Both the position numbers and the translations under genes were made by a program. Source: a virus. From it: a stretch of DNA of 64,000 nucleotides. Each line of letters begins with the position of its first letter. The stretch's first letter is position 1. Location: positions 1 through 64,000 of IMG/VR virus record IMGVR_UViG_3300038417_000475; one strand, given 5' to 3'. Shown here piece by piece: positions 1 to 64,000 of the stretch. The notes beneath the pieces are model-generated. The model did not search any database. It was not told the origin of the DNA and saw only the letters and a list, made by a program, of their open reading frames with translations.

Positions 1-441
1 TACCCTGCCAGGTTTGCCGGCGGGCTGGATCCCGAGTTGGTCGATGATTGGGTCGCCGAGGAGCTGCGGTCGCTGCGGATAGACGAGGTATTTCTCTCCG
101 CGGATTCCTACGCCGGGCTTCAAGGGCTGAAGAAAGCGGCAGAGAAGCTCTCCTTCCTGAGCGATAAATCGAAGAGGCTGCGCTGCTATGTCCTGTGCGC
201 CTATGGCTCGGACACGCCGGCCAAGGCGGAGGGGCGATTATGGCAGGTAGTCAAGGCAGGGTGTACCCCTTTTGCCCAGCTCTACCAGCCCCCGGATAAA
301 TTTGTGGAGTACTCCCAGGAATGGCAGGACCTGGCGCGGAAATTTATGCGCCCTGCGATAGTGGCTGCCTTGAAGCGGAAAAGGGAGCGGGCTGCTGATA
401 AGTTAGGTAACCTCCGGGGTGGACGGTCACTCGAGGGGTAA
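1..441 (+). CDS. C-terminal part of a radical-SAM-like phage protein (5' truncated by window edge)
   Basis: Open frame from the window start with GLDP...EVFLSADS...YVL...PFAQLY, resembling the C-terminal half of phage radical SAM proteins; the CxxxCxxC motif is not visible. Confidence 0.4.
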   Translation, partial: YPARFAGGLDPELVDDWVAEELRSLRIDEVFLSADSYAGLQGLKKAAEKLSFLSDKSKRLRCYVLCAYGSDTPAKAEGRLWQVVKAGCTPFAQLYQPPDKFVEYSQEWQDLARKFMRPAIVAALKRKRERAADKLGNLRGGRSLEG

Positions 442-455
442 ACTGGCAGAGGTTA

Positions 456-794
456 ATGTACCTGGTGTGGACGGTAAACAAGATGGGTAAAACCATTACC
501 CGCTTCCCCTTTCAGCCTGAATGGGAGCAGAAGATGCTCAGTGGCGAAAAAACGTGTACCTCCAGGAGGACGGTCTTCGGTCTGGCGGGTGATACGTTTG
601 TCGCCTTTGGCCAGCGGTATCTGATCACCAAGGTAGAGGAGCGATCCCTGGAGGATGTCGCCAGAAACCTCTACCGTCAGGAAGGGTGTCAGAATGTCTC
701 CGAGTTCGTCGGCTGGTGGAATAAGCTCCATCCAAGGCGGGGCTTCCAGCTGAAGCAGGTGGTATTTGTCCACCATTTCAGGAGGCTCGAATGA
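456..794 (+). CDS. ASCH/PUA-like domain protein
   Basis: F..EW...MLSGEKTCTSR and 'YRQEG...EF...W..LH...VFVHHF' pattern typical of ASCH domains. Confidence 0.7.
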   Translation: MYLVWTVNKMGKTITRFPFQPEWEQKMLSGEKTCTSRRTVFGLAGDTFVAFGQRYLITKVEERSLEDVARNLYRQEGCQNVSEFVGWWNKLHPRRGFQLKQVVFVHHFRRLE

Positions 795-970
795 AGCTTA
801 TTACAAGGGGAGATAGAGTGCTGTTAGATTGCACAAGGGTGGAAGCATTGTTAATCAAAGATGCCATTCATGATTTTGCAGACTATCGAAAAGAAACAGA
901 GTCATGGGACTCACAAGTAGATGGCCTTATCACAGCGAACATGAACAAGAAATTAGAGGGTGTAGCTTGA
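791..970 (+). CDS. hypothetical protein, 59 aa (not in ORF track)
   Basis: ATG overlaps the upstream stop, GGAGG upstream, and its TGA overlaps the TTG at 967. Confidence 0.45.
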   Translation: MKLITRGDRVLLDCTRVEALLIKDAIHDFADYRKETESWDSQVDGLITANMNKKLEGVA

Positions 971-1935
971 TTGTGCCGGCAGATGGCGAGCTAAGGGAAA
1001 TGATTGAAAGGGGCTTAGGGCCAGGGACCTTTGCCACGAGGGGTCTTAACCCCTGGGAAGATTATACCGAGACAAAGTCCGGGCTTCTTGTTCCAGGTCA
1101 TGTGGTACAGAAACCTGAGTGGCCGACTGGCGTCGACTTATTTAGCGGGGCTGGCGGATTCAGCCTCGGCTTGATGAGAGCCGGCTTTAGAATTGCTGGC
1201 TGTATAGACAATGATCCCGTTTGTATGCTTACTTACCTGGTTAATCTGGGAAGCCCCAGGACGAAGATATACTTCGTAGAGCCAGAAGATGAAGCCAGAT
1301 GGGAAAGGCTTATCAAACGCCAGTTGAAGGAAGAGAAGCGAGCTGCGGCTAACAATAAAAACGAAGAAGCACAGCATTTCTATGATTGGGACGTGGAAAA
1401 CCTGGAGAAGAGAAACTGGGGTTTTCAGCACCGGCATTATAGTGAGGTTCCGGAATCCCAGGCGGTCGAGGTCGCTGTTCTCGGTGATGCTCGAAAGATA
1501 ACCGGCGAACATTTCCTGGAACTTTTGGGTATGGAGATGGGAGAGATCGATTGTATTTGCGGCGGGCCGCCATGCCAGGGTTTCACCACTGTTGGGAAAC
1601 GGCAGGTCATGGATCCGAGAAATAGCCTGGTCTTTGAATGGGCCCGACTCGTGGTCGAGATGAAACCGAAGACCTGCATCATGGAAAATGTTCCGGGGAT
1701 CGTCAGTATGGTGACTCCGGAAGGGCTGCCTATACTCGATGTGCTGGCCAAGATACTCCAGGATGGCGGAATGGGCCCGGCTGACGCTCTGCGGAAAATG
1801 CTCATACAGACTTCGGGAGCTGGAGCCGTTATCAGTTCAAGCGGGACGCCAGCGAAACCCGGAGCCCCCAAGAAGCTGAAGAAAGAACAGGTTAGAAAAC
1901 AACAGGTTAAGGAGGTACAGCCAAGCCTACTATGA
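967..1935 (+). CDS. DNA (cytosine-5)-methyltransferase, N-terminal catalytic half only
   Basis: Motif I DLFSGAGG, motif IV GGPPCQGF, motif VI ENVPG; motifs VIII-X and the TRD are not seen. Start placed at TTG 967 after GAGGG. Confidence 0.8.
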   Translation: MIVPADGELREMIERGLGPGTFATRGLNPWEDYTETKSGLLVPGHVVQKPEWPTGVDLFSGAGGFSLGLMRAGFRIAGCIDNDPVCMLTYLVNLGSPRTKIYFVEPEDEARWERLIKRQLKEEKRAAANNKNEEAQHFYDWDVENLEKRNWGFQHRHYSEVPESQAVEVAVLGDARKITGEHFLELLGMEMGEIDCICGGPPCQGFTTVGKRQVMDPRNSLVFEWARLVVEMKPKTCIMENVPGIVSMVTPEGLPILDVLAKILQDGGMGPADALRKMLIQTSGAGAVISSSGTPAKPGAPKKLKKEQVRKQQVKEVQPSLL

Positions 1936-2132
1936 GCAAGCCCATTGTGGGTGACCGAATACGAATCAATAACACCGCCCGCGAATTCTTTCGAGGCAAG
2001 GAAGGTATAGTCTCTGAGATCGGTGATGGGCCCTGGGGCTATCGCGTGGTAGATGTGAACGGGTATTGGGTAGAAAACTTCAAGGATACCGAAATAGAGG
2101 TTCAGAAAAGCTCTGTTGTGCGAAGTGGATGA
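1932..2132 (+). CDS. small KOW/SH3-like hypothetical protein
   Basis: VGDRIRI...GKEGIVSEI pattern; ATGA overlap with the upstream gene. Confidence 0.5.
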   Translation: MSKPIVGDRIRINNTAREFFRGKEGIVSEIGDGPWGYRVVDVNGYWVENFKDTEIEVQKSSVVRSG

Positions 2133-2133
2133 C

Positions 2134-2376
2134 ATGAGAGCAGAAAGATTCTGGAACTGGGCCAAAGAGAGAATTAACGAAGATGGCGAGCTCGAGAGGT
2201 TCTGCCCAAAGTGTCAGGAGTGGTGGCCGGCAGACCGTGAGTTCTTTTATAGCTCTGGCCCTAATGGGAAGGAGCTTCACTCTTGGTGTAAGGCTTGCTA
2301 TAACGAATGGAGAAATTCTCGAAGGGAAACCATGCGCGGTACGGTGCGAACCATGAGGGAAACCGGTGCGCATTGA
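2134..2376 (+). CDS. zinc-finger protein
   Basis: CPKC...EFF...HSWCKAC. Confidence 0.55.
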   Translation: MRAERFWNWAKERINEDGELERFCPKCQEWWPADREFFYSSGPNGKELHSWCKACYNEWRNSRRETMRGTVRTMRETGAH

Positions 2377-2384
2377 GGAGGTTT

Positions 2385-3032
2385 ATGGAACTGGTAGTCA
2401 GAAAAAGTATCATTGATGGGGTCTTTCAAAGCCACTTGAAGCGGTGGAAGAACGCCGCAAACCAGGACGGTCTCAAGGATAATATCTCGTTCAAAGAGAG
2501 TGAAGTCTGCAAAACTACTGTCGCCAGGCTTCAGGCTCTCAATGAGAGGAATCCCGGAGCAGTGGCGTTCATTGCAAGTCAGAGCCGATTTGCCCGTGAT
2601 GTTCTAGAGGGGTTTATAACAAAGACTGTACCAAGGCCGAAAGAGAAAGCCGCCCAAGAGGAGATCGAAGTGGGTATCGCCTATATGAACGCCATTGTGA
2701 TTGATGGCATGGTCAGTCTGGTAGAGGCATTTGAGAAGGAATTCTTCGCTCAGCACATGGAGAGCCTGATGGGAGACGCTAGGCTCTCTGAATCCGGCAC
2801 CGTCTGGCCGGCCAAGGTAGAAACGCCCGCCTCCGCGCCTTACTGCACAGAGGATACCCCATGTTGCGATCGCCGGGGCAAGCCAGGTCGCGGCAACTGC
2901 CCTGTACTCTGCCCCTGTCATGCCTGCTCGAAAGAGAATCCATGCTGCGACCGCCAGGGCGAATACAATGGTTTTAACTCCGGCTTCGATCGGTTATTCA
3001 CCTGCCCGAATGGGTGTAGCTGCCATGACTGA
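2385..3032 (+). CDS. hypothetical protein with duplicated Cys-rich C-terminal repeat
   Basis: GAGGAGG RBS; CTEDTPCCDRRG...CPCH and CSKENPCCDRQG...CSCH. Confidence 0.6.
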   Translation: MELVVRKSIIDGVFQSHLKRWKNAANQDGLKDNISFKESEVCKTTVARLQALNERNPGAVAFIASQSRFARDVLEGFITKTVPRPKEKAAQEEIEVGIAYMNAIVIDGMVSLVEAFEKEFFAQHMESLMGDARLSESGTVWPAKVETPASAPYCTEDTPCCDRRGKPGRGNCPVLCPCHACSKENPCCDRQGEYNGFNSGFDRLFTCPNGCSCHD

Positions 3033-3246
3033 GAAGAAATACTGTTGCAAATTCTGCAACGGAGAGCTTGTCTTGAAGATCAACAGGCACAAAAAGGCTC
3101 ATGCGGATAGAATTGGGAACATTGTTTTAGATGATCCTGTAGTAGTGGTAGATACACCTTACTATGAATGTTCTGCCTGTGGCTTTACATACACAACCAA
3201 AGAGATTGAAGGCAAATGGAGAGAGGATAAGGTGGTAGAACCATGA
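3025..3246 (+). CDS. zinc-ribbon protein
   Basis: CKFC...CSAC. Confidence 0.5.
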   Translation: MTEKKYCCKFCNGELVLKINRHKKAHADRIGNIVLDDPVVVVDTPYYECSACGFTYTTKEIEGKWREDKVVEP

Positions 3247-3476
3247 CTATGCCCGGTTTTGTTCTCCTGCCGGCAAAGCCAGGGACCTGCCCTGAATGTG
3301 CCGTAGAACACGAGCCGACATACCCTCACAATAAGCAAAGCCTGTATTACCAGTATCACTTCTATGCTGAACATAAGCGGTGGCCGACCTGGGAAGATGC
3401 TATGGCCCATTGCTCCGATGAGATGAAGGCGTTCTGTCGCCAAGAGCTAACTGCTGCCGGAGAGAAGTTGTCATAA
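3243..3476 (+). CDS. conserved phage hypothetical protein
   Basis: CPECAVEH.P..PHN..SLYYQY.F....RWPTW.DAMAHC; ATGA coupling. Confidence 0.6.
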   Translation: MTMPGFVLLPAKPGTCPECAVEHEPTYPHNKQSLYYQYHFYAEHKRWPTWEDAMAHCSDEMKAFCRQELTAAGEKLS

Positions 3477-3484
3477 GGAGGATT

Positions 3485-3733
3485 ATGGAACGTCATGAGA
3501 GCCCCAAGATCCCTACAGGCCCGAAAACACAGATAACTGTTGAGGGGGATTTCTTTCCCCGAGGCGGCTTCAAGACCGCCTATTGTAAGGGAGCTCTAGC
3601 CTGGCGTGAGGGTAAGAACCTCACTGAAAACCCATATCCTCTGAAGGGAAATTGCTGCTGGTATAGGCAATGGGAGCGAGGTTGGCATGGGGCTGAAAGC
3701 GGAGCAGTTACCTTCAAGGAAGTATCATGCTGA
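3485..3733 (+). CDS. ribosome modulation factor-like protein
   Basis: AY.KG..A...G.....NPY.......W.RGW matches the RMF-like pattern. Confidence 0.5.
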   Translation: MERHESPKIPTGPKTQITVEGDFFPRGGFKTAYCKGALAWREGKNLTENPYPLKGNCCWYRQWERGWHGAESGAVTFKEVSC

Positions 3734-4242
3734 AAACAGCGGTCTTCTCCCCCGACCGGAGGTACCGCTATGCCCTGTGGCGCATCTGGGATATGCGGAA
3801 GCCTGTTTGTATGTTCATCGGTTTGAATCCCAGCACAGCCAACGAGATTAAGGACGATCCGACAACCATACGCTGTATGGGGTTTGCGGCAAGCTGGGGG
3901 TATGGTGGGCACTGTATGGCCAATATGTATGGGTTGGTATCCCGCGACCCTCATGCCCTGAGTATTGGGGACCCGATAGGCCCGGAGAATGATGCCTGGC
4001 TTTTCTATCTAGCTGCTGCGTCGCCAATGGTGGTAGCCTGTTGGGGGCAGATCTGGAAAGATGAGGATGGAAGAAGAGAAGCAGTCATAAAGCTGGTCCC
4101 TAATCTCTACTGCCTGGGGATTACAAAAACTAGGCAACCGAAGCATCCGTTATTTTTACCGCGAGGCACCAAACCGGTGCCATTCCCTGGGAGGTACCTG
4201 GAGGATTATTCCCCTCAACTCAGGTCCCCTCCAGCTTGGTGA
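3727..4242 (+). CDS. DUF1643 domain protein
   Basis: YRYALWRIW, FIGLNPSTA, DDPT, VACWG, PKHPL. Confidence 0.85.
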   Translation: MLKTAVFSPDRRYRYALWRIWDMRKPVCMFIGLNPSTANEIKDDPTTIRCMGFAASWGYGGHCMANMYGLVSRDPHALSIGDPIGPENDAWLFYLAAASPMVVACWGQIWKDEDGRREAVIKLVPNLYCLGITKTRQPKHPLFLPRGTKPVPFPGRYLEDYSPQLRSPPAW

Positions 4243-4247
4243 ACTGT

Positions 4248-4514
4248 ATGCCTAGATTTGCTGTCGCCATTCTCTATCAGAAGATCCCTAAGTACGACAG
4301 GGTGATTTTAGACCACGGTAAGACCCTCCGTTATTTTCAGGGTGATGTGGAGGTAATGAATTGCGATGCCGGGGTTATCCTTACTCCGGAACTGGGGTTA
4401 GACCTTGAATTCGTCGAGGCTGGTAGTGCTGAAGAGGCGATGAAAGATATGATGGATCACTTTGGTAGTCATATCCTCAGAGTAACCGCGAGGGAGGTAG
4501 TCAATGACCGTTGA
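4248..4514 (+). CDS. hypothetical protein
   Basis: ORF in a tightly packed + strand run. Confidence 0.45.
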   Translation: MPRFAVAILYQKIPKYDRVILDHGKTLRYFQGDVEVMNCDAGVILTPELGLDLEFVEAGSAEEAMKDMMDHFGSHILRVTAREVVNDR

Positions 4515-4875
4515 ACAGTTTCTTGAAAGAGCGAGAGAGAAAAGTCCTATCCTTGCCCTGGGTATCTTGCTGGACCTGATGCAGCTCCTGGATGAGTACG
4601 AGAGTGAGAAATGCTCCGTTTTGGTCGGCAAGATGCGGGAGGAGCTGCGAAAGACTGGAGAGCTGCCGGAAGAAGAACCTGGGAAGACTGGAGGGCTTGA
4701 AGATGTGGAGATCTGGACGTGTACCCTCTGCCAGGAGACGTTCCACATGATTCTGATAAGCCATGATGGCATCGCGCGGCGATATCGCCCCCTTGAGGAA
4801 GACAAGGAGCTGTACAAAGAACATACGGAACGCCACCAGGCAGAGCATGAAGCCTGGGGCTATACTGTCACATAG
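4504..4875 (+). CDS. hypothetical protein (CxxC...HxxxH)
   Basis: GGAGGT RBS, packed operon. Confidence 0.55.
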   Translation: MTVEQFLERAREKSPILALGILLDLMQLLDEYESEKCSVLVGKMREELRKTGELPEEEPGKTGGLEDVEIWTCTLCQETFHMILISHDGIARRYRPLEEDKELYKEHTERHQAEHEAWGYTVT

Positions 4876-4884
4876 GAGGCAATA

Positions 4885-5271
4885 ATGATTAGGCTAGATC
4901 CGAATAAGCATCGCCATTATACGCCTGGTGAAGTACTCCATCTCAAAGTAGTTTCTATGCAAGAAACACGCCCTGGCTGGTGGGTGCTGAAAGTCGATGA
5001 TGTGACACCCCTGCCGGGTGCCGAACCAGATGGCTACGGCTGTCATATCTGCGGCATTATCGACAATGCCAAAGAAGACGGAGGCCTCCCGGATGGTTGG
5101 ACAGAGAAGAAGTTCCAGGAAGGTTCCTGCTTTGTCTGCTCGAAATGTCAGGACCAGCCGATTTGCAAAGTCTGTGGCTGTACTGATGAAGGGGCATGTC
5201 AAACTGCGGAGGGGTCCTGCCACTGGGTTGAACCTGACCTTTGTTCGGCATGTGCGGGAAAACCAAAATGA
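4885..5271 (+). CDS. Cys-rich zinc-binding hypothetical protein
   Basis: CKVCGCTD...C....C.WVE.DLCSAC motif common in phage proteins; AGGAGG RBS. Confidence 0.65.
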   Translation: MIRLDPNKHRHYTPGEVLHLKVVSMQETRPGWWVLKVDDVTPLPGAEPDGYGCHICGIIDNAKEDGGLPDGWTEKKFQEGSCFVCSKCQDQPICKVCGCTDEGACQTAEGSCHWVEPDLCSACAGKPK

Positions 5272-5326
5272 TAAACCCGTGGAGCCAACAGGCTTGAGAA
5301 AACTAAACGCAGTGAGCGGAGTGTGA

Positions 5327-5710
5327 ATGATGGCAGTCTATAGAAGCGCAGTATGCCCTCTCTGTGGTATCTCTCACGGGAAGCGGGTCACCAGGCGAAT
5401 GGAGGGCAGACCTGACATCAAGCTGGAGACAGCGAACTTCTGGACGGGAGTCCAGGACTTTGACCCGGATAAGCCCCTGGGGGTCATCCAGGAAACCACC
5501 GGGAGGGGTAGCTTCCGGACCATCGGCCATTTTGGGCCCGAGGACGATCCTGATGGCTACTTCCCCCTGATTAAAGCCAGGCTGCTCAATGCCTTGAGGG
5601 AATGGGTTGCCAAAGGCTGGATAACGGTGGATGAAGCCCATGATGCGGCCAGGGGAGTCACCTTTACCGCTGCGGAGCTGCAACCTCTGGCTAAGAAACG
5701 GAAGAGGTAA
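5327..5710 (+). CDS. hypothetical protein
   Basis: ORF with CPLC; its stop overlaps the next start. Confidence 0.55.
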   Translation: MMAVYRSAVCPLCGISHGKRVTRRMEGRPDIKLETANFWTGVQDFDPDKPLGVIQETTGRGSFRTIGHFGPEDDPDGYFPLIKARLLNALREWVAKGWITVDEAHDAARGVTFTAAELQPLAKKRKR

Positions 5711-6243
5711 TGGAACCGCCACAACTCGATATCACCAAAGCGACCGATGCAGAGATAGAGGCGTTCATCGAATCCATCCACCAGGCCGGCGTGAGGATCA
5801 AGTTTAATATCCGCCTCACGCAGGAGAGTTTTAACGAGTTCTTTGCAGGCTTTAAGTGCCAGCATTGCGGAGTCTGTTGCGCCGGCCTCCCCAATTCCAA
5901 ACCGCCGGTAGGAATCCTGCTGCGGCCTGAAGAGGTGGTATCCCTGGCGGCAGAGAAGAGGGTATCATCCAAGAAATTCAAGGAGGCCTATACCTTCACT
6001 GTCACCGGCCGCAGGGAGCGGTTCATGAAATACCCTTGTCCCTTTTTCTCCGCTGATAAGCAACACCATTGCTCTATCTATGCCAGGCGGCCAGCTGTCT
6101 GTCACTACTTCCCCCTGGCGGGCATGCTGCGGGGCAATGTTTACATAATGGAGATCGACAGCGATTGCCCAGAGGCCCGCAGGGTTGCCTGCGGGATAGC
6201 CAGGCAGATTAGAGACTCCAAGCGTAATCTATTGACAACGTAA
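5710..6243 (+). CDS. YkgJ-family (CxxCxxCC) cysteine cluster protein
   Basis: FKCQHCGVCC, CPFF, CSIYARRPAVCHYFP. Confidence 0.85.
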   Translation: MEPPQLDITKATDAEIEAFIESIHQAGVRIKFNIRLTQESFNEFFAGFKCQHCGVCCAGLPNSKPPVGILLRPEEVVSLAAEKRVSSKKFKEAYTFTVTGRRERFMKYPCPFFSADKQHHCSIYARRPAVCHYFPLAGMLRGNVYIMEIDSDCPEARRVACGIARQIRDSKRNLLTT

Positions 6244-6261
6244 GAACCGTTCCCCTAATCT
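6232..6261 (+). promoter_or_regulatory. class B promoter TTGACA-N18-TAATCT with AACG-N7-CGTT dyad
   Basis: TTGACAACGTAAGAACCGTTCCCCTAATCT; the same architecture recurs at 37506, 39455, 50171, 55067, 62200 and 62260. Confidence 0.7.
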
Positions 6262-6320
6262 ACCATCAGCGCCCATTTCCGCCGGGAGGCTTATTTTGTC
6301 AAAAATGCCGAGGTGGATAG

Positions 6321-6941
6321 ATGAAAACGGTCAACAGAGGTAAGCTGCTCAAGGATGCCCAGGCCGGCCTCCTGGAGGGCAAGGTTATCATTGCCCCCGA
6401 CCCCATGCGCGACTCCATCACCACTCCGAGGATGAACTGGCTGCCGGTCCGGGTCAAGAAAGGCTATGGGGATTTCGTCGACGGGTACCTGAACCTCCTG
6501 GAGCTGGATTTCAAGTCCCACACAGGCCATGCTAGTGAGGATGAGCATGGTATAATTCACCTCCATGTTCATTCCAACTCGTCCATGGAGCTGCGATATA
6601 AAGCTATACCACCCAAGTGGGCTAAAAAACCGGAACCTATACCACCCGTGCAGGTGGAGATCTGGTACTGGAGAGACACCAAGTACTTGGCAGGAAACGT
6701 GCCAACAGCCCTTGAGCTCCAAAGAGACTATGCCGTGATGTGGCGCGGTACCCAGGCTGGTGTCATCAATGTAGACCGGTTGTTTTCGGATGTGAACCAG
6801 CACCCGGAGAATTACTTCAGCCAGGCTGATGTCAAACAGAAGCTCCAACCGCATCCTCATACATCGATGTCAGTGGGCGATATCATAGTAGTCAACGGCA
6901 GGAAATTCCTCTGCCAATTTCATGGCTGGAAGGAGATCTAA
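6321..6941 (+). CDS. protein with C-terminal YodL-like domain
   Basis: HTSMSVGDIIVV....LCQFHGW resembles the YodL SxSVxDVV motif. Confidence 0.55.
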   Translation: MKTVNRGKLLKDAQAGLLEGKVIIAPDPMRDSITTPRMNWLPVRVKKGYGDFVDGYLNLLELDFKSHTGHASEDEHGIIHLHVHSNSSMELRYKAIPPKWAKKPEPIPPVQVEIWYWRDTKYLAGNVPTALELQRDYAVMWRGTQAGVINVDRLFSDVNQHPENYFSQADVKQKLQPHPHTSMSVGDIIVVNGRKFLCQFHGWKEI

Positions 6942-7352
6942 ATGGAGAAAGAAGAGAAGGACTGCCCGGGCAGTTGCGTCGGTGCCGGCATTATGCTCGC
7001 CAGGCAAGCCTGGGAGAACCCGGAGCTCACCACTATGCTGTGGGCAGACAATGTAAGGAGTTTGGTCCGTCCGGAAGACCTCCAGGTGCCTCACTCGGAA
7101 CTCGCGGTGCACATAAAGGCTGCTGGCGCTGACGTCATAGCCTGGATGGTGGGGAAGAATAGCTCACATGTTGTCTGGAAAGGTAAGGATGGCTGCTGCG
7201 GCTATGCTGCCGGCGCGGAAACCGAGCTCCTGACCCCTGCCCTGGTCAGCAAAACCAGAGAGATGTTCCCCAAGATCCCGGGAAGCGATCAGGTGCAGCT
7301 CCCCACGGGGGTTGAGTGGACCGCCGAAGACGTAATGAGAAGGGAAGGATAG
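6942..7352 (+). CDS. hypothetical protein
   Basis: AAGGAG RBS, abuts neighbouring genes. Confidence 0.55.
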   Translation: MEKEEKDCPGSCVGAGIMLARQAWENPELTTMLWADNVRSLVRPEDLQVPHSELAVHIKAAGADVIAWMVGKNSSHVVWKGKDGCCGYAAGAETELLTPALVSKTREMFPKIPGSDQVQLPTGVEWTAEDVMRREG

Positions 7353-8144
7353 ATGGAAAGAAAGCTCGGATGGCGTAAAGACAAGTTCGATGCCAGGGAT
7401 TACCTTCATTCTACGGCCTTGGTGGTCCCGCCCAGCGCCAATAACCAGGCGTATATTCCCTCGATAAGAGACCAGGGGCAGGAAGGCGCCTGCGTTGGCT
7501 TTGGCATCGGAGGCACTATCACTGCCGTACTGAAACAACTGGGCATCTACGTCGAATGGGTTTCGCCCCGGTATATCTACAACGGTGCCCGCTATATGGA
7601 AGGCACTCTGACGCAGGACTGCGGCTGCGAGCCTGGCGATGCTCTGGCCTGGTCAAAGAAAATGGGCGTCCTGCTCGAGCATTTCTGGCCCTATGTGGAT
7701 GTTCCGCTGGATACCAGTGCCCCATCGAGCAAGAGAGAAAAGGAAGCCGTCAAATACCCCAAGTTTACCTATACCCGTGTGGTAGACGGGCCCAACGGTA
7801 TCTGTTCGGCTCTGGCTGCAGGGCACATAGTCTCGATAGGAACTCCCTGGCCTGACAAATGGATGGATCCACCTAATGGGACTCTACCCGAGGTGAAAAG
7901 CTCTGATTTCGGGCAAGAGGGGCACGAGACATACCTCTTCGGCTATGATAAGACTCTGGTGACCCTCTACTCCACTGGTGTGTTCCCCTTCTTCGGGACA
8001 AATTCCTGGAGTACTGCCTGGGGTAACAAGGGGCTTTACACCATGCCATCCTCAGCCTTTGAGGTCATGAAGCAGATAGGCGGTTATGATGCGTACATCA
8101 TAACCTTCAATAAACCCAAGAAGAAGTGCCTCGGAATCTTCTAA
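7353..8144 (+). CDS. papain-like cysteine peptidase (family C1)
   Basis: RDQGQEGACVGF (Gln/Cys), GHETYLFGYD (His), NSWSTAWG (Asn). Confidence 0.9.
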   Translation: MERKLGWRKDKFDARDYLHSTALVVPPSANNQAYIPSIRDQGQEGACVGFGIGGTITAVLKQLGIYVEWVSPRYIYNGARYMEGTLTQDCGCEPGDALAWSKKMGVLLEHFWPYVDVPLDTSAPSSKREKEAVKYPKFTYTRVVDGPNGICSALAAGHIVSIGTPWPDKWMDPPNGTLPEVKSSDFGQEGHETYLFGYDKTLVTLYSTGVFPFFGTNSWSTAWGNKGLYTMPSSAFEVMKQIGGYDAYIITFNKPKKKCLGIF

Positions 8145-8153
8145 GGAGAGGAA

Positions 8154-8615
8154 ATGATTGTAGAACTCGTGACACCGCGGGCAAGGGCGGCTTATCCGGA
8201 GCTGGGCCAATGCGTCAAGGATTCTCCTTGCCTGGTACCTAAGATCTCGCTGATTCTCGAGGACCAGATCGTGCTCGGTATAGTGAGGTCGGAAAGGCGT
8301 ATCACGCGCTGGGAAACCCAAAGGGAAGAAGCCCACGAAAAAGGGGACAGAGAACAGGAACAGGGCTTGATAGTCACGATCGCCCAGGAAGAGACTTATA
8401 TCGAGGACCTGAACAGAATCTCCGAGCTGGTCCGTAATCAGGTCTGCGGCGGCGCCGGCAGCGGGAAGGCAAAAAAGAAAGCGGCGCCGGCAGAAAAGAA
8501 AGTTAAAGTGCCTGGCGGTACCGCCGTCAAGAAAGAGACGGTTAAAAAAGTCGCAAAACGGGCAGCCGAAAAAGAGTCGGGCAAAGTTACGGTCCTGCCC
8601 GGTGTGCCAGTATAA
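8154..8615 (+). CDS. hypothetical protein with Lys/Ala-rich C-terminal tail
   Basis: AAGGAG RBS; basic low-complexity tail. Confidence 0.6.
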   Translation: MIVELVTPRARAAYPELGQCVKDSPCLVPKISLILEDQIVLGIVRSERRITRWETQREEAHEKGDREQEQGLIVTIAQEETYIEDLNRISELVRNQVCGGAGSGKAKKKAAPAEKKVKVPGGTAVKKETVKKVAKRAAEKESGKVTVLPGVPV

Positions 8616-8644
8616 ATCGCCCGAAAGGGCAGAAGGAGGTTAGT

Positions 8645-9088
8645 ATGTCCTTGCTACAAGCATTTCTAAGCCAGATCGACTGGTGGGCTATCTACACGGT
8701 GATAGCTCTCATCCTGGGGTATGTCGTCATTGGCCTAGTGCTGTCAATAAAGGACGGCAAAAGCGAACTCATTACAATAGGCAAATGGATCCTGGAAGAG
8801 TTTCTTCCTATGTGCGGAGGCTATATCTTCACTGTCTTCATAGCCGCTCTTCCATCCCTGGCCCTTGCTCCGAAGTACGTCGAATGGTTCAAAACCCTGC
8901 CACTAACAATCTTCGCTTTCATTACCGCTATGCTGATAGGCAAGATTAAGGCGGCATTGCAGGAGATCTTCCCCTGGATTCCGGATATCCCGGTCATCGA
9001 GGCTGGAAGGATCAAGGCAAGAAAGGCAGCGAAGGCGGCAGCGATCGCAGCAAAAGCCAAGCCAGCAGCGGCTAGGTCGCCCACTTAA
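8645..9088 (+). CDS. membrane protein with about 3 TM segments (holin-like)
   Basis: Three hydrophobic stretches and a basic C-terminus; AAGGAGGT RBS. Confidence 0.55.
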   Translation: MSLLQAFLSQIDWWAIYTVIALILGYVVIGLVLSIKDGKSELITIGKWILEEFLPMCGGYIFTVFIAALPSLALAPKYVEWFKTLPLTIFAFITAMLIGKIKAALQEIFPWIPDIPVIEAGRIKARKAAKAAAIAAKAKPAAARSPT

Positions 9089-9118
9089 TTATTCTATTCT
9101 GACCGAATAACCGAACGA

Positions 9119-9143
9119 AGGAGGGGCCGAATAAGCCCCTCCT
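9119..9143 (+). terminator. GC-rich hairpin (terminator or processing stem)
   Basis: AGGAGGGGC-cgaataa-GCCCCTCCT; no clear U-tract. Confidence 0.35.
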
Positions 9144-9153
9144 GGAGGCGTTT

Positions 9154-9771
9154 ATGCCGACAATCTATCTGGACAAACTGGATCCCGAGTCCGAGCTATT
9201 GAGACGTTTGACGTTCCCGGGATACTCAGGCAGAAAATTCCAGGTAGAGCTGACAGAGACGATCACCTTTAGCGGTACACAGTGGGCGGGCGGCTCCAAA
9301 ACTGACTACCGCATTGTTCAGCTCGACGGAATGAAAGTCGTGGGGATCCCGGAAGCGCCCTTCCTGCAACGGTCGCCGCTTCATGAGGGTCAGTACCCGT
9401 TGCCGCCTGGCTATGTGGTGGTAAGCCATCACATATCCTGCGGGAAAGATCTGGGGCTGACCTTTGCCGTCAACCCCAGAGAGTCCTTCAAACTGCTGCC
9501 CAAGCCAAGCGAGGAGCTGACCCGGGCGCAGAAGATAGTGCTGGCGGCAACCGGCTACAAATCGAGCTATGGGGGCATAAAGGACCTCAGATTTCATGAA
9601 GCCCATGAAAAGACAGGGATCTCGCGCCAGGAATATGACCAGGCCAAAGAGTCGCTGATAAAGAAGGGTCTGTTCAATAAAGCCGGCGCCATTACACCCC
9701 AGGGGAGAAACGCGATCGGGAACCAAAGGCTGGAGGATTTTAGGGAGATGACAAGGGGGAGGTATGGGTAG
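9154..9771 (+). CDS. hypothetical protein with C-terminal EMTRG tag
   Basis: GGAGG RBS; ends ...REMTRGRYG. Confidence 0.7.
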   Translation: MPTIYLDKLDPESELLRRLTFPGYSGRKFQVELTETITFSGTQWAGGSKTDYRIVQLDGMKVVGIPEAPFLQRSPLHEGQYPLPPGYVVVSHHISCGKDLGLTFAVNPRESFKLLPKPSEELTRAQKIVLAATGYKSSYGGIKDLRFHEAHEKTGISRQEYDQAKESLIKKGLFNKAGAITPQGRNAIGNQRLEDFREMTRGRYG

Positions 9772-11245
9772 AATAACTGAATTCCGCAATGGCATGAGGT
9801 TCAACCCTCCGATTCTGCCGGATGCCTTCTGGCTGGCCTATAACTCTATCGCTCGAGCTGCCGTAAATGCCAAACCGCCGCCCTCTGTCATCTTAAGCAA
9901 AGAGAAGTCCCAGGAGGTCTACCGGGCATGGGTAGCTGAACTTCAAAAGTATGTGGCTGCCAACGGTAAATTCACCAAGTTCGAGGTGATCTATGTTCCC
10001 TTCTCGCCCCCTCCGTTCTTCTGGGATTACAAGTGCGGAAAGTGCAGGTGGTGGATCCAGGGTGGCTGCCAGCTCGTCGACGGAACAATCAACGCGAGGG
10101 GCTGGTGTGCCGTTCCTGGTACTCTAACCCCTACCCATAGAGGAGTATTACCCATCGAGGAAGTAATTCCAGGTGATATAGGATATTCGTTGAATGGGGC
10201 GTTCCATTCAAATAAAATAGCCGCTATCTCCATGAGAGAATACAGTGGGAGAATGTATAAACTGCAGGCAAACTACCTGTTGCCTCTCACTGTTACTCCT
10301 GAGCATATTCTATATGTTCAAAGGTTTATCTCCTCTACTACTAATAAAAGAAAGACTGGATATGCCATGAAATTGTTTTCTCCTGAGGAGATGACAGCTG
10401 AGAGGTTATACCAGAATGTCATGGCTGGTGACAAGTATCGTATTTTACAGCCTTATCCTCTAAATGAGGAATCATCATTAGGTTTGGATGGAATACTTGC
10501 CAGGTTCCTGGGGATATTTATGGCAGAAGCACATATATTGTATCGTGATGATGAACCAGCTGGAGCCGGATTTGACTTTGGAGAAGAACCCGAGCTAATT
10601 AACTTTATTGAGGAAGTCTGTAGCTCTAGATTCAGTGCTAACAGTACAGTTAGGCCTAATTCAAGAGGTGGACTCAACGTTAGAGTACATTCCAGTAAGC
10701 TAGCTAAATTCATCCTCAAGTACTTTAATGGTTCTCATTCAGCTAATGGTAAATCTCTTAGCAACGACGTTCTTTATCTCCCAAGAAGTCTACAGAGAGA
10801 TCTTTTACAGGGGATGCTAATTGGAGATGGCCATACAAGGGGTACCAATAATCAGCTGGGATCCTCTTCTCCTTCGTTGATATGGCAATCTGAAATCATC
10901 TTATGGAGAAGTGGTACCACTGGAAGCATGGGCAAAATGAGAGAAGGTGGCGACAAAGTAATAATCTCTGGGAGAGAGGTTAATAGAGGTCCATTTTATA
11001 GATTGTCTTGGTATCCCAAGCCCAATGGAGGAAGATTAATCCAAGAAGAACCTGGCCTATTATCATTTATGGTGAGGAAGATTGCTCCGACGCAATATAG
11101 TGGACCAGTACACGACCTATCAATGATTAATGAACCAAATTTCATTACACTTGGTGGTCTTAGTCATAACTGCGCCATCTGGCTGCCACCGGACAGCTAT
11201 AAACCGTTTACCTGGCCGCAGGAGCTGCTGGCTGGGAATTGGTGA
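9764..11245 (+). CDS. HiPIP-like Fe-S protein interrupted by an intein (spliced product 138 aa)
   Basis: Spliced sequence CGKCRWW...CQLVDGTINARGW|CAIW matches HiPIP CxxC...C...GWCxxW. Confidence 0.7.
   Translation: MGRITEFRNGMRFNPPILPDAFWLAYNSIARAAVNAKPPPSVILSKEKSQEVYRAWVAELQKYVAANGKFTKFEVIYVPFSPPPFFWDYKCGKCRWWIQGGCQLVDGTINARGWCAVPGTLTPTHRGVLPIEEVIPGDIGYSLNGAFHSNKIAAISMREYSGRMYKLQANYLLPLTVTPEHILYVQRFISSTTNKRKTGYAMKLFSPEEMTAERLYQNVMAGDKYRILQPYPLNEESSLGLDGILARFLGIFMAEAHILYRDDEPAGAGFDFGEEPELINFIEEVCSSRFSANSTVRPNSRGGLNVRVHSSKLAKFILKYFNGSHSANGKSLSNDVLYLPRSLQRDLLQGMLIGDGHTRGTNNQLGSSSPSLIWQSEIILWRSGTTGSMGKMREGGDKVIISGREVNRGPFYRLSWYPKPNGGRLIQEEPGLLSFMVRKIAPTQYSGPVHDLSMINEPNFITLGGLSHNCAIWLPPDSYKPFTWPQELLAGNW
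10106..11170 (+). mobile_element. intein with LAGLIDADG homing endonuclease (355 aa)
   Basis: N-terminal CAVPGT, block B TPEH, LGIFMAEA and LQGMLIGDG, C-terminal SHN followed by Cys; lower GC than the flanks. Confidence 0.92.
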
Positions 11246-11255
11246 GAGGTGAGAT

Positions 11256-11369
11256 ATGGCCAAGAAGAAGGGCGATACCAAGAAAGACATCGACCGGAGT
11301 ATGAAGGATAGTGGAGCCGGCAGCATAGCCAAGGCCGATGCCGAGTTCCTGAAAAAGCGGAAGAAATGA
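11256..11369 (+). CDS. small basic protein, 37 aa (not in ORF track)
   Basis: GAGGTGA RBS, MAKKKGDT...KKRKK, stop overlaps the next ATG. Confidence 0.45.
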   Translation: MAKKKGDTKKDIDRSMKDSGAGSIAKADAEFLKKRKK

Positions 11370-12901
11370 ACATCCTCTCTCCGGAGCAGATCGAGACCTA
11401 TAAGAAGCAGGGATGGAGGGTATTCCAGCCTGGCTTTGACGTCTCGTACAAAAGTCAATGGAATACTCCGTGGTTCATCATCCGGGAGTTCTTCCAGAAC
11501 GCCTTGGACGAACATGACGAGGCTGGAATAAGTGCGAAACCACGCCTGGCGGGTAGCAGCAAAGGAGTGGTGATCGAAGACCGGGGCAGAGGGCTGGGCG
11601 CCGAGAGCTTGATTCTCCGCGAGACAAAGGGCGGGGGAGATCTCCGCGGCCGGTTTGGAGAAGGGCTGAAATTTGCCTGCATATCCGCAGTCAGGCAAGG
11701 CTTTACCCCTGTCATTGAAAGCGCGAATGTCACTATCAGGGCATATGCGTCCCCTAGCGTCATGGGCAAAGCCCAGCTGAATCTCTTGACTTTCCTTTTC
11801 AAAGAGACTGCTGGATCCAGGTTAGGTACTCTGGTCACCATCGAGGGCTATCATGGCACCCTCTACACCGAGAATTTCACCACGTTTCTGGGGAGTCCCA
11901 TAGCGTGGAAAGATACCCAGATAGGGCGTTTTGTCAGAAGAGAAGCGGTCTACAGTAACCCGAAGGGCAATCTCTACGTCGGCGATATCTTCATCAAGAA
12001 GTTCGACAAACCAACATCCTACAGCTATAACCTCTGGGGGATAGATCTGAACCCCGACCGGATCTCGGAAATAAGGGTCCGTGATGTTTTAGACGGTATG
12101 GCCCGGCCATGGACTACAATCAAGAGCAGGGAACTGGCTACCAGTCTTATACGCGCAGTAACGGATGTTAGGTCGCAGGAAGCGGAGATATACTGGTCTG
12201 CCGGTCCCTCCCGAGCCGTGTTGTTGGCTGCCTGGCAGCAGCTATTCGGCCAGCGGGCTGTCCTCTCTACCGGCGAGCGTGACTCAAAACTGGCGGAAGG
12301 ATACGGCTATCGTGTTATGGGGAAGAGCTGGACATCGAATATCAGGTCACTGTTTAGATATAATGTCCCGGATGCCTCGGATATAGTAGAGGCTCGAGTA
12401 AAAGAGCTTTCTGCTCCCACCATTATTCCCTCCACCAGGCTTACCCAGAAGCAGCACCAGAACTTGGATATCATACGTTTTCTAACCGCTAACTGCCCAT
12501 CATGTAGTTATGAGGGCAGGAAACCCGTGATCGAGGTCGCAAGCATACGACCGGATCCACGGATTCAGGAGGTTGTGCTAGGGCTATGCGATTATGACGG
12601 GGGTAAAATCTACGTTGTACCTTCAGTATTGAACACTGAAGAAGACACGATAGCTACTTACTACCACGAGATGGGACACTGGGTAGGCGGCGAGATAGCT
12701 ATTGACGGCTCGATGAGCCATACCTAAGCAGTGCAGAGAATAGCTGCCCGGATATCGCTCCTGATGAGGCAAAAGACGGCTGATATTGATAGGATCTTGG
12801 GCGTTAAAAAGGCCCCTGCGCCCGCAGCTGCCCCGGCCTTTGTCCAGGCAAGCCAGGCGCAGCGATCGAAGCCTGAGATGACTAAGGGCAGGTATAGGTA
12901 G
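11366..12901 (+). CDS. GHKL ATPase fused to HExxH metallopeptidase-like domain; in-frame TAA at 12725-12727, frame continues to PEMTKGRYR
   Basis: IREFFQNALDE, IEDRGRG, GRFGEGLK (Bergerat fold); YYHEMGH; the reading frame resumes after the TAA and ends at TAG 12899-12901. Confidence 0.75.
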
Positions 12902-12912
12902 ATGGAGGCGAT

Positions 12913-13311
12913 ATGAGAGATCTGACTGCGAATGAGAATGAACTGCTCAAGCATGTGAGTAAGATGGGACACTGGCAGAGCTATGAGATCGTTAGAACTG
13001 AGTCAAAGGAATACGACTTGTACATCAAAGGTGCGTCTAAAGATAGCTCCAGTGCTACGAAGGGCACCACCTTCATATCCTGGCTGCCACTGGCTACTCT
13101 CTCTGTTATGAACTGGGCAGCCCCGGATATCTGGGAACTGAATAATGCTTATGGGGTGAAGGGCTTTACTCCACCTGGAGGGCCTGATTGGAGTGGAATC
13201 CGGGATAGTTCCACAGAGACGATCTGGAAGATGTTTGATATAGCCCTCTGGCGGCTGGGGATCAAGAAACGTAAAGGGCCAGAAATGACTAAGGGCCACT
13301 TCGGGAGGTAA
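12913..13311 (+). CDS. hypothetical protein with C-terminal PEMTKG tag
   Basis: GGAGG RBS; ends ...GPEMTKGHFGR. Confidence 0.7.
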   Translation: MRDLTANENELLKHVSKMGHWQSYEIVRTESKEYDLYIKGASKDSSSATKGTTFISWLPLATLSVMNWAAPDIWELNNAYGVKGFTPPGGPDWSGIRDSSTETIWKMFDIALWRLGIKKRKGPEMTKGHFGR

Positions 13312-13313
13312 GA

Positions 13314-13802
13314 ATGGGAAGAAGCTCGAGAGATATTGATATCCCTGCTGCCATAAAGCTGGCTAGGACAGGCAGGCTGGAATCCTGGTCGACGGGCTTG
13401 CTGCAGCGGATAGACGAGAGGAAGGTTGTCCGGGCAGAGCTGTTTGATGATGGGAAGGTGGCCCTCTATTACCCCGACCCCAAGAGCCCCCATGGGTACC
13501 GGGGGAAAGGGGACAGAGAGCTTTTCCAGGAATTCATTTTGCCGAAGAAGAAATTCACTTATACCTATGTGCCCTGGAACAGCGCGATCCCTGGCCACCC
13601 GGACCTCCCCTTCGTTATGTCCCTGGGTACCATCCGGACCGTGCCGGAGAATTACTATGTAGCCGATGTCTACAAGGATCTTTCCCTCATGTTCGACTCA
13701 AGGCTGGAAGCGGCGACGCGGAATGTCGACAGGGCCTCCGTTAGGAAATGGTGGGAGCAGAACAAGCCCGAAATGACGAAGGGCAAGATGGGGAAGAAAT
13801 GA
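13314..13802 (+). CDS. hypothetical protein with C-terminal PEMTKG tag
   Basis: GGAGGT RBS; ends ...KPEMTKGKMGKK. Confidence 0.7.
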   Translation: MGRSSRDIDIPAAIKLARTGRLESWSTGLLQRIDERKVVRAELFDDGKVALYYPDPKSPHGYRGKGDRELFQEFILPKKKFTYTYVPWNSAIPGHPDLPFVMSLGTIRTVPENYYVADVYKDLSLMFDSRLEAATRNVDRASVRKWWEQNKPEMTKGKMGKK

Positions 13803-13839
13803 AGCCCGATATCTTCAGGCAAAGCGCGGGAAGCCACTG

Positions 13840-14343
13840 ATGAGCTATAACTCGAAAAATGTCAGGGCCAACGTGTGCCACAAGATTTACATGGCCCTTC
13901 TGACCGAAGAGAGGCGCAGTCAACCCGGTATGGCCTTGTCTCAGCAACAGAGTGAAGATATAAGGCTCGATACCGAAAGCGTCACGGATCTCATCGAGCA
14001 GGAATACAGCAGCAAGGGGGGAGCTGGCGCCCTCTGGCTGGACCGCATGCTCAAAGATCTCAACTGGCTGGCCGATATCCAGGAAAAGGCCTGGGCGGTT
14101 CAAAAGGAAAAGAAAGCGGCAGCGAAAAACTGGCTCTGGTCCCAACAGGGCTGGGCCACTGAAGCTCAAGCCAAGGCCGTTGCCACCAGGCTCCGGGTGG
14201 AGAATTACGTGGTGGAACCAGGCTATGAAAACAAAGCCTGGAGGCTGAAGGTAAGGATCGATACCATTCCGGAGAGCACCCGCCAGGCGCCCCATGCCGT
14301 GCTGTGGGACGCAATAAAGAAAGCTGAGGGGAAATCTCGATGA
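13840..14343 (+). CDS. hypothetical protein (true start may be 13799 across a 1-nt indel)
   Basis: ORF in operon; the coupled ATG at 13799 is one base out of frame. Confidence 0.55.
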   Translation: MSYNSKNVRANVCHKIYMALLTEERRSQPGMALSQQQSEDIRLDTESVTDLIEQEYSSKGGAGALWLDRMLKDLNWLADIQEKAWAVQKEKKAAAKNWLWSQQGWATEAQAKAVATRLRVENYVVEPGYENKAWRLKVRIDTIPESTRQAPHAVLWDAIKKAEGKSR

Positions 14344-14567
14344 GCGGGAAAGGGCGCATTGTCGGAGTCGGTAAAACCTCGCCGGTTTGTCTGCCGGCAC
14401 GCTGTAGCCATACAGACCATCTTTTCGGCAAGGCTATGAGGTGCCCGCTACCCTGCGCCCCCTTCAAGGCGGTCTGCCCGGCTCATTCCCTCCCGGAGGC
14501 CCCGAGACCCGACGAGTTTGCCCGGGCAATCCGGATGTGCCTGGAACAGGAGAGGAGAAAATTCTGA
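14340..14567 (+). CDS. Cys-rich hypothetical protein
   Basis: Start and stop both overlap neighbouring genes. Confidence 0.5.
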   Translation: MSGKGRIVGVGKTSPVCLPARCSHTDHLFGKAMRCPLPCAPFKAVCPAHSLPEAPRPDEFARAIRMCLEQERRKF

Positions 14568-14998
14568 TGCCTAGAATCTTTCAGGAGCCAAACTATGGCG
14601 TAACAGAGAGGTCCCTGGAGTGGGTGCGCCGTTATAAGTCTGATTTGGGCCCTCTCTTCCGGATTCGTTGCTTTATCCATCCCCACCGGGTTGCTGGGCT
14701 TGAAGGTGACCAGTGGGTAGAGTTTGAAGATCAAGCCGGCAATAAGATAATCGCTACCGGTTTCGGATGGGGATATCCGGGGACTGGACCAGCCGGCCTG
14801 GCCAAGATCCTGCGTGAATTGGGAATTCAAGGTCAAATTATTACCACGGCGCGTTGGCTTACTCAAAATAGCGAGTGGAGAATCGATATTAAGGAGAATA
14901 CTGCCACCGTGAAACTCAAACAGGAGATGACCGGAGGGGAGAGCAGCTGGGAGATCATGGGTTATGTCAGGTATTCGGCAGGAGATTGCAGAAGATGA
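14567..14998 (+). CDS. hypothetical protein with FxWGYxGxGP motif; degenerate EMTGG near the C-terminus
   Basis: GFGWGYPGTGPAGLAKIL, a motif similar to the 33938 protein. Confidence 0.6.
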   Translation: MPRIFQEPNYGVTERSLEWVRRYKSDLGPLFRIRCFIHPHRVAGLEGDQWVEFEDQAGNKIIATGFGWGYPGTGPAGLAKILRELGIQGQIITTARWLTQNSEWRIDIKENTATVKLKQEMTGGESSWEIMGYVRYSAGDCRR

Positions 14999-15324
14999 CT
15001 GTCGAGATCCGGAAAAGACAGGTAGGGGTTACCGACCGCTGGATAATCGAGGCGGTCGATGGCAAGCAGGTCCGGAACGAGCTGGATATCGATTTCGCCC
15101 TGGCCGGCAATCCTGCAGTCAAAAAGTACATCCCTCCGGACCAGCTCTGGGTGGAGATGATGTCAGACAAGACGGAGTGGCCCTGTTTCATTGTCCACGA
15201 GGACTGGGAGGATGGCCGCGTAGACCAGGGTATGCCGTATGAAGTAGCGCACGAGGAAGCCAACGTCCTGGAGAGACTGTGCCGGCAAGGGAAAATGGAG
15301 CTGACGGTATTCAGGCCGGGATAA
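14995..15324 (+). CDS. hypothetical protein, possible zincin-like (HExxE...H)
   Basis: FIVHEDWE...YEVAHEEA. Confidence 0.5.
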   Translation: MTVEIRKRQVGVTDRWIIEAVDGKQVRNELDIDFALAGNPAVKKYIPPDQLWVEMMSDKTEWPCFIVHEDWEDGRVDQGMPYEVAHEEANVLERLCRQGKMELTVFRPG

Positions 15325-15334
15325 GGAGGGAGAA

Positions 15335-15634
15335 ATGGCCCAATATTGCATGTTCAAGCAACCTGAGGTTATTGCTCGGCAGAAGGAATGGGAAAAGAAG
15401 ACGGATGACGAGATCCGCCGCCAGATGGAGAAGCTGAATCTTGACAAACCTTCGGAAGAGGAGCGATACAAGGCGGCAGTAAACGTCTTGATCTCTCGGG
15501 GATGGGGTGTAGAAGTGAAGCGGCGGCCCTCGTCGTATAAGCACAAAACTGGCGGCATGACCATACACCACGAAGGATTTGTGCTGGCTTTCCACCGGCC
15601 AAAGGTGGAGATGACCAAGGGACATAATAAGTAA
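15335..15634 (+). CDS. hypothetical protein with C-terminal EMTKG tag
   Basis: AAGGAGG RBS; ends ...KVEMTKGHNK. Confidence 0.7.
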   Translation: MAQYCMFKQPEVIARQKEWEKKTDDEIRRQMEKLNLDKPSEEERYKAAVNVLISRGWGVEVKRRPSSYKHKTGGMTIHHEGFVLAFHRPKVEMTKGHNK

Positions 15635-15646
15635 CTGGAGGGTGAC

Positions 15647-16078
15647 ATGAAATGTGATCTCAGCGCACCAGCGGAGAGCTGTGAGTGCAAGAAGCTGCTA
15701 TGCAAGGCAATGGCCGAGGCATTGGAACATGAGGCAGAAGAATTCCGAGATTATGCTGAAATAGCTCGGAAGGCGGGCGGCTTCCCGGGAACAGCACAGC
15801 CGAGGCCTTCTTTCTCTGCGGATGAATACCATAGCCTTGTCAGGGAGCTGGATGCTCAGAAGTTCCTGCGATGGGGTATGGTCAATGCCCATGGTTTGCT
15901 GGTAGGCGATTACAATAATCTCTCGTATGCCCAGAAGATGAGCGAAGAGATACGGATGGGGCAACAGAAAGACCAGGCCACGCCAGCAAAGCACGCAGCA
16001 GAAGCCCTCGAAGGCGCAGCCAAAGCCTTGAGACAGGCGGCTGCCTTTGGTTTTCTCAACTGTATCCAGGAGGCATGA
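15647..16078 (+). CDS. hypothetical protein
   Basis: GGAGG RBS. Confidence 0.55.
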   Translation: MKCDLSAPAESCECKKLLCKAMAEALEHEAEEFRDYAEIARKAGGFPGTAQPRPSFSADEYHSLVRELDAQKFLRWGMVNAHGLLVGDYNNLSYAQKMSEEIRMGQQKDQATPAKHAAEALEGAAKALRQAAAFGFLNCIQEA

Positions 16079-16404
16079 GCTTGGACCCGAAAGATTTACT
16101 GCCTGCATCGCCCCGGGATGGCCCGCCTCTGCCGAAAGGACTGGGGGTCAAATGGTCTGGGGGAAACCCCCAGACCTACGAAGAGTATCGGGCCTATGAA
16201 ATGAACAGGCAGGAGATTATCAGTAGAAATCGCTCCCGCCGGCTGCGCGGGCTGCCGCTCCTGCCCCAACCTCCGAAGGTGGCACCTCCCAAGAAACGCG
16301 TTGTGTATAGCCGTGAAAAGGATGGCAGCCTTACTTACGAAGGCACTCTGCGAGAAGGGGAAGATGTACCCGAGGGGATGGTTCTCAAGTTGGAGGACTA
16401 TTGA
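16075..16404 (+). CDS. hypothetical protein
   Basis: AGGAGG RBS, ATGA overlap. Confidence 0.55.
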   Translation: MSLDPKDLLPASPRDGPPLPKGLGVKWSGGNPQTYEEYRAYEMNRQEIISRNRSRRLRGLPLLPQPPKVAPPKKRVVYSREKDGSLTYEGTLREGEDVPEGMVLKLEDY

Positions 16405-16808
16405 ACGAGCTGGTATCGCCCTACGTCGGATATCGAACTGACGAGTTCCGGGGCATAGGTGAAGGAAACGAGGATCTCCTGGAAGTCACCCGGCATGAGA
16501 TGAGGGAGCTGGGGAACCAGGATATCCCCTATACCCTGATACACCGGGGCGCTATCAGGAGCACGAGCGGAGTGAATGACTACCTCCTCCAGCTCTACAA
16601 GAGCAGATACAGAAAGTGTGTCTGGCTCTGCGACTCCATGGAGCACCTGATAAGCAGCTACTTTGAGCCTCCAGAGAAGCCCGAAGTGGTGACCAGGTGG
16701 GCGTTCTCCCCTGGGACGTGGAAGATCATCTCTGACCTCGGAGAAGAGGGCAAGCTGATAGCCTACCTGGGCGATCCCCTGGTGACTGAAGTGCCCGTAC
16801 CTCGCTAA
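16401..16808 (+). CDS. hypothetical protein
   Basis: GGAGG RBS, TTG start overlapping the upstream stop. Confidence 0.55.
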   Translation: MNELVSPYVGYRTDEFRGIGEGNEDLLEVTRHEMRELGNQDIPYTLIHRGAIRSTSGVNDYLLQLYKSRYRKCVWLCDSMEHLISSYFEPPEKPEVVTRWAFSPGTWKIISDLGEEGKLIAYLGDPLVTEVPVPR

Positions 16809-16916
16809 GTCGCAAAAACCGCCCCTATCTCCCAACCTGACCTAATCCCTTGCCAGAAGCTCCAAGCCCCTATCTTGCCCTTGTAGATCGAGCCACAGGT
16901 AGGAAGTTTTAAGAGG

Positions 16917-17474
16917 CTAGAGTAGAGTGAGCTGATTGCTTTGTTTGGGAGACTCAGCGCCCAGAGATAACTGGCAGGTGCCTTTGTTTATGAGGTTCAG
17001 GAGATATTGTGCATCCCTGTAGGCGCTTTTGCCGACATGCTGCCGTTTATTCCCCGGGTTCATCTTGTCCCGTAAGGCGAGGATCTTCTTGAGGTCTTCT
17101 CTTGTGAGAGGGCTTTTCTGCATGAGATCGAGGCACTGGCTCCAATACTGAAAGGTCTCCTTCTTCTTAGTATGAAGAGGGTGATTGTTGAAGAAGTCCC
17201 TGAGTACCAGACACTCCGGTAATGAAGACACTATATAGGTTGCCCTGGGCCACTTCAGCTTCCCATACCCGCTTGTATATCCCTTGGAATCTGGGACACG
17301 CCCGACGCCCAGCTCCTGGCATATCTCATGCAGTACCTTCCGATCTGATTTAGATAGCCAGATGCAAAATACTGGAGTGACAGTAAGCCTGAAGTTCTTC
17401 TTGTTCTGAGCTTGACACTTAATACTGAAGCAGCCCTCACCATCACAAAAGCCTGAAATCCAACCAGCAATCAT
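16917..17474 (-). CDS. free-standing LAGLIDADG homing endonuclease
   Basis: WISGFCDGEGCFSI motif; LGVGRV; PLHTKK...F..W. Confidence 0.9.
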   Translation of the reverse strand: MIAGWISGFCDGEGCFSIKCQAQNKKNFRLTVTPVFCIWLSKSDRKVLHEICQELGVGRVPDSKGYTSGYGKLKWPRATYIVSSLPECLVLRDFFNNHPLHTKKKETFQYWSQCLDLMQKSPLTREDLKKILALRDKMNPGNKRQHVGKSAYRDAQYLLNLINKGTCQLSLGAESPKQSNQLTLL

Positions 17475-17480
17475 GCTTCA

Positions 17481-17509
17481 ATTATAAAATTCTAAATAGT
17501 CTTTCGCAA
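17481..17509 (-). promoter_or_regulatory. sigma70-type promoter for a leaderless endonuclease mRNA
   Basis: TTGCGA-N17-TATAAT, with the ATG 6 nt downstream and no SD. Confidence 0.65.
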
Positions 17510-17569
17510 ATCGGAAAATGGATTTGCTCATCTCAACGGAATTACGAAAGACATTAGTCCACTAATGAC

Positions 17570-17598
17570 TTGACTACTTGCCTCGTATGTGATAAACT
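17570..17598 (+). promoter_or_regulatory. host sigma70-type promoter upstream of the sigma factor gene
   Basis: TTGACT-N17-TAAACT with extended -10 TG. Confidence 0.65.
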
Positions 17599-17692
17599 GG
17601 CAGGGTTGAAAGTGAGGCGCAAAAAATGCAAATTTGCAAAAAAAATTGAACACGAAATGAGCACAAAAATCATCGAATGAAAGTGAGGGACA

Positions 17693-18352
17693 ATGAGACA
17701 ATCAGCTACAAAAACAAGCACAGTTAAGCACGTCAAGCCAGTGAAGCCGAATTACAAGGCAATAGAGCGGGATACTCAGAAGCGAGCCATACCGCCACTG
17801 AGGGACATAGCTAAGATGTTCGCATCTGCGCTACCTCTAGAGGGTGATGCGTTCGGGCAGATGGTAGATACCATCGAGGCGCAACTGACACGCATGACCA
17901 AGAGAGACAAAACTAACTTGCTGGCCTTACAAACTGCGTTCATATTCGCCCACAAAGTTCCTCGTCAAAACCGTGAGGATGTATTCCAAGATATCTTCCT
18001 CGCCTTGTATCAGCACAAGGTTACTGACAACGGGCTGGCTTATGCCATAGCCAGAACAGACTGGGTTGACTGGTGGCAGTCATACAAGATTCGCTCGCAC
18101 TACTCGCTTGACAGTGTAGCGAATCAAGACACTGGTGACACGTTCGGGGATTTGCTCGTGGGTGTATGTGACTTTGAAGCGCAGATATGCGGAAAGATCA
18201 ACGGAGATCGACTGCTAGAGGCATTACCGCAGCGTATCAGAGGCATTGTGCAAAAGAGACTTGACGGACACGCTACAAACAAGCTGGAGCAATCTCAGCT
18301 AAGACGTTTTGTCGCTACTCGTCCTACAATCCTCGCTCAGTATTCAAACTGA
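17693..18352 (+). CDS. virus-encoded sigma70-family (ECF-like) sigma factor
   Basis: Region 2-like REDVFQDIFLAL...AYAIART..VDWW, SLD linker, region 4-like LEALPQRIRGIV..RL.G. Confidence 0.7.
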   Translation: MRQSATKTSTVKHVKPVKPNYKAIERDTQKRAIPPLRDIAKMFASALPLEGDAFGQMVDTIEAQLTRMTKRDKTNLLALQTAFIFAHKVPRQNREDVFQDIFLALYQHKVTDNGLAYAIARTDWVDWWQSYKIRSHYSLDSVANQDTGDTFGDLLVGVCDFEAQICGKINGDRLLEALPQRIRGIVQKRLDGHATNKLEQSQLRRFVATRPTILAQYSN

Positions 18353-18358
18353 GCGTGG

Positions 18359-18400
18359 ATTATGTCAACCTGACCTCAGCGATTAGTTAAGTGTGAGGGG
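18359..18400 (+). repeat. class A intergenic motif copy 1 (putative viral-sigma promoter)
   Basis: ATTATGTCAA-N6-CTCAGCGATTAGT. Confidence 0.8.
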
Positions 18401-19205
18401 TGGGGATTTGCTCCCACCCCTTACTCATGCCCATGTTTCGGCATGGGGTGGACAACTTAATACTGTCAGGGGTCATACTACTAACCTCGTTGGCTAGGAA
18501 AACGGCCTTACTCCCGCACACGTTCCTCTTGGGGATGGCCAGGGCGACTTGTCGCCCGGCGGGAGCGGTAAGGTGTCATGCTAACTTCTGGCGAGGGATA
18601 GGGCAGACAAGAGGGATACGTGCCTGAAGGTGCGACTTCGGGTCTACGGTGGAAACACGCCCCTCACAGGACAAGCCCCTAGCACCCTAGCTGTGCTGGC
18701 GCAAGCCAGTTACCTGACGGTCAACGGACAGGGATCGGCCTGACCTAAATCAGCCAAAAAACGTCCAAGCTCAGACGTGAAACAGAGTGAAGGGTGAGTC
18801 TTAGCCAGCACTACCCACCCAAAACCAAAGGGAGAAGTGGCTCGGTAGTGAAGACCGCAGCACGGCTGTGCTCCAAGCCCTAGAGCAAGAGCACACAGCG
18901 CAGTCCTGTACGGCCTCATGCTGCTCTCCAGCAACCCCAGTAGGGGCAATACTGGAAACAAGAGCACAAGGGGATAGGGCGGGATCGGGGCGGTAAGCAA
19001 GCCCCAAAGGCTGTAACCGACTGCGGTAATTCGTTCCCTTCATAGTCCTGAATGATCTACCGTGGCAACTCGTGGACTGTTGCATAGGACATAACTCTGA
19101 GGCACACGCTCCCTGCCCCAGCAGGGGGCACTCACTTCAAAACTTGCTTCGGTTTGTTTTGCTGTGACCCTGTGAGTCAAACCACGATTTGACTCACAGG
19201 GTCAA
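18395..19205 (+). ncRNA. candidate large structured ncRNA (~800 nt)
   Basis: No credible ORF; dense GC-rich stems with UUCG, CUUG, GAAA and GCAA tetraloops; begins right after the class A motif. Confidence 0.6.
19165..19204. repeat. perfect 17-bp inverted repeat
   Basis: TGACCCTGTGAGTCAAA-ccacga-TTTGACTCACAGGGTCA. Confidence 0.9.
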
Positions 19206-19230
19206 ATCAAAACGGAAGGCGGTGAGAACC

Positions 19231-19581
19231 ATGACCATGATAAACCAGAGACGGAAGTGCCTTATTTGTGAGGTTCGGCCTCGCTTTGACGGCTCTCCGT
19301 ACTGTAGGCCATGCCATGACGGTTTGAGCAAGGCCAGCAACAGACGGACGGCGGGTGATCCAGTGAAATTCCTTGTCTATCAGGGCAGCGTGGTCGGGCT
19401 GTTCCCGAACGGTAAGACCACAGAGGACGGACAGCCGCAGTTCTCTCCTGTTCTTCTCAAGAGAGACCCTGAGAAGCTCCCGAAGGGTAAGACCCTCGAC
19501 CTGAACACGTACCTAGAGGGGTACACACGAGCACAGATCAAGAAGCTCAAGGCAGCGCACAGACAGGCAGTAGCCTGCTGA
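19231..19581 (+). CDS. zinc-finger hypothetical protein
   Basis: CLIC...YCRPC; AGGCGGTG RBS. Confidence 0.6.
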   Translation: MTMINQRRKCLICEVRPRFDGSPYCRPCHDGLSKASNRRTAGDPVKFLVYQGSVVGLFPNGKTTEDGQPQFSPVLLKRDPEKLPKGKTLDLNTYLEGYTRAQIKKLKAAHRQAVAC

Positions 19582-19603
19582 ATATCGGAAAGGAGAGTGT
19601 ACC

Positions 19604-19810
19604 GTGGCAGTAGCGACAGCGAAGAAAGCAAAGGGCGCAAAGGGGGACAAGCCGAAGGCGGAGAAGTATCCCGTCAACCAGCTCATCGTCCTGTCGGCGT
19701 ACAAGAAGACCTTCACATCAGGGAAGGACGGCTTCTTCGGGCAGGTGCAAGACCCTGCAACTGGAGATCGCTTCCAGATCGTCGGCGCAGTCAAGATCAG
19801 CAAGAACTAG
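19604..19810 (+). CDS. small hypothetical protein
   Basis: AAGGAG RBS, GTG start. Confidence 0.55.
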   Translation: MAVATAKKAKGAKGDKPKAEKYPVNQLIVLSAYKKTFTSGKDGFFGQVQDPATGDRFQIVGAVKISKN

Positions 19811-19868
19811 GTCAACCCTGACCGCTTCGGGCGCACCTCGGTATGCGCCCGAATGGTGAGGGCTGAAC
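19811..19868 (+). repeat. structured repeat copy 1 (long bulged hairpin after a stop codon)
   Basis: GTCAACCCTGAC..TTCGGGC...GCCCGAA..TGAGGGCTGAAC. Confidence 0.75.
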
Positions 19869-19897
19869 GCAGCCTATAACGGAAGGAGTGTGCAACT

Positions 19898-20071
19898 GTG
19901 GAGAACGTAGTCCTGAAGAGAACAGCCATCAAAGGGGCACTAAAGTCTCGTGCCGCCCTGCGGAACGAGAAGCTCACCGAAGAGCAGATGGAAGCCTTCG
20001 TCAAACAGGTAGAGGCGAAGCTGCCTGGGTGGGTGGAAGATCAGGCCAAGCGGTACGTAGTAGCCAGCTAG
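19898..20071 (+). CDS. hypothetical protein, 57 aa (not in ORF track)
   Basis: AAGGAG RBS, GTG start, MENVVLKRTAIKG...YVVAS. Confidence 0.55.
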   Translation: MENVVLKRTAIKGALKSRAALRNEKLTEEQMEAFVKQVEAKLPGWVEDQAKRYVVAS

Positions 20072-20124
20072 TCAACCCTGACTTCGGGCATCTCTCCCGA
20101 TGTGCCCGAAGATGAGGGCTGAAC
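20071..20124 (+). repeat. structured repeat copy 2
   Basis: GTCAACCCTGACTTCGGGC...GCCCGAAGATGAGGGCTGAAC. Confidence 0.75.
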
Positions 20125-20234
20125 GGCCAGCCAGCAGATAGAGATAACCCTCTCTAACTCTGGCTGGCGTAAGCCTCTACATCCGCCTGGCGGGACCGCC
20201 GGATCTCACCGGGCGCCGTAGGAAAGGGGGCAAC

Positions 20235-20438
20235 GTGCCGTTGATCTGTATTGAATGTAACTTTGAAGCCAAGGATGGTAAGGCTCTCCAGAAGAAGGGG
20301 GGCAAAATCATCCTGTCTCGTGGCCTTCGGGCTGTCTGTCCGAACGGACATGATATGGGGGCTTTCGACCCCACGTATATCTCGAACAAGGAATTGAGGA
20401 AGGGGGCGTTGACGCTGGGGAGTTTCGGGGGTTCGTAG
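20235..20438 (+). CDS. small zinc-ribbon protein
   Basis: CIEC...CPNGH; AAGGGGG RBS. Confidence 0.5.
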   Translation: MPLICIECNFEAKDGKALQKKGGKIILSRGLRAVCPNGHDMGAFDPTYISNKELRKGALTLGSFGGS

Positions 20439-20489
20439 CTGGCCTCTCTTTCGCCTCGGCGCAGCGACCCCTCTCGGAAAGGGGGAGAT

Positions 20490-20690
20490 ATGGAAGCAGG
20501 GTTAAATCTCGGCAAGTTCAGGCCGTTTGTCGGGGCTGAGGGGATAGAGGCTCGATATGCGCCCTTCGGCGCAACCGTGTCAATCGGCGATGACGAGGAG
20601 ACCAAGCAGACCAGGGTGCAGTTGAACATCTACCTCGTATTCGGTTTCCTGTCCTTCGGGATAGGAATGGTAAATTCGGAGAAGGAGTGA
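20490..20690 (+). CDS. hypothetical protein
   Basis: GGGGGAG RBS. Confidence 0.45.
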   Translation: MEAGLNLGKFRPFVGAEGIEARYAPFGATVSIGDDEETKQTRVQLNIYLVFGFLSFGIGMVNSEKE

Positions 20691-20784
20691 GAGATGGACG
20701 GGATGGAACTATTGGCAGAGCTTGAGGAAGATTGCGTAAAGGAACTCCACTATTCGGCAAAGAGAAGACATCTGCAACCCTGAA

Positions 20785-20830
20785 ATTATGTCAATTTGGC
20801 CTCAGCGATCAGTAATATAGGGAGATTTTC
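20785..20830 (+). repeat. class A intergenic motif copy 2
   Basis: ATTATGTCAATTTGGCCTCAGCGATCAGTAATATAGGGAGATTTTC. Confidence 0.85.
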
Positions 20831-20985
20831 TGCCTTCCCCACAGACTCCTGTCGATTTGGCCTCTCTATGTTCGGCTCTTGAGAGTCTGGCAGGTTAGCA
20901 AGCGATGAGACCACCTTCCGAACTGGTGAGCACCAGCTCTGCTATCCGATACAGGAGTCGGTGGGGAAGGCAAGACGAGGTGAAT

Positions 20986-21207
20986 ATGTCAGCAGCAAAG
21001 AGCATTTTGGAAGAGGTAGCTCTGCGGGAGTTCGGGGCGATAACAGAGGAAACCCTTCGGCTGGCTACGCCCATAGCTCAGGCGGAGCTGGAAGAATTAG
21101 AGCGGAAAGCAGGGTATCCCACCAGGGTAGGAAAGGGGGCTGTTCATGCCGATCTATGTAGTGGCCGACAGGGAGCAAACCTGCACTCACTGTCAGGGAA
21201 CGATTGA
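20986..21207 (+). CDS. hypothetical protein
   Basis: GAGGTGA RBS before MSAAKS. Confidence 0.45.
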   Translation: MSAAKSILEEVALREFGAITEETLRLATPIAQAELEELERKAGYPTRVGKGAVHADLCSGRQGANLHSLSGND

Positions 21208-21379
21208 ACCTGCGTGCTCAGAGGAAACTCTGCCAGAAGATGCACGCCTGTGTAGGGCAGGGTACGTCTGGACAAGGCCAGAAGATCAGAAGGTGATGGA
21301 TCAGTGTCCTGACTGCCAGTTCTTCCCTGAGAACTGTGCGGAGAGCAAACAGACACCCTGCCAGTATTGGGCAACGTAA
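21146..21379 (+). CDS. Cys-rich hypothetical protein
   Basis: CxxC pairs; AAGGGGG RBS. Confidence 0.45.
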   Translation: MPIYVVADREQTCTHCQGTIEPACSEETLPEDARLCRAGYVWTRPEDQKVMDQCPDCQFFPENCAESKQTPCQYWAT

Positions 21380-21435
21380 GCAACCTCATGTCGAGTGACA
21401 GAGGAATAGATAGAGAAGGAGCAGGAGTTGAGAGA

Positions 21436-22341
21436 ATGAAAGCATGGCGAAACACGGCAATCGTTATGGGAGTTATGACCATCCCTGTGAAGCTGTACTC
21501 TGCTACAAGCGATCACGATATGGAGCGGCATAATCTCCACGCCAAAGACGGCGGAAGGGCAAAGCAGGGAAGCAAATTCTGTAGCAAGTGCAAGGCCGAT
21601 TTAGATGATACGAACACGGTGAAGGGCTACGAGGTCGGCAAGGATAGAGATATCATCCTGACTCCGCAGGAGCTTGCCACCATCAGCCTCAAGTCGGCCA
21701 AGGCAGTTGAGATCGTGGAGTTTACCGCCAGTGACAAGGTTGACCCACGGATGCCTGAGAATCACTACTTCGTTGCACCAGAGGACATGGGGAAGAAGGG
21801 CTTCTCCATCCTGCTGGAGACGATGCAGGACACGGGGCTGTTTGCCATCGGCAGGGTAGTCTTCAGTGAGACCAAGGAGACCCTTGTCCTGATGCGACCC
21901 TTCGGCCACGTCCTGATGCTGCACACGCTGGCATGGGCTGATGAGCTGAGGGATGCCTCAGAGCTTACCGATACCACCGTGGCAATCTCCGACAAAGAGC
22001 GTGAGCTTGGCAAGATGCTGGTGGAAGTTATGGTCGGCGATGGTGACATTAGCAAGTTCCACGACCAGTATCAGGAACAGCTCAGGGCTTTGATCGAGAC
22101 GAAGGGGTTGGGCGGTGTCATCGAAGTCCAGCCAGAACGTACTGAGGAACAGGTGGCGGCTGTGGATGCAGCGGAGCAGCTCCTGGCGAGCATTGTGGCG
22201 GTACAGAAGAGTCAGAAGAGCAAGGGCACAGTTCTCCGGGCTGGCGAAGGGGAAGTCCCCACGGAGTTGGAGCCTGAGTTGTCGCCCAAGCCGAAGAAAA
22301 CGGCCAAGGCGAAACGCTCTGCCAAAACAGTAGCAGCTTAG
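21436..22341 (+). CDS. ku: prokaryotic Ku (NHEJ DNA end-binding protein)
   Basis: MKAW...IPVKLYSAT, VKGYEVGK, IVEF, YFVAP, LHTLAWADELR, D.SKFHDQY. Confidence 0.92.
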   Translation: MKAWRNTAIVMGVMTIPVKLYSATSDHDMERHNLHAKDGGRAKQGSKFCSKCKADLDDTNTVKGYEVGKDRDIILTPQELATISLKSAKAVEIVEFTASDKVDPRMPENHYFVAPEDMGKKGFSILLETMQDTGLFAIGRVVFSETKETLVLMRPFGHVLMLHTLAWADELRDASELTDTTVAISDKERELGKMLVEVMVGDGDISKFHDQYQEQLRALIETKGLGGVIEVQPERTEEQVAAVDAAEQLLASIVAVQKSQKSKGTVLRAGEGEVPTELEPELSPKPKKTAKAKRSAKTVAA

Positions 22342-22501
22342 TGAGACTAGACTGCGTTCGGATTGAGCCTAGCCCTTTGCGCTAGGATTGAGCCTGACCC
22401 TCTAGCCTCTCACGTCAGGGCGAGTCCGTAGACACCGTGTCATTGACACAGATGCCAGCGGAACGCCCTGCGGTGAGCGACTAGCTCGAAAGGGGGTCTA
22501 T

Positions 22502-22675
22502 ATGGAAATACCTGTCGTAGTGCAGGCTTCCAGTCTCGCCTATCCTCTGGAAGAGGAAGACTTCTTTGCGGAAGAGCGACTCCGCAAGGAGATGGGAAAT
22601 CAGGAAGCCCGCCATCTGGATGATGGCGATGAGTGGCCTTGCCAGCATCTTTCTACCAATGGGGGTGGGCTATGA
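22502..22675 (+). CDS. small acidic protein, 57 aa (not in ORF track)
   Basis: AAGGGGG RBS; stop overlaps the ligase ATG. Confidence 0.45.
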   Translation: MEIPVVVQASSLAYPLEEEDFFAEERLRKEMGNQEARHLDDGDEWPCQHLSTNGGGL

Positions 22676-23574
22676 ATCTACCGATGAAGTGCCAGAAGCA
22701 GAAGAAACCCTTCAGCTCCAGCCGACATCTCTTTGAGCCAAAGGTGGACGGTTGGCGGTTGAGGATGGTCACCAAGACAGAGTATGGTCAGGTCGAGCTG
22801 GATGGAGAGGTGGCTGTCCTGGATGCCCAGGGCGTGCCCCGCCTTCACCTTGTCCAGCAAAGAGGACAGGACGATCCCCTGTTTCTCAAGACAGCCATGC
22901 GGGATTACCCCGCCCTGTTCTTTGGGTTCGATATCCTTCAGTGTGGGGGCAGGGGTGATCTACACCTGACTCCCCTCAAGACTCGAAAACGGATACTGAC
23001 GGATATTTGGCCTGCTCTGAGGAAGAACGGCGTTCATCTCTACAGCAAGAACGGGCATGATATAACAGGCCGCTTCCCTGAGCTGGGCGATCCCCGGAAT
23101 TGCAAGCTCCTGTCCTGGGTTGAGGGAGATGGGGAAGCACTTTTCGAGAAACTCTGTCTTGCTGGTTGGGAAGGCGTGGTGGGCAAAGAGCTGGAGTCGC
23201 CATACCTCTACGACAGCAGGACGAAGCTCTGGATCGCCTCCAAGAGGCCGAAGATCGAGGGGGATTTCGTCATCTGCGGTGCTACCCTGGGCAAGGGAAA
23301 CCGTGAGGGCTTGGTCGGCTCCCTGATACTCGGAGAGCCAACGTCTAGGGGACTGATCTACATGGGAGAGGCCGGCACAGGACTCGGCTTCGCCGATCTG
23401 CGAAGGTTGACCGAGAAGCTGTCCCGCAAGGATGCCTGTCCCTTTACTGACAGGCCGAAGATCGACGGATTCTGGTTCTGGTCTGCGCCCACAGTCAAGG
23501 TGGAGATCGCCTATGTCGAGCGCACCAAGGATAACAAGCTGCGGGAGCCGGTGATAAAGCGCCCGCCGATGTGA
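22672..23574 (+). CDS. ATP-dependent DNA ligase (LigD/LigC-type ligase domain), internally rearranged
   Basis: EPKVDGWR (I), LDGEV (III), FGFDIL (IIIa), EGVVGK (IV), OB domain GEAGTG and LREPV (VI). Confidence 0.9.
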   Translation: MNLPMKCQKQKKPFSSSRHLFEPKVDGWRLRMVTKTEYGQVELDGEVAVLDAQGVPRLHLVQQRGQDDPLFLKTAMRDYPALFFGFDILQCGGRGDLHLTPLKTRKRILTDIWPALRKNGVHLYSKNGHDITGRFPELGDPRNCKLLSWVEGDGEALFEKLCLAGWEGVVGKELESPYLYDSRTKLWIASKRPKIEGDFVICGATLGKGNREGLVGSLILGEPTSRGLIYMGEAGTGLGFADLRRLTEKLSRKDACPFTDRPKIDGFWFWSAPTVKVEIAYVERTKDNKLREPVIKRPPM

Positions 23575-23613
23575 AACGCTCTGAAAGTGGAGATGAAACG
23601 AAGGGGGTGAAGT

Positions 23614-23874
23614 ATGACACTGGTACAACTGCTGGACAAAGCCAACGAAGGGTATGATGACCATTTCCTGTCCGAGTTCTACAACAGGAAGACCGGCAAA
23701 TTCAAGCCGAGGGCCAAGGGGGATGGGCTGGCCCGCTTCATCGTTCTGGAGATCATGCAGACCTTTGACGAGAAGGCTAAGGATGCGGACCAGCTACAGG
23801 AAGCACTCAAGCTGATGGAGAACGCCAGGGATGATGTCCAGAGGGTAATTCAGGCCCTGGAACAATATACGTGA
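23614..23874 (+). CDS. hypothetical protein
   Basis: GGGGGTG RBS; GDGLARFIVLEI. Confidence 0.6.
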   Translation: MTLVQLLDKANEGYDDHFLSEFYNRKTGKFKPRAKGDGLARFIVLEIMQTFDEKAKDADQLQEALKLMENARDDVQRVIQALEQYT

Positions 23875-24155
23875 AGGGGTGACGTGATGATTTATCATTA
23901 TGAGCACCGCTATCCAAAAGAGATGAAGATGGTGCCTGGTTCAAAGAACAGAGTACAAGTGAATATCAAAGGGGAGAAGCGTGAGCAGTGCCTGCATTGC
24001 GGTAGCTTAAGATCATGTGAACATGATCTATGAGGGGTGAGTACATGATGGAATTATTTTGTGACGGATGTGGAGAGAAAATTGAGCAGGGGCAGGCGGT
24101 TGCCCGACATCTGGCCATATTCCGGCGCGCTTCAGTGTAGTCCCCCCCTCGTCAA

Positions 24156-24201
24156 ATTATGTCAACTTTGTCTCAGCGATCAGTAATATAGGGAGATTTT
24201 C
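24156..24201 (+). repeat. class A intergenic motif copy 3
   Basis: ATTATGTCAACTTTGTCTCAGCGATCAGTAATATAGGGAGATTTTC. Confidence 0.85.
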
Positions 24202-24417
24202 CTCTCCAGTATATGACTAGCAGTAATATCGCAGAGGTGAGCAGGGCTGGTATAAAGCCTTCACCCCTTCGGAAAGCCCCATCCAGAGAAAATCCTCGTC
24301 TCAGCTGGCCTCCACTCGACCATCTGAAATAACCGAGGTCTCGTGGATGGGGCTAACTGGGTTGTAAGGGTCTTCAGATAACAGAATCAAAATTTTGGAA
24401 AGGAGCGTGAAAGACAG

Positions 24418-25665
24418 ATGAAGGCAACCCTGAAAACTGCTGACCTGTTGGGCGTGCTCAACAGAGTCAAGCCCTGCTTAGGGAAACGGGAACCCTATGC
24501 AGCGTACCACCTGGCCACCGCTGACGGTGTAGTGCTGGTCATCGGCAACGGCGGCGATTCTGCCCTGATGGGTAAGATCAAGGCAACCATAACCAGCAAG
24601 GGTGAGACCACCCTGCCTCCGGGAGCAGTGGAGTTCCTGAAGGCACAAGCCTCTGCCACTGTGACCGTCTCCACCGTACACAAGACGGAAGAGAAGAAGG
24701 TCATGGGCCAGGGGCATTGGGAGAATGGTCACTACGTGCAGGGAGAAGAGGCGCTTCAGACAGTCCACACCTGGAAAGTGAATCTGGAAGCCGGCAACTC
24801 CCGCATCTCCTACCCTGCGGCAGATCCCAAGGATATCCCGGAGCTGCCCATGCCCCTCAAGACGCTGCCCAAGCTGGAGCAGCCTCTAGTGCTGAAGGAC
24901 TTCGGCGCTGCGCTCTCTGAGGTGTCCTATGCCGTAGCAGCCAAGAATGACTCACGGCCTATCCTGACCTGCGTTGCTATGGCGCCTGATGCCAAGGGTG
25001 TGGCTCTGATAGCCAGCGATGGATTCCGTCTGGCCAAGACATCCATCAAGGGCAGTGTTCCCTCTACCTTTGCCGTCGACGGCGACCTGTTAGCTATCTT
25101 GCAGAAGTTCGGGAAGACCAAGTTCTCCTGCAAGAAGGTCCAGATAGCTAAAGAGAGGGTACAGTGGGTGCTCGTCTTCGAGAGCGACGGCCTGACGGTA
25201 ATGACCTGCAATGCCGGCGACTTCCCTAAGTGGGAGAAGTTCATCCCCGAGCATACCCGCAGGGCGCTCCGGGTGGACAACCTTGAGTTCAAGGATGCCA
25301 TCAGGACAGCGATATCGGCTGTCGGCTCGCAGGGCACTATCCGCCTGATCGGAAAGGGCAAGACACTGAGAGTGATCGGCCTCTCCGACCAGACACAGGC
25401 AGAGGTCAAGATCCCGTCCAAGGGACGGATACAGCAGGCTTATCAGGCCAACCATCTGCTGGCTGTTCTCAGCAGAGTGGGAGAGAGGGTGGATATCCTC
25501 CATGACACGGAAGCCAAGGATGGGAAGCCGACTCCTGCCATTGTGCGGAGCAACGGCAGCACCCACCTGATGTGTGCCCGTGAGGTTGCGGAATGGACCA
25601 AGGCTGACGTCAAGGCAGAGGTTCAGGCTCCAGAGGTCGAGGATCTGGAAGAAGTTCCAGCCTAA
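24418..25665 (+). CDS. dnaN: DNA polymerase III beta sliding clamp-like protein
   Basis: V.YAVA...SRPILTCV, ASDGFRLA, GDFPKWEKFIP; three-domain length. Confidence 0.85.
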   Translation: MKATLKTADLLGVLNRVKPCLGKREPYAAYHLATADGVVLVIGNGGDSALMGKIKATITSKGETTLPPGAVEFLKAQASATVTVSTVHKTEEKKVMGQGHWENGHYVQGEEALQTVHTWKVNLEAGNSRISYPAADPKDIPELPMPLKTLPKLEQPLVLKDFGAALSEVSYAVAAKNDSRPILTCVAMAPDAKGVALIASDGFRLAKTSIKGSVPSTFAVDGDLLAILQKFGKTKFSCKKVQIAKERVQWVLVFESDGLTVMTCNAGDFPKWEKFIPEHTRRALRVDNLEFKDAIRTAISAVGSQGTIRLIGKGKTLRVIGLSDQTQAEVKIPSKGRIQQAYQANHLLAVLSRVGERVDILHDTEAKDGKPTPAIVRSNGSTHLMCAREVAEWTKADVKAEVQAPEVEDLEEVPA

Positions 25666-25703
25666 AGGTAGTTTAGTCAATAGGCTAAGGAAGGAGCATC
25701 ATC

Positions 25704-26087
25704 ATGATAAAGTGGGACCCTGTTCTAGTGATAGACAGATGCAATGAGGCTGAGGCGATACTGGCCGAAGCCCTCCCCATCATCCAGAGAGCAGCCGCGA
25801 AACTTGAGGAAGTGGGGCAGATCCAGGGCATGCCTCAGTACATCACGCAGCCGGTGGCCAATGCCAGGGCTTCGGTCGAGAACTGCGGGCGCAGGACCAA
25901 GCAGGACATCGAGATGGTTCGGAGTCATGTGCCCAAGAAGGAACTGGAGCGATGGCGCTTCAAGGGCAAGGCGACGAGTCTCGGCCTTAAGGTCGTGCCC
26001 GGCACCAAACCGTACCAATACCACCCTCCCCGGGATACCACACCAGGATTCGACGGAACACGGCAAACGTCCCTGGTCGGGCGATGA
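25704..26087 (+). CDS. hypothetical protein
   Basis: AAGGAG RBS. Confidence 0.6.
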   Translation: MIKWDPVLVIDRCNEAEAILAEALPIIQRAAAKLEEVGQIQGMPQYITQPVANARASVENCGRRTKQDIEMVRSHVPKKELERWRFKGKATSLGLKVVPGTKPYQYHPPRDTTPGFDGTRQTSLVGR

Positions 26088-26404
26088 CCGCCCCGGTAGC
26101 GGAGATCAAGAACCTCAAAGCGTTTCCGAAGTTGCTCCATATGACCCATGGAGAGGACGGCGAGCGTGAGTGGTGGGACTGGCATAAGGACAGCAAAAAG
26201 GTAGTCATACAGCGCCGCATCAAGACCCCGAAGACCACTTGGACAGTGTACTTTCTCAATGGGGGAGAGATCGGCTGTCTATATGAAGACGATACGATGA
26301 AGAGGTCTGTCGGCGGTGAAGTTGAGACGTGTGTCTCTGCGTTGGCAGAGCTTGGCTTCAAGGTCGTTTTCCCTCAATCCCTGTTTGACAACGACAGGGA
26401 CTGA
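26084..26404 (+). CDS. hypothetical protein
   Basis: ATGA coupling. Confidence 0.55.
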   Translation: MTAPVAEIKNLKAFPKLLHMTHGEDGEREWWDWHKDSKKVVIQRRIKTPKTTWTVYFLNGGEIGCLYEDDTMKRSVGGEVETCVSALAELGFKVVFPQSLFDNDRD

Positions 26405-26415
26405 AACACGGTTGA

Positions 26416-26461
26416 ATTATGTCAACCTAGGCTCAGCGATTAGTAATATAGAGGGTTTTCC
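26416..26461 (+). repeat. class A intergenic motif copy 4
   Basis: ATTATGTCAACCTAGGCTCAGCGATTAGTAATATAGAGGGTTTTC. Confidence 0.85.
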
Positions 26462-26479
26462 TCTGTGGAAAGGAGCTTA

Positions 26480-27319
26480 GTGAGTCCAGAGTTTGTAAAG
26501 AAACTCGCTCAGTGGCGCAACCGGCACAAAGAGAGATGGGCCAAGGCTCTGCTTTCTTCTCCGATTCAGACCACCATGAGAAGGATAGTCCGCCCCGAAG
26601 GCGTACTCCTCATCATGGGCAGCCGGAGATCGGGGAAGACCGGCCTGGCCATGGAGATCATGGACGATTTCCACGACCGCAAGAATATCCCTGGTGCGGT
26701 GTGCTATCCGCAGGAGCATAAGAAGCTGAAGAAGCTCCTGCCCCGGTGGGTCAAGGTGGTAACAAGGCTCAAAGACCTGCCTCCCAACTCGATCTGCGTT
26801 GTGGACGAGGCCTCACAGGTAGCCCATGCCAGACGGACTTCCAGCGGAGCTGCGGTTGATCTGGATGCGCTGGTGGCGATCTCCGAGCAGAAGCACCAGT
26901 TGATCATCTTCATCACCCACCATTCCAGGAAGTTCGACATCAACGATGTCCACGGTTCCGACATGATCATCTGGAAGATGCCAACGCTGGCCGATACCAT
27001 GTGGGAGAGGGAAGAGCTACAGATGTATGTGCTGCGGGCCTGGGAATTTTTCGAGGCTCTGCCGCATGCCAGAGAGTCAGGGAAGTTCAGCCTGCAACAG
27101 CTTAAGGCCTGCTACGTCATGAACCTCAAGCGGATGGAGTTCTACACCTTCAAGAACGGACTCCCGAAGTGGTGGACGAATGAGCTGAGCACGGTCTTCA
27201 AGCTGTTCGAGGATCTGGACCCGAACGGAAAGGGGGCGGTCAAGGCCAAGGAAGTTGAAGCGAAGGTAGTCAAGCGGAAGAAGAAATCAAGGAAGAAGGA
27301 GGCCAAGAAGAAGCGATGA
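26480..27319 (+). CDS. P-loop ATPase (Zot/A32/FtsK-HerA-like)
   Basis: Walker A GSRRSGKT, Walker B ICVVDEA, downstream LIIFITHH. Confidence 0.75.
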   Translation: MSPEFVKKLAQWRNRHKERWAKALLSSPIQTTMRRIVRPEGVLLIMGSRRSGKTGLAMEIMDDFHDRKNIPGAVCYPQEHKKLKKLLPRWVKVVTRLKDLPPNSICVVDEASQVAHARRTSSGAAVDLDALVAISEQKHQLIIFITHHSRKFDINDVHGSDMIIWKMPTLADTMWEREELQMYVLRAWEFFEALPHARESGKFSLQQLKACYVMNLKRMEFYTFKNGLPKWWTNELSTVFKLFEDLDPNGKGAVKAKEVEAKVVKRKKKSRKKEAKKKR

Positions 27320-28296
27320 CCAAAGAAGAAGTAATGCAAAGCATCGGGAGAGTCGCCGACCTGAAGCCCCGGGTAGTGGACTCGGCCACTCCGAGGGTTG
27401 TCATGATCGGAACGGAGCAGCTTGCCATCAAGCCGTCCTCCGGCTCGAAGTCAATCCCGCTCTCAAATGCGGGCTCTGATAGCCTGATGCACCTCGTGGG
27501 GATGTCCAACAAGATGCGCAAGGATCTCAGTGGTGGGACATTCCTCAAGGCAGCCAGTGAGCTGCTCGCCGCCCAGGGCCAGTTTGTTGTCCTGACAAAG
27601 GATGACATAGGCCATGATTTTGTGGGCGGGAAACACTACCACGCAGTTGACCCGGAGAGGGCGCTGCGCACTATGGAAAGCCTGGAGATCACGAATTACC
27701 ACCGTTGCTATCCGCTGGCAGAGAAACGGGCAGTGGTGATCGAAGCTGTCGGGCCGAGGATAGAGAGCGTGGTGGTCGGAGACAGGGTTCAGGCTGGCGT
27801 TCAAGTCTCTTTCAGCCCCTTTGGGGTTATTGCGCCGGCTGTCTCGTCCTTCAGCCTGCGGCTGGTCTGCACCAACGGTGCCGCAATCCAGGAAATTGAA
27901 GACACGTTCAAGGATACCGGCGGCAGCCGCGATGCGAACGGGTTTTGGGACTGGTTCAGGAAGAACGTCAAGACGGCCTATAATGAGATCGGCCCTATGA
28001 CGGAAAGATTCAAGGGGATGCGAGATCACCGGATTACTCCGAAGGACAGGGCCGGTGCCATCGAGGGGATCATCCGGCAGGGACACCTTGAGGAACTGTC
28101 TGAGGCTATCCACGCCCGGGCTCTGCAGGAGCCGCCCCACAATGCCTGGGATCTGTTGAATCTGGTCACCTGGGCTGGCACCCATGCTTCAGGGGGTGAC
28201 TATCAGCTGGTCCGCAGGGCGAACAAGGCAGCGACAACGTTCTCCACAAACGTCAGTGTTCACAGGGTCTGCCCTCTGTGCAACTCACAGAACTAG
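27316..28296 (+). CDS. DUF932-like protein
   Basis: RLVCTNG motif; NAWDLLNLVT..GTH. Confidence 0.7.
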   Translation: MTKEEVMQSIGRVADLKPRVVDSATPRVVMIGTEQLAIKPSSGSKSIPLSNAGSDSLMHLVGMSNKMRKDLSGGTFLKAASELLAAQGQFVVLTKDDIGHDFVGGKHYHAVDPERALRTMESLEITNYHRCYPLAEKRAVVIEAVGPRIESVVVGDRVQAGVQVSFSPFGVIAPAVSSFSLRLVCTNGAAIQEIEDTFKDTGGSRDANGFWDWFRKNVKTAYNEIGPMTERFKGMRDHRITPKDRAGAIEGIIRQGHLEELSEAIHARALQEPPHNAWDLLNLVTWAGTHASGGDYQLVRRANKAATTFSTNVSVHRVCPLCNSQN

Positions 28297-28534
28297 CTCA
28301 TACAGTCTGGGCCATTCAGAGAATGACTCAGACGTATGGCCTGGTCGCCAGGGCCGAGTGCGGTAGACCGATATTCGCGCGTGGGCATGACCGTCCGGCC
28401 CTGACGCCTGGTCGCTGGCTGTGTGTGCGAGGTGTAAGAAGATGAGTCTCCTTACGGAACAGCTTGACTCCTTCAGGGCTTAAAGCTCTGACAAAGCATA
28501 GGCCTTGGTCACAGCCAGCCGAAAGAGAGGACGA

Positions 28535-28756
28535 ATGATCATCAGAATAGGTAAGTTCTTCCTGACTTGTCATCTCTGGTGGAGTGCCTGGTGTCTAGGA
28601 GGGGCAATCTATTCACTCGTGGTGAGAGACCACGTATGGGTAGGCATCTTTGGGGGGATGGGGCTCTACTTTGCCATTGTGAATTTGTTAAAGGTAGGCT
28701 CAAAACGAGGAGGAAAGAAGGATGAGGAGAAAGAAAGAGATCAAAGAGGCCCTTAA
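28535..28756 (+). CDS. small membrane protein
   Basis: Two hydrophobic segments. Confidence 0.4.
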   Translation: MIIRIGKFFLTCHLWWSAWCLGGAIYSLVVRDHVWVGIFGGMGLYFAIVNLLKVGSKRGGKKDEEKERDQRGP

Positions 28757-29180
28757 GCAGATAGCTGCGCTGGATGATGAGTGCCCGGAGAAAGCAAGGC
28801 ATCAAGAGGGCCGGCTGTGCTTTGAACCCGGTCATGCTCAGAATAACAAATGGAGAGCTGTACTGCTATGGGTGCTTGGTAATCATCCGGCACCGTGGGG
28901 CGGTGGCGATGATCCAAACCCGCTGGCCACTCCGGGTGAGACTTACACCAGGTGGGATATCTCCCGCTTGGGAGCCGGCCTGGCACACGTCAGGTATGAG
29001 ACCAACGACGATAACGATGACGGTGTCCCGGATCCAGGCCTGACCGTTTGGGAGCAGAATCTTACTCTGAAGACAGCCCTGGAGCTCTGTGGCCACAAGT
29101 CCCACACTGGCGCCTATGGGCAGCCGGTGGATGTCTATATCGATGGAGAGAAGCTCCTTACCTTCTCGTCAGGTGAGTAG
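28722..29180 (+). CDS. hypothetical protein
   Basis: GAGGAGG upstream. Confidence 0.55.
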   Translation: MRRKKEIKEALKQIAALDDECPEKARHQEGRLCFEPGHAQNNKWRAVLLWVLGNHPAPWGGGDDPNPLATPGETYTRWDISRLGAGLAHVRYETNDDNDDGVPDPGLTVWEQNLTLKTALELCGHKSHTGAYGQPVDVYIDGEKLLTFSSGE

Positions 29181-29181
29181 G

Positions 29182-29442
29182 ATGCGCCGCAAGCTCTACT
29201 TCACCCAGGTATTGGATGTGCAGACCGCTTGGGGACCAGCCCGCCATCTTGTGGTCGGGCGTTATGACGGCAAGCCCGGTATCTCCTGGGATGTTCTACA
29301 GGCTTTGAAGAATGAAATGCTTGGGCCTGATGCCTGCGCCGTGGAGTTTTTTCCTCCAGCGCATAAGGTCGTCGATGAAGTGAATAGACGGCACTTGTGG
29401 GAAGTGCCCAAGGATTTGGAGCTTCCCATGAGTCCGAGATAA
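29182..29442 (+). CDS. conserved phage protein (SWxxLQxxKNE...AVExFP...RHLW family)
   Basis: ISWDVLQALKNEMLGPDACAVEFFPP....VDEVNRRHLW. Confidence 0.7.
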   Translation: MRRKLYFTQVLDVQTAWGPARHLVVGRYDGKPGISWDVLQALKNEMLGPDACAVEFFPPAHKVVDEVNRRHLWEVPKDLELPMSPR

Positions 29443-29452
29443 GGAGGAGCAT

Positions 29453-30109
29453 TTGCCGAAGGATTTGACGGAGAGAGCAACAGAAGCTACAGAGGCGGCC
29501 AAGGAGCAATTCTGGGCGTTGATCGCTCGAGGTTTCCGGAAGCCAAGACGGGAGACGTTGATCCTCTCTCAGCTATCAGGTTCGATGACGGTCTCGGATG
29601 CCGTCCGCGAATGGGTGCTGAACAACGTACCCGGGGCCAGCATCCAGCCGGCGCATCCGGAGTCCGAACCCATCCGCTGCCCGCAGTGCAGGGCTGACAA
29701 ACAAGGTATGAAGAAAGAACCGCAGGTCATGACGTTCATCTACAAGGATTACCCGCAGAACAGCTTTGTGGCTCTGCTGGTCAGCCAGGGGCCCAAGAAT
29801 TTTACTCTCAGGCTCAAGAGCATGTCTGAAGGTGGAGGCTGGCGGGAGGGTACCTGGCAAACCGAGAAAGTGAAATACATCCTCATCACCGGCGATCGCC
29901 AGGATCTCGTCGACATGGTGAAAAAGGCCAGGGCCGACCATGAGGCAGCCCATGAGAAACGCAGCAGGGACAGGCAAGAGGCGATACACGATTTTGAGTG
30001 CCAGTGGGACAAGGACCATCCCTACCCGCCATCCCTGGATATCCCGGGCCTTATCGCTCCCTATCTCCTAGTCCCTGGAAAGGCGGTGAATCATGATGGA
30101 AAAGCCTAA
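29453..30109 (+). CDS. hypothetical protein (probable compensating frameshifts near 29530-29590)
   Basis: AAGGAGG RBS; an alternative frame reads FPEAKTGDVDP. Confidence 0.55.
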   Translation: MPKDLTERATEATEAAKEQFWALIARGFRKPRRETLILSQLSGSMTVSDAVREWVLNNVPGASIQPAHPESEPIRCPQCRADKQGMKKEPQVMTFIYKDYPQNSFVALLVSQGPKNFTLRLKSMSEGGGWREGTWQTEKVKYILITGDRQDLVDMVKKARADHEAAHEKRSRDRQEAIHDFECQWDKDHPYPPSLDIPGLIAPYLLVPGKAVNHDGKA

Positions 30110-30458
30110 GGAAGAGAGATTCATCATCCACATGGTTATCATGAAAGAGCCCACGGTGCAGGTGCACAGCCACGGCATGGAGAAGGTCGGCCAGCCCAAT
30201 TTCGTTATCATCGTCCCCTCTGTCATGGGCCGGTCGGCGGCTGAGATGCTGGGCGAACTCTGCCTTCAGGTGCTCGATAAGGGTGAGAGGTTTGAAATTA
30301 ATCAGGTCTGCGACCATCCCTACTGGGGCTATTGGACCTTCGATGAAGCCGACCCGGAGCTGGTGAAGGCGGAAGGCGGGCACAAGCTCTGGAAGATTGT
30401 TCCTCTCCCCATCCCTGAGTGTGCTTGCCCCGAATGTCTACGGAAGAGGAGGAACTGA
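30093..30458 (+). CDS. hypothetical protein (HxHG..K.G.P motif, DUF4262-like)
   Basis: VHSHGMEKVGQPNFVI. Confidence 0.5.
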   Translation: MMEKPKEERFIIHMVIMKEPTVQVHSHGMEKVGQPNFVIIVPSVMGRSAAEMLGELCLQVLDKGERFEINQVCDHPYWGYWTFDEADPELVKAEGGHKLWKIVPLPIPECACPECLRKRRN

Positions 30459-30766
30459 TGGCCACAGAGATTCGCAGTAATGGCAGTCATTGGGCTGGAG
30501 AGGCCCCAGATACCATTGAGCAACTATTAGAGTGCCTCAGCAACCATGCCCTTGATAGGGTATTTGAGCAATGCGGCAATTTCTACGAGGTAGAGGGCGG
30601 CGGAAGTGTCCGATTCTTTGGCAACTTCCGGGATGTCTCCCATGTCTTCAACATAACATCGGATGATCCAGAGGTTACGAGGAAACTCATCAAGGCTATT
30701 GACCTCAACAGACAACGACCGGACTATAAGAGCCAACCAAAACCGAAGGCTGGCAAGGTACCATGA
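30458..30766 (+). CDS. hypothetical protein
   Basis: GAGGAGG RBS, TGATG overlap. Confidence 0.6.
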   Translation: MATEIRSNGSHWAGEAPDTIEQLLECLSNHALDRVFEQCGNFYEVEGGGSVRFFGNFRDVSHVFNITSDDPEVTRKLIKAIDLNRQRPDYKSQPKPKAGKVP

Positions 30767-31065
30767 AGACTGCTCTCGACATTCCGGTTATTCTCGTGAT
30801 GCTCCTGCTGCATTTGATAACCAATGGGATGGAGATTCTAGAGACAAGGCTGAATAACCTCAGCTCGCGCCTGGCGCTCTGGCGGCTGAAAGCCAATGAC
30901 GCACTCGCAGACCTTGCCCTGGACCAGCACAAAGAGGATGTGGAGTACTGCAAATTTCTCCTGGAACACCGGAGAGAGAAGAAATTTCAGTGGGTGAATC
31001 TCTTAATACTTCTGGCAGGCCAACAGGCTGCCGGAGAGAAGGAGGCTACAGATGGCTTTGAGTGA
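30763..31065 (+). CDS. hypothetical protein
   Basis: ATGA coupling. Confidence 0.45.
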   Translation: MKTALDIPVILVMLLLHLITNGMEILETRLNNLSSRLALWRLKANDALADLALDQHKEDVEYCKFLLEHRREKKFQWVNLLILLAGQQAAGEKEATDGFE

Positions 31066-31246
31066 AGAAACCAAAGCAGGACTGACGAAGCTATTCACTG
31101 GCTTCGGTGAGAACATGGGAAAGGGGCTCTGGACCTCTCTCACGTATCTCCCCAAGACCAAGACAGTGTACCTTCAGACTGCCCCGGGCGGGAAGACGGA
31201 CTCCGTCGAGGTTATCGAGAGTGAGCCTCAATCGGGTGGCCACTGA
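31052..31246 (+). CDS. hypothetical protein
   Basis: AAGGAGG RBS. Confidence 0.5.
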   Translation: MALSEETKAGLTKLFTGFGENMGKGLWTSLTYLPKTKTVYLQTAPGGKTDSVEVIESEPQSGGH

Positions 31247-31426
31247 TGCCAAACAAGGGAAGTTGGCATAAAGGCAAATGTCAGAAATGTAGGGTGTCTT
31301 ATAACTGGACAGGCGGGCCCAGGTTGAAAGACGCCAGGTGCCCCAAGTGCGGTGGCAGCCTGTCATGGGTGTCATGGGATGAAGGTGGCCGTTGGGAAGT
31401 GCTCCATGCTTAGAAAGTGAGGAACA

Positions 31427-32500
31427 ATGCACAGATGGACGGATGAAGAGCGGGATATCGTCCGCCAGCGTTATGACGGAACAAGGGCATCGGCAGAGGC
31501 AATCGCCCGGGAACTGGGCGGCCTGACATTCCTCCAGGTCAGAGGGCAGGTCCAAAAACTGAAACTCGGCCATCCTTCTGAGAAGTGGAGCCCTGAGGAT
31601 CTGGCGTTCCTACGTAAGAACTATGGGCTAGTTCCCGACGAGGTGATAGAGAAGAAGCTCAAGAGGACGCATAATTCCATCATCCTGACAGTCAAGCGGC
31701 GTTTGCAGATCAACCGCAAGTCGAACTTCTACACCGCCAGGGAGCTCGCCAAAATCCTCGGCATATCCTGCTCGAAGACCATTACGGAAACCTGGATGCC
31801 GCGCAAGTGGATCCGGGGAATAAAATCCCCTGTCCGCTGCGGCCCCAATATCATGTGGAGTTTCAAGGAAGAGGAGATCACCCGCTGCCTCAGAGCGCGG
31901 CCCTACCTGGTAGAGATCTCAGATATCCAGGAAGAGCATCTCTTCCGCTCGGTTGTCCAGGAGGAATGGGATAGAGACCCCTGGTATGGTCTTGAAGAGG
32001 CGGGGTATCTCCTGGATGTCGGCGACAATGCTGTAGTCAAGTATATCAGGCGGGGAGATCTGCCGGCAACGAAGAAGACCGGCGGCCCGTGGCAGGGCGT
32101 GTGGATTGTCCGGAGAAGCGCAATAGAGGAGTTTCTGAAGAACGACCGGAGATTCAAGGTCCATATGCAGAAGCTGGAAATGAGCCGGAAGGTCTTGAGG
32201 TTCGAAAGGGGAGAGGCCTGGATGCTCGGCAAACTCTGGCTCATCCTCTGTCCCGGCTGCCGGCGCCATGTCGAGGTCCTGGCCCCGAAGCAACTGGATT
32301 ACAAAGAGATCGTGCCGAAATTTGTCGAGGCTTTCGTCAAAGGTGGCTGCCACCATGACGAGAGGGCATCATTGATAGACTGGAAATCTGGAGAGCCCAA
32401 TGGAAAGGCCAAACTTCTCACAAAGCTGATAGATGAGCACCCTACATGGTCCGCTTCTCAGATAGTCAAAGAGGCAGAGAGAATTGGAGGTCAAATATGA
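31427..32500 (+). CDS. multi-HTH DNA-binding protein (Myb-like WT..E repeats plus excisionase-like HTH)
   Basis: RWTDEE, KWSPED, YTARELAKILG, EEAGYLLDV....V.KYIRRG.LPA. Confidence 0.7.
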   Translation: MHRWTDEERDIVRQRYDGTRASAEAIARELGGLTFLQVRGQVQKLKLGHPSEKWSPEDLAFLRKNYGLVPDEVIEKKLKRTHNSIILTVKRRLQINRKSNFYTARELAKILGISCSKTITETWMPRKWIRGIKSPVRCGPNIMWSFKEEEITRCLRARPYLVEISDIQEEHLFRSVVQEEWDRDPWYGLEEAGYLLDVGDNAVVKYIRRGDLPATKKTGGPWQGVWIVRRSAIEEFLKNDRRFKVHMQKLEMSRKVLRFERGEAWMLGKLWLILCPGCRRHVEVLAPKQLDYKEIVPKFVEAFVKGGCHHDERASLIDWKSGEPNGKAKLLTKLIDEHPTWSASQIVKEAERIGGQI

Positions 32501-33174
32501 GCTATCGTGTATTTTTCTCTATGTCGTCAGGCCTTAAAGAGCCTATTACCGTACCAAAGGGAACACTGAAAGAAATCCTTGATCGGGTTACACTGACTGA
32601 GGAGACATTGGGGTTTGAGGCTGAGCAATACCGAGACAACCCTAAGCACTGGAAAGGTACTACACCAAAAGAGGGTATATCCGACAAAGTGTTCTGTGAG
32701 GTTGCCGAGGAACATAATCGTTTCGTCAGATGGCTCCATCAGAGGCTCGCGGAATGTTCCAAAACTCCGCCTGCTGATGGCGAGGTTATTACTCCTGAGG
32801 ATGCGGCTTCATTCTGGCATGGCCTTACCATCATTGAGGTCCCAGCCTATAGGTGGACGGGTGATTATTACCGCGCCAGGATGGATGCCATTTATCAAGC
32901 AATGAGAGGGCATGAAAGCGAGGGCATTATCTTCGAGAGTAAGCGGCTGACTCCAAGGCAAGCAGCCGACGTGATCAATCTTTTCAGCCCATTTCTCGAC
33001 CTGACTGATTTACGTCTGGATGTACCGAAGGGTTGCGATCAACTAGCCTCATCATCCGATGGTGGCTATGTGTGGTGTGAGAAATGTGGAGCTGTCACTC
33101 CTGAATATGCTGAGGCTTGCCGGAAGAAAGGTTGCCCTGCGAAGGAGGAAGAGGATGCCAACGGCAATTTGTAA
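32497..33174 (+). CDS. hypothetical protein
   Basis: GGAGGT RBS, ATGA overlap. Confidence 0.6.
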   Translation: MSYRVFFSMSSGLKEPITVPKGTLKEILDRVTLTEETLGFEAEQYRDNPKHWKGTTPKEGISDKVFCEVAEEHNRFVRWLHQRLAECSKTPPADGEVITPEDAASFWHGLTIIEVPAYRWTGDYYRARMDAIYQAMRGHESEGIIFESKRLTPRQAADVINLFSPFLDLTDLRLDVPKGCDQLASSSDGGYVWCEKCGAVTPEYAEACRKKGCPAKEEEDANGNL

Positions 33175-33363
33175 GAAGTGTCAGAAGACAACGAACTGGA
33201 GAAACCGGCGCGGGGTGAGACTCTCCGATATCCGGTGTGAGTGCGGTGGGGAGCTAACCAGGCGCGGCACGTCTGGTGTAAGAGCCCGAATTGCATACAT
33301 CCTGAACAGAAGAGGGACTGCCGGCAGTGCCCTGAACATCAAGACCGCTATGAGGCATACTGA
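33155..33363 (+). pseudogene. Cys-rich protein split by an apparent 1-nt frameshift near 33257
   Basis: MPTAICKKC...CECGGEL continues in another frame as ARHVWCKSPNC...CRQC..., whose TGA overlaps the ATG at 33363. Confidence 0.45.
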
Positions 33364-33925
33364 TGTCAAGAACGTCAAGAACGTATACAAATGCCGACAA
33401 GAACGTACACCGGCAAAGCCTGGGCTTCGAGATACCGGAAACTCCCAAGAAGGCAGATCTCAAACCGGCTGAAGACCTGGCGGGTGTTTTCTGCGATCCG
33501 ATAATAGTCATGCCCAACGGATGGGGCAACGATCTGCCCCCCGAGATCAAGAAGCAGGTGACCATGCAGCGGTTGCTCCGCCTGGCGCGAAGTGCAGAGC
33601 ATCCTGAGGAGCTGGAACTGGCCACCGATGCCGAAATAGCCTGCTACATGTTTACAGTGACTATGGACCATCCGGTGCATAACGAATGGGTACAGATCTA
33701 TATGTTCGTCATGACCCGCTTCATGGGGAGAAGTTCCCGGAAGACATGAAGGTGACCGAGCTCTCGCAGTATGAGGAAAGCATGCTGCGCGACCTCCAGC
33801 GGTGGATAGTCCAGCAGCAGTTAAAGCATCGCGCTGAGGCGCGGCGGGCTGAGAAGGTGAAGAAAGTGAGAGAGGTGCCGAAGGTGAAAGAGGCGCAAAC
33901 AGCTATAGCATTTGATTTCAAGTAG
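33363..33925 (+). pseudogene. hypothetical protein split by an apparent frameshift in a G-run near 33725
   Basis: ...VMTRFMG joins GEKFPEDMKV... in the next frame. Confidence 0.5.
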
Positions 33926-33937
33926 GAGGAGGAACTG

Positions 33938-34249
33938 ATGCCGAAGAGTGATCTATATGAGGGTAGCCAGCAGACTATTGTCTTGAAGAATGGGCGACCA
34001 TTGCCCATAGAGCCAAGCCGCAAGCTCGCAAGCAAATCAACAGAGTTCAGTTGGTCTTATGGTGGAAGTGGCCCGGCGCAGCTCGCCCTGGCCCTGCTCT
34101 ACGATGTCACCGGCGATGAAAAACTGTCCCTGGATCTCTTCCAGGACTTCAAGTGGACCGTCGTGGCCGGGTGGGGTGAGACCTGGGTCATCACCGCTGA
34201 CGGAATCCGGAAGTGGATCGCAGCTAAGAAGGCCGGACAGAGTGAATAA
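33938..34249 (+). CDS. DUF6166-like protein
   Basis: FSWSYGGSGPAQLALALL...QDFK..VVA. Confidence 0.7.
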   Translation: MPKSDLYEGSQQTIVLKNGRPLPIEPSRKLASKSTEFSWSYGGSGPAQLALALLYDVTGDEKLSLDLFQDFKWTVVAGWGETWVITADGIRKWIAAKKAGQSE

Positions 34250-34367
34250 CCAATGTAAAGCTATGGTTAAAAGGGGCTATGGGGGAGTCTGGGGGAAGTG
34301 CAAGCGTGCCGCTGTGCCAGGTCAAAGGTTCTGTCAGCAACACATGAAGAAGCACAAAGGGGGTTGA

Positions 34368-34571
34368 ATGGACGAGAACGAGAAAAAATTACAAGAGCTG
34401 CAGGAGTACCGGGATGCCATGATAAAAGAAGGCTATTTCAAAACTGCTGAGGCATTGATCATGTTTAAGCTGGAGTGCCGCAAGGTGGAAACTCTCATGG
34501 AGATCTCGAAGAGCCTGACCAGCATAGAGAACTGCCTATGGCGAGAGTATAGCGAGAAAAAGGTTCACTGA
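34368..34571 (+). CDS. hypothetical protein
   Basis: ORF with AGGGGG RBS. Confidence 0.45.
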   Translation: MDENEKKLQELQEYRDAMIKEGYFKTAEALIMFKLECRKVETLMEISKSLTSIENCLWREYSEKKVH

Positions 34572-34732
34572 AAGGAGCTTATGTCTGAAATCGAACAGGT
34601 TCCCGAAAATGTGAGTGCGGTTATCCATTACGCTACCCGATCTGGCGCATCGGATATCTGCGGCCAGGTCAGAGGTACGTCTGCACTCAGTGTGCAGCGA
34701 AGAAATACAGAGTCACTGAGGCGATTACTCTG

Positions 34733-35080
34733 ATGGCAGCCAACTTGGGCCTCCAGAAGTGCTTCACTCACTTTGGCAGCCCTCAGTGGATTCCGCCGCA
34801 GTCTCCCGGAGAAGCGATTATCTGTAACCGTTGTCCGATGGCGGATGCCTGCCAGTCGATGACCGGAGACGGTGAAAAGTTGGCCGCCACCTTTAAGGAC
34901 TGCCTGACTCGCATCGGCCCGATGGATACTCACGAGATAGAGATGGCCTATGCCGCCTGGTGCAGGTACAACAGGCTGGAGCCTGGCGACTGGCTACACC
35001 TGGCCAAGTGGTTGGAATCCGGCCACCCGAAAGCGGATTACGCCCTGCAGAAGCTGGGCTTGAAGAAAGGGGGTGATTAA
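34733..35080 (+). CDS. hypothetical protein
   Basis: TGATG overlap with an upstream small ORF. Confidence 0.5.
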   Translation: MAANLGLQKCFTHFGSPQWIPPQSPGEAIICNRCPMADACQSMTGDGEKLAATFKDCLTRIGPMDTHEIEMAYAAWCRYNRLEPGDWLHLAKWLESGHPKADYALQKLGLKKGGD

Positions 35081-35082
35081 GA

Positions 35083-35562
35083 GTGAACAAGATACCCAAA
35101 GCTATAGAGACAGTGTTCCTGTTAAATGAGACCCATGATCTCATTGTCCGCGCGAGAGATCTGGGCCTCGGCATACCGTCGGAACAAGCGGATATTCTGC
35201 GTGCCGTCTCCCTTATAGAGAGCACCGAGAAGCATGCGACTCCCAGCAAGCTGGCCAGGATGATGACGAGGGCGCCGCATACCATGTCCGGGATGCTCAA
35301 CCGCATGGAGGACAATGGCCTCGTCAAGAGGAAGAGGCGTGCTGACCCGAGAAAGAACATCATCTGGATCGAGCTGACCCCGAAAGGTCAGGAGGCCCTT
35401 AAAACGGCAGAGAATCAGCTGATTGCCGAAACGATCTTCAGCAGCATCGGAAGCGGCGAGCGGATGGAGCTGGTGCGGATACTGGAGAAGCTCCGGAATA
35501 AGGCGCTTCACAAGATCAAGGACCTCCAGCCTCTGCCATATGCCCTGAAAGGGAAGACATAG
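35083..35562 (+). CDS. MarR-family transcriptional regulator
   Basis: TPSKLA.......TMSGMLNRMEDNGLVKR....D.R.....LTPKG. Confidence 0.9.
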   Translation: MNKIPKAIETVFLLNETHDLIVRARDLGLGIPSEQADILRAVSLIESTEKHATPSKLARMMTRAPHTMSGMLNRMEDNGLVKRKRRADPRKNIIWIELTPKGQEALKTAENQLIAETIFSSIGSGERMELVRILEKLRNKALHKIKDLQPLPYALKGKT

Positions 35563-35702
35563 AGGTTGGAGCCCCGCCCAGCAGGTTACCGGGGGGAAGG
35601 CCTGTGGGCTTGTGGCCCAGGGCGGGGCTCCTCCCCGATAATATCAGCGGGATGTCAGTGAATGTCAATAGGCTAAGCTGAATTGCAAAGGTGAAATATG
35701 AC

Positions 35703-35726
35703 ACCAGGCGTTGGCCTGGTTTTTTT
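35703..35726 (+). terminator. intrinsic terminator
   Basis: ACCAGGC-gttg-GCCTGGT followed by a T-run. Confidence 0.6.
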
Positions 35727-35749
35727 GTATAATTTGGGAGAGGTGATTT

Positions 35750-35956
35750 ATGAAAATTGAAGAGAGAGCCGAGAGGTTAAAGAGATCTGCCGACCGCATG
35801 GAGAAGATGGCCAGGGAGGGATTTGACCAGTCGGGGAACGGCAAGCAGCCCAACATCCCCCGCAAGATCATCCGGAAGGAAGCTGCCATCCTGCTAAAGA
35901 GGACCATGGAGCTTTTCCTGGCCCTTTATGGTGAAGAGGTTGACTACAAGGATTGA
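35750..35956 (+). CDS. hypothetical protein
   Basis: GAGGTGA RBS. Confidence 0.55.
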   Translation: MKIEERAERLKRSADRMEKMAREGFDQSGNGKQPNIPRKIIRKEAAILLKRTMELFLALYGEEVDYKD

Positions 35957-35957
35957 G

Positions 35958-36161
35958 ATGCCGTACAGAAAAGGCGGCTGGACACCTGAAGAGAAGGCCG
36001 AGGCGATTGGTAATGTACTAAAGGAAGCTGGCATTACCCTCCACCAGCCGAAGCAATGCCGATACTGCAATTTCTACAAGCGCAACACAAGATGGTGTAA
36101 GTCTCTTCATCGTACAGTCAGGCTAAGCGATGGCTGTCTAAATTGGGAGTTGAGAAAATGA
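35958..36161 (+). CDS. small Cys-containing hypothetical protein
   Basis: CRYC...WC...C.NW. Confidence 0.45.
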   Translation: MPYRKGGWTPEEKAEAIGNVLKEAGITLHQPKQCRYCNFYKRNTRWCKSLHRTVRLSDGCLNWELRK

Positions 36162-36553
36162 CTACGCGGGATGATTGGGAGTCTGCTGCCGGCAGAAAAT
36201 GCGCCAAGTGCGGTCGGGAGGCTTACCGCCTGGTGAAAGGTATCTGTCTGCCCTGCTCCGGAGAGGAAGCCGATGAGGTCCAGCTCCTACGGGCAGTCGT
36301 TGAACTAGGTAAAGAGCTATCCGATGAGGATATGAAAATTGTATGGGAGTGGAACAAGGAACATCAGGTCTTCCTGGAAAGTCTTCAGGAGATCGCTCGA
36401 GCGCAGCACCTTACGTTTAATCCCAAGCTACATCTCAAAGAGTGGATAATCAGGCGGGTGGCTGCCGGCAATTTCTGTTTCACCCCGGGGCGGGCGTGCC
36501 CATGTCCACAACCGTCCGCTGTTCGCTGCCCTCTTCTTGTCCCGGGCAAGTGA
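36158..36553 (+). CDS. zinc-finger protein with ferredoxin-thioredoxin-reductase-like CPCP tail
   Basis: CAKC...ICLPC; C......CPCP......CP. Confidence 0.5.
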   Translation: MTTRDDWESAAGRKCAKCGREAYRLVKGICLPCSGEEADEVQLLRAVVELGKELSDEDMKIVWEWNKEHQVFLESLQEIARAQHLTFNPKLHLKEWIIRRVAAGNFCFTPGRACPCPQPSAVRCPLLVPGK

Positions 36554-36968
36554 TAATCAGGACTTGCTCTTCCCTGTCTATTTCCAGCTTGCAGACTTGC
36601 CCATCATATTTGGCCGTGGGTACCTGCTCCAGCTTCTCGCTCTCGACAAAAGGGAATCCTTCCTCTGTCGTCACGTCAATCAGATCAAGCCCAACATCGC
36701 CAGGGATATTGGACTCAAAGCGTCCCTGTACCACCATCTCTTTGATCGGGCCGCAGGGTTTGCAACCCTCACCGACAAAAAGCCGTATCGCCTTCTTCGC
36801 CATCGCTTCCTCCTGATAGACTGCCGGGACGCAGTTCGTCATTCTATCAACTAATTCCCCCCGTGTCATACCCTTATGGACCCCGCAGCGGACTGATGCT
36901 GCCGCGATTGCTCTCTGTTGCCATGTTTGAGGATAACTCGAAGGGGTGGCCCTCACAATCATCGTCAT
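36480..36968 (-). CDS. small KGMTRG-family domain fused in frame to a glutaredoxin/thioredoxin-like domain (internal RBS and ATG at 36803)
   Basis: CKPC and EQVPT cis-Pro motif; the N-terminal 55 aa are paralogous to 37179-37421. Confidence 0.7.
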   Translation of the reverse strand: MTMIVRATPSSYPQTWQQRAIAAASVRCGVHKGMTRGELVDRMTNCVPAVYQEEAMAKKAIRLFVGEGCKPCGPIKEMVVQGRFESNIPGDVGLDLIDVTTEEGFPFVESEKLEQVPTAKYDGQVCKLEIDREEQVLIITCPGQEEGSEQRTVVDMGTPAPG

Positions 36969-37162
36969 TTCGTTATCTCCAAAGCTATCGTCTTATGAGG
37001 TAGGCAGAAGGTCGCTGAGGTTATCTGTGCACCCCGAGGAATCTTCTGACAGCCAAGAGTGTCTACCGTGGCAGTAGTCCCATCCGAGTGTTCTATAACA
37101 ATTTGCTTTACCGGGCTTAAACGAATCGGGCGGGGATTTCTCCTCGCCCGATGTTCGCCCAT
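36965..37162 (-). CDS. hypothetical protein
   Basis: ATGA coupling. Confidence 0.45.
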   Translation of the reverse strand: MGEHRARRNPRPIRLSPVKQIVIEHSDGTTATVDTLGCQKIPRGAQITSATFCLPHKTIALEITK

Positions 37163-37178
37163 TTTATTCCAGCCTCAG

Positions 37179-37421
37179 CTAGAACTTGCCGGGTACGCAG
37201 TCGGTCATCGCGGTGACCAGAGCGCCTCTGGACATACCCTTATGGATGCCGCACGCCTTAGCCGCGTCCTTCACTTTCTTTTGCTGTGAAGTCATAGGAT
37301 AAGGCGCCGGATAGGAAGCCAGCACAAACCCCTCATGGTGCACCGTGGTGATGCTCTCCAGTCTATGGGACTTGGGCCGTCTTTTCAGGTATCCGAAGGA
37401 CTTCAGGTTCTTTAGGATCAT
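37179..37421 (-). CDS. small basic protein (paralog of the 36968 N-terminal domain)
   Basis: YP.T.QQ......A..CG.HKGM.RG.LV..MT.CVP shared; GGAGGT RBS. Confidence 0.65.
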   Translation of the reverse strand: MILKNLKSFGYLKRRPKSHRLESITTVHHEGFVLASYPAPYPMTSQQKKVKDAAKACGIHKGMSRGALVTAMTDCVPGKF

Positions 37422-37436
37422 TTCGGTACCTCCCTT

Positions 37437-37775
37437 CTATTCCCCTTTGCCCGGGGGTTCGGGGTTGGCCTCTTGTCCTCTAACGACTGCCGTTCGACCG
37501 CTTTCATTATCAGACAACGTTTGTCCGTTTGTCAATAGGGCCTGATTGATATAGAACGCCGCATGTTCGCGGCATGATTTGTGGCGGCATAAGAGGAACA
37601 TGGCATCATCAGTGGTCTTCTTGATAACCAGGTACCCCATGTAATGGCCTTTGGGACACGTGAGCCTGACGGGAGTGCCCAGGGGCGAAAGAGCTTCGAG
37701 AATCTCTTCATCAAGCTCTTGTAACGGTGGGTTGCTATTCGGGTTACTGCCGGCAATGGTTTTATGCTGCTGCAT
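37437..37775 (-). CDS. zinc-ribbon hypothetical protein
   Basis: CPKGH...C.HKSC. Confidence 0.45.
   Translation of the reverse strand: MQQHKTIAGSNPNSNPPLQELDEEILEALSPLGTPVRLTCPKGHYMGYLVIKKTTDDAMFLLCRHKSCREHAAFYINQALLTNGQTLSDNESGRTAVVRGQEANPEPPGKGE
37506..37535 (-). promoter_or_regulatory. class B-like promoter variant
   Basis: TTGACA-N18-GATAAT containing AACG-N6-CGTT. Confidence 0.5.
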
Positions 37776-38022
37776 TTGCTTTCTGTTTCTCCTTCCAAGC
37801 CTGGGCGCACTCCTTCATTTTTGGAGCCGCAGCGCCAAACGGCTGCCCTTTCAGACCCTTCGTCTTCATGCACTCGCCGATGAAAATATTGTATCCGCTG
37901 CGGGTCCTCTTCTTCCTAATTCCACAGACGGTGATCCCCTCGGGGTCTTCGCACTCCGGGATCTCGTCAACCACTGCGATAGTCCCGACATCGCTGAGGA
38001 CGCTACGTAGAGCTTCCTTCAA
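37762..38022 (-). CDS. HMG-box-like small basic protein
   Basis: KKRTRSGYNIFIGECMK........P......MKECAQAWKE. Confidence 0.55.
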   Translation of the reverse strand: MKEALRSVLSDVGTIAVVDEIPECEDPEGITVCGIRKKRTRSGYNIFIGECMKTKGLKGQPFGAAAPKMKECAQAWKEKQKANAAA

Positions 38023-38057
38023 CGTAGCCCCGAGGCAGGGAACGCATTTCTTCTTGG

Positions 38058-38393
38058 CTATGTCGCACCGCCTTCAGCCACAGCCACCGGCTGCGCGATA
38101 TCGCAGGTACCGCACTCCTCTTTTTTCTGGATCTCACAATCGATCGATACCAGTTTCTCCCGGAGCTCCGGAGGCGCTTTCTCCTTCACCTCATCCATGG
38201 CACCTGCCAGATTCCCAATCGTATCGTCATCAGTCATCAGGGCAGTACTCATTACCTGCACCAGCTCAGGTTTCCCGCCCTCCGTGAGCGCCCTCCTGTA
38301 CTTGCCAACCCCTATGGCCACCCTGCAGGGACGGCAATCTTTCCCCTCACCCTTTACCCACTTCTTCATCGGCTCGAGCTCGCGACAACCCAT
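38058..38393 (-). CDS. CxxC-containing hypothetical protein
   Basis: CRPC; start overlaps the upstream stop. Confidence 0.55.
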   Translation of the reverse strand: MGCRELEPMKKWVKGEGKDCRPCRVAIGVGKYRRALTEGGKPELVQVMSTALMTDDDTIGNLAGAMDEVKEKAPPELREKLVSIDCEIQKKEECGTCDIAQPVAVAEGGAT

Positions 38394-38698
38394 TACACAA
38401 CTCCCTTCCGGACTTTACTCAATTCGGCAGACAACTCCCTCCAATGCTGGTCCTCTTCCCCTGCTATGTGCTCCCACAATTCGGCCGTTCTGACATATCC
38501 CTTTACCCGGGCGCTTTTAGCTCTCTCGCGATATACTCTAGCGGCCAGGGTTTCCTCTTTCATACTCGTGAGAATACATTCCTCCAGTTGCAGGTCGACT
38601 TTATGGCCCTGCCGGTCAACCATGAGCTTACCAGACGGGTGACTAGGAGTGATCTCACCTTTCCTTATCCTATAGATCTGCATACTAACCTCCTTCAT
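38393..38698 (-). CDS. ferritin/rubrerythrin-like half-domain protein
   Basis: EE..A...Y...A...........HIAGEEDQH. Confidence 0.7.
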   Translation of the reverse strand: MKEVSMQIYRIRKGEITPSHPSGKLMVDRQGHKVDLQLEECILTSMKEETLAARVYRERAKSARVKGYVRTAELWEHIAGEEDQHWRELSAELSKVRKGVV

Positions 38699-39347
38699 AG
38701 GGAGTGAACTTGAACCACGGAATTATGATCTCGACGGGCTTACCGTTTATAGGAGGCTTCCCGCTAACTAACCACAGCTGAAAGTAGGCTAGCAATGGCT
38801 TCTGGGGAACGTAGATCAAAGGCTGCTTCGGAGCGTAAGTCCAGCTAGCACACTGCTTTCCCTTGCTGTCGTAGATGGCGAACATGACCTTCGTCTTTGT
38901 CCGGAACAGCTTGTGCACCGTCGGACCGGCTGGAATGCCTTTGAACAAATGGTCAACAAGGTTATAACCGTCCATCTCAGGAAACACAGTGAACTTCCCT
39001 GGTGGGCAGTTCGGATCCCTCCACCTTGTTATCTCTATGTCACACTCCTCAGTCTGCTTCTTCGTGGCAGGGGTATCATGCGGAAAAATGAATAGGCCAA
39101 AACACACTCCTGGGTCGAGAGCATTGATATCACTCTGAACATGCCACTCCGATGTTCCACTTCCATAGAGTATTTGGGTTCTGGCCTCTGCACAAGGCCA
39201 TTGATCACCTACATGGGTAATATTCAGGTGCAATGCCCCCTTGTCATCTACAGTGACATTGCCAGGGCTCCACTTGTTTGGGCCAGGTGCGCCATCATAA
39301 TCCCTTACATCCAGAGTAAGACCCATATAATTCACAGTGTTTCCCAT
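38685..39347 (-). CDS. glycoside hydrolase family 16-like protein
   Basis: NVTVD..G.LHL.I, AE......YG, ECDIE (ExDxE) catalytic motif. Confidence 0.75.
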   Translation of the reverse strand: MGNTVNYMGLTLDVRDYDGAPGPNKWSPGNVTVDDKGALHLNITHVGDQWPCAEARTQILYGSGTSEWHVQSDINALDPGVCFGLFIFPHDTPATKKQTEECDIEITRWRDPNCPPGKFTVFPEMDGYNLVDHLFKGIPAGPTVHKLFRTKTKVMFAIYDSKGKQCASWTYAPKQPLIYVPQKPLLAYFQLWLVSGKPPINGKPVEIIIPWFKFTPYEGG

Positions 39348-39370
39348 CTCTTCCTCCGTCCGAATTATTA

Positions 39371-39448
39371 TGGTGGCGGGGGTTGGATTTGAACCAACGA
39401 CCTCCGGGTTATGGGCCCGACGAGCTGACCTGGCTGCTCTACCCCGCT
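39371..39448 (-). tRNA. tRNA-fMet (CAT), CCA encoded
   Basis: Cloverleaf with 1:72 mismatch, three G-C pairs in the anticodon stem, TTCAAAT T-loop and 3' ACCA. Confidence 0.95.
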
Positions 39449-39454
39449 GTGCTC

Positions 39455-39484
39455 AGATTAGTGTAACGCTCCTCACGTTGTCAA
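39455..39484 (-). promoter_or_regulatory. class B promoter driving the tRNA
   Basis: TTGACAACGTGAGGAGCGTTACACTAATCT, 6 nt upstream of the tRNA 5' end. Confidence 0.75.
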
Positions 39485-39609
39485 TGTGCATCTCGCCAAA
39501 CGCTCTAAAACGGCCTTTGCTCGGTTGCCGTGACTGTTTCCACCCACCCCACGCTCAGACTGTTGCGTTTTTTGGCAGTCTGGCGCATATGGAAATCCTC
39601 TTATGGGAA

Positions 39610-39924
39610 TCATTCCTCTTGTGAGCCTTCCGCCAATTTTGGAAACTCCCACCGGGACACCGGCTCGGGCTGAAACGCTACCGCCAGCTCCCTGGCTATC
39701 TCTTGTGTGGTAGGAGTGATCGAGTAGACAGCCTGAGGGGAGTAGAATTGCGTTGTCATCTCAGCCGGATTTCCGAATCCGACAGGGCATTTCTTGGGGA
39801 TATCGAGCCGCAGAAAGGATACACCACCGATCTGTTGCTCGGTCATCAGTCCTGCCATGCGCCGGTGGCCGAAAAGCTCCAGAATACACCACTCCTTGAA
39901 TGTCCCATCAGATGATTCAGCCAT
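39610..39924 (-). CDS. conserved phage hypothetical protein
   Basis: W.ILELFGHRR.AG...EQ.IGG..F.R.DIP...FYSP.AVYSITP; GGAGG RBS. Confidence 0.65.
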   Translation of the reverse strand: MAESSDGTFKEWCILELFGHRRMAGLMTEQQIGGVSFLRLDIPKKCPVGFGNPAEMTTQFYSPQAVYSITPTTQEIARELAVAFQPEPVSRWEFPKLAEGSQEE

Positions 39925-40102
39925 GTTCCTCCTTGAAGTACTCCTCCAGGATGGCATAAAGTTCCCTGGCCACCTTCTCCGCCTCCTCGGGATTCTTGCC
40001 CACCCATTTCATAATGACGGAGCTGGGATCCAGAATCCGGAATTTGCCCAGATGGGGTTTGAGCTTTTCCAGTGCCTTCGAATAAAGTTCAGCGATACTC
40101 AC
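39917..40102 (-). CDS. hypothetical protein
   Basis: Coupled overlaps at both ends. Confidence 0.5.
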   Translation of the reverse strand: MSIAELYSKALEKLKPHLGKFRILDPSSVIMKWVGKNPEEAEKVARELYAILEEYFKEEHG

Positions 40103-41043
40103 CGCATCCTCACCTCCTCCATGATATCACGGTGTTTCCTGTAATTCGGATCCCTGGCCAGCCATGCCGGCAGATAAAAGCCCATCCGCTCAAAAGTAAG
40201 GCCCCAGCAGTTCCAGGCGCTCCATATCTCGGTGGCCTTTTTCAAGCCCGCTGCGGCTATCTTATACCTCTCTCCCTGATGCTTCAGGTAGTAACGCACC
40301 TTGTTCAAGAGATCCTGTTTTCCGGAGAAAACAACCATCTCCTTCTCCGGCTCGAAGAATTCCCTTGCCTCGGTTTCCTGAATGTCCATCATCATGGCCC
40401 CGCAGGAGGTTATCTCGAAAAGATGGCGCCCATTGAAATTAAGGCTGATTTTGCTCCTGTTGAGAACATCATTCATCCGCCAGGGCTCGAGCTGGCCCGG
40501 AATATGTACGTTGATTCCGCTGTCCGCCAAAAAACGTATGTACTCCTTCCACAGCGATTGATCTTCTCCGATAAAAGTTACGTCGAAATCACGCTCGATT
40601 GATCTGTCGTAATACGTGGAGGGGTCCACAGCATTGTAGGTCAGCAGCACGTTGGCGATATCGCGGGAAGAGCGGTAGGCTGTCAGGTCCGTTATCCCAC
40701 AGTAGGTGGCATAGTCCGCTCCCATGAACAGGGAGAGATTGGTGACAACCATCAGCACAGGGATATTATGACGTGTGCGGGCCAGGATATCACTCGGCGG
40801 GGTCAGCCCGTTGGGTGGTATAAAGATAATGAGGTCCGGATGGAAAAGCCGGCACTCTTCCACCAGGATCTGCTCCGCCCTATGCTGCTTGAATATCTCA
40901 TCAGTAATAACAGACTTGTCATCCCCCAGCATGTTGCTGGCTCTCACCACGCCGACAAGCTCCTCGTTTTTTCCCCTGAGGAACAGAACGCGCAGTTTCC
41001 TGAAGGAGTCCTCTGTGATCTCCGGTCTGCGTATCGTGGACAA
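40099..41043 (-). CDS. glycosyltransferase (CgeB/Glyco_trans_1_2-like)
   Basis: DVTFIG, SKISLN, FEITSCG, FEPEKE, KVRYYL.H..ER.KIA. Confidence 0.85.
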   Translation of the reverse strand: MSTIRRPEITEDSFRKLRVLFLRGKNEELVGVVRASNMLGDDKSVITDEIFKQHRAEQILVEECRLFHPDLIIFIPPNGLTPPSDILARTRHNIPVLMVVTNLSLFMGADYATYCGITDLTAYRSSRDIANVLLTYNAVDPSTYYDRSIERDFDVTFIGEDQSLWKEYIRFLADSGINVHIPGQLEPWRMNDVLNRSKISLNFNGRHLFEITSCGAMMMDIQETEAREFFEPEKEMVVFSGKQDLLNKVRYYLKHQGERYKIAAAGLKKATEIWSAWNCWGLTFERMGFYLPAWLARDPNYRKHRDIMEEVRMR

Positions 41044-41083
41044 GCACCCCCCTTGCCGATATTATACAGCAGGGGGGCAAGCT

Positions 41084-43726
41084 CTAGATGACGGCTGCAG
41101 CCAGGAGCTTGGCTGCATTACCCCCAAGAGCCGAGACCGGCTTCCGGCCAAGGATAAGACCGGCCGAGACATAATCCAGAGCAGGAGAGCCTGACGGAGT
41201 CAGTACAAAGTAAGCGTTTTTCTTGGCTCTCCAGCTTACAGGGTGAGTCGCTATTCCGAACGTGTCATTTCCTGATACAGTAACGGAGAGACCAGTAGGA
41301 TTTCCGTCAGTGTACAAGGTAAGAGTCCAGGACTTTCCTACTCCCGGAGCCGTCTTGCACTTCAAGCAGATGGTGTTAGGATAGCAGTCATAAGGAGTTA
41401 TGCAGACTTCATTCCCCGGTATGGAAGCATCTACCCAGCTTATGTTGCAGGCATTGACTTCTATCTCCGCTCTAGTGGGGATGGTATTAAATCCCGGCAT
41501 CCCCCTGGTCAGGAGGTAGACCTCGTAGTCCATTCCGATGAAGCAGAAGCCAAAGTAAGGCCAACCTGGGGGGCTTCCTCCCGACGCAGTCGCTTCCCAC
41601 CAGAACTGGTCACCAGGTACAAAGTCAATTACCGTGGTGTCGTCGTAGTAGACGTCGTTATGGCCTTGGGCGACAGGGACACCGTGGAAGGTGACACTGG
41701 TACTGACTCCGTTCTTCATCAGGGTAAGGTCGGTAGTATCACTTCCTCCACCAGTCCAACCTGTCATGGCAGCGAAGTACTTCATCTGGCCAGTATGGAC
41801 CATCGTGGTCTTGGATTGTTCCAGTGTTCCACCGCTGCCTCCAAGCAGTCCACTGTAGCTTGGAGGGAAAGCCTGAAGATATCCTTGGGACATGGGGAAG
41901 TAGCCATCTGTCAGAGGCGTGAAGTCAGCTGACCAAGAGAATTGCCCATTCTGTGCACAGGGGACGTACCAGGAGAGTATGTCTCCTTTTTGTATTTCGC
42001 AAAGGGTGGCCAGATCTTCATGGTATTTTTCGTTAGCGTAGAAGTCGAGGTGTAGAAGGTCTACAGTCTGGATAACATGGTTTACATCCAAATAGCTGCG
42101 TCGGAGGGTGTAGGTGACAGGCGTACTAATCATCACCGGGTCATCTGTTAGCTGAAGCCGGACATTCTGGAGCTGGCCAGAGATGGTGATGATGCCAGAA
42201 GGAGGAACTGAATCTTCAACCCAGATAGAGCCCTGGAACTGCCCTATGTTCTGGTTCCCGCCAATGCTTGCTCCAGTGAACCAGCCAAGCAGGGAGAATG
42301 TAGTGAGCCCAAGAGTATGGACGCTGACCTCCGCTCCATACCCGTAGTGGCCATTGCTGCCCAGAGCGTAAGCCCGGTAGTAATAGATGGTAGCTGGAGT
42401 CAGGCCACTCAGTCCCGTAGAAAAAGGTCCTGTCCCAAAGCTTCCTCCGCTAGAGCACCAGTTAGGATATCCGGAAAGACTTGGGGCTACATCTCCCGGG
42501 TCACCGTGAGGTGATGTATCCCAGACAAAGCACTCATTGGTGATGACAGTGTCATTGATAGCGGTTACATTCCCATTCAGGGTGGCTACTGTTTTGCCTA
42601 CGGAAGTTGCTGGCTGAGTTGTCACCGTAGGCACTCCGCTGAGAATAGTGAATCCGCCCAACAGCGTGCCGGTGCCATAGGAGTTGGTGACAGAGATATC
42701 CCGAGCGCCAACAGCAGCCCCATTCGCAATAGTGATATTCGCTGTGATCTGGTTGTCGTTATCTACGGTGAAGCTGTTGACGGTGATGCCAGCTCCGTAG
42801 CTCACTACCGTGGCTCCGGTGAAGTTGGAGCCGGCTATGACATCGCTGGCGATGGTAGCTCCCTGGTGGCCTGAGTTGGGAGTAGCTGATGTGGGCAGCG
42901 GGGCAGCAGTGAGCACAGTGAAGCCATCAGTTAGAGTTCCTGTACCATCCGGCGAGGTGACAGAGACATCTCTCGCTCCCAGGACCGCTCCAGAAGCTAT
43001 AGCGATATCTACCGTGATATGAGAATCATCCACCACATCGAGGCCGCTTACTGTTATCCCGGCACCGAAGCTCACAGAAGTGGCTCCAGTGAAGTGAGCT
43101 CCACCAATAGCCACCCCAAGGATAGTAGCCCCCTGAATACCGGTGTTCGGAGTGACTGAGAGCACAGAAGGAGCCGGCGGAACGGGCAGGCTGTAATCTA
43201 TCATGAGAGAAACCCCGCTCATCGCAGCATAGTTCATCCAGTTCGATCTCTCATTGTGGTCATCCACAAACATCTCAACATTGTCTATCGAAAAGGCGTT
43301 GACGAGCTCCTGGATGATGGCGGTTACATCGAAGGGGTTATCGCCGTTTATCCAGGTATGGCTTACCACATTTACTAAGGCCAGGGTTACCAGTCCTGTA
43401 TCAACCACTGTCCCCCCAGGGACAAGGCCTCTCCTGGCCATATAGTCAGCAAGGTCAGCTATTAGGCCAGGTGAAGCGACTAGCTGGGCCTTAATATAGT
43501 TGGTTGGGGTAGCGTTACTATATCCACAGGTGACAGTTAAGATTGCGCTGTTGATGGTCGACCCTAGTGGAATGGTAACACCGAGAGGGTGATGAGAGCC
43601 GAAACCAAATCTGTCTACTCCATAATATGCTATGCTTCCTACAGCAAGGCCATAGCCGGAGTTTTGCCATGGACCACCATAGTCTACGTCGTAGAGTTGG
43701 TCAGCGGCTATAGTGATAACTGGCAT
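41084..43726 (-). CDS. large beta-rich virion surface/receptor-binding protein with tandem IPT/TIG (Ig-like) and FN3-like domains
   Basis: Two repeats SVTPN.G.QGATI....I.G..FTGAT.VS.GAGITV...GARD.SVT; PTVTT.PAT...GLTPATIYYYRAYA. Confidence 0.8.
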   Translation of the reverse strand: MPVITIAADQLYDVDYGGPWQNSGYGLAVGSIAYYGVDRFGFGSHHPLGVTIPLGSTINSAILTVTCGYSNATPTNYIKAQLVASPGLIADLADYMARRGLVPGGTVVDTGLVTLALVNVVSHTWINGDNPFDVTAIIQELVNAFSIDNVEMFVDDHNERSNWMNYAAMSGVSLMIDYSLPVPPAPSVLSVTPNTGIQGATILGVAIGGAHFTGATSVSFGAGITVSGLDVVDDSHITVDIAIASGAVLGARDVSVTSPDGTGTLTDGFTVLTAAPLPTSATPNSGHQGATIASDVIAGSNFTGATVVSYGAGITVNSFTVDNDNQITANITIANGAAVGARDISVTNSYGTGTLLGGFTILSGVPTVTTQPATSVGKTVATLNGNVTAINDTVITNECFVWDTSPHGDPGDVAPSLSGYPNWCSSGGSFGTGPFSTGLSGLTPATIYYYRAYALGSNGHYGYGAEVSVHTLGLTTFSLLGWFTGASIGGNQNIGQFQGSIWVEDSVPPSGIITISGQLQNVRLQLTDDPVMISTPVTYTLRRSYLDVNHVIQTVDLLHLDFYANEKYHEDLATLCEIQKGDILSWYVPCAQNGQFSWSADFTPLTDGYFPMSQGYLQAFPPSYSGLLGGSGGTLEQSKTTMVHTGQMKYFAAMTGWTGGGSDTTDLTLMKNGVSTSVTFHGVPVAQGHNDVYYDDTTVIDFVPGDQFWWEATASGGSPPGWPYFGFCFIGMDYEVYLLTRGMPGFNTIPTRAEIEVNACNISWVDASIPGNEVCITPYDCYPNTICLKCKTAPGVGKSWTLTLYTDGNPTGLSVTVSGNDTFGIATHPVSWRAKKNAYFVLTPSGSPALDYVSAGLILGRKPVSALGGNAAKLLAAAVI

Positions 43727-43767
43727 GTTTCCTCTTTAAGACTGGATGACCCCGGGGTGGTCGACAT

Positions 43768-44694
43768 CTAGACCTTCAGATAGATCCGGATACCAACCTC
43801 TACGTCGTGGAGCTCCAGGCCGGCTACGCCAGTGATGATGGCATTAAGCCACTGGAACTGGTAGGTATCTGCGGCAGTGATGTTGCCGGGATCGAAGCCA
43901 ACTCTGACGTCGCCTGGTCCCGGGCTTGCTACGTCTGTCCAGAGCTGAGCATCGGCCCAGTTGATGCAGGTAATGTAGCTCCCGCCGCCTTTGCGGACCT
44001 GAATGTACTGACCTCCGCTAAGCTCGTTGATATTGGCCCCATCGAGGTTGAGGCGCATCCCGAACTTGAACAGAGGAATACATTGGACCACTGTGAAGCC
44101 GGCTGGGAAGGCTCCAGCTGGTAAGACCACAGCGGGCAAGGCCAAAGACGCAGGAGTGGTGTCCGGCAGGGTGATCTTGGCAACGGGTGTAGCATTCCAG
44201 AACTCCAGGAAGCCCAGAGCATGATTGATTGTAGGTATGGCTCCAATCAGAGTCGCCAACTCTGCAAGACCGTACCCCGGGTCAGTGAGCAGCGATCCGA
44301 TTGCTGAGATCAATGTGGCCAAGTCTGTGCTGGGATTCCCCAGCTTGGCCACTATGCTTGTTAGATGATCGGAACTAGGGTCACCAATGGCCGCGAACAT
44401 CTTCTTGAGGTAATTGCCTGGGCTGAAAGCAAGGTCAAAGGTGTCTCCGTTAGCCGGCGCAGATGTCCACCGATCTAAGGCCGCAAACGTCATAGCCTTA
44501 GTAGCTCCGGTGTAAGTATCTACTTGATGGGATTGCCCGGCTAGTGCTCCGCTGGTAAATATGAGCAAACTACCATCATAGAAGTCATTGACCGCTGAGG
44601 GTAAGTTGGTAACAAACCCTGATACAGATGGAGCAGCATCATTCACTGCTCCGGGAATTACAAGGAGAGGAGTTACGCTCGAACCGCCAGCCAT
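43768..44694 (-). CDS. putative virion spike/fibre protein
   Basis: NDFY.G..L.FTSG...GQ...V..Y.G....T......AP..GDTF motif seen in phage structural proteins. Confidence 0.55.
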   Translation of the reverse strand: MAGGSSVTPLLVIPGAVNDAAPSVSGFVTNLPSAVNDFYDGSLLIFTSGALAGQSHQVDTYTGATKAMTFAALDRWTSAPANGDTFDLAFSPGNYLKKMFAAIGDPSSDHLTSIVAKLGNPSTDLATLISAIGSLLTDPGYGLAELATLIGAIPTINHALGFLEFWNATPVAKITLPDTTPASLALPAVVLPAGAFPAGFTVVQCIPLFKFGMRLNLDGANINELSGGQYIQVRKGGGSYITCINWADAQLWTDVASPGPGDVRVGFDPGNITAADTYQFQWLNAIITGVAGLELHDVEVGIRIYLKV

Positions 44695-45494
44695 TACGTT
44701 TGCTCCACGATGAAGGAGACTATTTGATTGGCCGCGTTACTCGAGAGCCAGATACTGTTCGTATTAGCCACACCTAAGCTCAAATCCTCACGGGCTACCA
44801 GGGTCCGGCTCTTGGTGGGATCCAGGACCGATACCTTGTCGAAGGCCACATAACACATGCCGGTGTTGTTGGGATGACCTTGCAACAGCACTTTATACCC
44901 GGTCGGTATGACAAATGCGGGCACGGGATAAGCAGTACTCGGGACGACGCAGGTGACTGTGAACGCCACTCCCGAGCTGGGGTTCGGTGGAGGAACCAGG
45001 CCACCGATCGCAGTCAGGATAAGGATTAAAGTCGCTTGTACAGCCTGAAGAGTTGCCTGGCTTGCCCTCGTGGACAGGGGAACATCCAACGCGAGGGCTA
45101 TATTCGCATTGGCGATGACATAAGGAGTCCCCCGTTCTACCTGGACGCCACCTGGCAAAGTCGGGAAAGTAATCGTGTCACTGGTATTGGAACTGATGAG
45201 GACAGGATACCTCTGGCCCCCAATGTCCATCTGGAGGTGAGCGCCGGGCCAGATATTAGCCCCCCAGTACTTGGAGCTATCCCTGAGAGTTGTGGGGCTT
45301 CCCCCTGTGGCTATGCCGAAATCCAGAGGCACGAGGCCGGTTATAGGCATGCCTAAGGAGGCAAAGATCTTAAGCAGGTCTGCACGCCCTCCAGTAGGGC
45401 CTCTCTCCGCAACTAGCTGCTTGATGGCCTCGACCAGCTCATGTAACTCAGTCCACGGAGCTTCCGGAAGTTTGTCTCTAAGCCCCAATACCAT
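44694..45494 (-). CDS. putative virion structural protein
   Basis: ATGGS.TTL.DSSK.W..N.W.G....I.SNT..TITF motif; beta-rich C-terminal domain. Confidence 0.55.
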   Translation of the reverse strand: MVLGLRDKLPEAPWTELHELVEAIKQLVAERGPTGGRADLLKIFASLGMPITGLVPLDFGIATGGSPTTLRDSSKYWGANIWPGAHLQMDIGGQRYPVLISSNTSDTITFPTLPGGVQVERGTPYVIANANIALALDVPLSTRASQATLQAVQATLILILTAIGGLVPPPNPSSGVAFTVTCVVPSTAYPVPAFVIPTGYKVLLQGHPNNTGMCYVAFDKVSVLDPTKSRTLVAREDLSLGVANTNSIWLSSNAANQIVSFIVEQT

Positions 45495-45505
45495 ATCTCA
45501 CCACC

Positions 45506-46447
45506 TTACGAGATGGGTAATGCAGTGATGCCGAAGTAGTTCAGGCCCATCAGTCCGGCCTTTCCGCTGCCGCAGACATCACAGGCATGAGCATTATCAG
45601 CAAAGCCCACCAGATGGTTGTCATCAATCACCAGCTGGCCAGGGCTAGGAGTATTCACCACTTGGATTCCCACCCCGTTGACCGGATCGGTGGTAGATAC
45701 CTTATTGCTCAGGATCTTCCGGTATGGCCGGCTGGAGCTGTTCTGCACATCCTGGATTCCGATGGCGCCGGTCGGGACCTGAATAATATTCCTTCTGGTC
45801 ACGCAGCCGCCCCCGTTGTTGCGGACAGCCACGGTCACGAAGTCATCAAAGCGGCAGTCCTCAACTATGGTCCAAGGAGCATCACTGCCCACTCCGCCGG
45901 CATAGACGCCATAGGTTGCTACCCCATTGCCGCCGAAGCAGCAATCGTGGACATGAGACCTCCAGGTATTCAAGCCCCAAGCATCCTCAGCCACGCCGAT
46001 ACAGAGCTTCGCCGCCAGCTGATGGAAGCCTAAGCCCGCAATCTCCACTGAATCGGCCTTGATGTTGATAAGCTCCATATTGTCGGATAAGCCACCCTTG
46101 ATAGTCGGCTGCCCCCAAGTCAAGCCTGAGGACATGTTGCCCAGTATCTTCAGTCCCTTCTGGGTCACTACAAGAGTTCCAGCCTCAATGGTAGTCGCGT
46201 ACTGAATTCCCACCAGGATGATGTCGTAGGGACTGGCCACGGCCAGGGCTTTGGTGATGGTGGCGAAGGCCTTGGACCAGGGGTAGCCTGCCCAGGAATC
46301 ACTGCCGCCGGTCGCTCCATTCACACACCATATAGTGCCTGGCATGTTCACTGCACCGAGTATCCCTCCAGGAGCTACAAGGGAGCCACTCGGCCCCAGG
46401 TTCATTGGGCCGTAAATTCTCTCTCCTGCAATACGTTCGCCTATCAT
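45506..46447 (-). CDS. right-handed beta-helix (pectin-lyase-fold) protein
   Basis: G.SW..AFATI..AL, then repeating Asn/Cys-ladder strands (HDCCF, EDCRF, RRNII); AAGGAGG RBS at this ATG. Confidence 0.75.
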   Translation of the reverse strand: MIGERIAGERIYGPMNLGPSGSLVAPGGILGAVNMPGTIWCVNGATGGSDSWAGYPWSKAFATITKALAVASPYDIILVGIQYATTIEAGTLVVTQKGLKILGNMSSGLTWGQPTIKGGLSDNMELINIKADSVEIAGLGFHQLAAKLCIGVAEDAWGLNTWRSHVHDCCFGGNGVATYGVYAGGVGSDAPWTIVEDCRFDDFVTVAVRNNGGGCVTRRNIIQVPTGAIGIQDVQNSSSRPYRKILSNKVSTTDPVNGVGIQVVNTPSPGQLVIDDNHLVGFADNAHACDVCGSGKAGLMGLNYFGITALPIS

Positions 46448-46458
46448 CAGTAGCCTCC

Positions 46459-46806
46459 TTAGAAGTACTCGTAGTCCACAACGGTCAGGCAGCCAGCGTC
46501 TGCTGAGTCTGCATAGCATTTCAGAGTTCCCAGAAACTCCTTCTCCCTCAGCTCATCTGCCTTGATCACCACCATTAAGCCTTTTGGCACAGAATACTGG
46601 GCCCTTATAAGGGTTTGGGATGAACCTGCCGGTGTGCCTATCGAGGGGTCAATGGTGACATCATCCCGGAAGTAGATGATGTGGTCTGCACTTCCGCCTG
46701 AATTGTCAATAGTGATATCAGTCATCCTCAGCTTCCGCTCATAGGGAACTGTTGCCAGGGTGACAATGTTTCCGACTGCGAATGCTGCTGTTCTCGCTGT
46801 AGCCAT
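46459..46806 (-). CDS. putative small beta-rich structural protein
   Basis: GGAGGT RBS; alternating beta pattern. Confidence 0.55.
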   Translation of the reverse strand: MATARTAAFAVGNIVTLATVPYERKLRMTDITIDNSGGSADHIIYFRDDVTIDPSIGTPAGSSQTLIRAQYSVPKGLMVVIKADELREKEFLGTLKCYADSADAGCLTVVDYEYF

Positions 46807-46856
46807 CTCTCATACCTCCAATGTGAAATTGTAGATCACGTCGCGGTAATCCAAAA

Positions 46857-47636
46857 TCAGAACGATTGCATCTCGGTGTACCACTCGATGAGAGTGGCTT
46901 TGTCCTGCATCTGTTCCCACCTGGAGTCGTCGATCACCTTCGCCCCGACAGGGACGGACGGGATCACGGCTCCCATTGGCGTCTGGGTCGGTGCCAGCGC
47001 CGCCGCCTGGGCCTGCATCGACTTGGCCAGCACTTCTCTGAGCGGGCACTTGTTGATATAGAAGTCGATGGTCACCTTTTCGAAGTCTACGCCATCGACA
47101 AAGGGAGCCAGCACGAAGGCCGTCTGGCTGTATATCGCGTACAACTTCCACAGCGGGCTTCTGTCCGGGCTGTCATCAGGCCTCTTGGCACCGAGGTACC
47201 TGTAGTACTGGTTGGTGATATCCGGGAAGATGGAGTTCGAGCCCACAGTGTACACATACTGGCTCTTGGGCACATAGAGCTGGACGAAATAGTTGCCCTT
47301 ATGGAGGCCAATGGCTATCTCGTACAGGATGCCAGTCTGGGCCGGATAAGCCTGCAGGGTGCCGGAGATGCCCGGCGGGGAAGCCATATTGGGGACATTC
47401 TGGTTTGACAGGTCGAGGAGCTGGTAGTCTGACCCCGGGAGCTTCAGAGCCACCGGGAACTTCACCAGGACCGGATCTGCCGCAACCTCGAAGGTGCGAC
47501 CAGAGGCCCAGGCGAAGCCGGCCTGGTTGGGGAACAACGATGAGAATTTGAACCAGGAGCCTTTCTTGGCGAGGACATCCTCAGGGCGTACAGAAATGTC
47601 TGCTTTGCCGAATAACTTGGCAAGTTCTATGATCAT
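46857..47636 (-). CDS. putative structural protein
   Basis: GGAGG RBS; beta-rich, in the structural run. Confidence 0.6.
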   Translation of the reverse strand: MIIELAKLFGKADISVRPEDVLAKKGSWFKFSSLFPNQAGFAWASGRTFEVAADPVLVKFPVALKLPGSDYQLLDLSNQNVPNMASPPGISGTLQAYPAQTGILYEIAIGLHKGNYFVQLYVPKSQYVYTVGSNSIFPDITNQYYRYLGAKRPDDSPDRSPLWKLYAIYSQTAFVLAPFVDGVDFEKVTIDFYINKCPLREVLAKSMQAQAAALAPTQTPMGAVIPSVPVGAKVIDDSRWEQMQDKATLIEWYTEMQSF

Positions 47637-47733
47637 TTGCGTTCCTCCGTTTTCTTCTCTCTTCTCCCGAGAGTACGCTATGATGGGCGCTGCCCCGGCT
47701 TACCAGGGCAGCGCATTATTCTGTTGTGAAGGT

Positions 47734-48000
47734 TTACTCTGCGTCGACCAGCATGGCAATGTAGACCACATCACCAGTAGTCGCTGGCTCCCAGTCACTC
47801 CAGCTGCCAGAATAGACATTCTTCTCTACAGTTACCGTCAACACATTCCCGGATATGGACCATGAGGTTGCTAGCAGAGTGGAGGTGGTAAATTTGTTAC
47901 AGATAGCTACTAGTGCAGACTTGATGTGCACAAACTCGCCAAACTCCTGGACGACCTGTCCCCCAGCAGTTAGAGCAGTAGCTACTTTCATCATAAGCAT
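47734..48000 (-). CDS. small structural protein, paralog 2
   Basis: QEFGEFV.I.SALV.I.N.F shared with 48010-48309. Confidence 0.65.
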   Translation of the reverse strand: MLMMKVATALTAGGQVVQEFGEFVHIKSALVAICNKFTTSTLLATSWSISGNVLTVTVEKNVYSGSWSDWEPATTGDVVYIAMLVDAE

Positions 48001-48009
48001 AGTAGCCTC

Positions 48010-48309
48010 CTACTCCCCATCCACAGTCATAGTGCAAATACAGCCTTGCACGTCGGACGTAGTTGCATTTACCCATGCTCCGGGACTTCCGATATTCTCC
48101 TTGTCCACGGTCACAACCAGGGTATTGTTGTTGGTAATAGCCCAAGAGCATGCCACTTCATAGGAACTCTTGAAGGGATTGGCGATAGTCACCAACGCCG
48201 AAACGATGTTCACAAACTCGCCAAACTCTTGAGTAAAAGCTCCGCTACCGAGTCCAGTTTGCCCAGACGAAGAACCTAGAGTCACTGTCTTTTGTAACAG
48301 CATACTCAA
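48010..48309 (-). CDS. small structural protein, paralog 1
   Basis: QEFGEFVNIVSALVTIANPF...L.VTV.K...W..ATT.DV. Confidence 0.65.
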   Translation of the reverse strand: MSMLLQKTVTLGSSSGQTGLGSGAFTQEFGEFVNIVSALVTIANPFKSSYEVACSWAITNNNTLVVTVDKENIGSPGAWVNATTSDVQGCICTMTVDGE

Positions 48310-48331
48310 TACCTCCTTGCCCTAACCCAGG

Positions 48332-49183
48332 CTAGAGCGACTTATTCTGCGACTGCGCGACTATGAGAGAGATCATCTCGAAGTCCGTGTCGTTGGTGGC
48401 CGTTGCCGGGCCATCAGGCATCACATCCACCAGCTGGGTCTTCAGAGGCGGGATGATGATGGGCTTCTCGAAGCGGGTGAACGAGACCTCCCTGCCGACG
48501 CCCCAGGTCTTCTTGTAGTTCCGGGAACAAGGCTGAGGAGGAGAAGCCGTGCCGCCCAGGGTGAACTGAATACCCTCGATCTTGGGGACCTGGATCTTCT
48601 CGATGGCTCCGAGATGGATCATGCCGGCATACTGCCACATGGTTTGCGACGGGATATAGCCGTTGGTTGGCTTGGTGCCACCAGTAAGACCAGTGGTCAA
48701 CCAGTCAAACACACCCGCCGAAGTGCCACCATAAAGACCTAGAGAAGCTGTCTTCAGTGGGTTCAACAGCACCCCGCCGACATCCTTCGGCCTCATCGGC
48801 CAGATATCGAGCTGGGTGCCCTGGGCCAGGATGCCGCCGAATGAAGACTGGGTCTGCCACTTCACCGCTTCGATGGTCGCCAGGATGTTCAGGATCTCCT
48901 CGGCGATCATGATGGCAATGTCCTCCTGCTCCTTATTGCGGAAGATCATGTCCAGCTTGGAACAGACGGCGTTGACTTCATCAGGCGATAACCCCATCAG
49001 GGTGAGGGCGACTGCCGTTTTTCCGGAGTCGATCAGGGCGGCTGTCCAGTTAAAGGACCCGCCGTTCAGGAATGCCAGGGAGCCCAGCGGACTGTTGACT
49101 GTAGACCAGTCGAAAGGCTTGGGGCCCGGTGGCGCCTGCTGGATGAGATTGTTATTCTTGCAAAACGTGTAGATAAGTGCCAT
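48332..49183 (-). CDS. candidate major capsid protein (possibly jelly-roll; fold not confirmed)
   Basis: Strong AAGGAGG RBS, strongly C/G-ending codons, helical N-half and beta-rich C-half (FEKPIIIPP...); heads the structural run. The ORF is solid, the function is inferred. Confidence 0.4.
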   Translation of the reverse strand: MALIYTFCKNNNLIQQAPPGPKPFDWSTVNSPLGSLAFLNGGSFNWTAALIDSGKTAVALTLMGLSPDEVNAVCSKLDMIFRNKEQEDIAIMIAEEILNILATIEAVKWQTQSSFGGILAQGTQLDIWPMRPKDVGGVLLNPLKTASLGLYGGTSAGVFDWLTTGLTGGTKPTNGYIPSQTMWQYAGMIHLGAIEKIQVPKIEGIQFTLGGTASPPQPCSRNYKKTWGVGREVSFTRFEKPIIIPPLKTQLVDVMPDGPATATNDTDFEMISLIVAQSQNKSL

Positions 49184-49236
49184 TGTTCTGAAGTTCCTCC
49201 TTCTTCCTAATTTTCTGCGGCTCTGCCGCTTGTTAC

Positions 49237-49683
49237 CTAGAGACTGCCTCTTGCCCCCTGCATGGCCACAGACTGAGTGAGATGAGCCTGGGTGAAGGCA
49301 CTCAGGCCGGGCACCGCAGTACGGAGACCTTCAGGCGCGGCGGCTATTAACTCAGCAGGACTCTCTTTCACCTTGAGCCCATCTCCTATAGCCTTAGCTT
49401 TCTGTCCCGTCAGCTGATTCAGCTTCAGGTTGGCCGTGGATTCCCCCTTCGCGAGCAGAGAAGAAACCTTCGGCACTCCGGGGATATTCTCCTCAACCTT
49501 GGAGACGATAGGGGCTACCCTGGGCAAACGCAGGCCTGAAATACTTGCCGTACCTCCCAGGTTAGGTACCTTGCCGGCGATCTTGGACATGATGCCCGAT
49601 ATACTGGGCGCTCCATTGGGCAGGATCGATTCAATCTTCTGCGGGATTACGACGGGCTTTAGTAAAGCTGCTTGAACACCCAT
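49237..49683 (-). CDS. amphipathic protein with shared C-terminal PEGLRTAVPGLSAF...MQGARGSL tail
   Basis: C-terminal ~32 aa nearly identical to 52998-53390. Confidence 0.65.
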   Translation of the reverse strand: MGVQAALLKPVVIPQKIESILPNGAPSISGIMSKIAGKVPNLGGTASISGLRLPRVAPIVSKVEENIPGVPKVSSLLAKGESTANLKLNQLTGQKAKAIGDGLKVKESPAELIAAAPEGLRTAVPGLSAFTQAHLTQSVAMQGARGSL

Positions 49684-49710
49684 GTGGATATGTCCTCCTT
49701 CTCAAAATAC

Positions 49711-50055
49711 TTAGGGCATCCATTTTTGGATATCGCCCTGGACTTTGCCGATCGTCTCCTCAGCTGCGGTACTTACAGCATGACGGACGCCATCAACGCC
49801 ATTCTTGGCATTACCGATGGCACCCTGCACCGCGTCTCTGGCTGTTGACAAGTCGGCGCCGGCCTGGCTCACCGCATCTGAGGCGGCTGACTTCGCTGAG
49901 CCGAGGACGCTTTCGGCAGTGCCTACCACAACATCTTTGGCCCCGTCAGCAACACTGTCGACAGCACCGAGAAAGCCTTCGGCAACATCCTTCGCGCCTT
50001 CAGCAAGTCCGTCAGCAACCTTGAGAAGATCCGGTAATGTAGGTCCCTTTGCCAT
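49711..50055 (-). CDS. Ala/Asp/Val-rich amphipathic helical (apolipoprotein/LEA-like) protein
   Basis: Helical repeats ADGLAEGAKDV / VADGAKDV; AAGGAGGTG RBS. Confidence 0.6.
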   Translation of the reverse strand: MAKGPTLPDLLKVADGLAEGAKDVAEGFLGAVDSVADGAKDVVVGTAESVLGSAKSAASDAVSQAGADLSTARDAVQGAIGNAKNGVDGVRHAVSTAAEETIGKVQGDIQKWMP

Positions 50056-50081
50056 ATCCACACCTCCTTCGGTGATATTTG

Positions 50082-50144
50082 GGGGAAGCAGCTAAAGCAA
50101 AAGGGTTGGGGACCCAACAGCTTTAGCTGTTCCCCAACCCTTTT
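50082..50144 (-). promoter_or_regulatory. 5' leader with two competing stems (terminator/antiterminator-like)
   Basis: Stem A 50099-50112/50131-50144 and stem B 50082-50098/50120-50135 share 50131-50135. Confidence 0.55.
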
Positions 50145-50170
50145 TTATTCGGTTATTGAATTACGGTATT

Positions 50171-50200
50171 AGACTATTAGAACGCTTCCTACGTTGTCAA
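50171..50200 (-). promoter_or_regulatory. class B promoter upstream of the structural run
   Basis: TTGACAACGTAGGAAGCGTTCTAATAGTCT. Confidence 0.75.
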
Positions 50201-50220
50201 TAGGGTATGCTCAATTTACG

Positions 50221-52539
50221 TTACATTTGATTGTCGATATACGTTTTCAGAAGCGAATAATTTATAAGTCCCCAACCGTAATCATTGCTCTTGGCTGAGG
50301 CATAATCGCCATATATCGACATCGCAGCCTTGATATGCTCCGTGGTCAGGACCTTCCCCTTTTTACGGGCATACTGGATCGCCAGGGCTGTCACGTATGC
50401 GGCATGGGGTGTGGCCATTGACGTGCCGGAAATCGCGGCAAGCTGCGGAGGTCCGTCTCCAAGCTGCATGGCTGCGATATATCCGTTGGAAGTCGAAAGG
50501 ATATCCACACCCGGAGCCACCACGTCGGGCTTGATGAATCCGGCTTTCGTGGGGCCTCGAGAGGAGAAGCTGGCTATGTTTCCGTGGATATCCACAGCTC
50601 CGACAGTCAACGCATCCGGTGAACAGCCGGGGCCTCCTACAGTCATCTGGCCAGGGCCGCTGTTGCCGGCAGCGATACAACAGATGATCCCAAGTTGCGT
50701 CATGGCGGTGATGGCCTGGCATTCCGGGTCATTCAGGTAATCATCGGGTTCGTCCCCTCCCAAAGACATCGAGATGATATCGGCTTTCCAGTGCAGAGCG
50801 TTCATCAGGCCGGCCAGTATCCAGCTTGCCATCCCTACGCCGATCCCGCCGCCCAGGACTTTGAACGGACGAACCTCTGCTCCCGGAGCTCCGCCCTTGA
50901 GCAACGCTCCTCGCGCAGGCCCGGCGAGAACCTTAAAAGGCCTCCCGCCGATGCAGGTGTTACACCAGGTATTGTGGATAAAAGCCATACCTTGTTTACC
51001 AGCAAGGTAATAAGGGCTTTCTGGGTCAAGGGTGAAATCATAGAGGAACCCCTTGAAGTCTATCTCCTCAACAGATTTGGGCAATAGGTAAGGGGCTGTT
51101 CTGTGAACTTCAGTGTAGAGAGGCCTTTTCAGCTTCAGGTAGGGAATCAACGCCTCGGTCATCCGGGTAAATCCTGCATCTACAGCAGATACTTGGTAAC
51201 AAACCTTCTTCCCTTTACCAGAAGGTTTCTGTTTTGTAAACCGTCCTCCAAAACCTAGAACACCGAACAGGCTAACGATTTGCTGTGCCAGTTGCCTTGA
51301 AGTAGTGCTAACCCTGCATCTAGCACGATCAGGGTCGAAATGACCATCACCATCTATGATCCCGGCCAGCACTGCCAGGAGTACATTCGTGGGTTGTTTT
51401 AAGAGCCTCTCCGGTATGGTATTCTCTTTCCGTCTTAGACCTAGCGCAATGAACTCTCTTTTCAATCCTGATACCTCAATGCTTCTACTCTTCTTGCGTT
51501 TTTTGGGAGTCCAAGCACAATAATGATAGCCGAGCTGCTTCAGATATGTCTCAATAGCAGGCCCTTCGTCATGGTGTAGAGAAAGGTTCACGGCACTGTG
51601 ATGGAAACAGCCCTCAGCTATGAACAGCCCTGCCAAGTAGGCCAGATCTGTATTCACAGTCTGTACGAAAGGCAGATTGATGATCTGCTCATTCGTAGCC
51701 AGACCGTAATTTCTATGGGACTGAATCAGGTCAGAAGCTCTCACATCCCTGTATCTTTTGCACCGTGGCTCATAGATTTTGAATGGATGCCACGGAGTTG
51801 TCACAAATTCAGATGTCCCGGCTTTCACTTTTATCAATTTGCCGTCGAAAGGAATCTTGTGTACAGCCAAGACCCTTACAGGTTTTCTGAAGCCGATCGT
51901 CCATGTGGGATCTACGGGTATTTTGGTAAATCCCAGTTCACTCTGGACCTCTGGAACCTTCAAATTCTCATAGAGGTCTTGGAATCGCACAAGGCCACAG
52001 AACGTAGTATAGACAAAGGCTTCTCCCTCAATGCAACCATGGCCGACCTCATCGAACATAAAAGGCTGGCCGGGTACCGATGATTTACCATGTCCGAAGT
52101 ATCCCTGGACCGCGAAATCCAAGGCTGTACCGGTATCGAGCACTGCAACTTTTACACCTTTGCCGGTGATACCGTCCGCGGCAGCTACGTCCGCTCCCAC
52201 CATCTGCCCGCTCACCGATGTCGGGATCCTCTCGTGCGAGGAGTCGGAGGCGGCATAAGCCATGGCTTTCGCCGGCCCCGTGATGGGGTTGGAGAGGAAG
52301 AGGTTGATGAACTTGGAAAACTTCTGATCTACCGGCATGGTGATGCGGATGGCCCGTATCTGCTCCGGTTTCACGTTGAGCACATAAGGCACAGCTTCTA
52401 TCGCCGCTACCTGGTTAGGCTGGATATCCACCTTCACAAAATTGAAATCGAGAGGAGCAGGGAATATACCCATCTTGGTCAGAGAAATGTTGACCTCGGC
52501 AAGATGAATAGGGTCTACCTGGACAAGGTATTTAGCCAT
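50221..52539 (-). CDS. subtilisin-like serine peptidase (S8) containing an intein (spliced product 417 aa)
   Basis: VAVLDTG (Asp), GHG|T (His), AAGNSG, SGTSMATPH (Ser); N-terminal I9-like propeptide. Confidence 0.92.
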   Translation of the reverse strand: MAKYLVQVDPIHLAEVNISLTKMGIFPAPLDFNFVKVDIQPNQVAAIEAVPYVLNVKPEQIRAIRITMPVDQKFSKFINLFLSNPITGPAKAMAYAASDSSHERIPTSVSGQMVGADVAAADGITGKGVKVAVLDTGTALDFAVQGYFGHGKSSVPGQPFMFDEVGHGCIEGEAFVYTTFCGLVRFQDLYENLKVPEVQSELGFTKIPVDPTWTIGFRKPVRVLAVHKIPFDGKLIKVKAGTSEFVTTPWHPFKIYEPRCKRYRDVRASDLIQSHRNYGLATNEQIINLPFVQTVNTDLAYLAGLFIAEGCFHHSAVNLSLHHDEGPAIETYLKQLGYHYCAWTPKKRKKSRSIEVSGLKREFIALGLRRKENTIPERLLKQPTNVLLAVLAGIIDGDGHFDPDRARCRVSTTSRQLAQQIVSLFGVLGFGGRFTKQKPSGKGKKVCYQVSAVDAGFTRMTEALIPYLKLKRPLYTEVHRTAPYLLPKSVEEIDFKGFLYDFTLDPESPYYLAGKQGMAFIHNTWCNTCIGGRPFKVLAGPARGALLKGGAPGAEVRPFKVLGGGIGVGMASWILAGLMNALHWKADIISMSLGGDEPDDYLNDPECQAITAMTQLGIICCIAAGNSGPGQMTVGGPGCSPDALTVGAVDIHGNIASFSSRGPTKAGFIKPDVVAPGVDILSTSNGYIAAMQLGDGPPQLAAISGTSMATPHAAYVTALAIQYARKKGKVLTTEHIKAAMSIYGDYASAKSNDYGWGLINYSLLKTYIDNQM
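50971..52035 (-). mobile_element. intein with LAGLIDADG homing endonuclease (355 aa)
   Basis: N-terminal CIEGE, TPWH, LAGLFIAEG and LAGIIDGDG, C-terminal IHN followed by Thr. Confidence 0.93.
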
Positions 52540-52546
52540 CTCTACC

Positions 52547-52942
52547 TCACTCTGTAGGGATATTCAAAGCGCCCTCAATACGTCCCAACCTGGTCGAGAT
52601 ATCCTGCAGGGGCTCTGCCAGTTCCTTTTGAGTCACGCAATTCTCAAGGTGAGCGGTTATCCGTGTATCTGTCACCGCTAGCGCCCCCTTGATTTCGGCC
52701 AGGTCCTTTATCATCCGGCCGCCTATGTCCACTAAACTTTTGTCCACTTCCGCCTTGTGATTTTCATGCGCTCTCCACAGTTTATCGAGAGAATCACCCT
52801 GGTCCTTCTGTACCTTCCCCTGGGCTTTCTGCGTATCCGTAATCTCCTGATACCGTCTCCCGAATGTCCATGCCGTGGTCAGGGCACCGGCAGCAACTCC
52901 TCCTACGCTGGAGATCGTATACCACAATGCGTTTAAGTCCAT
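52547..52942 (-). CDS. N-terminal TM plus coiled-coil protein
   Basis: Hydrophobic N-terminus; ends ...I..RL.RIEG. Confidence 0.6.
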   Translation of the reverse strand: MDLNALWYTISSVGGVAAGALTTAWTFGRRYQEITDTQKAQGKVQKDQGDSLDKLWRAHENHKAEVDKSLVDIGGRMIKDLAEIKGALAVTDTRITAHLENCVTQKELAEPLQDISTRLGRIEGALNIPTE

Positions 52943-52997
52943 ATCTCATCAACTTCACACCCACCCCCAGGCCTCACCCACAGGTTGACGGCCTCCT

Positions 52998-53390
52998 TTA
53001 TAAGCTACCTCTTGCCCCTTGCATATCTACCGACTGAGTCAGATGCGTTGTGGTGAAGGCGCTCAAGCCCGGCACCGCAGTACGCAGACCTTCAGGCACC
53101 GACTCTATCAGCTCGGGCGCGGCCTCTGTTACCTCAGGGGTTTGTATCTCAGGGGCTGCCGCAGCAACATTTGCTCGTATTTCGGAAATATCATTGATCA
53201 TGCCGGGAGTCGGCAACCGCTTTTTCGGCATCTTCCGGATATCGGTTATCATGCTGGTCTTTCCAACGGTAGGCAGATCAGGAAGCTGACCGGCCACACG
53301 GAGCAGTAATGGGGACACCCGAGGAAGAGCAGTGCCCTGCTCAACTTTTGAAATCCGAGAGGCAAATGTCTTTAACGGATTCATCTTCAT
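52998..53390 (-). CDS. paralog with shared C-terminal MQGARGSL tail
   Basis: PEGLRTAVPGLSAFTTTHLTQSVDMQGARGSL. Confidence 0.65.
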   Translation of the reverse strand: MKMNPLKTFASRISKVEQGTALPRVSPLLLRVAGQLPDLPTVGKTSMITDIRKMPKKRLPTPGMINDISEIRANVAAAAPEIQTPEVTEAAPELIESVPEGLRTAVPGLSAFTTTHLTQSVDMQGARGSL

Positions 53391-53395
53391 CCCCC

Positions 53396-54388
53396 CTAGA
53401 GTTTAGGTATCCTGTCCAATATGGGAGCCACCTTATTGATCTCAGTTTCAAGTTTTGACACTCTCGCCTTCAGGTCACTCACCGTACTCTCATCAGCTGT
53501 CAATTTGTCCTGGAGCGTAGCAATATTCTGGTTCGCGGCAGCCAGGGCCGCGTTCGCTTTATCCGTAGAAGCCTGGTTGGCATCATCGATTCTCTTGTTC
53601 AGTGCTGCCGTAGTCAGGGGGAATTCGTTCTCGAGGTCACCGATTCTGCCATCTGAGTTATTTATCTTGTCTGCCATCTTGGCATCAAGATCACTGATGT
53701 TCTGGTTGGCTGCCGCCAGAGCTGCATTGGCCTTGTCGGTGGCATCTGACTTGGCTTGGGCTAGTGCACTATCTGTATAATCTGTCCACAAGGGTCTTTC
53801 AGCTACAGAGGTGCTCTCAATCTGTGCTTTTATATTGGCCCAGTCATCTCCAGTCCTGTTCTTGATGTTGTCTAGCCTTGTCATAACCCCGTTAAGGTCA
53901 TCTCGCGCACTATCTATCTGACCCTGCAGGGCATCTCTGGCTGTACCCATATTCTGGTTGGCGGCAGCTAGCGCCTGATTGGACTTCAATGTGGCCCAAT
54001 CCGAGGCAATGGACACTACGCCCTGGTAGTCATCTCCGACTCTGTTTTTGAGGTCGTTCAGTCTTTGGACCGCAGCGGCTGCTTTAGCCTGTGCATCAGC
54101 TATTTGAGCCCGCGAATCAGATGCCCATTGCAGTAACTGGTTAATTTTCGTGTCTACTGCACCGTTTAGATTATCGAAAGTGGTGTTGAGGTCATTCAGC
54201 TTGTTCGCCGCAGTAAGGAGCGCATCAGCCACGTCATACAGGGCTGTATCGATGTCGTTGGCCGGGCCACCCAGAGAGGATATAACATTGGGCCAATGCC
54301 CGAGCTGTGCATAAATACTGTCTGCGACAGCCTTTACTTTTAGTCCAGCCTCCCCTATTTGGTCTTTGACATTGAGAATGTCTTGCAT
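53396..54388 (-). CDS. long coiled-coil protein with internal repeats
   Basis: Repeats TDKANAALAAANQN (x2-3) and RL..(L/I)KNR.GDD (x2). Confidence 0.7.
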   Translation of the reverse strand: MQDILNVKDQIGEAGLKVKAVADSIYAQLGHWPNVISSLGGPANDIDTALYDVADALLTAANKLNDLNTTFDNLNGAVDTKINQLLQWASDSRAQIADAQAKAAAAVQRLNDLKNRVGDDYQGVVSIASDWATLKSNQALAAANQNMGTARDALQGQIDSARDDLNGVMTRLDNIKNRTGDDWANIKAQIESTSVAERPLWTDYTDSALAQAKSDATDKANAALAAANQNISDLDAKMADKINNSDGRIGDLENEFPLTTAALNKRIDDANQASTDKANAALAAANQNIATLQDKLTADESTVSDLKARVSKLETEINKVAPILDRIPKL

Positions 54389-54850
54389 CTACTTCCTTCT
54401 GATCGTCTGCAATACCGCTATGGAACTCAAAGGGCTTTTCTTGTCCCACCCCATAAAGGTCTTGAATTCCTCAGGGGTGAACGAATCGTTGATCTTCCCC
54501 AGGTAGGTATCGCCAACCCTCTGGCCAATAATGGGGCCGACCACAGGCACGAATTCAAGCAGGTCAGCCAGGTCCCGGCCTATGGAGGCTTTGAGCGCGG
54601 CGCTGTGCCCCGGGGTCATCGAAGGGGCTTTGAGCTGGGGCAGACGCAGTTCGGGCAGAGTTACACTCCCGAATGGCGTCCCCATCTCGGCCTCCGGAAG
54701 ATACGGCGCTTTGTCCATAACAGCGTTGATCGCCTTGATAGGCGGAGAGCTGTCAAGTTTCCGGGAGACCTTCAGCGCCGCCCTCCCTAAGGTGCTCTCA
54801 AACGGGAGTTTGCTCGGTATCGGAGGGGGTGGTATCCGTATCGCACCCAT
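54389..54850 (-). CDS. Pro-rich hypothetical protein
   Basis: AGGGGGAG RBS. Confidence 0.6.
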   Translation of the reverse strand: MGAIRIPPPPIPSKLPFESTLGRAALKVSRKLDSSPPIKAINAVMDKAPYLPEAEMGTPFGSVTLPELRLPQLKAPSMTPGHSAALKASIGRDLADLLEFVPVVGPIIGQRVGDTYLGKINDSFTPEEFKTFMGWDKKSPLSSIAVLQTIRRK

Positions 54851-54859
54851 TCTCCCCCC

Positions 54860-55006
54860 TTATTTGGGTATTACGTCCGAGATCCGGGGCAGGAATTTGG
54901 GAAGCACAGACTCAACAGACTGGAAAATCTTGGGAACGCCGGGGATAGCAGGGAGCTTCGTCATCATTCGGACCAGACCCGTGGGCATAGCAACTTGAGC
55001 AGACAT
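54860..55006 (-). CDS. small amphipathic protein related to the 49683 N-region
   Basis: IPGVPKI..SVESVLP..LPRIS; GGAGGTG RBS. Confidence 0.55.
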   Translation of the reverse strand: MSAQVAMPTGLVRMMTKLPAIPGVPKIFQSVESVLPKFLPRISDVIPK

Positions 55007-55066
55007 AACAACACCTCCCGCACATTTTCTCCAAAAAGAGATGCCGAAACCCAAAAAGGTAATTCA

Positions 55067-55096
55067 AAACTAACGGAATCGGAGAAACGTTGTCAA
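55067..55096 (-). promoter_or_regulatory. class B-like promoter
   Basis: TTGACAACGT...N18 spacer...TAGTTT. Confidence 0.6.
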
Positions 55097-55106
55097 GAGG
55101 TTGTGC

Positions 55107-55406
55107 TTATTTTTGGTCTTTGCTGACTTCCCGCAGGAGTTCGATAATCTCAGGAGGAAGGTTCTCCGACAATTTCTTGGCGTCCGCCAGCATTTGACTG
55201 ACCGCCCTTATTTTCTCTATCGGCATCGAGCTGATCAGCCTCACCAGCTCCAGGCCGTTGTCTAAAGACTTGGGGTCTCCGGAGGTCAGGGCCTTGGCTT
55301 TGTCCAGAATCTCGCCGATCTGTTTGAGCTTCCTCTGGTCTATCGCTGCCAGGTCATGGACCAGCTGCTGCGCCTTGCCAACTCCATCAAAAATCTTCGG
55401 CATCAT
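55107..55406 (-). CDS. helical hypothetical protein
   Basis: AGGAGGT RBS. Confidence 0.6.
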   Translation of the reverse strand: MMPKIFDGVGKAQQLVHDLAAIDQRKLKQIGEILDKAKALTSGDPKSLDNGLELVRLISSMPIEKIRAVSQMLADAKKLSENLPPEIIELLREVSKDQK

Positions 55407-55416
55407 GGCAAACCTC

Positions 55417-56361
55417 CTACTCTATGACGCTCTGCGCTACGGAGCCCGTAATGAATTTATGGTCGATCTCCGGGCAGGCCATCAGGTCACTCGGGAAATC
55501 ATTGCCTTCCAGGTAGGGCAGGAACGGCTCTGCCAGCCTGTGGAATACAGCTTCGATCGCCGACTTCTTAAAATCCTCAGGGTGGACCTGGATATCGACA
55601 TACATGGCCTCTCCCATCCAGTTGCAGACCTCCTGGATGGTGGGAGGCTTGGGGTTTGTCAGCCAGTATTTGCCGGCGAGCTGCTGTTTGACGATGTAAT
55701 CCGCCACCGCGTCGACAGGGACCAGGTTGATATGCCCGTCCGGATTGCCTTTGACCCTGAACTGCGGTGTCAGAACAGGCAAACGCAACGTACCTTCGAT
55801 GGCCCGCCTCACAATCTCAGCCCTTTCATGGACTGCGCAGATTCCCCGGGCAAACTGGTAGAGGGCGCCCATCGAAGGCTTGATGATATTCATGCAGGGG
55901 ATGATCACCCCCGGCTTGAAGACAGCCTTGAAGAGCCAGGTCTGGGCATCGACCGCCTTCTCCGCCGCTTTCTTGGAGATCTCGTAGGAATTGCGCCCTA
56001 TGGTGTACGCCGTCCCAACGTAGAAAAGTTGCGATACGTTATAGCGTTTGCAGAAGTCGATTACATGAATAGTGCCATCGTAATTCGTCTTCCAGACCCG
56101 GTCTTCGTGCTTCGTTCCCAGGTTGATATCCGCCGCCAGGTGGTAAAGAGCGTCAAATCTGCGGACGTTAGCCTCGTCCTCTCTGACTCCCAGCAGATTC
56201 TCCACAATATCGCCATGGATGATATCCATATCCGGAAAGAGCTTCTTCGTTTTATCCACGTCGCGGGCTATGAGAGTCACGAGATCACCGCGCTCGATGA
56301 GTCGCGGTACCACTTCCTGCCCGAGCTGCCCCGATGCGCCTGTCACCAGAATCTTCATCAT
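55417..56361 (-). CDS. extended SDR oxidoreductase (fatty acyl-CoA/thioester reductase-like)
   Basis: ILVTGASGQLG, YHLAA, TN..GT, NSYEISK (YxxxK), NLVPVDAVA. Confidence 0.85.
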   Translation of the reverse strand: MMKILVTGASGQLGQEVVPRLIERGDLVTLIARDVDKTKKLFPDMDIIHGDIVENLLGVREDEANVRRFDALYHLAADINLGTKHEDRVWKTNYDGTIHVIDFCKRYNVSQLFYVGTAYTIGRNSYEISKKAAEKAVDAQTWLFKAVFKPGVIIPCMNIIKPSMGALYQFARGICAVHERAEIVRRAIEGTLRLPVLTPQFRVKGNPDGHINLVPVDAVADYIVKQQLAGKYWLTNPKPPTIQEVCNWMGEAMYVDIQVHPEDFKKSAIEAVFHRLAEPFLPYLEGNDFPSDLMACPEIDHKFITGSVAQSVIE

Positions 56362-56379
56362 TACCTCCACAGTTCCTTA

Positions 56380-56821
56380 TTAAACCGCCAAGGCAAATTG
56401 CCGCCGTTGCTTTTGGCAGGCACGGCAAAATCTATAACCATGCCAGGCATACGTATTTTCTTCATCAAAAGGATGCCCATGCTTACAAGCTGTTTTCTTG
56501 GCATTCAAGGCAGTCGGGCTAAGACCACGAAGAAGATTTATCTTAAGCGGAACAGGCTCCAAATGCCCTGGATTCACGCATAAGGTATTTATGCAGCCTC
56601 TAGCCTTCACATGATCTAGCGTATAACTTTCAGGTATGGGCCCCACCATGAGTTCATAGGAAAAACGGTGTGCCAACACATGCTTGCCATTAACTTTAAA
56701 CATCCCATACCTAAGCCCACCCCTACCACTACTAGTACCTGCCTGCCAGAGCCAGCAGGCATCAGGATCAGTATGAGGCCCGACTTTCTCCCAAAACCGC
56801 TCTTCAACTGTTTTTTTTCAT
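56380..56821 (-). pseudogene. HNH homing endonuclease with a +1 frameshift in an A8 run after the start codon
   Basis: With A7 it reads MKKTVEERFWEKV...CWLW...AHRFSY...LDH...C.N.LCVNPGHL; the ATG overlaps the upstream stop. Confidence 0.8.
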
Positions 56822-57084
56822 CGTCGGTTATCACAGCCCTTATGGCTATAGTGGGCATCCTTCCCCTTTTTGCCCACCCTCATCAGTGTGCCACCTCCTC
56901 GCCCACAGTGCACGCAGACAATCGGCCCTCCGGGAGCTGGAGGCGGTAAGCCCGGGACAGCATCCAGGATAGGGATGTCCGAGACCAACTTCCCGGGCAC
57001 CTTTGGGTATTGATCCATCAATTCCCGCAAGTGAACCAGAGACTGGGTGGCACTCCCCACCAGCACAACTCGTTTCTCGTCCAT
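56818..57084 (-). CDS. small zinc-finger hypothetical protein
   Basis: CVHC...H..C. Confidence 0.5.
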   Translation of the reverse strand: MDEKRVVLVGSATQSLVHLRELMDQYPKVPGKLVSDIPILDAVPGLPPPAPGGPIVCVHCGRGGGTLMRVGKKGKDAHYSHKGCDNRR

Positions 57085-57085
57085 A

Positions 57086-58234
57086 TCAAGCCCAGTAGAG
57101 CAAAATTCCATACGTTTTGAAGCCGGCGCCCATTGTGAGCACCAGGCCCCAGTCGCCCGGCTGGGCCTGCTCTTTCGCCAGGCGCCCGATTGAAGCAATG
57201 GTAGCAGAACTCTGGTTACCCTGCTGCCTCAGGATTTGCCTCGAGTAAGCCAGCTTCTCCTCCGGGATCTTCAGGCGATCGCGGATATTGTCCAGGACTT
57301 TGACCCCGCCCGGGTGAATAATAAGGTGTTTGATGTCGCGCAGCGTCATCCCCGGGACCTGTTCCAGGATTCTGTTTACCACCCTCTCGACCAGCACAGG
57401 TGCCACCTTCGGCACATCCTTGTCCAGCTTCACCTTCAGCCGGCCGTCCACCCAGTCAAAGCCAAGATAGTCAATATAGCGGCGGTCGAACTCTTCGGCA
57501 AAAGCCCAGATCCAGGGGTGCTTCGGGTTGTCATCCTGCCCGATCAAACAGGCACAGGCCCCGTCGCTGAAAATGGCATTGGCCACCGTATTCTCCAGGT
57601 CTTTCTCCGGAGCCGGGTAGAACGTGGCGGTGCAGATCTCCGCCGTTATTACCAGCGCGGGGTAGCCCGTCTGCATGAAATGGTCATGGGCCCTGCGGAT
57701 AGCCGGAGCTCCGCCAACGCACCCGCCTCCGATCATATCGGTATGCTCAATATCAGAGGGCAGCTTCAGCAGCATCGAATAAAAGTAACTCAGAGAGGGG
57801 CAGAGCAGCCGGGGTTGCGTTGTGGTAGCAAAGGTGATTGAGCCGATGTCCTTACGGATCTCTAAACCTTCGATGCACTGTAAGGCGGCTTCCAGCCCCA
57901 GGTTTACAGCACCCGCCTCATATTCCTGGCACATCTGCTCAAAGGTCATATTACGCAGCTTGCTGGGATGAATCCAGCACGGCCGCCGGTCGATCCCGGA
58001 ATTCTTGAAGATATTCCAGACCCGTTGAGACGTGTAGCCCAGGGCATCATATGCTTCCTTCTGGGTCACAAATGTCTTGGGGACTGCGGTACCCAGTGAG
58101 ATGATCTTGGCCCTCTTCGGCTTCCGATAATAGGCCGCCGAGCGTTGGGGGGCTGCCTCTTCCTGCCGTTTAATAGTTTCAGGAGTCCGGGTATCCGGAA
58201 AGCCGTTCAGGTCTGGTCTGGTTGCAATCATCAT
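57086..58234 (-). CDS. type III polyketide synthase (chalcone/alkylresorcinol synthase family)
   Basis: Catalytic triad GGGCVGG (Cys), IHPGG (His), GNQSSA (Asn); AEIC, AIFSDGA, MGAGF. Confidence 0.95.
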   Translation of the reverse strand: MMIATRPDLNGFPDTRTPETIKRQEEAAPQRSAAYYRKPKRAKIISLGTAVPKTFVTQKEAYDALGYTSQRVWNIFKNSGIDRRPCWIHPSKLRNMTFEQMCQEYEAGAVNLGLEAALQCIEGLEIRKDIGSITFATTTQPRLLCPSLSYFYSMLLKLPSDIEHTDMIGGGCVGGAPAIRRAHDHFMQTGYPALVITAEICTATFYPAPEKDLENTVANAIFSDGACACLIGQDDNPKHPWIWAFAEEFDRRYIDYLGFDWVDGRLKVKLDKDVPKVAPVLVERVVNRILEQVPGMTLRDIKHLIIHPGGVKVLDNIRDRLKIPEEKLAYSRQILRQQGNQSSATIASIGRLAKEQAQPGDWGLVLTMGAGFKTYGILLYWA

Positions 58235-58449
58235 ACCCCCGGAGCTTTCGGCATCGGCTGGTCAAATGCGTGGGCATAATCTTCCAAAGCCACATAGTAA
58301 TCCACTACACCCTTCCTGAATTCTGGGGTTTCTATAAGAAGCTCCATCAGTTTTCTGAAACCATCACGGCCTAATCCCCTGATTTCTTCCGGGCTCAGTA
58401 TATAATCTGGATCCTTCTGGTACTTTTCAAAAATCTCTTCCGGCTTCAT
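58231..58449 (-). CDS. hypothetical protein
   Basis: AAGGAGG RBS, ATGA overlap. Confidence 0.55.
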   Translation of the reverse strand: MKPEEIFEKYQKDPDYILSPEEIRGLGRDGFRKLMELLIETPEFRKGVVDYYVALEDYAHAFDQPMPKAPGV

Positions 58450-58460
58450 TTAGGCCTCCT

Positions 58461-59423
58461 TCATTTCGCCACCGCCTGGCTGATGACCAGTGCCAGCATC
58501 CACAGGAACATCACCCCCATTGCCGCCATAATCGCCTTGTTGTTGAATTTCAGCTCAGCCTGCTTGACGTCCGGCTTTGTTTCGCAGACCGCCAGGATGC
58601 AGTAGATAAACGGCGGCATGAGGGCCAGAGTAGAGAGCGTCAGCGGCGCTAGGTACCCGCCGATGACAAGGGCTATCTGGATGATGTACGCAAAGCCCAG
58701 CAGTGTACACGTAAAGAGCACCGGGTTGACTCCCGTCTTCCAGGCCAGGGCGCCCATGTTGCGGAGTCCGGAACTCCAGTTGACATCCGCATCGAACGCC
58801 TGGTCGATGAATTCCGCGCCAAACCCAAACGTCCAACCGAAAACTAGCCCTGCCATAAAAGCCGGGCCGAAATTGTGGAACACAAATGTGCTGGAGGCCG
58901 CAGCTCCAAGACAACATGCCAATGGCCCAAAGCCCAAACCCAACACAGTCTCGCAGGCATAATGTAATTTACCGAGGGAATAAAACGGAGAACAGAGAGC
59001 TGATAGCCCCCATGGCAGCCAAATCCAAGCTGAGGCATAGTGAGCAATGATCGCAGCCACTACCGCAGACGCAGCCAACCAGCAGAGGGCATTGACAAGA
59101 ACTTCAGTTGGCTTCATCAAGCCAGTCACAATGACCTGGTTGCCGCTGGTGTAGGACTTCGGCTTCGAGGTATCATCGCCGATATGGTCAATCCCTGTAG
59201 TATAGTCAAAGAATGTATTGAGTGAGTGTTCCCCAGCCATCAATAGACCAGAGCAGACGATTGCTAACGCAATCAGCCAGCCCGCAGCGCCGGTGAGAAT
59301 GCAACCGAGGGCCACGGCACATCCGGCTGCTGGCAATGCAAAGGGTCTACTTAATATGACTATGTGGATTCTTGCTCTTTGTAGTAACGAAAGTCCTGAT
59401 TTTGGCAGTAACTTTTGGCTCAT
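58461..59423 (-). CDS. UbiA-family (MenA-like) membrane prenyltransferase
   Basis: SRP..LP, NTFFDYTTGID (NxxxDxxxGxD), DQAFD, 8-9 TM segments. Confidence 0.9.
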   Translation of the reverse strand: MSQKLLPKSGLSLLQRARIHIVILSRPFALPAAGCAVALGCILTGAAGWLIALAIVCSGLLMAGEHSLNTFFDYTTGIDHIGDDTSKPKSYTSGNQVIVTGLMKPTEVLVNALCWLAASAVVAAIIAHYASAWIWLPWGLSALCSPFYSLGKLHYACETVLGLGFGPLACCLGAAASSTFVFHNFGPAFMAGLVFGWTFGFGAEFIDQAFDADVNWSSGLRNMGALAWKTGVNPVLFTCTLLGFAYIIQIALVIGGYLAPLTLSTLALMPPFIYCILAVCETKPDVKQAELKFNNKAIMAAMGVMFLWMLALVISQAVAK

Positions 59424-60144
59424 CCTTCAGTTCCTCCTCCCAAATAACGAGGCATTTGATTCCAAGAGCATTATAAGCCATGATTCTACCGAGCTCTGTT
59501 CGTCTCCACTTTGGATTGTTCCCTTCGTGCCAATAGCGTCCGAAGGCTTCAATCACCATTTTGCGGCCATTTTTATTGAAGAAATCAGGGATCATCCCAT
59601 CAATAATAACCTTGCCATCACCAGTGTATTCCCATTCGCCTGGATAGTCCCTCTCCAGCAGTACCTCCAGGTTCTTCTCCAGCTTCGTTGGCTTAATCAA
59701 TGCCCTATTTGATTCAGCCCTTAATTGTCGATATGCCCTAGAACTTGTCCAGCACTTCGAGGAACAATATTCACCTGTCCCCTTAGTAGTCATAGCTGAC
59801 CTTGGAACTCTGAAATCCCTCCCACAATTCAGGCAAATGCGGGCTACCCTCCTATTTCTATGATCTGAGCATTTCCGGGAGCAGAATTTCCGGGTACGCC
59901 GCAACCCCGGTTCCTTCACTGGGAGGGTTTTGCCACATTTAGCACAAGAGATGATTCTGGGTTCTTTCTTAACCCAATTCTTGCTGAAATTCTTCACAAT
60001 GGTCTGATAATCTTGAGGAAGAGAGCCAAACCAAACTAGGCGGCAGGGATTCGAACAAAAGTTGTGCTCACGTACTAGCCAGGAAGCTTTCTGAAATTGC
60101 TTGCCACACGTAGTGCAGGTTACCTCACGCATTACAGTTGTCAT
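59347..60144 (-). CDS. zinc-finger-repeat Vsr/PD-(D/E)xK-like endonuclease (probable free-standing homing endonuclease)
   Basis: Three CxxC...FCSxxC repeats; IPDF, IEAFGRYWH, LVIWEEE. Confidence 0.8.
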   Translation of the reverse strand: MTTVMREVTCTTCGKQFQKASWLVREHNFCSNPCRLVWFGSLPQDYQTIVKNFSKNWVKKEPRIISCAKCGKTLPVKEPGLRRTRKFCSRKCSDHRNRRVARICLNCGRDFRVPRSAMTTKGTGEYCSSKCWTSSRAYRQLRAESNRALIKPTKLEKNLEVLLERDYPGEWEYTGDGKVIIDGMIPDFFNKNGRKMVIEAFGRYWHEGNNPKWRRTELGRIMAYNALGIKCLVIWEEELKDEPKVTAKIRTFVTTKSKNPHSHIK

Positions 60145-60791
60145 ATTAGCTTACATAGTGCCATTACCAAAGCACTCGCAAGGGGTATGGAGAAATTATC
60201 ATCGATATATCTTGTAGTTTTCGTGAATCTTTCTGCAAGCACAGCAGTAATGGCCCCGACAGCGCCAATCCAGTAGGGTTGGATGAAGTATGCGAGCAAG
60301 AGACAGGTTACCACCATACCCACGCTGCCCCACAATCCTTTGACTTCTCTCCCATAGACACGGCTACGGATGAGCCCCGTTATCGCATCCCCTCCCCCCA
60401 TGAACGTCAGAGGAACTATTGCCAACCAGGGTTCGTGGTATATCCCCCAGAGAACGCCGATGAGAACAGCTCCGGTGGCTGGGAAATGTATTTCGGCTAG
60501 AGCATCTAATCTCCCGGAGCCACCCACACCACGGAAAAGACCAGGGCGGAAAACCCTGGCATAAAGTAACAGGATTGTGAATCCGGCTGTCAGAATAAAT
60601 GGCCACCAGAAATTATGGAACAGGAAAGGCATCAGAAGAAATCCAAGACAACCCCCCAGGTGACCTATTTTCCTGCTGATATACTGCGGCACTTTATAGT
60701 CATAGAAGAGATTGGCCAGATACAAGGACGTGAGAACTCCGAGGAGTATCAGGGCAACGTATGGCAATTCGTGTACGTAGCTCATTCTCAT
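60141..60791 (-). CDS. CTP-dependent isoprenoid-alcohol kinase (phytol/dolichol kinase family)
   Basis: SRKIGH, GDAITGLI, KGLWGS, DDNFSIP; polytopic membrane protein. Confidence 0.85.
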   Translation of the reverse strand: MRMSYVHELPYVALILLGVLTSLYLANLFYDYKVPQYISRKIGHLGGCLGFLLMPFLFHNFWWPFILTAGFTILLLYARVFRPGLFRGVGGSGRLDALAEIHFPATGAVLIGVLWGIYHEPWLAIVPLTFMGGGDAITGLIRSRVYGREVKGLWGSVGMVVTCLLLAYFIQPYWIGAVGAITAVLAERFTKTTRYIDDNFSIPLASALVMALCKLI

Positions 60792-61186
60792 CTCCCTAAA
60801 TGCAGCATCTTTTTGATTTCCTTGAGCCAGTCTTCTATAGCCTGCATCAGCTCTTCGGTATCGTAGAGTTCCTCCGTACCGCTGACCATGATAAGCCGGT
60901 GCGCCTTTGCCGCCCTCGGGGTTATCACACCGTCAACAAGGTCGAAGAACGTATCTTCGTGCATCAGGATCTTGTTCCGCACTTCACACGGTTCTTCGAG
61001 AAGGTGCAGCTTTCCCTCGTAGTATTTGAGGTAGAAAAGGCCTCCTTCTTCCCCCAGTACTTTGAGTTCAGCGGCCCGCCCCTCCGCGGACTTCAGCTTT
61101 TCTTTGATCTCTGCCGGCAGCCGCTGCATCAGGGAAGCCTGCCGTTTTTCCGCTCGCGCGAGTAGATCTGCAACAAGGCCAGCCAT
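60788..61186 (-). CDS. SCP2 (sterol carrier protein-2-like) lipid-binding protein
   Basis: GG.FYL....G.L......I.M..DTF..L..G...P..A.....I.VSG. Confidence 0.7.
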   Translation of the reverse strand: MAGLVADLLARAEKRQASLMQRLPAEIKEKLKSAEGRAAELKVLGEEGGLFYLKYYEGKLHLLEEPCEVRNKILMHEDTFFDLVDGVITPRAAKAHRLIMVSGTEELYDTEELMQAIEDWLKEIKKMLHLGR

Positions 61187-61196
61187 ATACCCTCCT

Positions 61197-62192
61197 TTAA
61201 GTGAGTTTGGCTATAACTCTCCCGCCCATTTTAGTTATTCCCCTCTTGACCCTCTGCCCCCTTGATTCTCTCCGGAGTGTAACCGGCTTGGCTGTCAAAA
61301 TATCCTGCGCCAGTTTTGTAAAATACGGTTTCAATGCGTTCATGTCCGGGGTCTGGGGAATGGACATCAGAAACGGGATCCCGCAATCCCTGGCCTCTTT
61401 TCCCATAGCTAGCTTGGGGGAAAGCAGCTGGTGGCTCACCCTCCCGCAGCTCGGGCACAAATAGCCGTCCATCATCGAGAGAAGACCGATTATGGGCACT
61501 TCCTCGAGCCTCAAAAAGTCGACGGTTCTCCTCATGCCGAGTGCCGAGATTTCTGACGGTTGGGAGACTATAATCACACCTAGCAGTCCACTTAGGTGCT
61601 CAAAAAACGAGAAAACTTCGGATGCAGTTGATGGCGGCATATCCGCCAGAAGAATCTCCGTGTCATCGGGCCACTGCACCTGTTCCGATAAGAGTTGACG
61701 GATGATTGAAGCCCTGTTGGAAACATACGTTTGTTTCAGGTACCAGGCCTGATGGTTATACACATCGGCTTCCTGAACGATCTCGAAGGAAGAATGTACG
61801 TCGGGATTCTTCTCGAGAAACTCTTTGCATTTCTGTACGATGTCCTGATTGGCCTTCAGCCAGTTCTGCACCTTCTCCATCACTTCATCGGGGATCTCAA
61901 CGGTGCCCGTCTCACCCTTCCACATGACGGAATTAGCTTCGCCAAAATGAGCACAAATCGAGAACAGATAATATCCGTTGATTTCCGGAGGAATGAGCTT
62001 GCGTTGTTCCGTTGATGTTTTGATGCGTGGGGGTTCCGAGAGCCCCAACGCCTTGTGAAGTGTACTGCCGCTCAGGTCGATATCCAGAAATCCGACCCTG
62101 TGCCCCATATCGCGTAATGCCAGCCCCAGAAGTGCCGTAACGGTGCTTTTCCCGACCCCGCCCTTCTGGCTCCAGACCGCGATTTTTTTCAC
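61197..62192 (-). CDS. Mrp/ApbC/NBP35-family P-loop ATPase (Fe-S carrier-like) with internal insertion
   Basis: SQKGGVGKSTV, DIDLSG, DMPP, CPSCG; probable leaderless GTG start at 62192. Confidence 0.85.
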   Translation of the reverse strand: MKKIAVWSQKGGVGKSTVTALLGLALRDMGHRVGFLDIDLSGSTLHKALGLSEPPRIKTSTEQRKLIPPEINGYYLFSICAHFGEANSVMWKGETGTVEIPDEVMEKVQNWLKANQDIVQKCKEFLEKNPDVHSSFEIVQEADVYNHQAWYLKQTYVSNRASIIRQLLSEQVQWPDDTEILLADMPPSTASEVFSFFEHLSGLLGVIIVSQPSEISALGMRRTVDFLRLEEVPIIGLLSMMDGYLCPSCGRVSHQLLSPKLAMGKEARDCGIPFLMSIPQTPDMNALKPYFTKLAQDILTAKPVTLRRESRGQRVKRGITKMGGRVIAKLT

Positions 62193-62199
62193 GTTCTTG

Positions 62200-62229
62200 A
62201 TTATATGCGCACGTTTCTTACGTTGTAAA
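62200..62229 (-). promoter_or_regulatory. class B promoter (leftward arm of divergent pair)
   Basis: TTTACAACGTAAGAAACGTGCGCATATAAT. Confidence 0.75.
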
Positions 62230-62259
62230 TGCCCCAAACGCGCACTGCCTCGCGCTCTA

Positions 62260-62288
62260 TTTACAACGCAATGCGCACGTTTTATAAT
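62260..62288 (+). promoter_or_regulatory. rightward promoter of divergent pair (leaderless)
   Basis: TTTACAACG...N17...TATAAT, with the ATG 7 nt downstream. Confidence 0.7.
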
Positions 62289-62295
62289 CCGATTT

Positions 62296-62541
62296 ATGAC
62301 AATAGAAAACACTACTGAAACCCAGCCTGAAACCCCGGCAGCAGATGTCCCATCGGAAGTCTATCGTTTGACTGTGGAAATGCCCGAAAAGTACCGTAAA
62401 ATTCTGAAGACTGCGGCGCAGCAGGCATTTCTCCTGAAGAAGATAGATGAGCCCTCGGTACACAACGTAATGAACCTCTTCATTAACCTGGGGCTTCAGT
62501 ATCTGGTGGACGAAGGCCGCAGAGCACAAGGCTACAGATGA
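62296..62541 (+). CDS. putative ribbon-helix-helix regulator
   Basis: RLTVEMPEKYRKILKTAA...SV..VM...I..GL pattern. Confidence 0.55.
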   Translation: MTIENTTETQPETPAADVPSEVYRLTVEMPEKYRKILKTAAQQAFLLKKIDEPSVHNVMNLFINLGLQYLVDEGRRAQGYR

Positions 62542-62801
62542 CCCACGAGCGTCTGGAAACGCTGCGTTACATTGGGCAATGGCGGGTAGTCACCGCAGAT
62601 GGCGTCGCCTCCGCCCTGGGCATATCATATAACACAGCAGTCAGACGGCTGGAACGTATGAGGGATATGGGGCTGGTCAGATCGGACACCAACTTCGTCA
62701 TGCAAAAGGAATTCGGCCCGGTGCATTTGGACTGGAGCCTCACCAGAAACGGAAGAAAGAGGCTCGAATATTTTGAACAACATCTTCGGGAGGTGGCATA
62801 A
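62538..62801 (+). CDS. winged-helix DNA-binding protein
   Basis: TADGVASALGISYNTAVRRLERMRDMGLV...W.LT..G. Confidence 0.8.
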   Translation: MTHERLETLRYIGQWRVVTADGVASALGISYNTAVRRLERMRDMGLVRSDTNFVMQKEFGPVHLDWSLTRNGRKRLEYFEQHLREVA

Positions 62802-64000
62802 TGGCCAACAAAAAAACAAGGAAAACAGCACATCGCAAATCCCAACGGAAACCAGCTGCAACTGCCGGCGTCGACCTCGCAAATCCAACGGAAATAGAGA
62901 CCGGCGGCAGTGAACATCCCCCGCTGCCGGGGAGACGCCCAAGTCTGGAGATGGATTCAGGCTTGGACGGTGGGAGCGAGCCGCCACCTACCGAGACCGA
63001 GAAGCCCATGCCCAACGAGACCACTGCCTTTGAGAACCTGTTGCGCGACATGGGGGTTTCTGACGAGTTTATCAAGCCCATAACGGTGTACTGCTCCCAG
63101 GAAAATCTCAAGGACCTGCCCAGGCTGTACGAGAATCTCTGGGATATGGGCATCTCGAATGTTCACCTGCGCCGGCGCATCATCAACTTCTGGGCCAGGT
63201 CAATCGGAATCAAGGTCCCCAAAGAGCTGACTCAACAGTTTATAGTGCATGATCAAAGTGCGCCGGAGGCTACTGTACGCAACAGCTCCGGAGGCCTGAG
63301 ATGGATAGTTGAGGATGACGGTGCAGGCAATCCCAAGCTGCGCCCCAGCAGGCAAAACGAGGCAGGGATGACCCTCGCGGAGGCCAAGGCTGCCATCAGG
63401 GAAATGCGTGATCAGGGCGGCCAGGGCGCTGAGCCTATCGTGGAATTCAATGCTGAGACACAACAGTACACACCCAATCCCAAGTCAGCCTGGGTTAAAG
63501 CTAATCCGGCAGCAGCCTGGGCAACTGCCCATGACTTCACTCGCCACATGCAGGAAGGGAATCCAGCGGACCCTGTTGATATTATGGCAGAACAGCTTAG
63601 TAGAGTGGAAACTATCAAACAGTCCCTCGGTCTCAAACCGGACGCAAAAACTGGCACAGATGATGTCTTTGATGCCATCGCCAAGGTGGACGAAATCGCC
63701 AGGAATCGCAACCAGGGGGGAGGGCAGCCGGCATGGATGGCAGACCCTGTAACCTTCGTGAATACAATCAGGAACATGAATCCGCAGCCAACGGGGCCGG
63801 ATCCAGTGATAATGGCACAGATGGCTGAAATGAAGGAAGATGTCAAGGCGGCCAGGGCTGAGAACCAGGCCTTGAAAGACCAGATACAGAATGACAGAAT
63901 GGAGGCCCTCAGGCAGCAGAACCAGGCTATCCTGACACAGCTTCAAGAAGTGCGAACGGAACTCGCCAGGCCCCGGGACGGAGTGACTGCCCTGGGCGTC
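62801..64000 (+). CDS. large hypothetical protein with coiled-coil region (3' truncated, not in ORF track)
   Basis: GGAGGTG RBS, TAATG overlap; MANKKTRK... reads open towards the window end. Confidence 0.65.
   Translation, partial: MANKKTRKTAHRKSQRKPAATAGVDLANPTEIETGGSEHPPLPGRRPSLEMDSGLDGGSEPPPTETEKPMPNETTAFENLLRDMGVSDEFIKPITVYCSQENLKDLPRLYENLWDMGISNVHLRRRIINFWARSIGIKVPKELTQQFIVHDQSAPEATVRNSSGGLRWIVEDDGAGNPKLRPSRQNEAGMTLAEAKAAIREMRDQGGQGAEPIVEFNAETQQYTPNPKSAWVKANPAAAWATAHDFTRHMQEGNPADPVDIMAEQLSRVETIKQSLGLKPDAKTGTDDVFDAIAKVDEIARNRNQGGGQPAWMADPVTFVNTIRNMNPQPTGPDPVIMAQMAEMKEDVKAARAENQALKDQIQNDRMEALRQQNQAILTQLQEVRTELARPRDGVTALGV

What the first reader, a model, noticed from the sequence alone, without database searches (positions are those of the whole stretch)
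9154..15634. Unrelated proteins share a C-terminal '(P)EMTKG + basic tail' tag: candidate packaging or sorting signal
Seen: otherwise dissimilar ORFs end with REMTRGRYG* (9745), KPEMTKGRYR* (12872, past an internal TAA), GPEMTKGHFGR* (13279), KPEMTKGKMGKK* (13767) and KVEMTKGHNK* (15608). A degenerate QEMTGG sits at 14924. The codons vary synonymously (GAG/GAA; ACT/ACG/ACC/ACA; GGC/GGA/GGG), which points to selection on the peptide rather than a DNA repeat. In the five strong copies the motif is 3-5 residues from the stop. Inference: a cargo-loading or processing signal, analogous to the T4 capsid-targeting sequence or encapsulin cargo peptides, that directs a variable set of effectors into the virion. 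One cargo is a GHKL-ATPase/HExxH fusion, recalling injected anti-defence proteins. The C1 protease (7353) or S8 protease could be the processing enzyme.
Basis: partly seen in the sequence, partly recalled or inferred. Interest (0 to 1): 0.9.

Follow-up and report, generated by a model that had tools for sequence, protein, structure and literature searches.

The report
Shared C-terminal peptide tag, peat virus
Several unrelated accessory proteins of an uncultured peat virus-like element end in the same short peptide (…E-M-T-K-G plus a few basic residues), which looks like an undescribed address or processing label read by one still unknown partner.

Summary
Five + strand ORFs at 9.1-15.6 kb end in [E]-M-T-[K/R]-G followed by 3-5 residues and a stop. 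The DNA pattern occurs 5 times against 0.10 expected. These are the only in-frame copies in the 85-kb genome.

Selection acts on the peptide, not the DNA:
- All 4 synonymous wobble sites of the core vary, against 2 of 11 other sites (p=0.011).
- Between two strains, one tag differs by 3 synonymous and 0 non-synonymous changes.
- No RNA structure is shared around the tags.

The tag is portable:
- Seven mutually dissimilar protein bodies carry it in this virus and its strain variants.
- 13 of 13 database relatives keep it 2-5 residues from the end.
- A strain with about 79 extra residues inserted still ends in the tag.
- 0 of 27 homologues of the GHKL/HExxH protein in other lineages have it.

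The tagged genes lie in a strain-variable cassette region.

The best reading is a docking or processing tag. Virion loading, with cutting after the invariant Gly by the neighbouring papain-like protease, is the leading but unproven version. The "basic tail" partly encodes the next gene's ribosome-binding site.

This scan has noted shared N-terminal tags on other DNA, but not this C-terminal one.

The parts
6232..6264 (+). Promoter-like motif TTGACAACGt..G.A.CGTT..TAATCT, upstream of the + strand gene run that holds the C1 peptidase and all tagged genes
   Evidence: TTKACAACG occurs 7 times against 0.54 expected. Near-identical extended copies stand before structural-type genes (50200, -), the tRNA (39484, -) and the lipid cluster (62229, -). 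Function as a promoter is inferred.
7353..8144 (+). Papain-family (C1) cysteine peptidase, 263 aa, same gene run, 1 kb upstream of the first tagged gene. Candidate reader or cutter of the tag (untested).
   Evidence: PF00112 E 9.9e-7, 29.5 bits against cut-off 20.7. PDB 3ois_A E 1.4e-9. 3649 homologues at E<=1e-3. Q41, C47, W219 invariant and H191, N217 nearly invariant in 61 sequences.
9154..9771 (+). Tagged gene 1 (205 aa, weak winged-helix signal). Tag core plus tail at 9745-9771 (EMTRG-RYG-stop). The next gene's ATG (9764) and its GGGGGAGG ribosome-binding site lie inside the tail.
   Evidence: Orthologues P0037, P0040 (DMTKGRY) and P0041 (EMTKGRYE, with an 8-aa insertion upstream of the tag).
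11366..12727 (+). GHKL-type ATPase / HExxH protein body (453 aa), ending at an in-frame TAA (12725-12727) that replaces a conserved Lys
   Evidence: phrog_6077 E 3.6e-15. 27 homologues of 406-590 aa run on past this point. Invariant N45/D48, D72/G74/G76, G95/G98/G100 and H434/E435/H438. HATPase_c sub-threshold in 6 of 24. TAA also present in strain L042.
12728..12901 (+). In-frame continuation of the GHKL gene (57 codons: conserved helix, Pro/Ala linker, tag 2). Tag at 12875-12901 (EMTKG-RYR-stop).
   Evidence: Over the last 50 codons, dN/dS is 0.13 between window and L041. Within the tag there are 3 synonymous and 0 non-synonymous changes.
12913..13311 (+). Tagged gene 3 (132 aa, orphan). Tag at 13282-13311 (EMTKG-HFGR-stop). 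The whole gene is absent in a variant strain.
   Evidence: Joint 12897->13310 in runs X22 and X18 and in L041. Orthologue P0033 ends EMTKGRMGR.
13314..13802 (+). Tagged gene 4 (162 aa, orphan). Tag at 13770-13802 (EMTKG-KMGKK-stop). In a variant strain about 79 residues are inserted exactly between KP and EMTKG, and the tag stays terminal.
   Evidence: Joint 13769->13839 with 606 letters between. Body dN/dS 0.24.
14924..14938 (+). Degenerate internal copy (EMTGG) in ORF 14441-14998, 19 residues before the stop. Possibly a decayed tag.
   Evidence: Not followed further.
15335..15634 (+). Tagged gene 5 (99 aa, orphan). Tag at 15608-15634 (EMTKG-HNK-stop). This gene lies in a ~1.5-kb stretch missing in variant strains.
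   Evidence: Orthologues P0035, P0036 (HNK), P0038 (KAGR) and P0039 (RLGR). Loose end behind 15159 in X22 and X12.

Best explanation
The motif is a portable peptide tag. Its consensus is [K/G]-[P/V/L/R]-[E/D/Q]-M-T-[K/R]-G-[R/K/H]-hydrophobic-x-(K/R), ending 2-5 residues after the invariant Gly. It is appended to at least seven unrelated accessory proteins encoded in a strain-variable, co-directional gene run of an uncultured peat virus-like element.

SHOWN:
- It is maintained by selection on the amino acids.
- It stays at the C-terminus when the protein body changes.
- It is lineage-specific rather than part of any of the protein families that carry it.

INFERRED:
- It is a short linear motif read by one common partner, that is, an address or processing label.
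- The version I think most likely is as follows. The tagged proteins are made together with the structural-type genes, since both have the same promoter-like motif. The tag docks them to a virion or assembly component, so that a swappable set of enzymes travels with the DNA. These enzymes include a GHKL/HExxH protein, a ParB-like protein and a winged-helix protein.
- The short, fast-evolving tail after the invariant Gly would be removed by the papain-family peptidase encoded 1 kb upstream. Ubiquitin-like precursors and adenovirus precursor proteins are trimmed in this way.

My odds:
- A peptide-level tag read by a common partner: about 0.6.
- That partner being a virion or assembly component: about 0.25.
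- Cutting after the Gly by the C1 peptidase: about 0.15.
The confidence figure given is for the general statement together with the packaging reading as the leading variant.
For: Position and number:
- 5 copies against 0.10 expected, all 3-5 codons before a stop. None elsewhere in the 85 kb.

Peptide-level selection:
- In 8 DNA copies (5 from the window, 3 from L041), 4 of 4 synonymous wobble sites of the five-codon core vary, against 2 of 11 other sites. Both of those 2 are conservative (K/R, E/Q). Fisher p=0.011.
- The orthologous tag 2 differs between window and L041 by CCT>CCC, ACT>ACC and AGG>AGA, with no amino-acid change. dN/dS is 0.13 over 50 codons.
- Across 13 database proteins the only core changes are E>D, E>Q and K<>R, and M, T and G never change.

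No nucleic-acid element:
- RNAalifold finds 0 pairs over 7 tag regions, and DNA conservation is confined to the 14-nt core.
- There are no + strand terminator-like sites at the tags.
- The distance to the next start varies from 19 to 39 nt.

Portability:
- The bodies are unrelated.
- A new ParB-like body in strain L041 ends in LQMTKGRMGR.
- A ~79-aa insertion (L041, P0003) and an 8-aa insertion (P0041) both leave the tag terminal.
- 0 of 27 GHKL/HExxH homologues (34-64% identity) have MT[KR]G anywhere. After the conserved helix they carry other C-terminal modules instead, such as a SAP domain in 3 of 24, or Zn-ribbon-like ends.

Context:
- The same extended promoter-like motif precedes this gene run and the structural-type genes.
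- An intact papain-family peptidase lies in the same run.
- The domain types (HExxH metallopeptidase-like, ParB-like, a methylase upstream at 904-1935) match those listed for 'polyvalent proteins' delivered with phage or plasmid DNA (PMC5512222, passages read).
Against: - No partner is identified, and no binding, cutting or packaging is shown.
- No capsid, portal, terminase or packaging ATPase was recognised among the 69 ORFs scanned by Pfam or PHROGs. 'Virion' is therefore itself an assumption.
- Only 5 of roughly 100 genes carry the tag, and all are neighbours. Adjacent tags share wobble choices: tags 3 and 4 are 14 of 15 nt alike, and the two adjacent L041 tags are 24 of 27 alike. Strain indel breakpoints lie at or next to tags. 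Local recombination or gene conversion therefore contributes to the sharing.
- The tail's Gly/Arg/Lys content is partly explained by the purine-rich ribosome-binding site or overlapping start of the next gene, in 5 of 8 copies.
- The GHKL copy in this strain, and in L042, is separated from its tag by a TAA. At least one 'cargo' is therefore probably untagged here.
- The promoter-like motif also precedes a tRNA and a lipid cluster, so it does not mark late genes specifically.
- The tag was found only in this species-level cluster of peat viruses. That is weak, because tag-only matches score 8-28 bits and cannot be detected in billion-sequence databases.
Confidence: 0.45

Rival explanations
1. 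Degron. The tag marks a set of accessory proteins for timed destruction by a host AAA+ protease or by one of the element's own proteases, so that they act only in a defined window of the infection.
For: - The motif is terminal, exposed and basic, and sits on otherwise unrelated proteins.
- Two protease genes are present in the element.
- C-terminal degrons on phage proteins, including basic MuA-type ClpX signals and the lambda CII tail, are known. This is recalled and was not checked in a call.
Against: - Degrons usually tolerate much sequence variation. Here M, T and G are invariant in 13 of 13 relatives plus 8 DNA copies, and the conserved core is not at the very end.
- No ClpX, Lon or adaptor gene was seen among the ORFs scanned.
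- Nothing was tested directly.
Confidence: 0.15
2. Docking to a non-virion hub. The tag tethers the proteins to a host or viral hub (for example DNA or the nucleoid, a replication or transcription factor, or a secretion or transfer ATPase) rather than to a capsid.
For: - In other lineages the same GHKL/HExxH family carries nucleic-acid-tethering modules (SAP in 3 of 24, Rho_N in 1 of 24) at the position where this lineage has the tag.
- The tail has net positive charge.
- The element encodes a clamp, Ku, ligase, ParA, helicases and an integrase.
- C-terminal positively charged transfer signals of type IV secretion substrates are a known precedent (recalled).
Against: - The tag does not resemble clamp-binding motifs, which are hydrophobic (recalled consensus).
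- No type IV secretion or coupling protein was seen in the scanned ORFs.
- Part of the positive charge is explained by the overlapping ribosome-binding site.
Confidence: 0.15
3. Nucleic-acid-level or historical by-product. The shared 3' end is kept because it is a recombination joint for cassette exchange, or part of the translational-coupling region for the next gene. The peptide itself would do nothing.
For: - Strain indels begin or end at tags: 13769|13770 is exactly KP|EMTKG, and 12897->13310 runs from one tail to the next.
- Adjacent tags share wobble choices.
- Shine-Dalgarno sequences and start codons overlap the tails in 5 of 8 copies.
Against: - Variation falls on wobble sites (4 of 4 against 2 of 11, p=0.011).
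- Orthologous tags differ only synonymously.
- The substitutions seen are conservative at the protein level: E/D/Q and K/R.
- The distance to the next start is not fixed, at 19-39 nt.
- Untagged genes in the same run are just as tightly coupled.
- There is no shared RNA structure.
- The 412-nt indel junction has 8 unrelated letters and does not cross inside the core.
Confidence: 0.12
4. Cis-acting nascent-peptide signal. The last residues act inside the ribosome tunnel at termination to tune expression of the downstream gene.
For: The motif always lies 2-5 residues from the stop, in a tightly packed gene run with overlapping stops and starts.
Against: - The variable distance to the stop and the use of three different stop codons fit poorly with a tunnel-register mechanism.
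- Tag 2, tag 5 and the window's tag 4 are not followed by an overlapping start.
- Only some junctions in the run have the tag.
Confidence: 0.05

Closest known systems
Family 1 encapsulin targeting peptides (cargo-loading peptides)
   Same: A short peptide at the extreme C-terminus of unrelated cargo proteins. It has a small or hydrophobic core followed by basic residues (consensus quoted as SDGSLGIGSLKRS) and is read by one shell protein (PMC8346489, passages read).
   Different: The sequence is different. No HK97-fold shell gene was recognised here. The tagged genes are accessory genes of a mobile element, not metabolic cargo next to a shell gene. Binding is untested.
Phage T4 capsid targeting sequence (CTS) of internal proteins
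   Same: A ~10-residue terminal peptide that suffices to bring proteins into the prohead core, with the head protease processing the core (PMC9958956, passages read). The logic is the same: a label on dispensable proteins that travel with the DNA.
   Different: The CTS is N-terminal and this tag is C-terminal. The T4 protease is a dedicated prohead serine protease, whereas the neighbour here is a papain-family cysteine peptidase. No head genes were recognised here.
Polyvalent proteins of phages and conjugative elements
   Same: The same repertoire of domains (HExxH metallopeptidase, ParB-like, methylase, peptidases) proposed to be delivered with the DNA (PMC5512222, passages read).
   Different: In polyvalent proteins the domains are fused in one giant polypeptide. 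Here they are separate small genes that share a terminal tag. MPTase-PolyVal matched only 1 of 24 family members, at E 0.09. The paper's supplementary lists were not seen.
C-terminal trimming after Gly of ubiquitin-like precursors and adenovirus precursor proteins (recalled, not checked in a call)
   Same: An invariant Gly preceded by conserved residues and followed by a short, variable tail, with a cysteine peptidase encoded nearby.
   Different: The bodies are not beta-grasp proteins. No E1/E2-like genes were seen in the scanned ORFs. The adenovirus consensus has Gly at P2. Cleavage is not shown.
Shared N-terminal address tags noted earlier by this scan in huge phages (e1-370441, e1-5405153 and others)
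   Same: Many unrelated accessory proteins of one phage lineage share a short terminal peptide, and the partner is unknown.
   Different: Those tags are N-terminal and sit on dozens of proteins in 200-470-kb phages. This one is C-terminal, on 5-7 neighbouring genes of an 85-kb element.

Membership tests
Encapsulin Family 1 targeting peptide | C-terminal peptide matching the TP consensus (…LTVGSL… / SDGSLGIGSLKRS) | tested here: not met
   Tag consensus is [EDQ]MT[KR]G+. The TP consensus was taken from PMC8346489.
Encapsulin Family 1 targeting peptide | HK97-fold encapsulin shell gene next to the cargo genes | tested here: inconclusive
   No capsid or encapsulin family was found by Pfam or PHROGs in the ORFs scanned.
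T4-type capsid targeting sequence | N-terminal ~10-aa leader removed by the prohead protease | tested here: not met
   The tag is C-terminal in 5 of 5 window copies and 13 of 13 relatives.
Sortase sorting signal (LPXTG) | LPXTG, then a hydrophobic segment, then a positively charged tail (recalled definition) | tested here: not met
   Only 2-5 residues follow the Gly, there is no hydrophobic segment, and the core is xEMTKG.
Ubiquitin-like precursor processing | Invariant C-terminal Gly followed by a short variable tail | tested here: met
   Gly is invariant. Tails of 2-5 residues differ between orthologues: HFGR/RMGR and HNK/KAGR/RLGR.
Ubiquitin-like precursor processing | Beta-grasp body and E1-like activating enzyme | tested here: not met
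   The bodies are unrelated to one another. One is a 510-aa GHKL/HExxH protein. No ThiF/E1 or JAB family was found in the scanned ORFs. Not every ORF was scanned.
Integron gene cassette / attC | Imperfect palindromic recombination site of 57 bp or more after each ORF | tested here: not met
   There are 0 consensus pairs around 7 tags, and intergenic gaps are 2-40 nt. A tyrosine recombinase exists elsewhere in the genome, but no attC-like element does.
Type IV secretion C-terminal signal | Net positive, Arg-rich C-terminal tail (recalled definition) | tested here: met
   The residue after Gly is always R/K/H, and most tails end in R/K. This is partly explained by the overlapping ribosome-binding site.
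Type IV secretion C-terminal signal | Coupling protein and T4SS genes in the element | tested here: inconclusive
   None was seen in the ORFs scanned. About a third of the ORFs were not scanned.
GHKL ATPase (tagged protein 2) | Bergerat-fold motifs N (ExxxNAxD), G1 (DxGxG) and G2 (GxxGxG) | tested here: met
   N45/D48, D72/G74/G76 and G95/G98/G100 are invariant in 24 sequences. The Pfam HATPase_c match is only sub-threshold, in 6 of 24, best E 0.01.

The most novel reading that the evidence does not exclude
A virus-encoded 'cut-after-Gly' C-terminal address system. Any accessory gene that acquires the 10-residue tag is docked to an assembly component, trimmed by the element's own papain-family peptidase, and delivered with the genome. 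Strains would then swap their delivered counter-defence enzymes as tagged cassettes. This would be a C-terminal, cysteine-protease-linked counterpart of the T4 capsid targeting sequence, in a virus without recognisable head-tail genes.
Probability: 0.12. Interest if true: 0.8.

Novelty: new variant of a known kind. Interest (0 to 1): 0.5.

Why it matters
Terminal address peptides decide which proteins travel with a viral genome. They are also used as tools to load foreign proteins into capsids and encapsulins.

A C-terminal tag of about 10 residues would be a compact, testable handle for two things. It is portable between unrelated enzymes and is kept under amino-acid-level selection. First, it could help find the assembly or processing partner in a virus whose particle genes are all unrecognised. 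Second, it could help read which accessory proteins such viruses deliver.

It also shows how a cassette region can exchange genes while keeping one functional label. If it turns out to be a degron or a hub-docking motif instead, it would still define a co-regulated set of otherwise orphan proteins.

Tried and rejected
Chance: rejected.

Paralogy of the bodies: rejected at BLASTP level.

RNA or DNA structure, terminator or attC-like site: no support.

Stop-codon recoding as the reason for the internal TAA: unlikely. TAA ends tagged genes 3 and 5, and the only tRNA found is tRNA-Met.

Relatives in IMG/VR:
- The pattern for KPEMTKG gave 40 loci. Of these, 33 are one unrelated repeat that reads KQEKPEMTKGC between stop codons, and 7 are internal chance matches.
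- EMTKGRMG gave 0 loci.
- EMTKG[R/S]Y gave 14 loci, none a terminal tag of this kind.

Searches with the GHKL protein:
- The single protein found nothing in IMG/VR.
- The family alignment found 5 loci at only 24-28% identity, with no shared C-terminal k-mers.
- The family alignment found nothing in GTDB genome contigs.
- blastn of 7.2 kb against GenBank phages gave no match.

A profile of seven 42-aa tails against 5.8 billion proteins returned only orthologues of the known bodies (13 hits). This is weak evidence of restriction, because tag-only matches score 8-28 bits.

Protein Atlas:
- Tagged protein 3 gave a weak Peptidase_M15_4 lead (score 0.92, family on 25% of members). I did not see the catalytic motifs I recall for that family, so I did not adopt it.
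- The 283-aa structural candidate has only viral hypothetical neighbours, with TM below 0.5 by query.

PDB profile search of the GHKL family: only E 0.65-0.97 to snake-venom metalloproteinases.

Expression: no RNA holder was listed among 24 runs.

Literature: open-access searches found no description of this tag.
- (phage, capsid and targeting-peptide terms), listings only.
- (literal EMTKG / PEMTKG / MTKGR): 7 papers hold a term; the 5 listed are unrelated by title.

Clamp-binding motif, PDZ-type recognition of the free C-terminus, and the sortase signal were considered and set aside on sequence grounds. The core is polar, it lies at a variable distance from the end, and there is no hydrophobic segment.

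Full report
**What is there**

The window is the first 64 kb of a single 85,151-bp contig, which the tools treat as a virus record.

On the + strand, five ORFs end in the same peptide:

| Gene | Coordinates | Length | Ending |
|---|---|---|---|
| 1 | 9154-9771 | 205 aa | REMTRGRYG* |
| 2 | 11366-12901 | 453 aa, a TAA, then 57 in-frame codons | KPEMTKGRYR* |
| 3 | 12913-13311 | 132 aa | GPEMTKGHFGR* |
| 4 | 13314-13802 | 162 aa | KPEMTKGKMGKK* |
| 5 | 15335-15634 | 99 aa | KVEMTKGHNK* |

- The DNA pattern GARATGACNMRNGG occurs 5 times against 0.10 expected. No shuffle of 100 reaches 5.
- A six-frame search of the whole genome finds only these five plus an internal EMTGG at 14924, 19 residues before its stop.
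- A relaxed search over 1194 frames adds nothing credible.
- Uniform placement would put all five within 2-5 residues of the stop with P of about 5e-9.
- With the last 14 residues removed, the bodies have no BLASTP similarity to each other (best E 0.05).
- Pfam and PHROGs leave four of the five without any family. Gene 1 has a sub-threshold winged-helix hit. Gene 2 matches phrog_6077, of unknown function.

**Peptide or nucleic acid?**

I compared eight DNA copies of the tag: five from the window and three from a variant strain, L041.

- All four wobble positions of the five-codon core that can change synonymously are variable.
- Only 2 of the other 11 positions vary, each in one copy and each conservatively (AAG/AGG = K/R; GAG/CAG = E/Q). 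Fisher one-sided p=0.011.
- The orthologous tag of gene 2 differs between the window and L041 by three synonymous changes and no amino-acid change. The last 50 codons of that gene give dN/dS 0.13, from 9.5 synonymous and 4.5 non-synonymous differences.
- The body of gene 4 gives dN/dS 0.24.
- RNAalifold on seven tag regions predicts no pair, and DNA conservation is limited to the 14-nt core.
- No + strand terminator-like site lies at a tag.
- The distance from the core to the next start codon ranges from 19 to 39 nt.

I conclude that the core is kept for its amino acids.

Two nucleic-acid effects are nevertheless real:
- In 5 of 8 copies the Shine-Dalgarno sequence and/or the start codon of the next gene lies inside the tail codons. 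This helps explain why the tail is rich in Gly, Arg and Lys.
- Adjacent tags share wobble choices. Tags 3 and 4 are 14 of 15 nt alike. The two adjacent L041 tags are 24 of 27 alike. This points to local recombination or conversion.

**Relatives and portability**

The stretch is held by 24 listed peat or wetland metagenome runs from 24 coded studies. Of these, 23 hold half or more of the sampled words, and 5 may be the source of the DNA.

I laid the contigs of four of these runs on 9100-16450. They reveal a variant strain with cassette-type differences:
- Gene 3 is absent as a whole (joint 12897->13310, in runs X22 and X18).
- The 69 nt from 13770 to 13838 are replaced by 606 nt. The left breakpoint falls exactly between the KP and EMTKG codons of gene 4.
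- About 1.5 kb that includes gene 5 is missing (loose end behind 15159, in X22 and X12).

A JGI contig of that strain, L041, shows what the 606 nt are:
- Gene 4 carries about 79 extra residues and then ends in GKPEMTKGRMGK*.
- It is followed by a new 112-aa protein ending in KLQMTKGRMGR*.
- This new protein has a precomputed PF02195 ParB-type annotation and a DGIHR motif. My own Pfam scan at E<=0.01 did not reproduce the annotation.

A profile of seven 42-aa tails searched against 5.8 billion proteins returned 13 proteins, all orthologues of these bodies. All 13 carry [E/D/Q]MT[K/R]G 2-5 residues from the end.

- Their tails differ between orthologues: HFGR/RMGR, HNK/KAGR/RLGR and RYG/RY/RYE.
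- One of them has an 8-aa insertion just upstream of the tag.

The GHKL/HExxH protein shows the opposite. It has 27 homologues at 34-64% identity, 406-590 aa long, and none has MT[KR]G anywhere. After a conserved helix they carry varied C-terminal modules. SAP domains occur in 3 of 24, Rho_N in 1 of 24, and others have Cys-rich ends.

So the tag is not part of that family. It was added in this lineage, at the place where relatives carry other, probably tethering, modules.

**Limits of the distribution claim**

- Leave-one-out scoring shows that a match to the tag alone reaches only 8-28 bits. That is below what a search of billions of proteins can report. Absence of further tagged families is therefore weak evidence.
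- IMG/VR holds no relative by three degenerate patterns. By the GHKL alignment it holds only distant ones, at 24-28% identity.
- GTDB genome contigs hold none. GenBank phages hold none by blastn.

**The GHKL gene is interrupted**

- TAA at 12725-12727 stands where homologues have Lys. Homologues read HT-K-AVQ and the window reads HT-stop-AVQ.
- The stop is also present in the near-identical strain L042.
- TAA is an ordinary stop in this genome, and only a tRNA-Met is encoded.
- The downstream 50 codons are under purifying selection between strains. However, L041 starts after the TAA position, so I cannot say whether the stop is strain-specific.
- In this strain the enzyme body is probably made without its tag.

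**Context**

- The tagged genes lie in a co-directional run from 6321 to about 16800.
- An intact papain-family peptidase lies in that run at 7353-8144.
- Before the run stands TTGACAACG followed by an ACG-N7-CGT dyad and TAATCT. Near-identical copies stand before the structural-type genes (50200, - strand), a tRNA (39484) and the lipid cluster (62229). The nonamer occurs 7 times against 0.54 expected.
- The structural-type module has an S8 protease with a LAGLIDADG insertion, a glycosyltransferase, and beta-rich and coiled-coil proteins. No recognised capsid, portal or terminase is present.
- Elsewhere the element encodes a clamp, Ku, ParA, an ATP-dependent ligase, UvrD- and DnaB-type proteins, a tyrosine recombinase and a cytosine methylase.
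- The domain types on or near tagged proteins are HExxH metallopeptidase-like, ParB-like, methylase and peptidase. These are the types listed for polyvalent proteins, which are thought to enter the cell with phage or plasmid DNA (PMC5512222, passages read; its supplements were not seen).

**How it most likely works**

Shown:
- The tag is a terminal, portable peptide under amino-acid-level selection on unrelated accessory proteins.

Inferred:
- It is a short linear motif read by one partner.

The anatomy has three parts:
- An invariant M-T-(K/R)-G core.
- A helix-breaking Pro or Gly just upstream in most copies.
- A short tail that evolves fast and varies in length.

This fits recognition of an internal register near a free end. 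It does not fit recognition of the carboxylate itself. It resembles precursor ends that a cysteine peptidase trims after Gly, such as ubiquitin-like precursors and adenovirus precursors (recalled, not checked in a call).

Three pieces of context add to this:
- The promoter-like motif is shared with the structural-type genes.
- The papain-family peptidase lies next door.
- The domain repertoire is like that of polyvalent proteins.

I therefore rank virion or assembly docking, with trimming after the Gly, first. My odds are about 0.25 for docking and about 0.15 for the protease step. The broader reading, that it is a tag read by a common partner, I put at about 0.6.

Rivals are:
- A degron.
- Docking to a non-virion hub, such as DNA or a replication or transfer factor.
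- A recombination or translational-coupling by-product.
- A nascent-peptide effect.

None is excluded. The by-product reading is the one the data argue against most directly.

The decisive computations (co-folding and structure prediction) were not available.

**Comparison with what is known**

- The closest functional analogues are the C-terminal targeting peptides of Family 1 encapsulins (PMC8346489, passages) and the N-terminal capsid targeting sequence of T4 (PMC9958956, passages).
- The tag is not a member of either family. The consensus and the terminus differ, and no shell or head gene is recognised.
- It is not a sortase signal, because it has no hydrophobic segment. It is not an attC-type cassette site, because it has no structure.
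- Open-access full-text searches found no description of it. Searches gave listings only. One search covered the literal motifs; 7 papers hold a term, and the 5 listed are unrelated by title.
- This scan has reported shared N-terminal tags in huge phages on other DNA. Later checks priced the packaging reading of two of them at 12-13 in 100. I used that as a base rate.

**Verdict**

- This is a new variant of a known kind, a terminal address or processing peptide on viral accessory proteins.
- It is unusual in three ways: it is C-terminal, it has an invariant Gly with a trimmed-looking tail, and it sits in a strain-variable cassette region next to a papain-family peptidase.
- Against it: the tag is so far seen in one species-level cluster of peat viruses, on 5-7 genes, and its function is unknown.
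- Interest: 0.5.

Noticed in passing
window 12725-12727: An in-frame TAA replaces a conserved Lys (HT-K-AVQ) in the GHKL/HExxH gene. It is present in the window and in strain L042. The 50 codons behind it are under purifying selection between strains (dN/dS 0.13). This could be a recent nonsense mutation, a split gene or read-through.
   Followed up: partly
proteins P0006, P0008, P0009, P0019, P0021, P0022, P0024 (homologues of window 11366-12901): By eye, seven of the 27 GHKL/HExxH homologues carry another recurrent motif, [FY]-P-x-[IV]-x-Y-[KT]-P, at or near the C-terminus. Four others end in FETPRLAGEW…FG[MR]… . These may be lineage-specific C-terminal modules or tags in other viruses. Their contigs could not be fetched.
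   Followed up: no
window 9100-16450 (runs X22, X18, X12; locus L041): This is a strain-variable cassette region. Gene 12913-13311 is present or absent. A 606-nt insertion adds a ~79-aa extension and a ParB-like gene. The stretch 14580-14759 is replaced by 160 other letters. A 6-nt insertion follows 14975. About 1.5 kb (15160 to about 16690) is missing in variants.
   Followed up: partly
window 6232(+), 26385(+), 39484(-), 50200(-), 55096(-), 62229(-), 62260(+): TTKACAACG occurs 7 times against 0.54 expected. Four copies extend to TTGACAACGt..G.A.CGTT..TAATCT, which looks like a -35 box plus an operator-like dyad plus a -10 box. They stand before the tag gene run, the tRNA, the structural-type genes and the lipid cluster.
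   Followed up: partly
window 50221-52539 (-): A 772-aa subtilase (PF00082, E 7.8e-37) is interrupted by a LAGLIDADG/Hom_end homing-endonuclease (intein-like) insertion at about residues 375-450.
   Followed up: no
loci L001, L002, L004-L022, L025, L026, L028, L029, L031, L033-L036, L038-L040 (IMG/VR, mostly sample 3300045988): 33 large viral contigs (about 24-225 kb) share a near-identical stretch that reads KQEKPEMTKGC in one frame, between stop codons. This is an unrelated conserved element that matched the tag pattern by chance.
   Followed up: no
window 7353-8144: The stand-alone papain-family peptidase has no signal peptide or propeptide that I noticed. It belongs to a large family of similar ~250-300-aa proteins: 3649 representatives at E<=1e-3, and 63 at E<=1e-30. 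None of the best 150 has a tag-like end.
   Followed up: partly
genome 75202-76095 (L048 11202-12092) and window 21367-23574: A tyrosine recombinase (PF00589), a Ku-like protein (phrog_4873) and an ATP-dependent ligase occur together with ParA and a clamp. The element may integrate or persist as a linear or plasmid-like replicon.
   Followed up: no

Follow-up and report, generated by a model that had tools for sequence, protein, structure and literature searches.

Only a handful of non-coding RNA classes exceeding about 500 nt are known from bacteria and phages, and they have been either machines (the ribosome, RNase P and introns) or lasting puzzles, such as OLE, GOLLD and ROOL. A phage-encoded folded RNA may also be part of a machine, as is the phi29-type pRNA, which is held by a phage protein and is several times smaller than the RNA dealt with here. 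GOLLD is described in PMC12286853 as a phage- or prophage-borne RNA with many members above 800 nt, an ornate multi-domain fold and a function still unknown, its 3' region being universally conserved and its 5' region less so. ROOL is likewise encoded by phages and prophages and has a complex fold with pseudoknots, and neither a partner protein nor a function is known for it (PMC12286853). OLE, a structured RNA of approximately 600 nt, is described as acting with partner proteins as a particle (PMC12054373), and in the dCas12f-sigma-E systems of RNA-guided transcription an ECF-type sigma gene is genetically linked to a non-coding RNA (PMC12259090, 10.1101/2025.06.10.658880).

Here we describe a viral locus that invites comparison with all of these. 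The analysed stretch of DNA (the window) comprises positions 1 to 64,000 of IMG/VR record IMGVR_UViG_3300038417_000475, a complete viral contig with terminal repeats representing a genome of 85 kb. Positions 18393-19204 on the plus strand display the traits of the large ornate phage RNAs: the region is viral, approximately 810 nt long, non-coding and folded into several domains, and 95 of its 169 modelled base pairs show compensatory changes. Similarly to GOLLD, its 3' domain is present in every copy and its 5' part fades in distant copies. Unlike GOLLD, it has no Rfam match, no tRNA island lies in its vicinity (the sole tRNA of the window is at a distance of 20 kb) and it occupies a fixed place between two particular protein genes, which is undescribed for GOLLD. 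From ROOL it differs in the lack of an Rfam match, in gene context and in having constant protein-gene neighbours. OLE is chromosomal in Bacillota and non-viral, whereas the RNA described here is viral and unmatched in Rfam, and its protein partnership is suggested by gene order. The pRNA comes to mind because the best Foldseek rows of the downstream protein model are phi28 gp11 packaging ATPase, a weak likeness with no VIA-align match above Z 4; the RNA, however, is in the early/replication region, away from the particle genes. In contrast to dCas12f-sigma-E, the locus contains no protein of Cas12f or TnpB size (the neighbour has 116 aa), and the RNA, which greatly exceeds theirs in size, showed no identifiable guide-like variable segment. 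With group I and group II introns it shares the size range, the multi-domain fold, the long-range helices and a genome rich in homing endonucleases, but it matches no intron model, interrupts no gene and sits at a single fixed locus.

The RNA is found in the intergenic region 18353-19230, between a sigma-like gene upstream and a small zinc-ribbon gene downstream, and is present as a single copy in the genome. The preliminary description had pointed to the longest gene-free stretch of the window, and indeed the longest run devoid of any ORF of at least 100 aa on either strand is 18353-19188 (836 nt). The runner-up, 753 nt at 23665-24417, contains a conserved 86-aa ORF. At lower cut-offs two minus-strand ORFs of 94 and 96 aa appear inside the stretch, neither of them conserved. 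All six frames are interrupted in all copies, with at least five stops per frame in every full-length homologue, and a search for an ORF common to the homologues found none. Variable columns are distributed evenly over the codon positions in the RNA region (79/84/82, p 0.93), that is, without three-base periodicity, as compared to 66/42/142 (p 6e-15) in the sigma-like gene. The region is thus non-coding, and the conserved ORF that might have explained it otherwise was not found. Elsewhere the genome carries a LAGLIDADG gene (16917-17474), two of its ORFs have endonuclease domains of the intein type, and the locus stands at the head of a replication module encoding Ku, ligase, a clamp-like protein and an AAA protein.

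The same order, a sigma-like gene, 0.74-1.0 kb of non-coding DNA and a zinc-ribbon gene, is also found in seven other loci from metagenomes and two MAGs, and the three elements form a fixed conserved cassette. The zinc-ribbon gene follows the RNA on the same strand and always adjacent to it in the window, L008, L009, L010, L016, L017, L018 and L023, while the genes upstream of the cassette differ between loci. By blastn, identity in the non-coding part amounts to 70-84% over 550-700 nt in L006, L008, L009, L010 and L012, and this part is still detectable in more distant relatives; with an nhmmer profile the region was recovered in 11 of 11 metagenome loci that reach past the sigma-like gene, as well as in both MAG loci. 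L005 diverges from the RNA after approximately 130 nt, and the RNA gene looks interrupted there. Contigs of four sequencing runs confirmed presence and colinearity, and none of them joins across the RNA region. The lineage carrying the cassette comprises uncultured virus-like elements of approximately 50-85 kb from peat, freshwater sediment and groundwater-type metagenomes. No relative was found among GenBank phages and PLSDB plasmids by blastn of the RNA region, nor among IMG/VR viral contigs apart from the record itself, and neither the zinc-ribbon nor the sigma-like protein had a tblastn match in GenBank phages. Covariance model R1 (see below) matched one of the 151 sampled genomes in the class of G001, namely G001 itself, and the zinc-ribbon profile two of the 401 sampled genomes of its phylum (G001 and G508).

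The plus strand folds with a minimum free energy of -358.7 kcal/mol, as compared to -315.5 +/- 9.3 kcal/mol in 20 dinucleotide shuffles (z -4.63), so that the region is more stable than the shuffled controls against which it had been proposed to be measured; for the minus strand z is -4.07. Already in a plain MAFFT alignment of four copies, 51 of the 236 pairs predicted by RNAalifold showed compensatory change. Three covariance models, R1-R3, together contain 169 base pairs, and compensatory double changes were seen in 95 of them among 8-12 copies per domain, several of which are close kin. Paired cells amount to 91-94% in the models and to 30-45% when partners are slid, and none of 500 shuffles reached the observed values, figures to be read knowing that model-fitted alignments are biased towards the model and that the shuffle control takes no account of relatedness. 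The expected homologues beside related sigma-like genes exist, and they covary. G-U cells outnumber A-C cells by 204 to 27, which marks the plus strand as the one from which the RNA is read. Invariant unpaired bases are present at its junctions.

From the 5' end, the RNA begins with a terminal hairpin of 8-11 bp (18393-18424). The stem GAGGGGTGGG/CCCACCCCTT (18395-18422) noticed earlier is there and covaries among homologues; in L006, L008 and L009 its sequence is altered and pairing is kept. It is followed by a second hairpin of variable length (18425-18451; helices H5/H6). The proposed hairpin CCCATGT/GCATGGG is formed in the window and L006, and in other copies a shorter hairpin takes the equivalent site. 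Domain 1 (18466-18683, model R2) is multi-branched, closed by helix 18469-18473/18675-18679 and contains the invariant unpaired stretch TCATGCTAAC (18576-18585). R2 gave 12 matches in 13 sources, and of the cells at its 64 pairs 93.9% are paired (35-45% in slid controls), with 32 pairs compensatory. GGGCGA/TCGCCC, nested in CCTTACTCCCGC/GCGGGAGCGGTAAGG as had been described, belongs here and shows strong compensatory change (helices 5, 6 and 8), and GTG-GAAA-CAC corresponds to helix 10.

Domain 2 (18684-18842, model R3) consists of local hairpins, including one with an invariant loop at 18736-18756 (GGCCTAAATCAGCC). R3 gave 8 matches in 11 sources and has 37 pairs, 91.4% of the cells paired and 17 compensatory. 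The hairpin CTGGC-GCAA-GCCAG exists in the window; relatives have a helix of other sequence at the corresponding position, and in L006 its tip is deleted. A candidate pseudoknot, read off the sequences, would have 18792-18799/18813-18820 crossed by 18803-18807/18838-18842; its partner site occurs 35-39 nt upstream in nine of nine copies, the per-copy chance being 5-43%. The domain 2 closing helix of R3 (18686-18693/18838-18845) was rejected, as it overlaps the first helix of domain 3 and is in competition with a local pairing that has better support, 18803-18807/18838-18842.

Domain 3 (18843-19062, model R1), the most widely conserved part and the one present in every copy, is closed by helix 18843-18849/19056-19062 and has a long-range helix 18895-18899/19010-19014. 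R1 gave 10 matches in 10 sources, including L016, L017, L018 and L023; 94.4% of the cells at its 68 pairs are paired (slid controls 35-40%) and 46 pairs are compensatory. By comparison, domain 1 has no match in L023, and domain 2 is weakly detectable in L016 and L018. Two of the earlier proposals involving this domain had to be given up. The hairpin CCAGTA/TACTGG can form in the window and is not conserved, the covarying pairing being 18927-18933/18950-18956 together with 18935-18938/18943-18946. The suggested pseudoknot between TAGGGGC (18941-47) and GCCCCTA (18675-81) fails because both partners are engaged in other covarying helices (18943-46/18935-38 and 18675-79/18469-73), and the complementarity is gone in L008-L010.

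The 3' linker (19063-19135) contains a conserved GC-rich hairpin (19109-19116/19121-19128, H43), and a counterpart with a C-run and a G-run is found in L016, L017, L018 and L023. A weak A-U-rich hairpin with a single compensatory pair (19140-19164, H44) precedes the perfect 17-bp closing hairpin (19165-19181/19188-19204, H45), which was correctly recognized at the outset, covaries in L008-L010 and has no T-run after it. Two further pairings were set aside: RNAalifold long-range pairs 18353-18369/19088-19107, which are invariant and involve the promoter motif described below, and the invariant loop AGTCC (19044-19048) with GGACT (19074-19078), possible in all copies and dismissed since neither side varies.

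The Rfam 15 library, described as containing 4227 families, presumably includes GOLLD, ROOL, OLE, HEARO, RNase P, tmRNA, 6S and the group I and II introns. At the gathering score the tRNA at 39374-39448 was the only match in the whole window. With E up to 10, the only rows for positions 18200-19400 were chance ones and hairpin look-alikes that fell on the 17-bp stem, and with E up to 5 nothing was found in the RNA region of five homologous loci. ARAGORN, searching for tmRNA and tRNA, reported only a tRNA-Met (39371-39448). In the literature we found no described RNA fitting this kind. A set of 8,495 short candidate RNAs (29-151 nt) derived from IMG/VR 3 is reported in PMC10690425, and a fragment of our RNA may be among them. 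Covariation, folding energy, the lack of an ORF and the lack of an Rfam match all bear out the central proposal of the preliminary description, a large structured non-coding RNA outside the known families, and we are nearly certain that the locus encodes a genuine RNA, conserved and structured, whose family Rfam lacks.

A promoter-like motif at 18359-18395 (plus strand) presumably serves the RNA as start signal. The motif is made up of ATTATGTCAAC, six variable bases and a conserved block that ends close to the initial G of the 5' hairpin. It is the first of four same-strand copies (18359, 20785, 24156 and 26416; chance expectation 0.61), which share an aligned block of approximately 35 nt with a small hairpin after each, and the three others are found directly upstream of protein genes. 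The motif is kept upstream of the RNA in L005-L012, and related motifs are found in L015-L018. No terminator-like site was detected on the plus strand of 17400-19700, nor a U-run after the last hairpins in the other copies; the signature of an intrinsic-terminator or attenuator leader, a GC-rich hairpin and then a U-run before the regulated gene, was accordingly not found. For a T7-type RNA polymerase (Pfam RNA_pol) there was no match in the genome, in a search in which the control genomes also gave none.

The sigma-like ORF (17693-18352, plus strand, 219 aa) lies upstream of the RNA in all loci, and a sigma-70-like promoter match of its own is located at 17570-17598. Fifty relatives were found, and 19 aligned ones share the C-terminal end. 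Its earlier designation as a viral sigma factor would agree with the ESM Atlas neighbours, which are sigma-70 region 2 clusters (top "sigma-70 region 2 domain-containing", 0.97), and with the best, though weak, Foldseek matches, the ECF sigma factors H, E, L and K (E 0.2-3, for a model of pLDDT 62), but Pfam sigma families (region 2/region 4) were recognized in none of the 19 relatives. The zinc-ribbon ORF (19231-19581, plus strand, 116 aa) comes next after the RNA in all loci. A purine-rich ribosome-binding site lies in front of it (19214-19226), and in seven copies the gene starts with an ATG and a ribosome-binding site of its own. The zinc-ribbon protein displays CxxC, 11 residues and CxxC, then beta strands and a C-terminal helix, and 176 related clusters, all unnamed, are present in public metagenomes. 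Its AlphaFold2 model (pLDDT 72) had no convincing structural or RNA-binding match (Foldseek E at least 0.08; VIA-align all Z below 4); the best Foldseek rows were the phi28 gp11 packaging ATPase (E 0.08-0.4), with the phi29 ATPase C-terminal domain at rank 36. ESM Atlas gave no usable match for it, and for both flanking proteins a PDB sequence search was empty and Pfam and PHROGs returned no match. A 74-aa protein is encoded at 19597-19821.

In our opinion the balance tips in favour of positions 18393-19204 being the gene for a large structured RNA outside any catalogued family that acts in trans as a scaffold or particle, a mode of action which, taken for itself, we put forward tentatively, at slightly under an even chance. 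The RNA would be transcribed from the repeated motif at 18359-18395 as from a viral middle promoter. It is probably the sigma-like protein that works at this motif, in which case synthesis of the protein would have to come before the RNA. Transcripts would start with a protective hairpin and run on into the zinc-ribbon gene, as no terminator separates the two. The folded RNA would then function as an independent molecule: a scaffold to which the neighbouring small proteins bind, or an assembly of RNA alone, as with other large phage RNAs. The idea of partner proteins is drawn from gene order alone. A bolder version, in which the RNA is the core of a new kind of viral ribonucleoprotein acting on transcription with the sigma-like and zinc-ribbon proteins, or a self-assembling RNA-only cage of new architecture, seems improbable; if the ribonucleoprotein were real, the RNA might hold, time or redirect the sigma-like factor and the host RNA polymerase during takeover, and would be the third component of a switch of the sigma/anti-sigma type.

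A mere leader is less likely, and the idea of a giant cis-acting leader that stays in the mRNA and controls the timing or amount of the zinc-ribbon and following replication proteins we consider rather unlikely. Since no terminator precedes the zinc-ribbon gene in any copy, the RNA may never exist apart from the mRNA; the two are always adjacent on the same strand, each of the remaining three copies of the motif stands immediately before a protein gene, and the cassette heads the replication module of Ku, ligase, clamp-like and AAA proteins. Genes for ECF sigma factors and anti-sigma factors occur as pairs, and in one version of the leader reading the zinc-ribbon protein would, by analogy, be the anti-sigma partner of the sigma-like protein, with the leader gating the feedback. 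However, the strong ribosome-binding site follows the last hairpin within A-rich sequence, and no supported helix pairs with it, therefore no obvious on/off switch is visible. Domain 3, the most conserved, is 170-400 nt from the start codon, and we know of no bacterial leader or cis-regulator that approaches 169 conserved pairs in three domains. The same number of pairs and domains would not be needed by a primer, as plasmids use at their replication origins; a folded primer or R-loop-forming RNA of this sort would suit the position at the start of the Ku/ligase/clamp-like/AAA module and the orientation towards it, but the cumulative GC skew has a plateau at approximately 16500-19000 without a turning point, and no AT-rich unwinding stretch or repeat array was seen 3' of the RNA region. 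We regard such an origin transcript as still less probable than a catalytic or mobile RNA, which is itself very unlikely.

An element that splices or cleaves itself, or else a degenerate intron, folded for catalysis, would be consistent with the large multi-domain fold, the many invariant junction bases, the selfish elements of the genome (the LAGLIDADG gene and the intein-type endonuclease domains) and the seemingly interrupted RNA gene of L005. Yet no group I, group II or small-ribozyme model matched even with E up to 10, and the flanking genes are complete without the RNA: the sigma-like proteins align through to a common C-terminal stop, and the gene that follows is equipped with a separate ribosome-binding site and ATG. 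It also keeps to one fixed place in a single copy, no contig joins across it, and no reverse transcriptase (RVT_1) was found in the 85-kb genome, control genomes being positive in the same search. That there is no RNA at all, and that the region holds conserved signals in the DNA itself or an overlooked protein gene using an unusual code or frameshifts, is hardly credible. The minus strand also folds better than its shuffles and carries the two unconserved ORFs of 94 and 96 aa, but pairing is kept by compensatory changes, the G-U excess is specific to one strand, and the lack of codon periodicity and the stops in all six frames of all copies argue against a hidden gene.

The RNA of this cassette adds a further large class to those described so far, with covariation that is unusually clear from very few sequences. 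Its two constant protein-gene neighbours, unlike the situation in GOLLD and ROOL, provide an immediate experimental handle, and the 176 zinc-ribbon clusters in public metagenomes bring a much deeper alignment within reach. The RNA is moreover a marker of a lineage of virus-like elements with no member among GenBank phages, and for which IMG/VR yielded this record alone.

A conserved non-coding RNA with a three-domain fold is encoded on the + strand of this virus, within a fixed three-gene cassette that places it between a gene for a sigma-like protein (17693-18352, +, 219 aa) and a gene for a zinc-ribbon protein (ATG at 19231, to 19581, +, 116 aa). A large structured non-coding RNA is also what the preliminary description had proposed here. 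The source record is a complete IMG/VR virus of 85,151 bp with direct terminal repeats, and the window comprises its bases 1-64000. The candidate RNA (18393-19204, +, approximately 810 nt) is single-copy in the genome, and the GC content around it (0.56-0.59) is similar to that of the remaining genome. Its region was rightly described as the longest gene-free stretch: 18353-19188 (836 nt) is free of ORFs of at least 100 aa on both strands, a length unmatched elsewhere in the window, and the second-longest (23665-24417) contains an 86-aa ORF kept in the related loci L009, L010 and L018. Directly upstream of the sigma-like gene there is a free-standing LAGLIDADG_1 endonuclease gene (16917-17474, -, E 1.3e-16) within a low-GC stretch (approximately 17150-17750, trough of 0.39-0.48 vs. 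approximately 0.56), apparently a selfish gene of recent arrival. Elsewhere, an S8 subtilase ORF (50221-52539, -) has LAGLIDADG_3 and Hom_end domains at residues 375-450, which an intein within the gene would explain.

Fifty relatives of the sigma-like protein were found in a large protein collection. Two of them, the different proteins P0002 and P0004 (81 and 78% identical), are each recorded on a 1,842,687-bp contig, probably one and the same. Two integrated copies in a host chromosome are a possible reading, and the contig might then identify the host. JGI metagenome contigs, scanned with an alignment (A1) of 19 relatives, gave 13 loci. L004 is identical to the window and the L014 contig stops within the sigma-like gene; in all 11 remaining loci an nhmmer profile found the RNA region downstream of that gene, with blastn identities to the window, over 550-700 nt, of 84% (L006), 72% (L008 and L009), 70% (L010) and 71% (L012). 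A one-genome-per-species scan added L017 and L018, two contigs of one Dehalococcoidia MAG (G001), in which the sigma-like protein is 37-38% identical and the RNA is still detected by nhmmer. These contigs are probably binned virus-like DNA, since a search with the domain 3 model (R1) of 151 genomes of the MAG's class matched only G001 itself. A zinc-ribbon profile search of 401 genomes of the same phylum yielded one further genome, G508, where locus L023 has the order seen in the window (sigma-like ORF, 32% identical; a gap of approximately 900 nt; zinc-ribbon gene) and the domain 3 and domain 2 models match at the expected position. The full cassette is thus present in the window and in the seven loci with long enough contigs (L008, L009, L010, L016, L017, L018 and L023). 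Apart from the RNA, what the distant loci share is limited to the genes for the sigma-like and zinc-ribbon proteins and, at weak similarity, the 74-aa ORF that comes next; genes upstream of the cassette differ between loci, and replication-type genes (Ku, ligase, clamp-like, AAA) lie downstream. Neither the RNA nor its two flanking proteins had a relative in searches of GenBank phages, PLSDB plasmids and IMG/VR. Weak matches to tmRNA or permuted-tmRNA models (24-30 bits, gathering score 47) lie upstream of the cassette, by approximately 1 kb in L009 (4127-4237, -) and 5 kb in L008 (360-526, +).

A plain MAFFT alignment of four full-length close copies showed a compensatory double change at 51 of the 236 pairs predicted by RNAalifold. 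Three covariance models were made from close copies only and used to find and align distant ones, and the homologues covary. Domain 1 (18466-18683, +, model R2) gave 12 hits in 13 sources, with 93.9% of cells paired and 32 of 64 pairs compensatory; domain 2 (18683-18846, +, R3) gave eight hits in 11 sources with default filters (91.4%, 17 of 37), and domain 3 (18843-19062, +, R1) 10 hits in 10 sources (94.4%, 46 of 68). With the 3' partners slid by 1-3 columns, only 30-45% of cells pair and 0-14 pairs remain compensatory, and in each domain 0/500 shuffles reached the observed values, statistics that come from alignments fitted to the models and from few sequences, some close kin, with a shuffle control that ignores relatedness. 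Covariation is seen clearly in the long-range helix 18895-18899/19010-19014 (+), with ACAGC/GCTGT in the window, ACGAC/GTCGT in L008, ACGGC/GCCGT in L009 and GAGGT/GCCTC in L017. Of 1,544 cells, 93.7% are paired when the + strand is read and 82.2% when the minus strand is read; the minus-strand figure is lower owing to an excess of G-U cells (204) over A-C cells (27), and the RNA is therefore encoded on the + strand.

Not every domain was detected in every copy. The domain 1 model had no hit in L005 and did not detect its domain in L023; with default filters domain 2 went unmatched in L015 (where the contig ends), L016 and L018, its signal being weak in the latter two, and with filters off it scored 23 bits in L023 and 13 bits in L018. 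In L005, whose sigma-like protein is 77% identical, similarity to the RNA family is lost after approximately 130 nt, inside domain 1 (L005 3472-3602); the DNA beyond is unrelated and has a minus-strand frame that stays open as far as the contig reaches. Insertion into the RNA gene, replacement or a chimeric contig could each account for this.

The + strand folds at -358.7 kcal/mol against -315.5 +/- 9.3 in 20 dinucleotide shuffles (z -4.63), and the minus strand of the region also folds better than its shuffles (z -4.07). Most stems listed in the preliminary description are present and most are conserved, including the perfect 17-bp hairpin closing the region (19165-19204, +), which covaries in L008-L010. 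The CCAGTA/TACTGG hairpin did not hold: it is possible in the window, and relatives show two covarying helices in a different register instead. The pseudoknot suggested with it is not supported, each segment lying within another covarying helix and the complementarity being gone in L008-L010. A different candidate pseudoknot in domain 2 is moderately supported by sequence comparison. The helix 18792-18799/18813-18820 (+) encloses AGCCA (18803-18807), which would pair with TGGCT (18838-18842), the five bases immediately 5' of domain 3; the pattern returns with changed letters as TGCCG/CGGCA in L010, L012 and L023, TATCC/GGATA in L017 and TCGCT(C)/(G)AGCG(G) in L018. A partner site lies 35-39 nt upstream in 9/9 copies, the chance of a site anywhere in the stretch being 5-43% per copy by shuffling.

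A promoter-like motif of approximately 35 nt has four + strand copies, at 18359, 20785, 24156 and 26416 (0.61 expected by chance), each followed by a small hairpin; the three other than 18359 precede protein genes. It is kept before the RNA in L005-L012, with related motifs before the RNA in L015-L018 and ahead of the clamp-like gene of L017. We infer that it is a promoter and that the RNA starts near 18393-18397. The motif is one continuous block reaching a G-rich start, two copies ending TATAGGGAGA, and resembles promoters of single-subunit (T7-type) polymerases more closely than two-box sigma promoters; a Pfam RNA_pol search of the genome gave no match, nor did the control of the same search. 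In L017 (6637-6740) and L018 (6571-6720) the motif is duplicated ahead of the RNA, and a strong terminator-like hairpin separates the two copies. The third copy lies in a second stretch without any ORF of at least 60 aa (23875-24417, 543 nt), with a leader of approximately 260 nt before the clamp-like gene; there the portion 5' of the motif has a fold just slightly more stable than that of shuffles (z -2.27) and only the motif is conserved in L017. At the 3' side of the RNA, all full-length copies have a GC-rich hairpin (19109-19128, +), and the place of the 17-bp hairpin is taken by a different long hairpin in L017 and L018 and by none in L016. Neither the window nor any other copy has a U-run after these hairpins; no terminator is present, and a strong purine-rich ribosome-binding site follows within an A-rich stretch before the zinc-ribbon gene; therefore the RNA and this gene are most likely made as one transcript, whatever its later fate.

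The upstream protein had been called a viral sigma factor. Its ESM Atlas neighbours are clusters carrying or named for sigma-70 region 2; it has no Pfam match or PDB sequence match, and its all-helical AlphaFold2 model (pLDDT 62) has ECF sigma factors as best Foldseek rows at E 0.2-3. The predicted likeness makes "sigma-like" a fair name, while "sigma factor" is not proven. In the zinc-ribbon protein an invariant pair of CxxC motifs separated by 11 residues precedes beta strands and a helix. None of its 176 related clusters carries a name; many come from contigs 45-51 kb long, and some fall into MAG bins labelled Omnitrophota, Portnoybacteria or Patescibacteria. Its best Foldseek rows, to the phi28 packaging ATPase (E 0.08-0.4), may offer a weak lead; VIA-align gave nothing above Z 4.

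A non-RNA reading of the conserved region is less likely given the compensatory changes in three domains and the excess of G-U over A-C cells. It also shows no coding signal: the ungapped columns that vary among the window, L008, L009 and L010 are spread 79/84/82 over codon positions (p 0.93), against 66/42/142 in the sigma-like gene (p 6e-15), the copies share no ORF, and each frame of each full-length copy has at least five stops. A ribozyme or intron is also less likely. Rfam 15 gave no family at threshold, and with E relaxed to 10 it returned just hairpin look-alikes placed on the 17-bp stem; five homologous loci had no match within the RNA region, and ARAGORN found no tmRNA. Against an intron, no gene is interrupted, the candidate is single-copy, no contig from four runs joins across it and no reverse transcriptase match was found in the genome. 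A replication primer is likewise a less likely reading. The chief alternative is a giant cis-acting leader, with the zinc-ribbon protein then perhaps an anti-sigma-type partner, and it is favoured by the lack of a terminator between the RNA and the zinc-ribbon gene. That same feature counts against the preferred reading given below, as do the undetectable domain 1 of L023, the weak domain 2 of L016 and L018 and the L005 break.

As we picture the working of the cassette, transcription would begin at the motif when the sigma-like protein becomes available, the RNA would be co-transcribed with the zinc-ribbon gene, and it would act as a folded molecule, either scaffolding the small proteins encoded beside it or forming an assembly of RNA only. 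Synteny is the ground on which these proteins could be its partners. The RNA-only alternative is proposed by likeness to GOLLD and ROOL, for which one study (PMC12286853) shows such assemblies; the RNA described here is known from sequence alone. The literature searched and Rfam yielded no description of such an RNA, and the available part of the closest large survey (PMC10690425) has motifs of only 29-151 nt. As the preliminary description suspected, it belongs to no family known to Rfam 15, and we regard it as a new family among the large ornate phage-borne RNAs, set apart from the others by its constant protein-gene neighbours.
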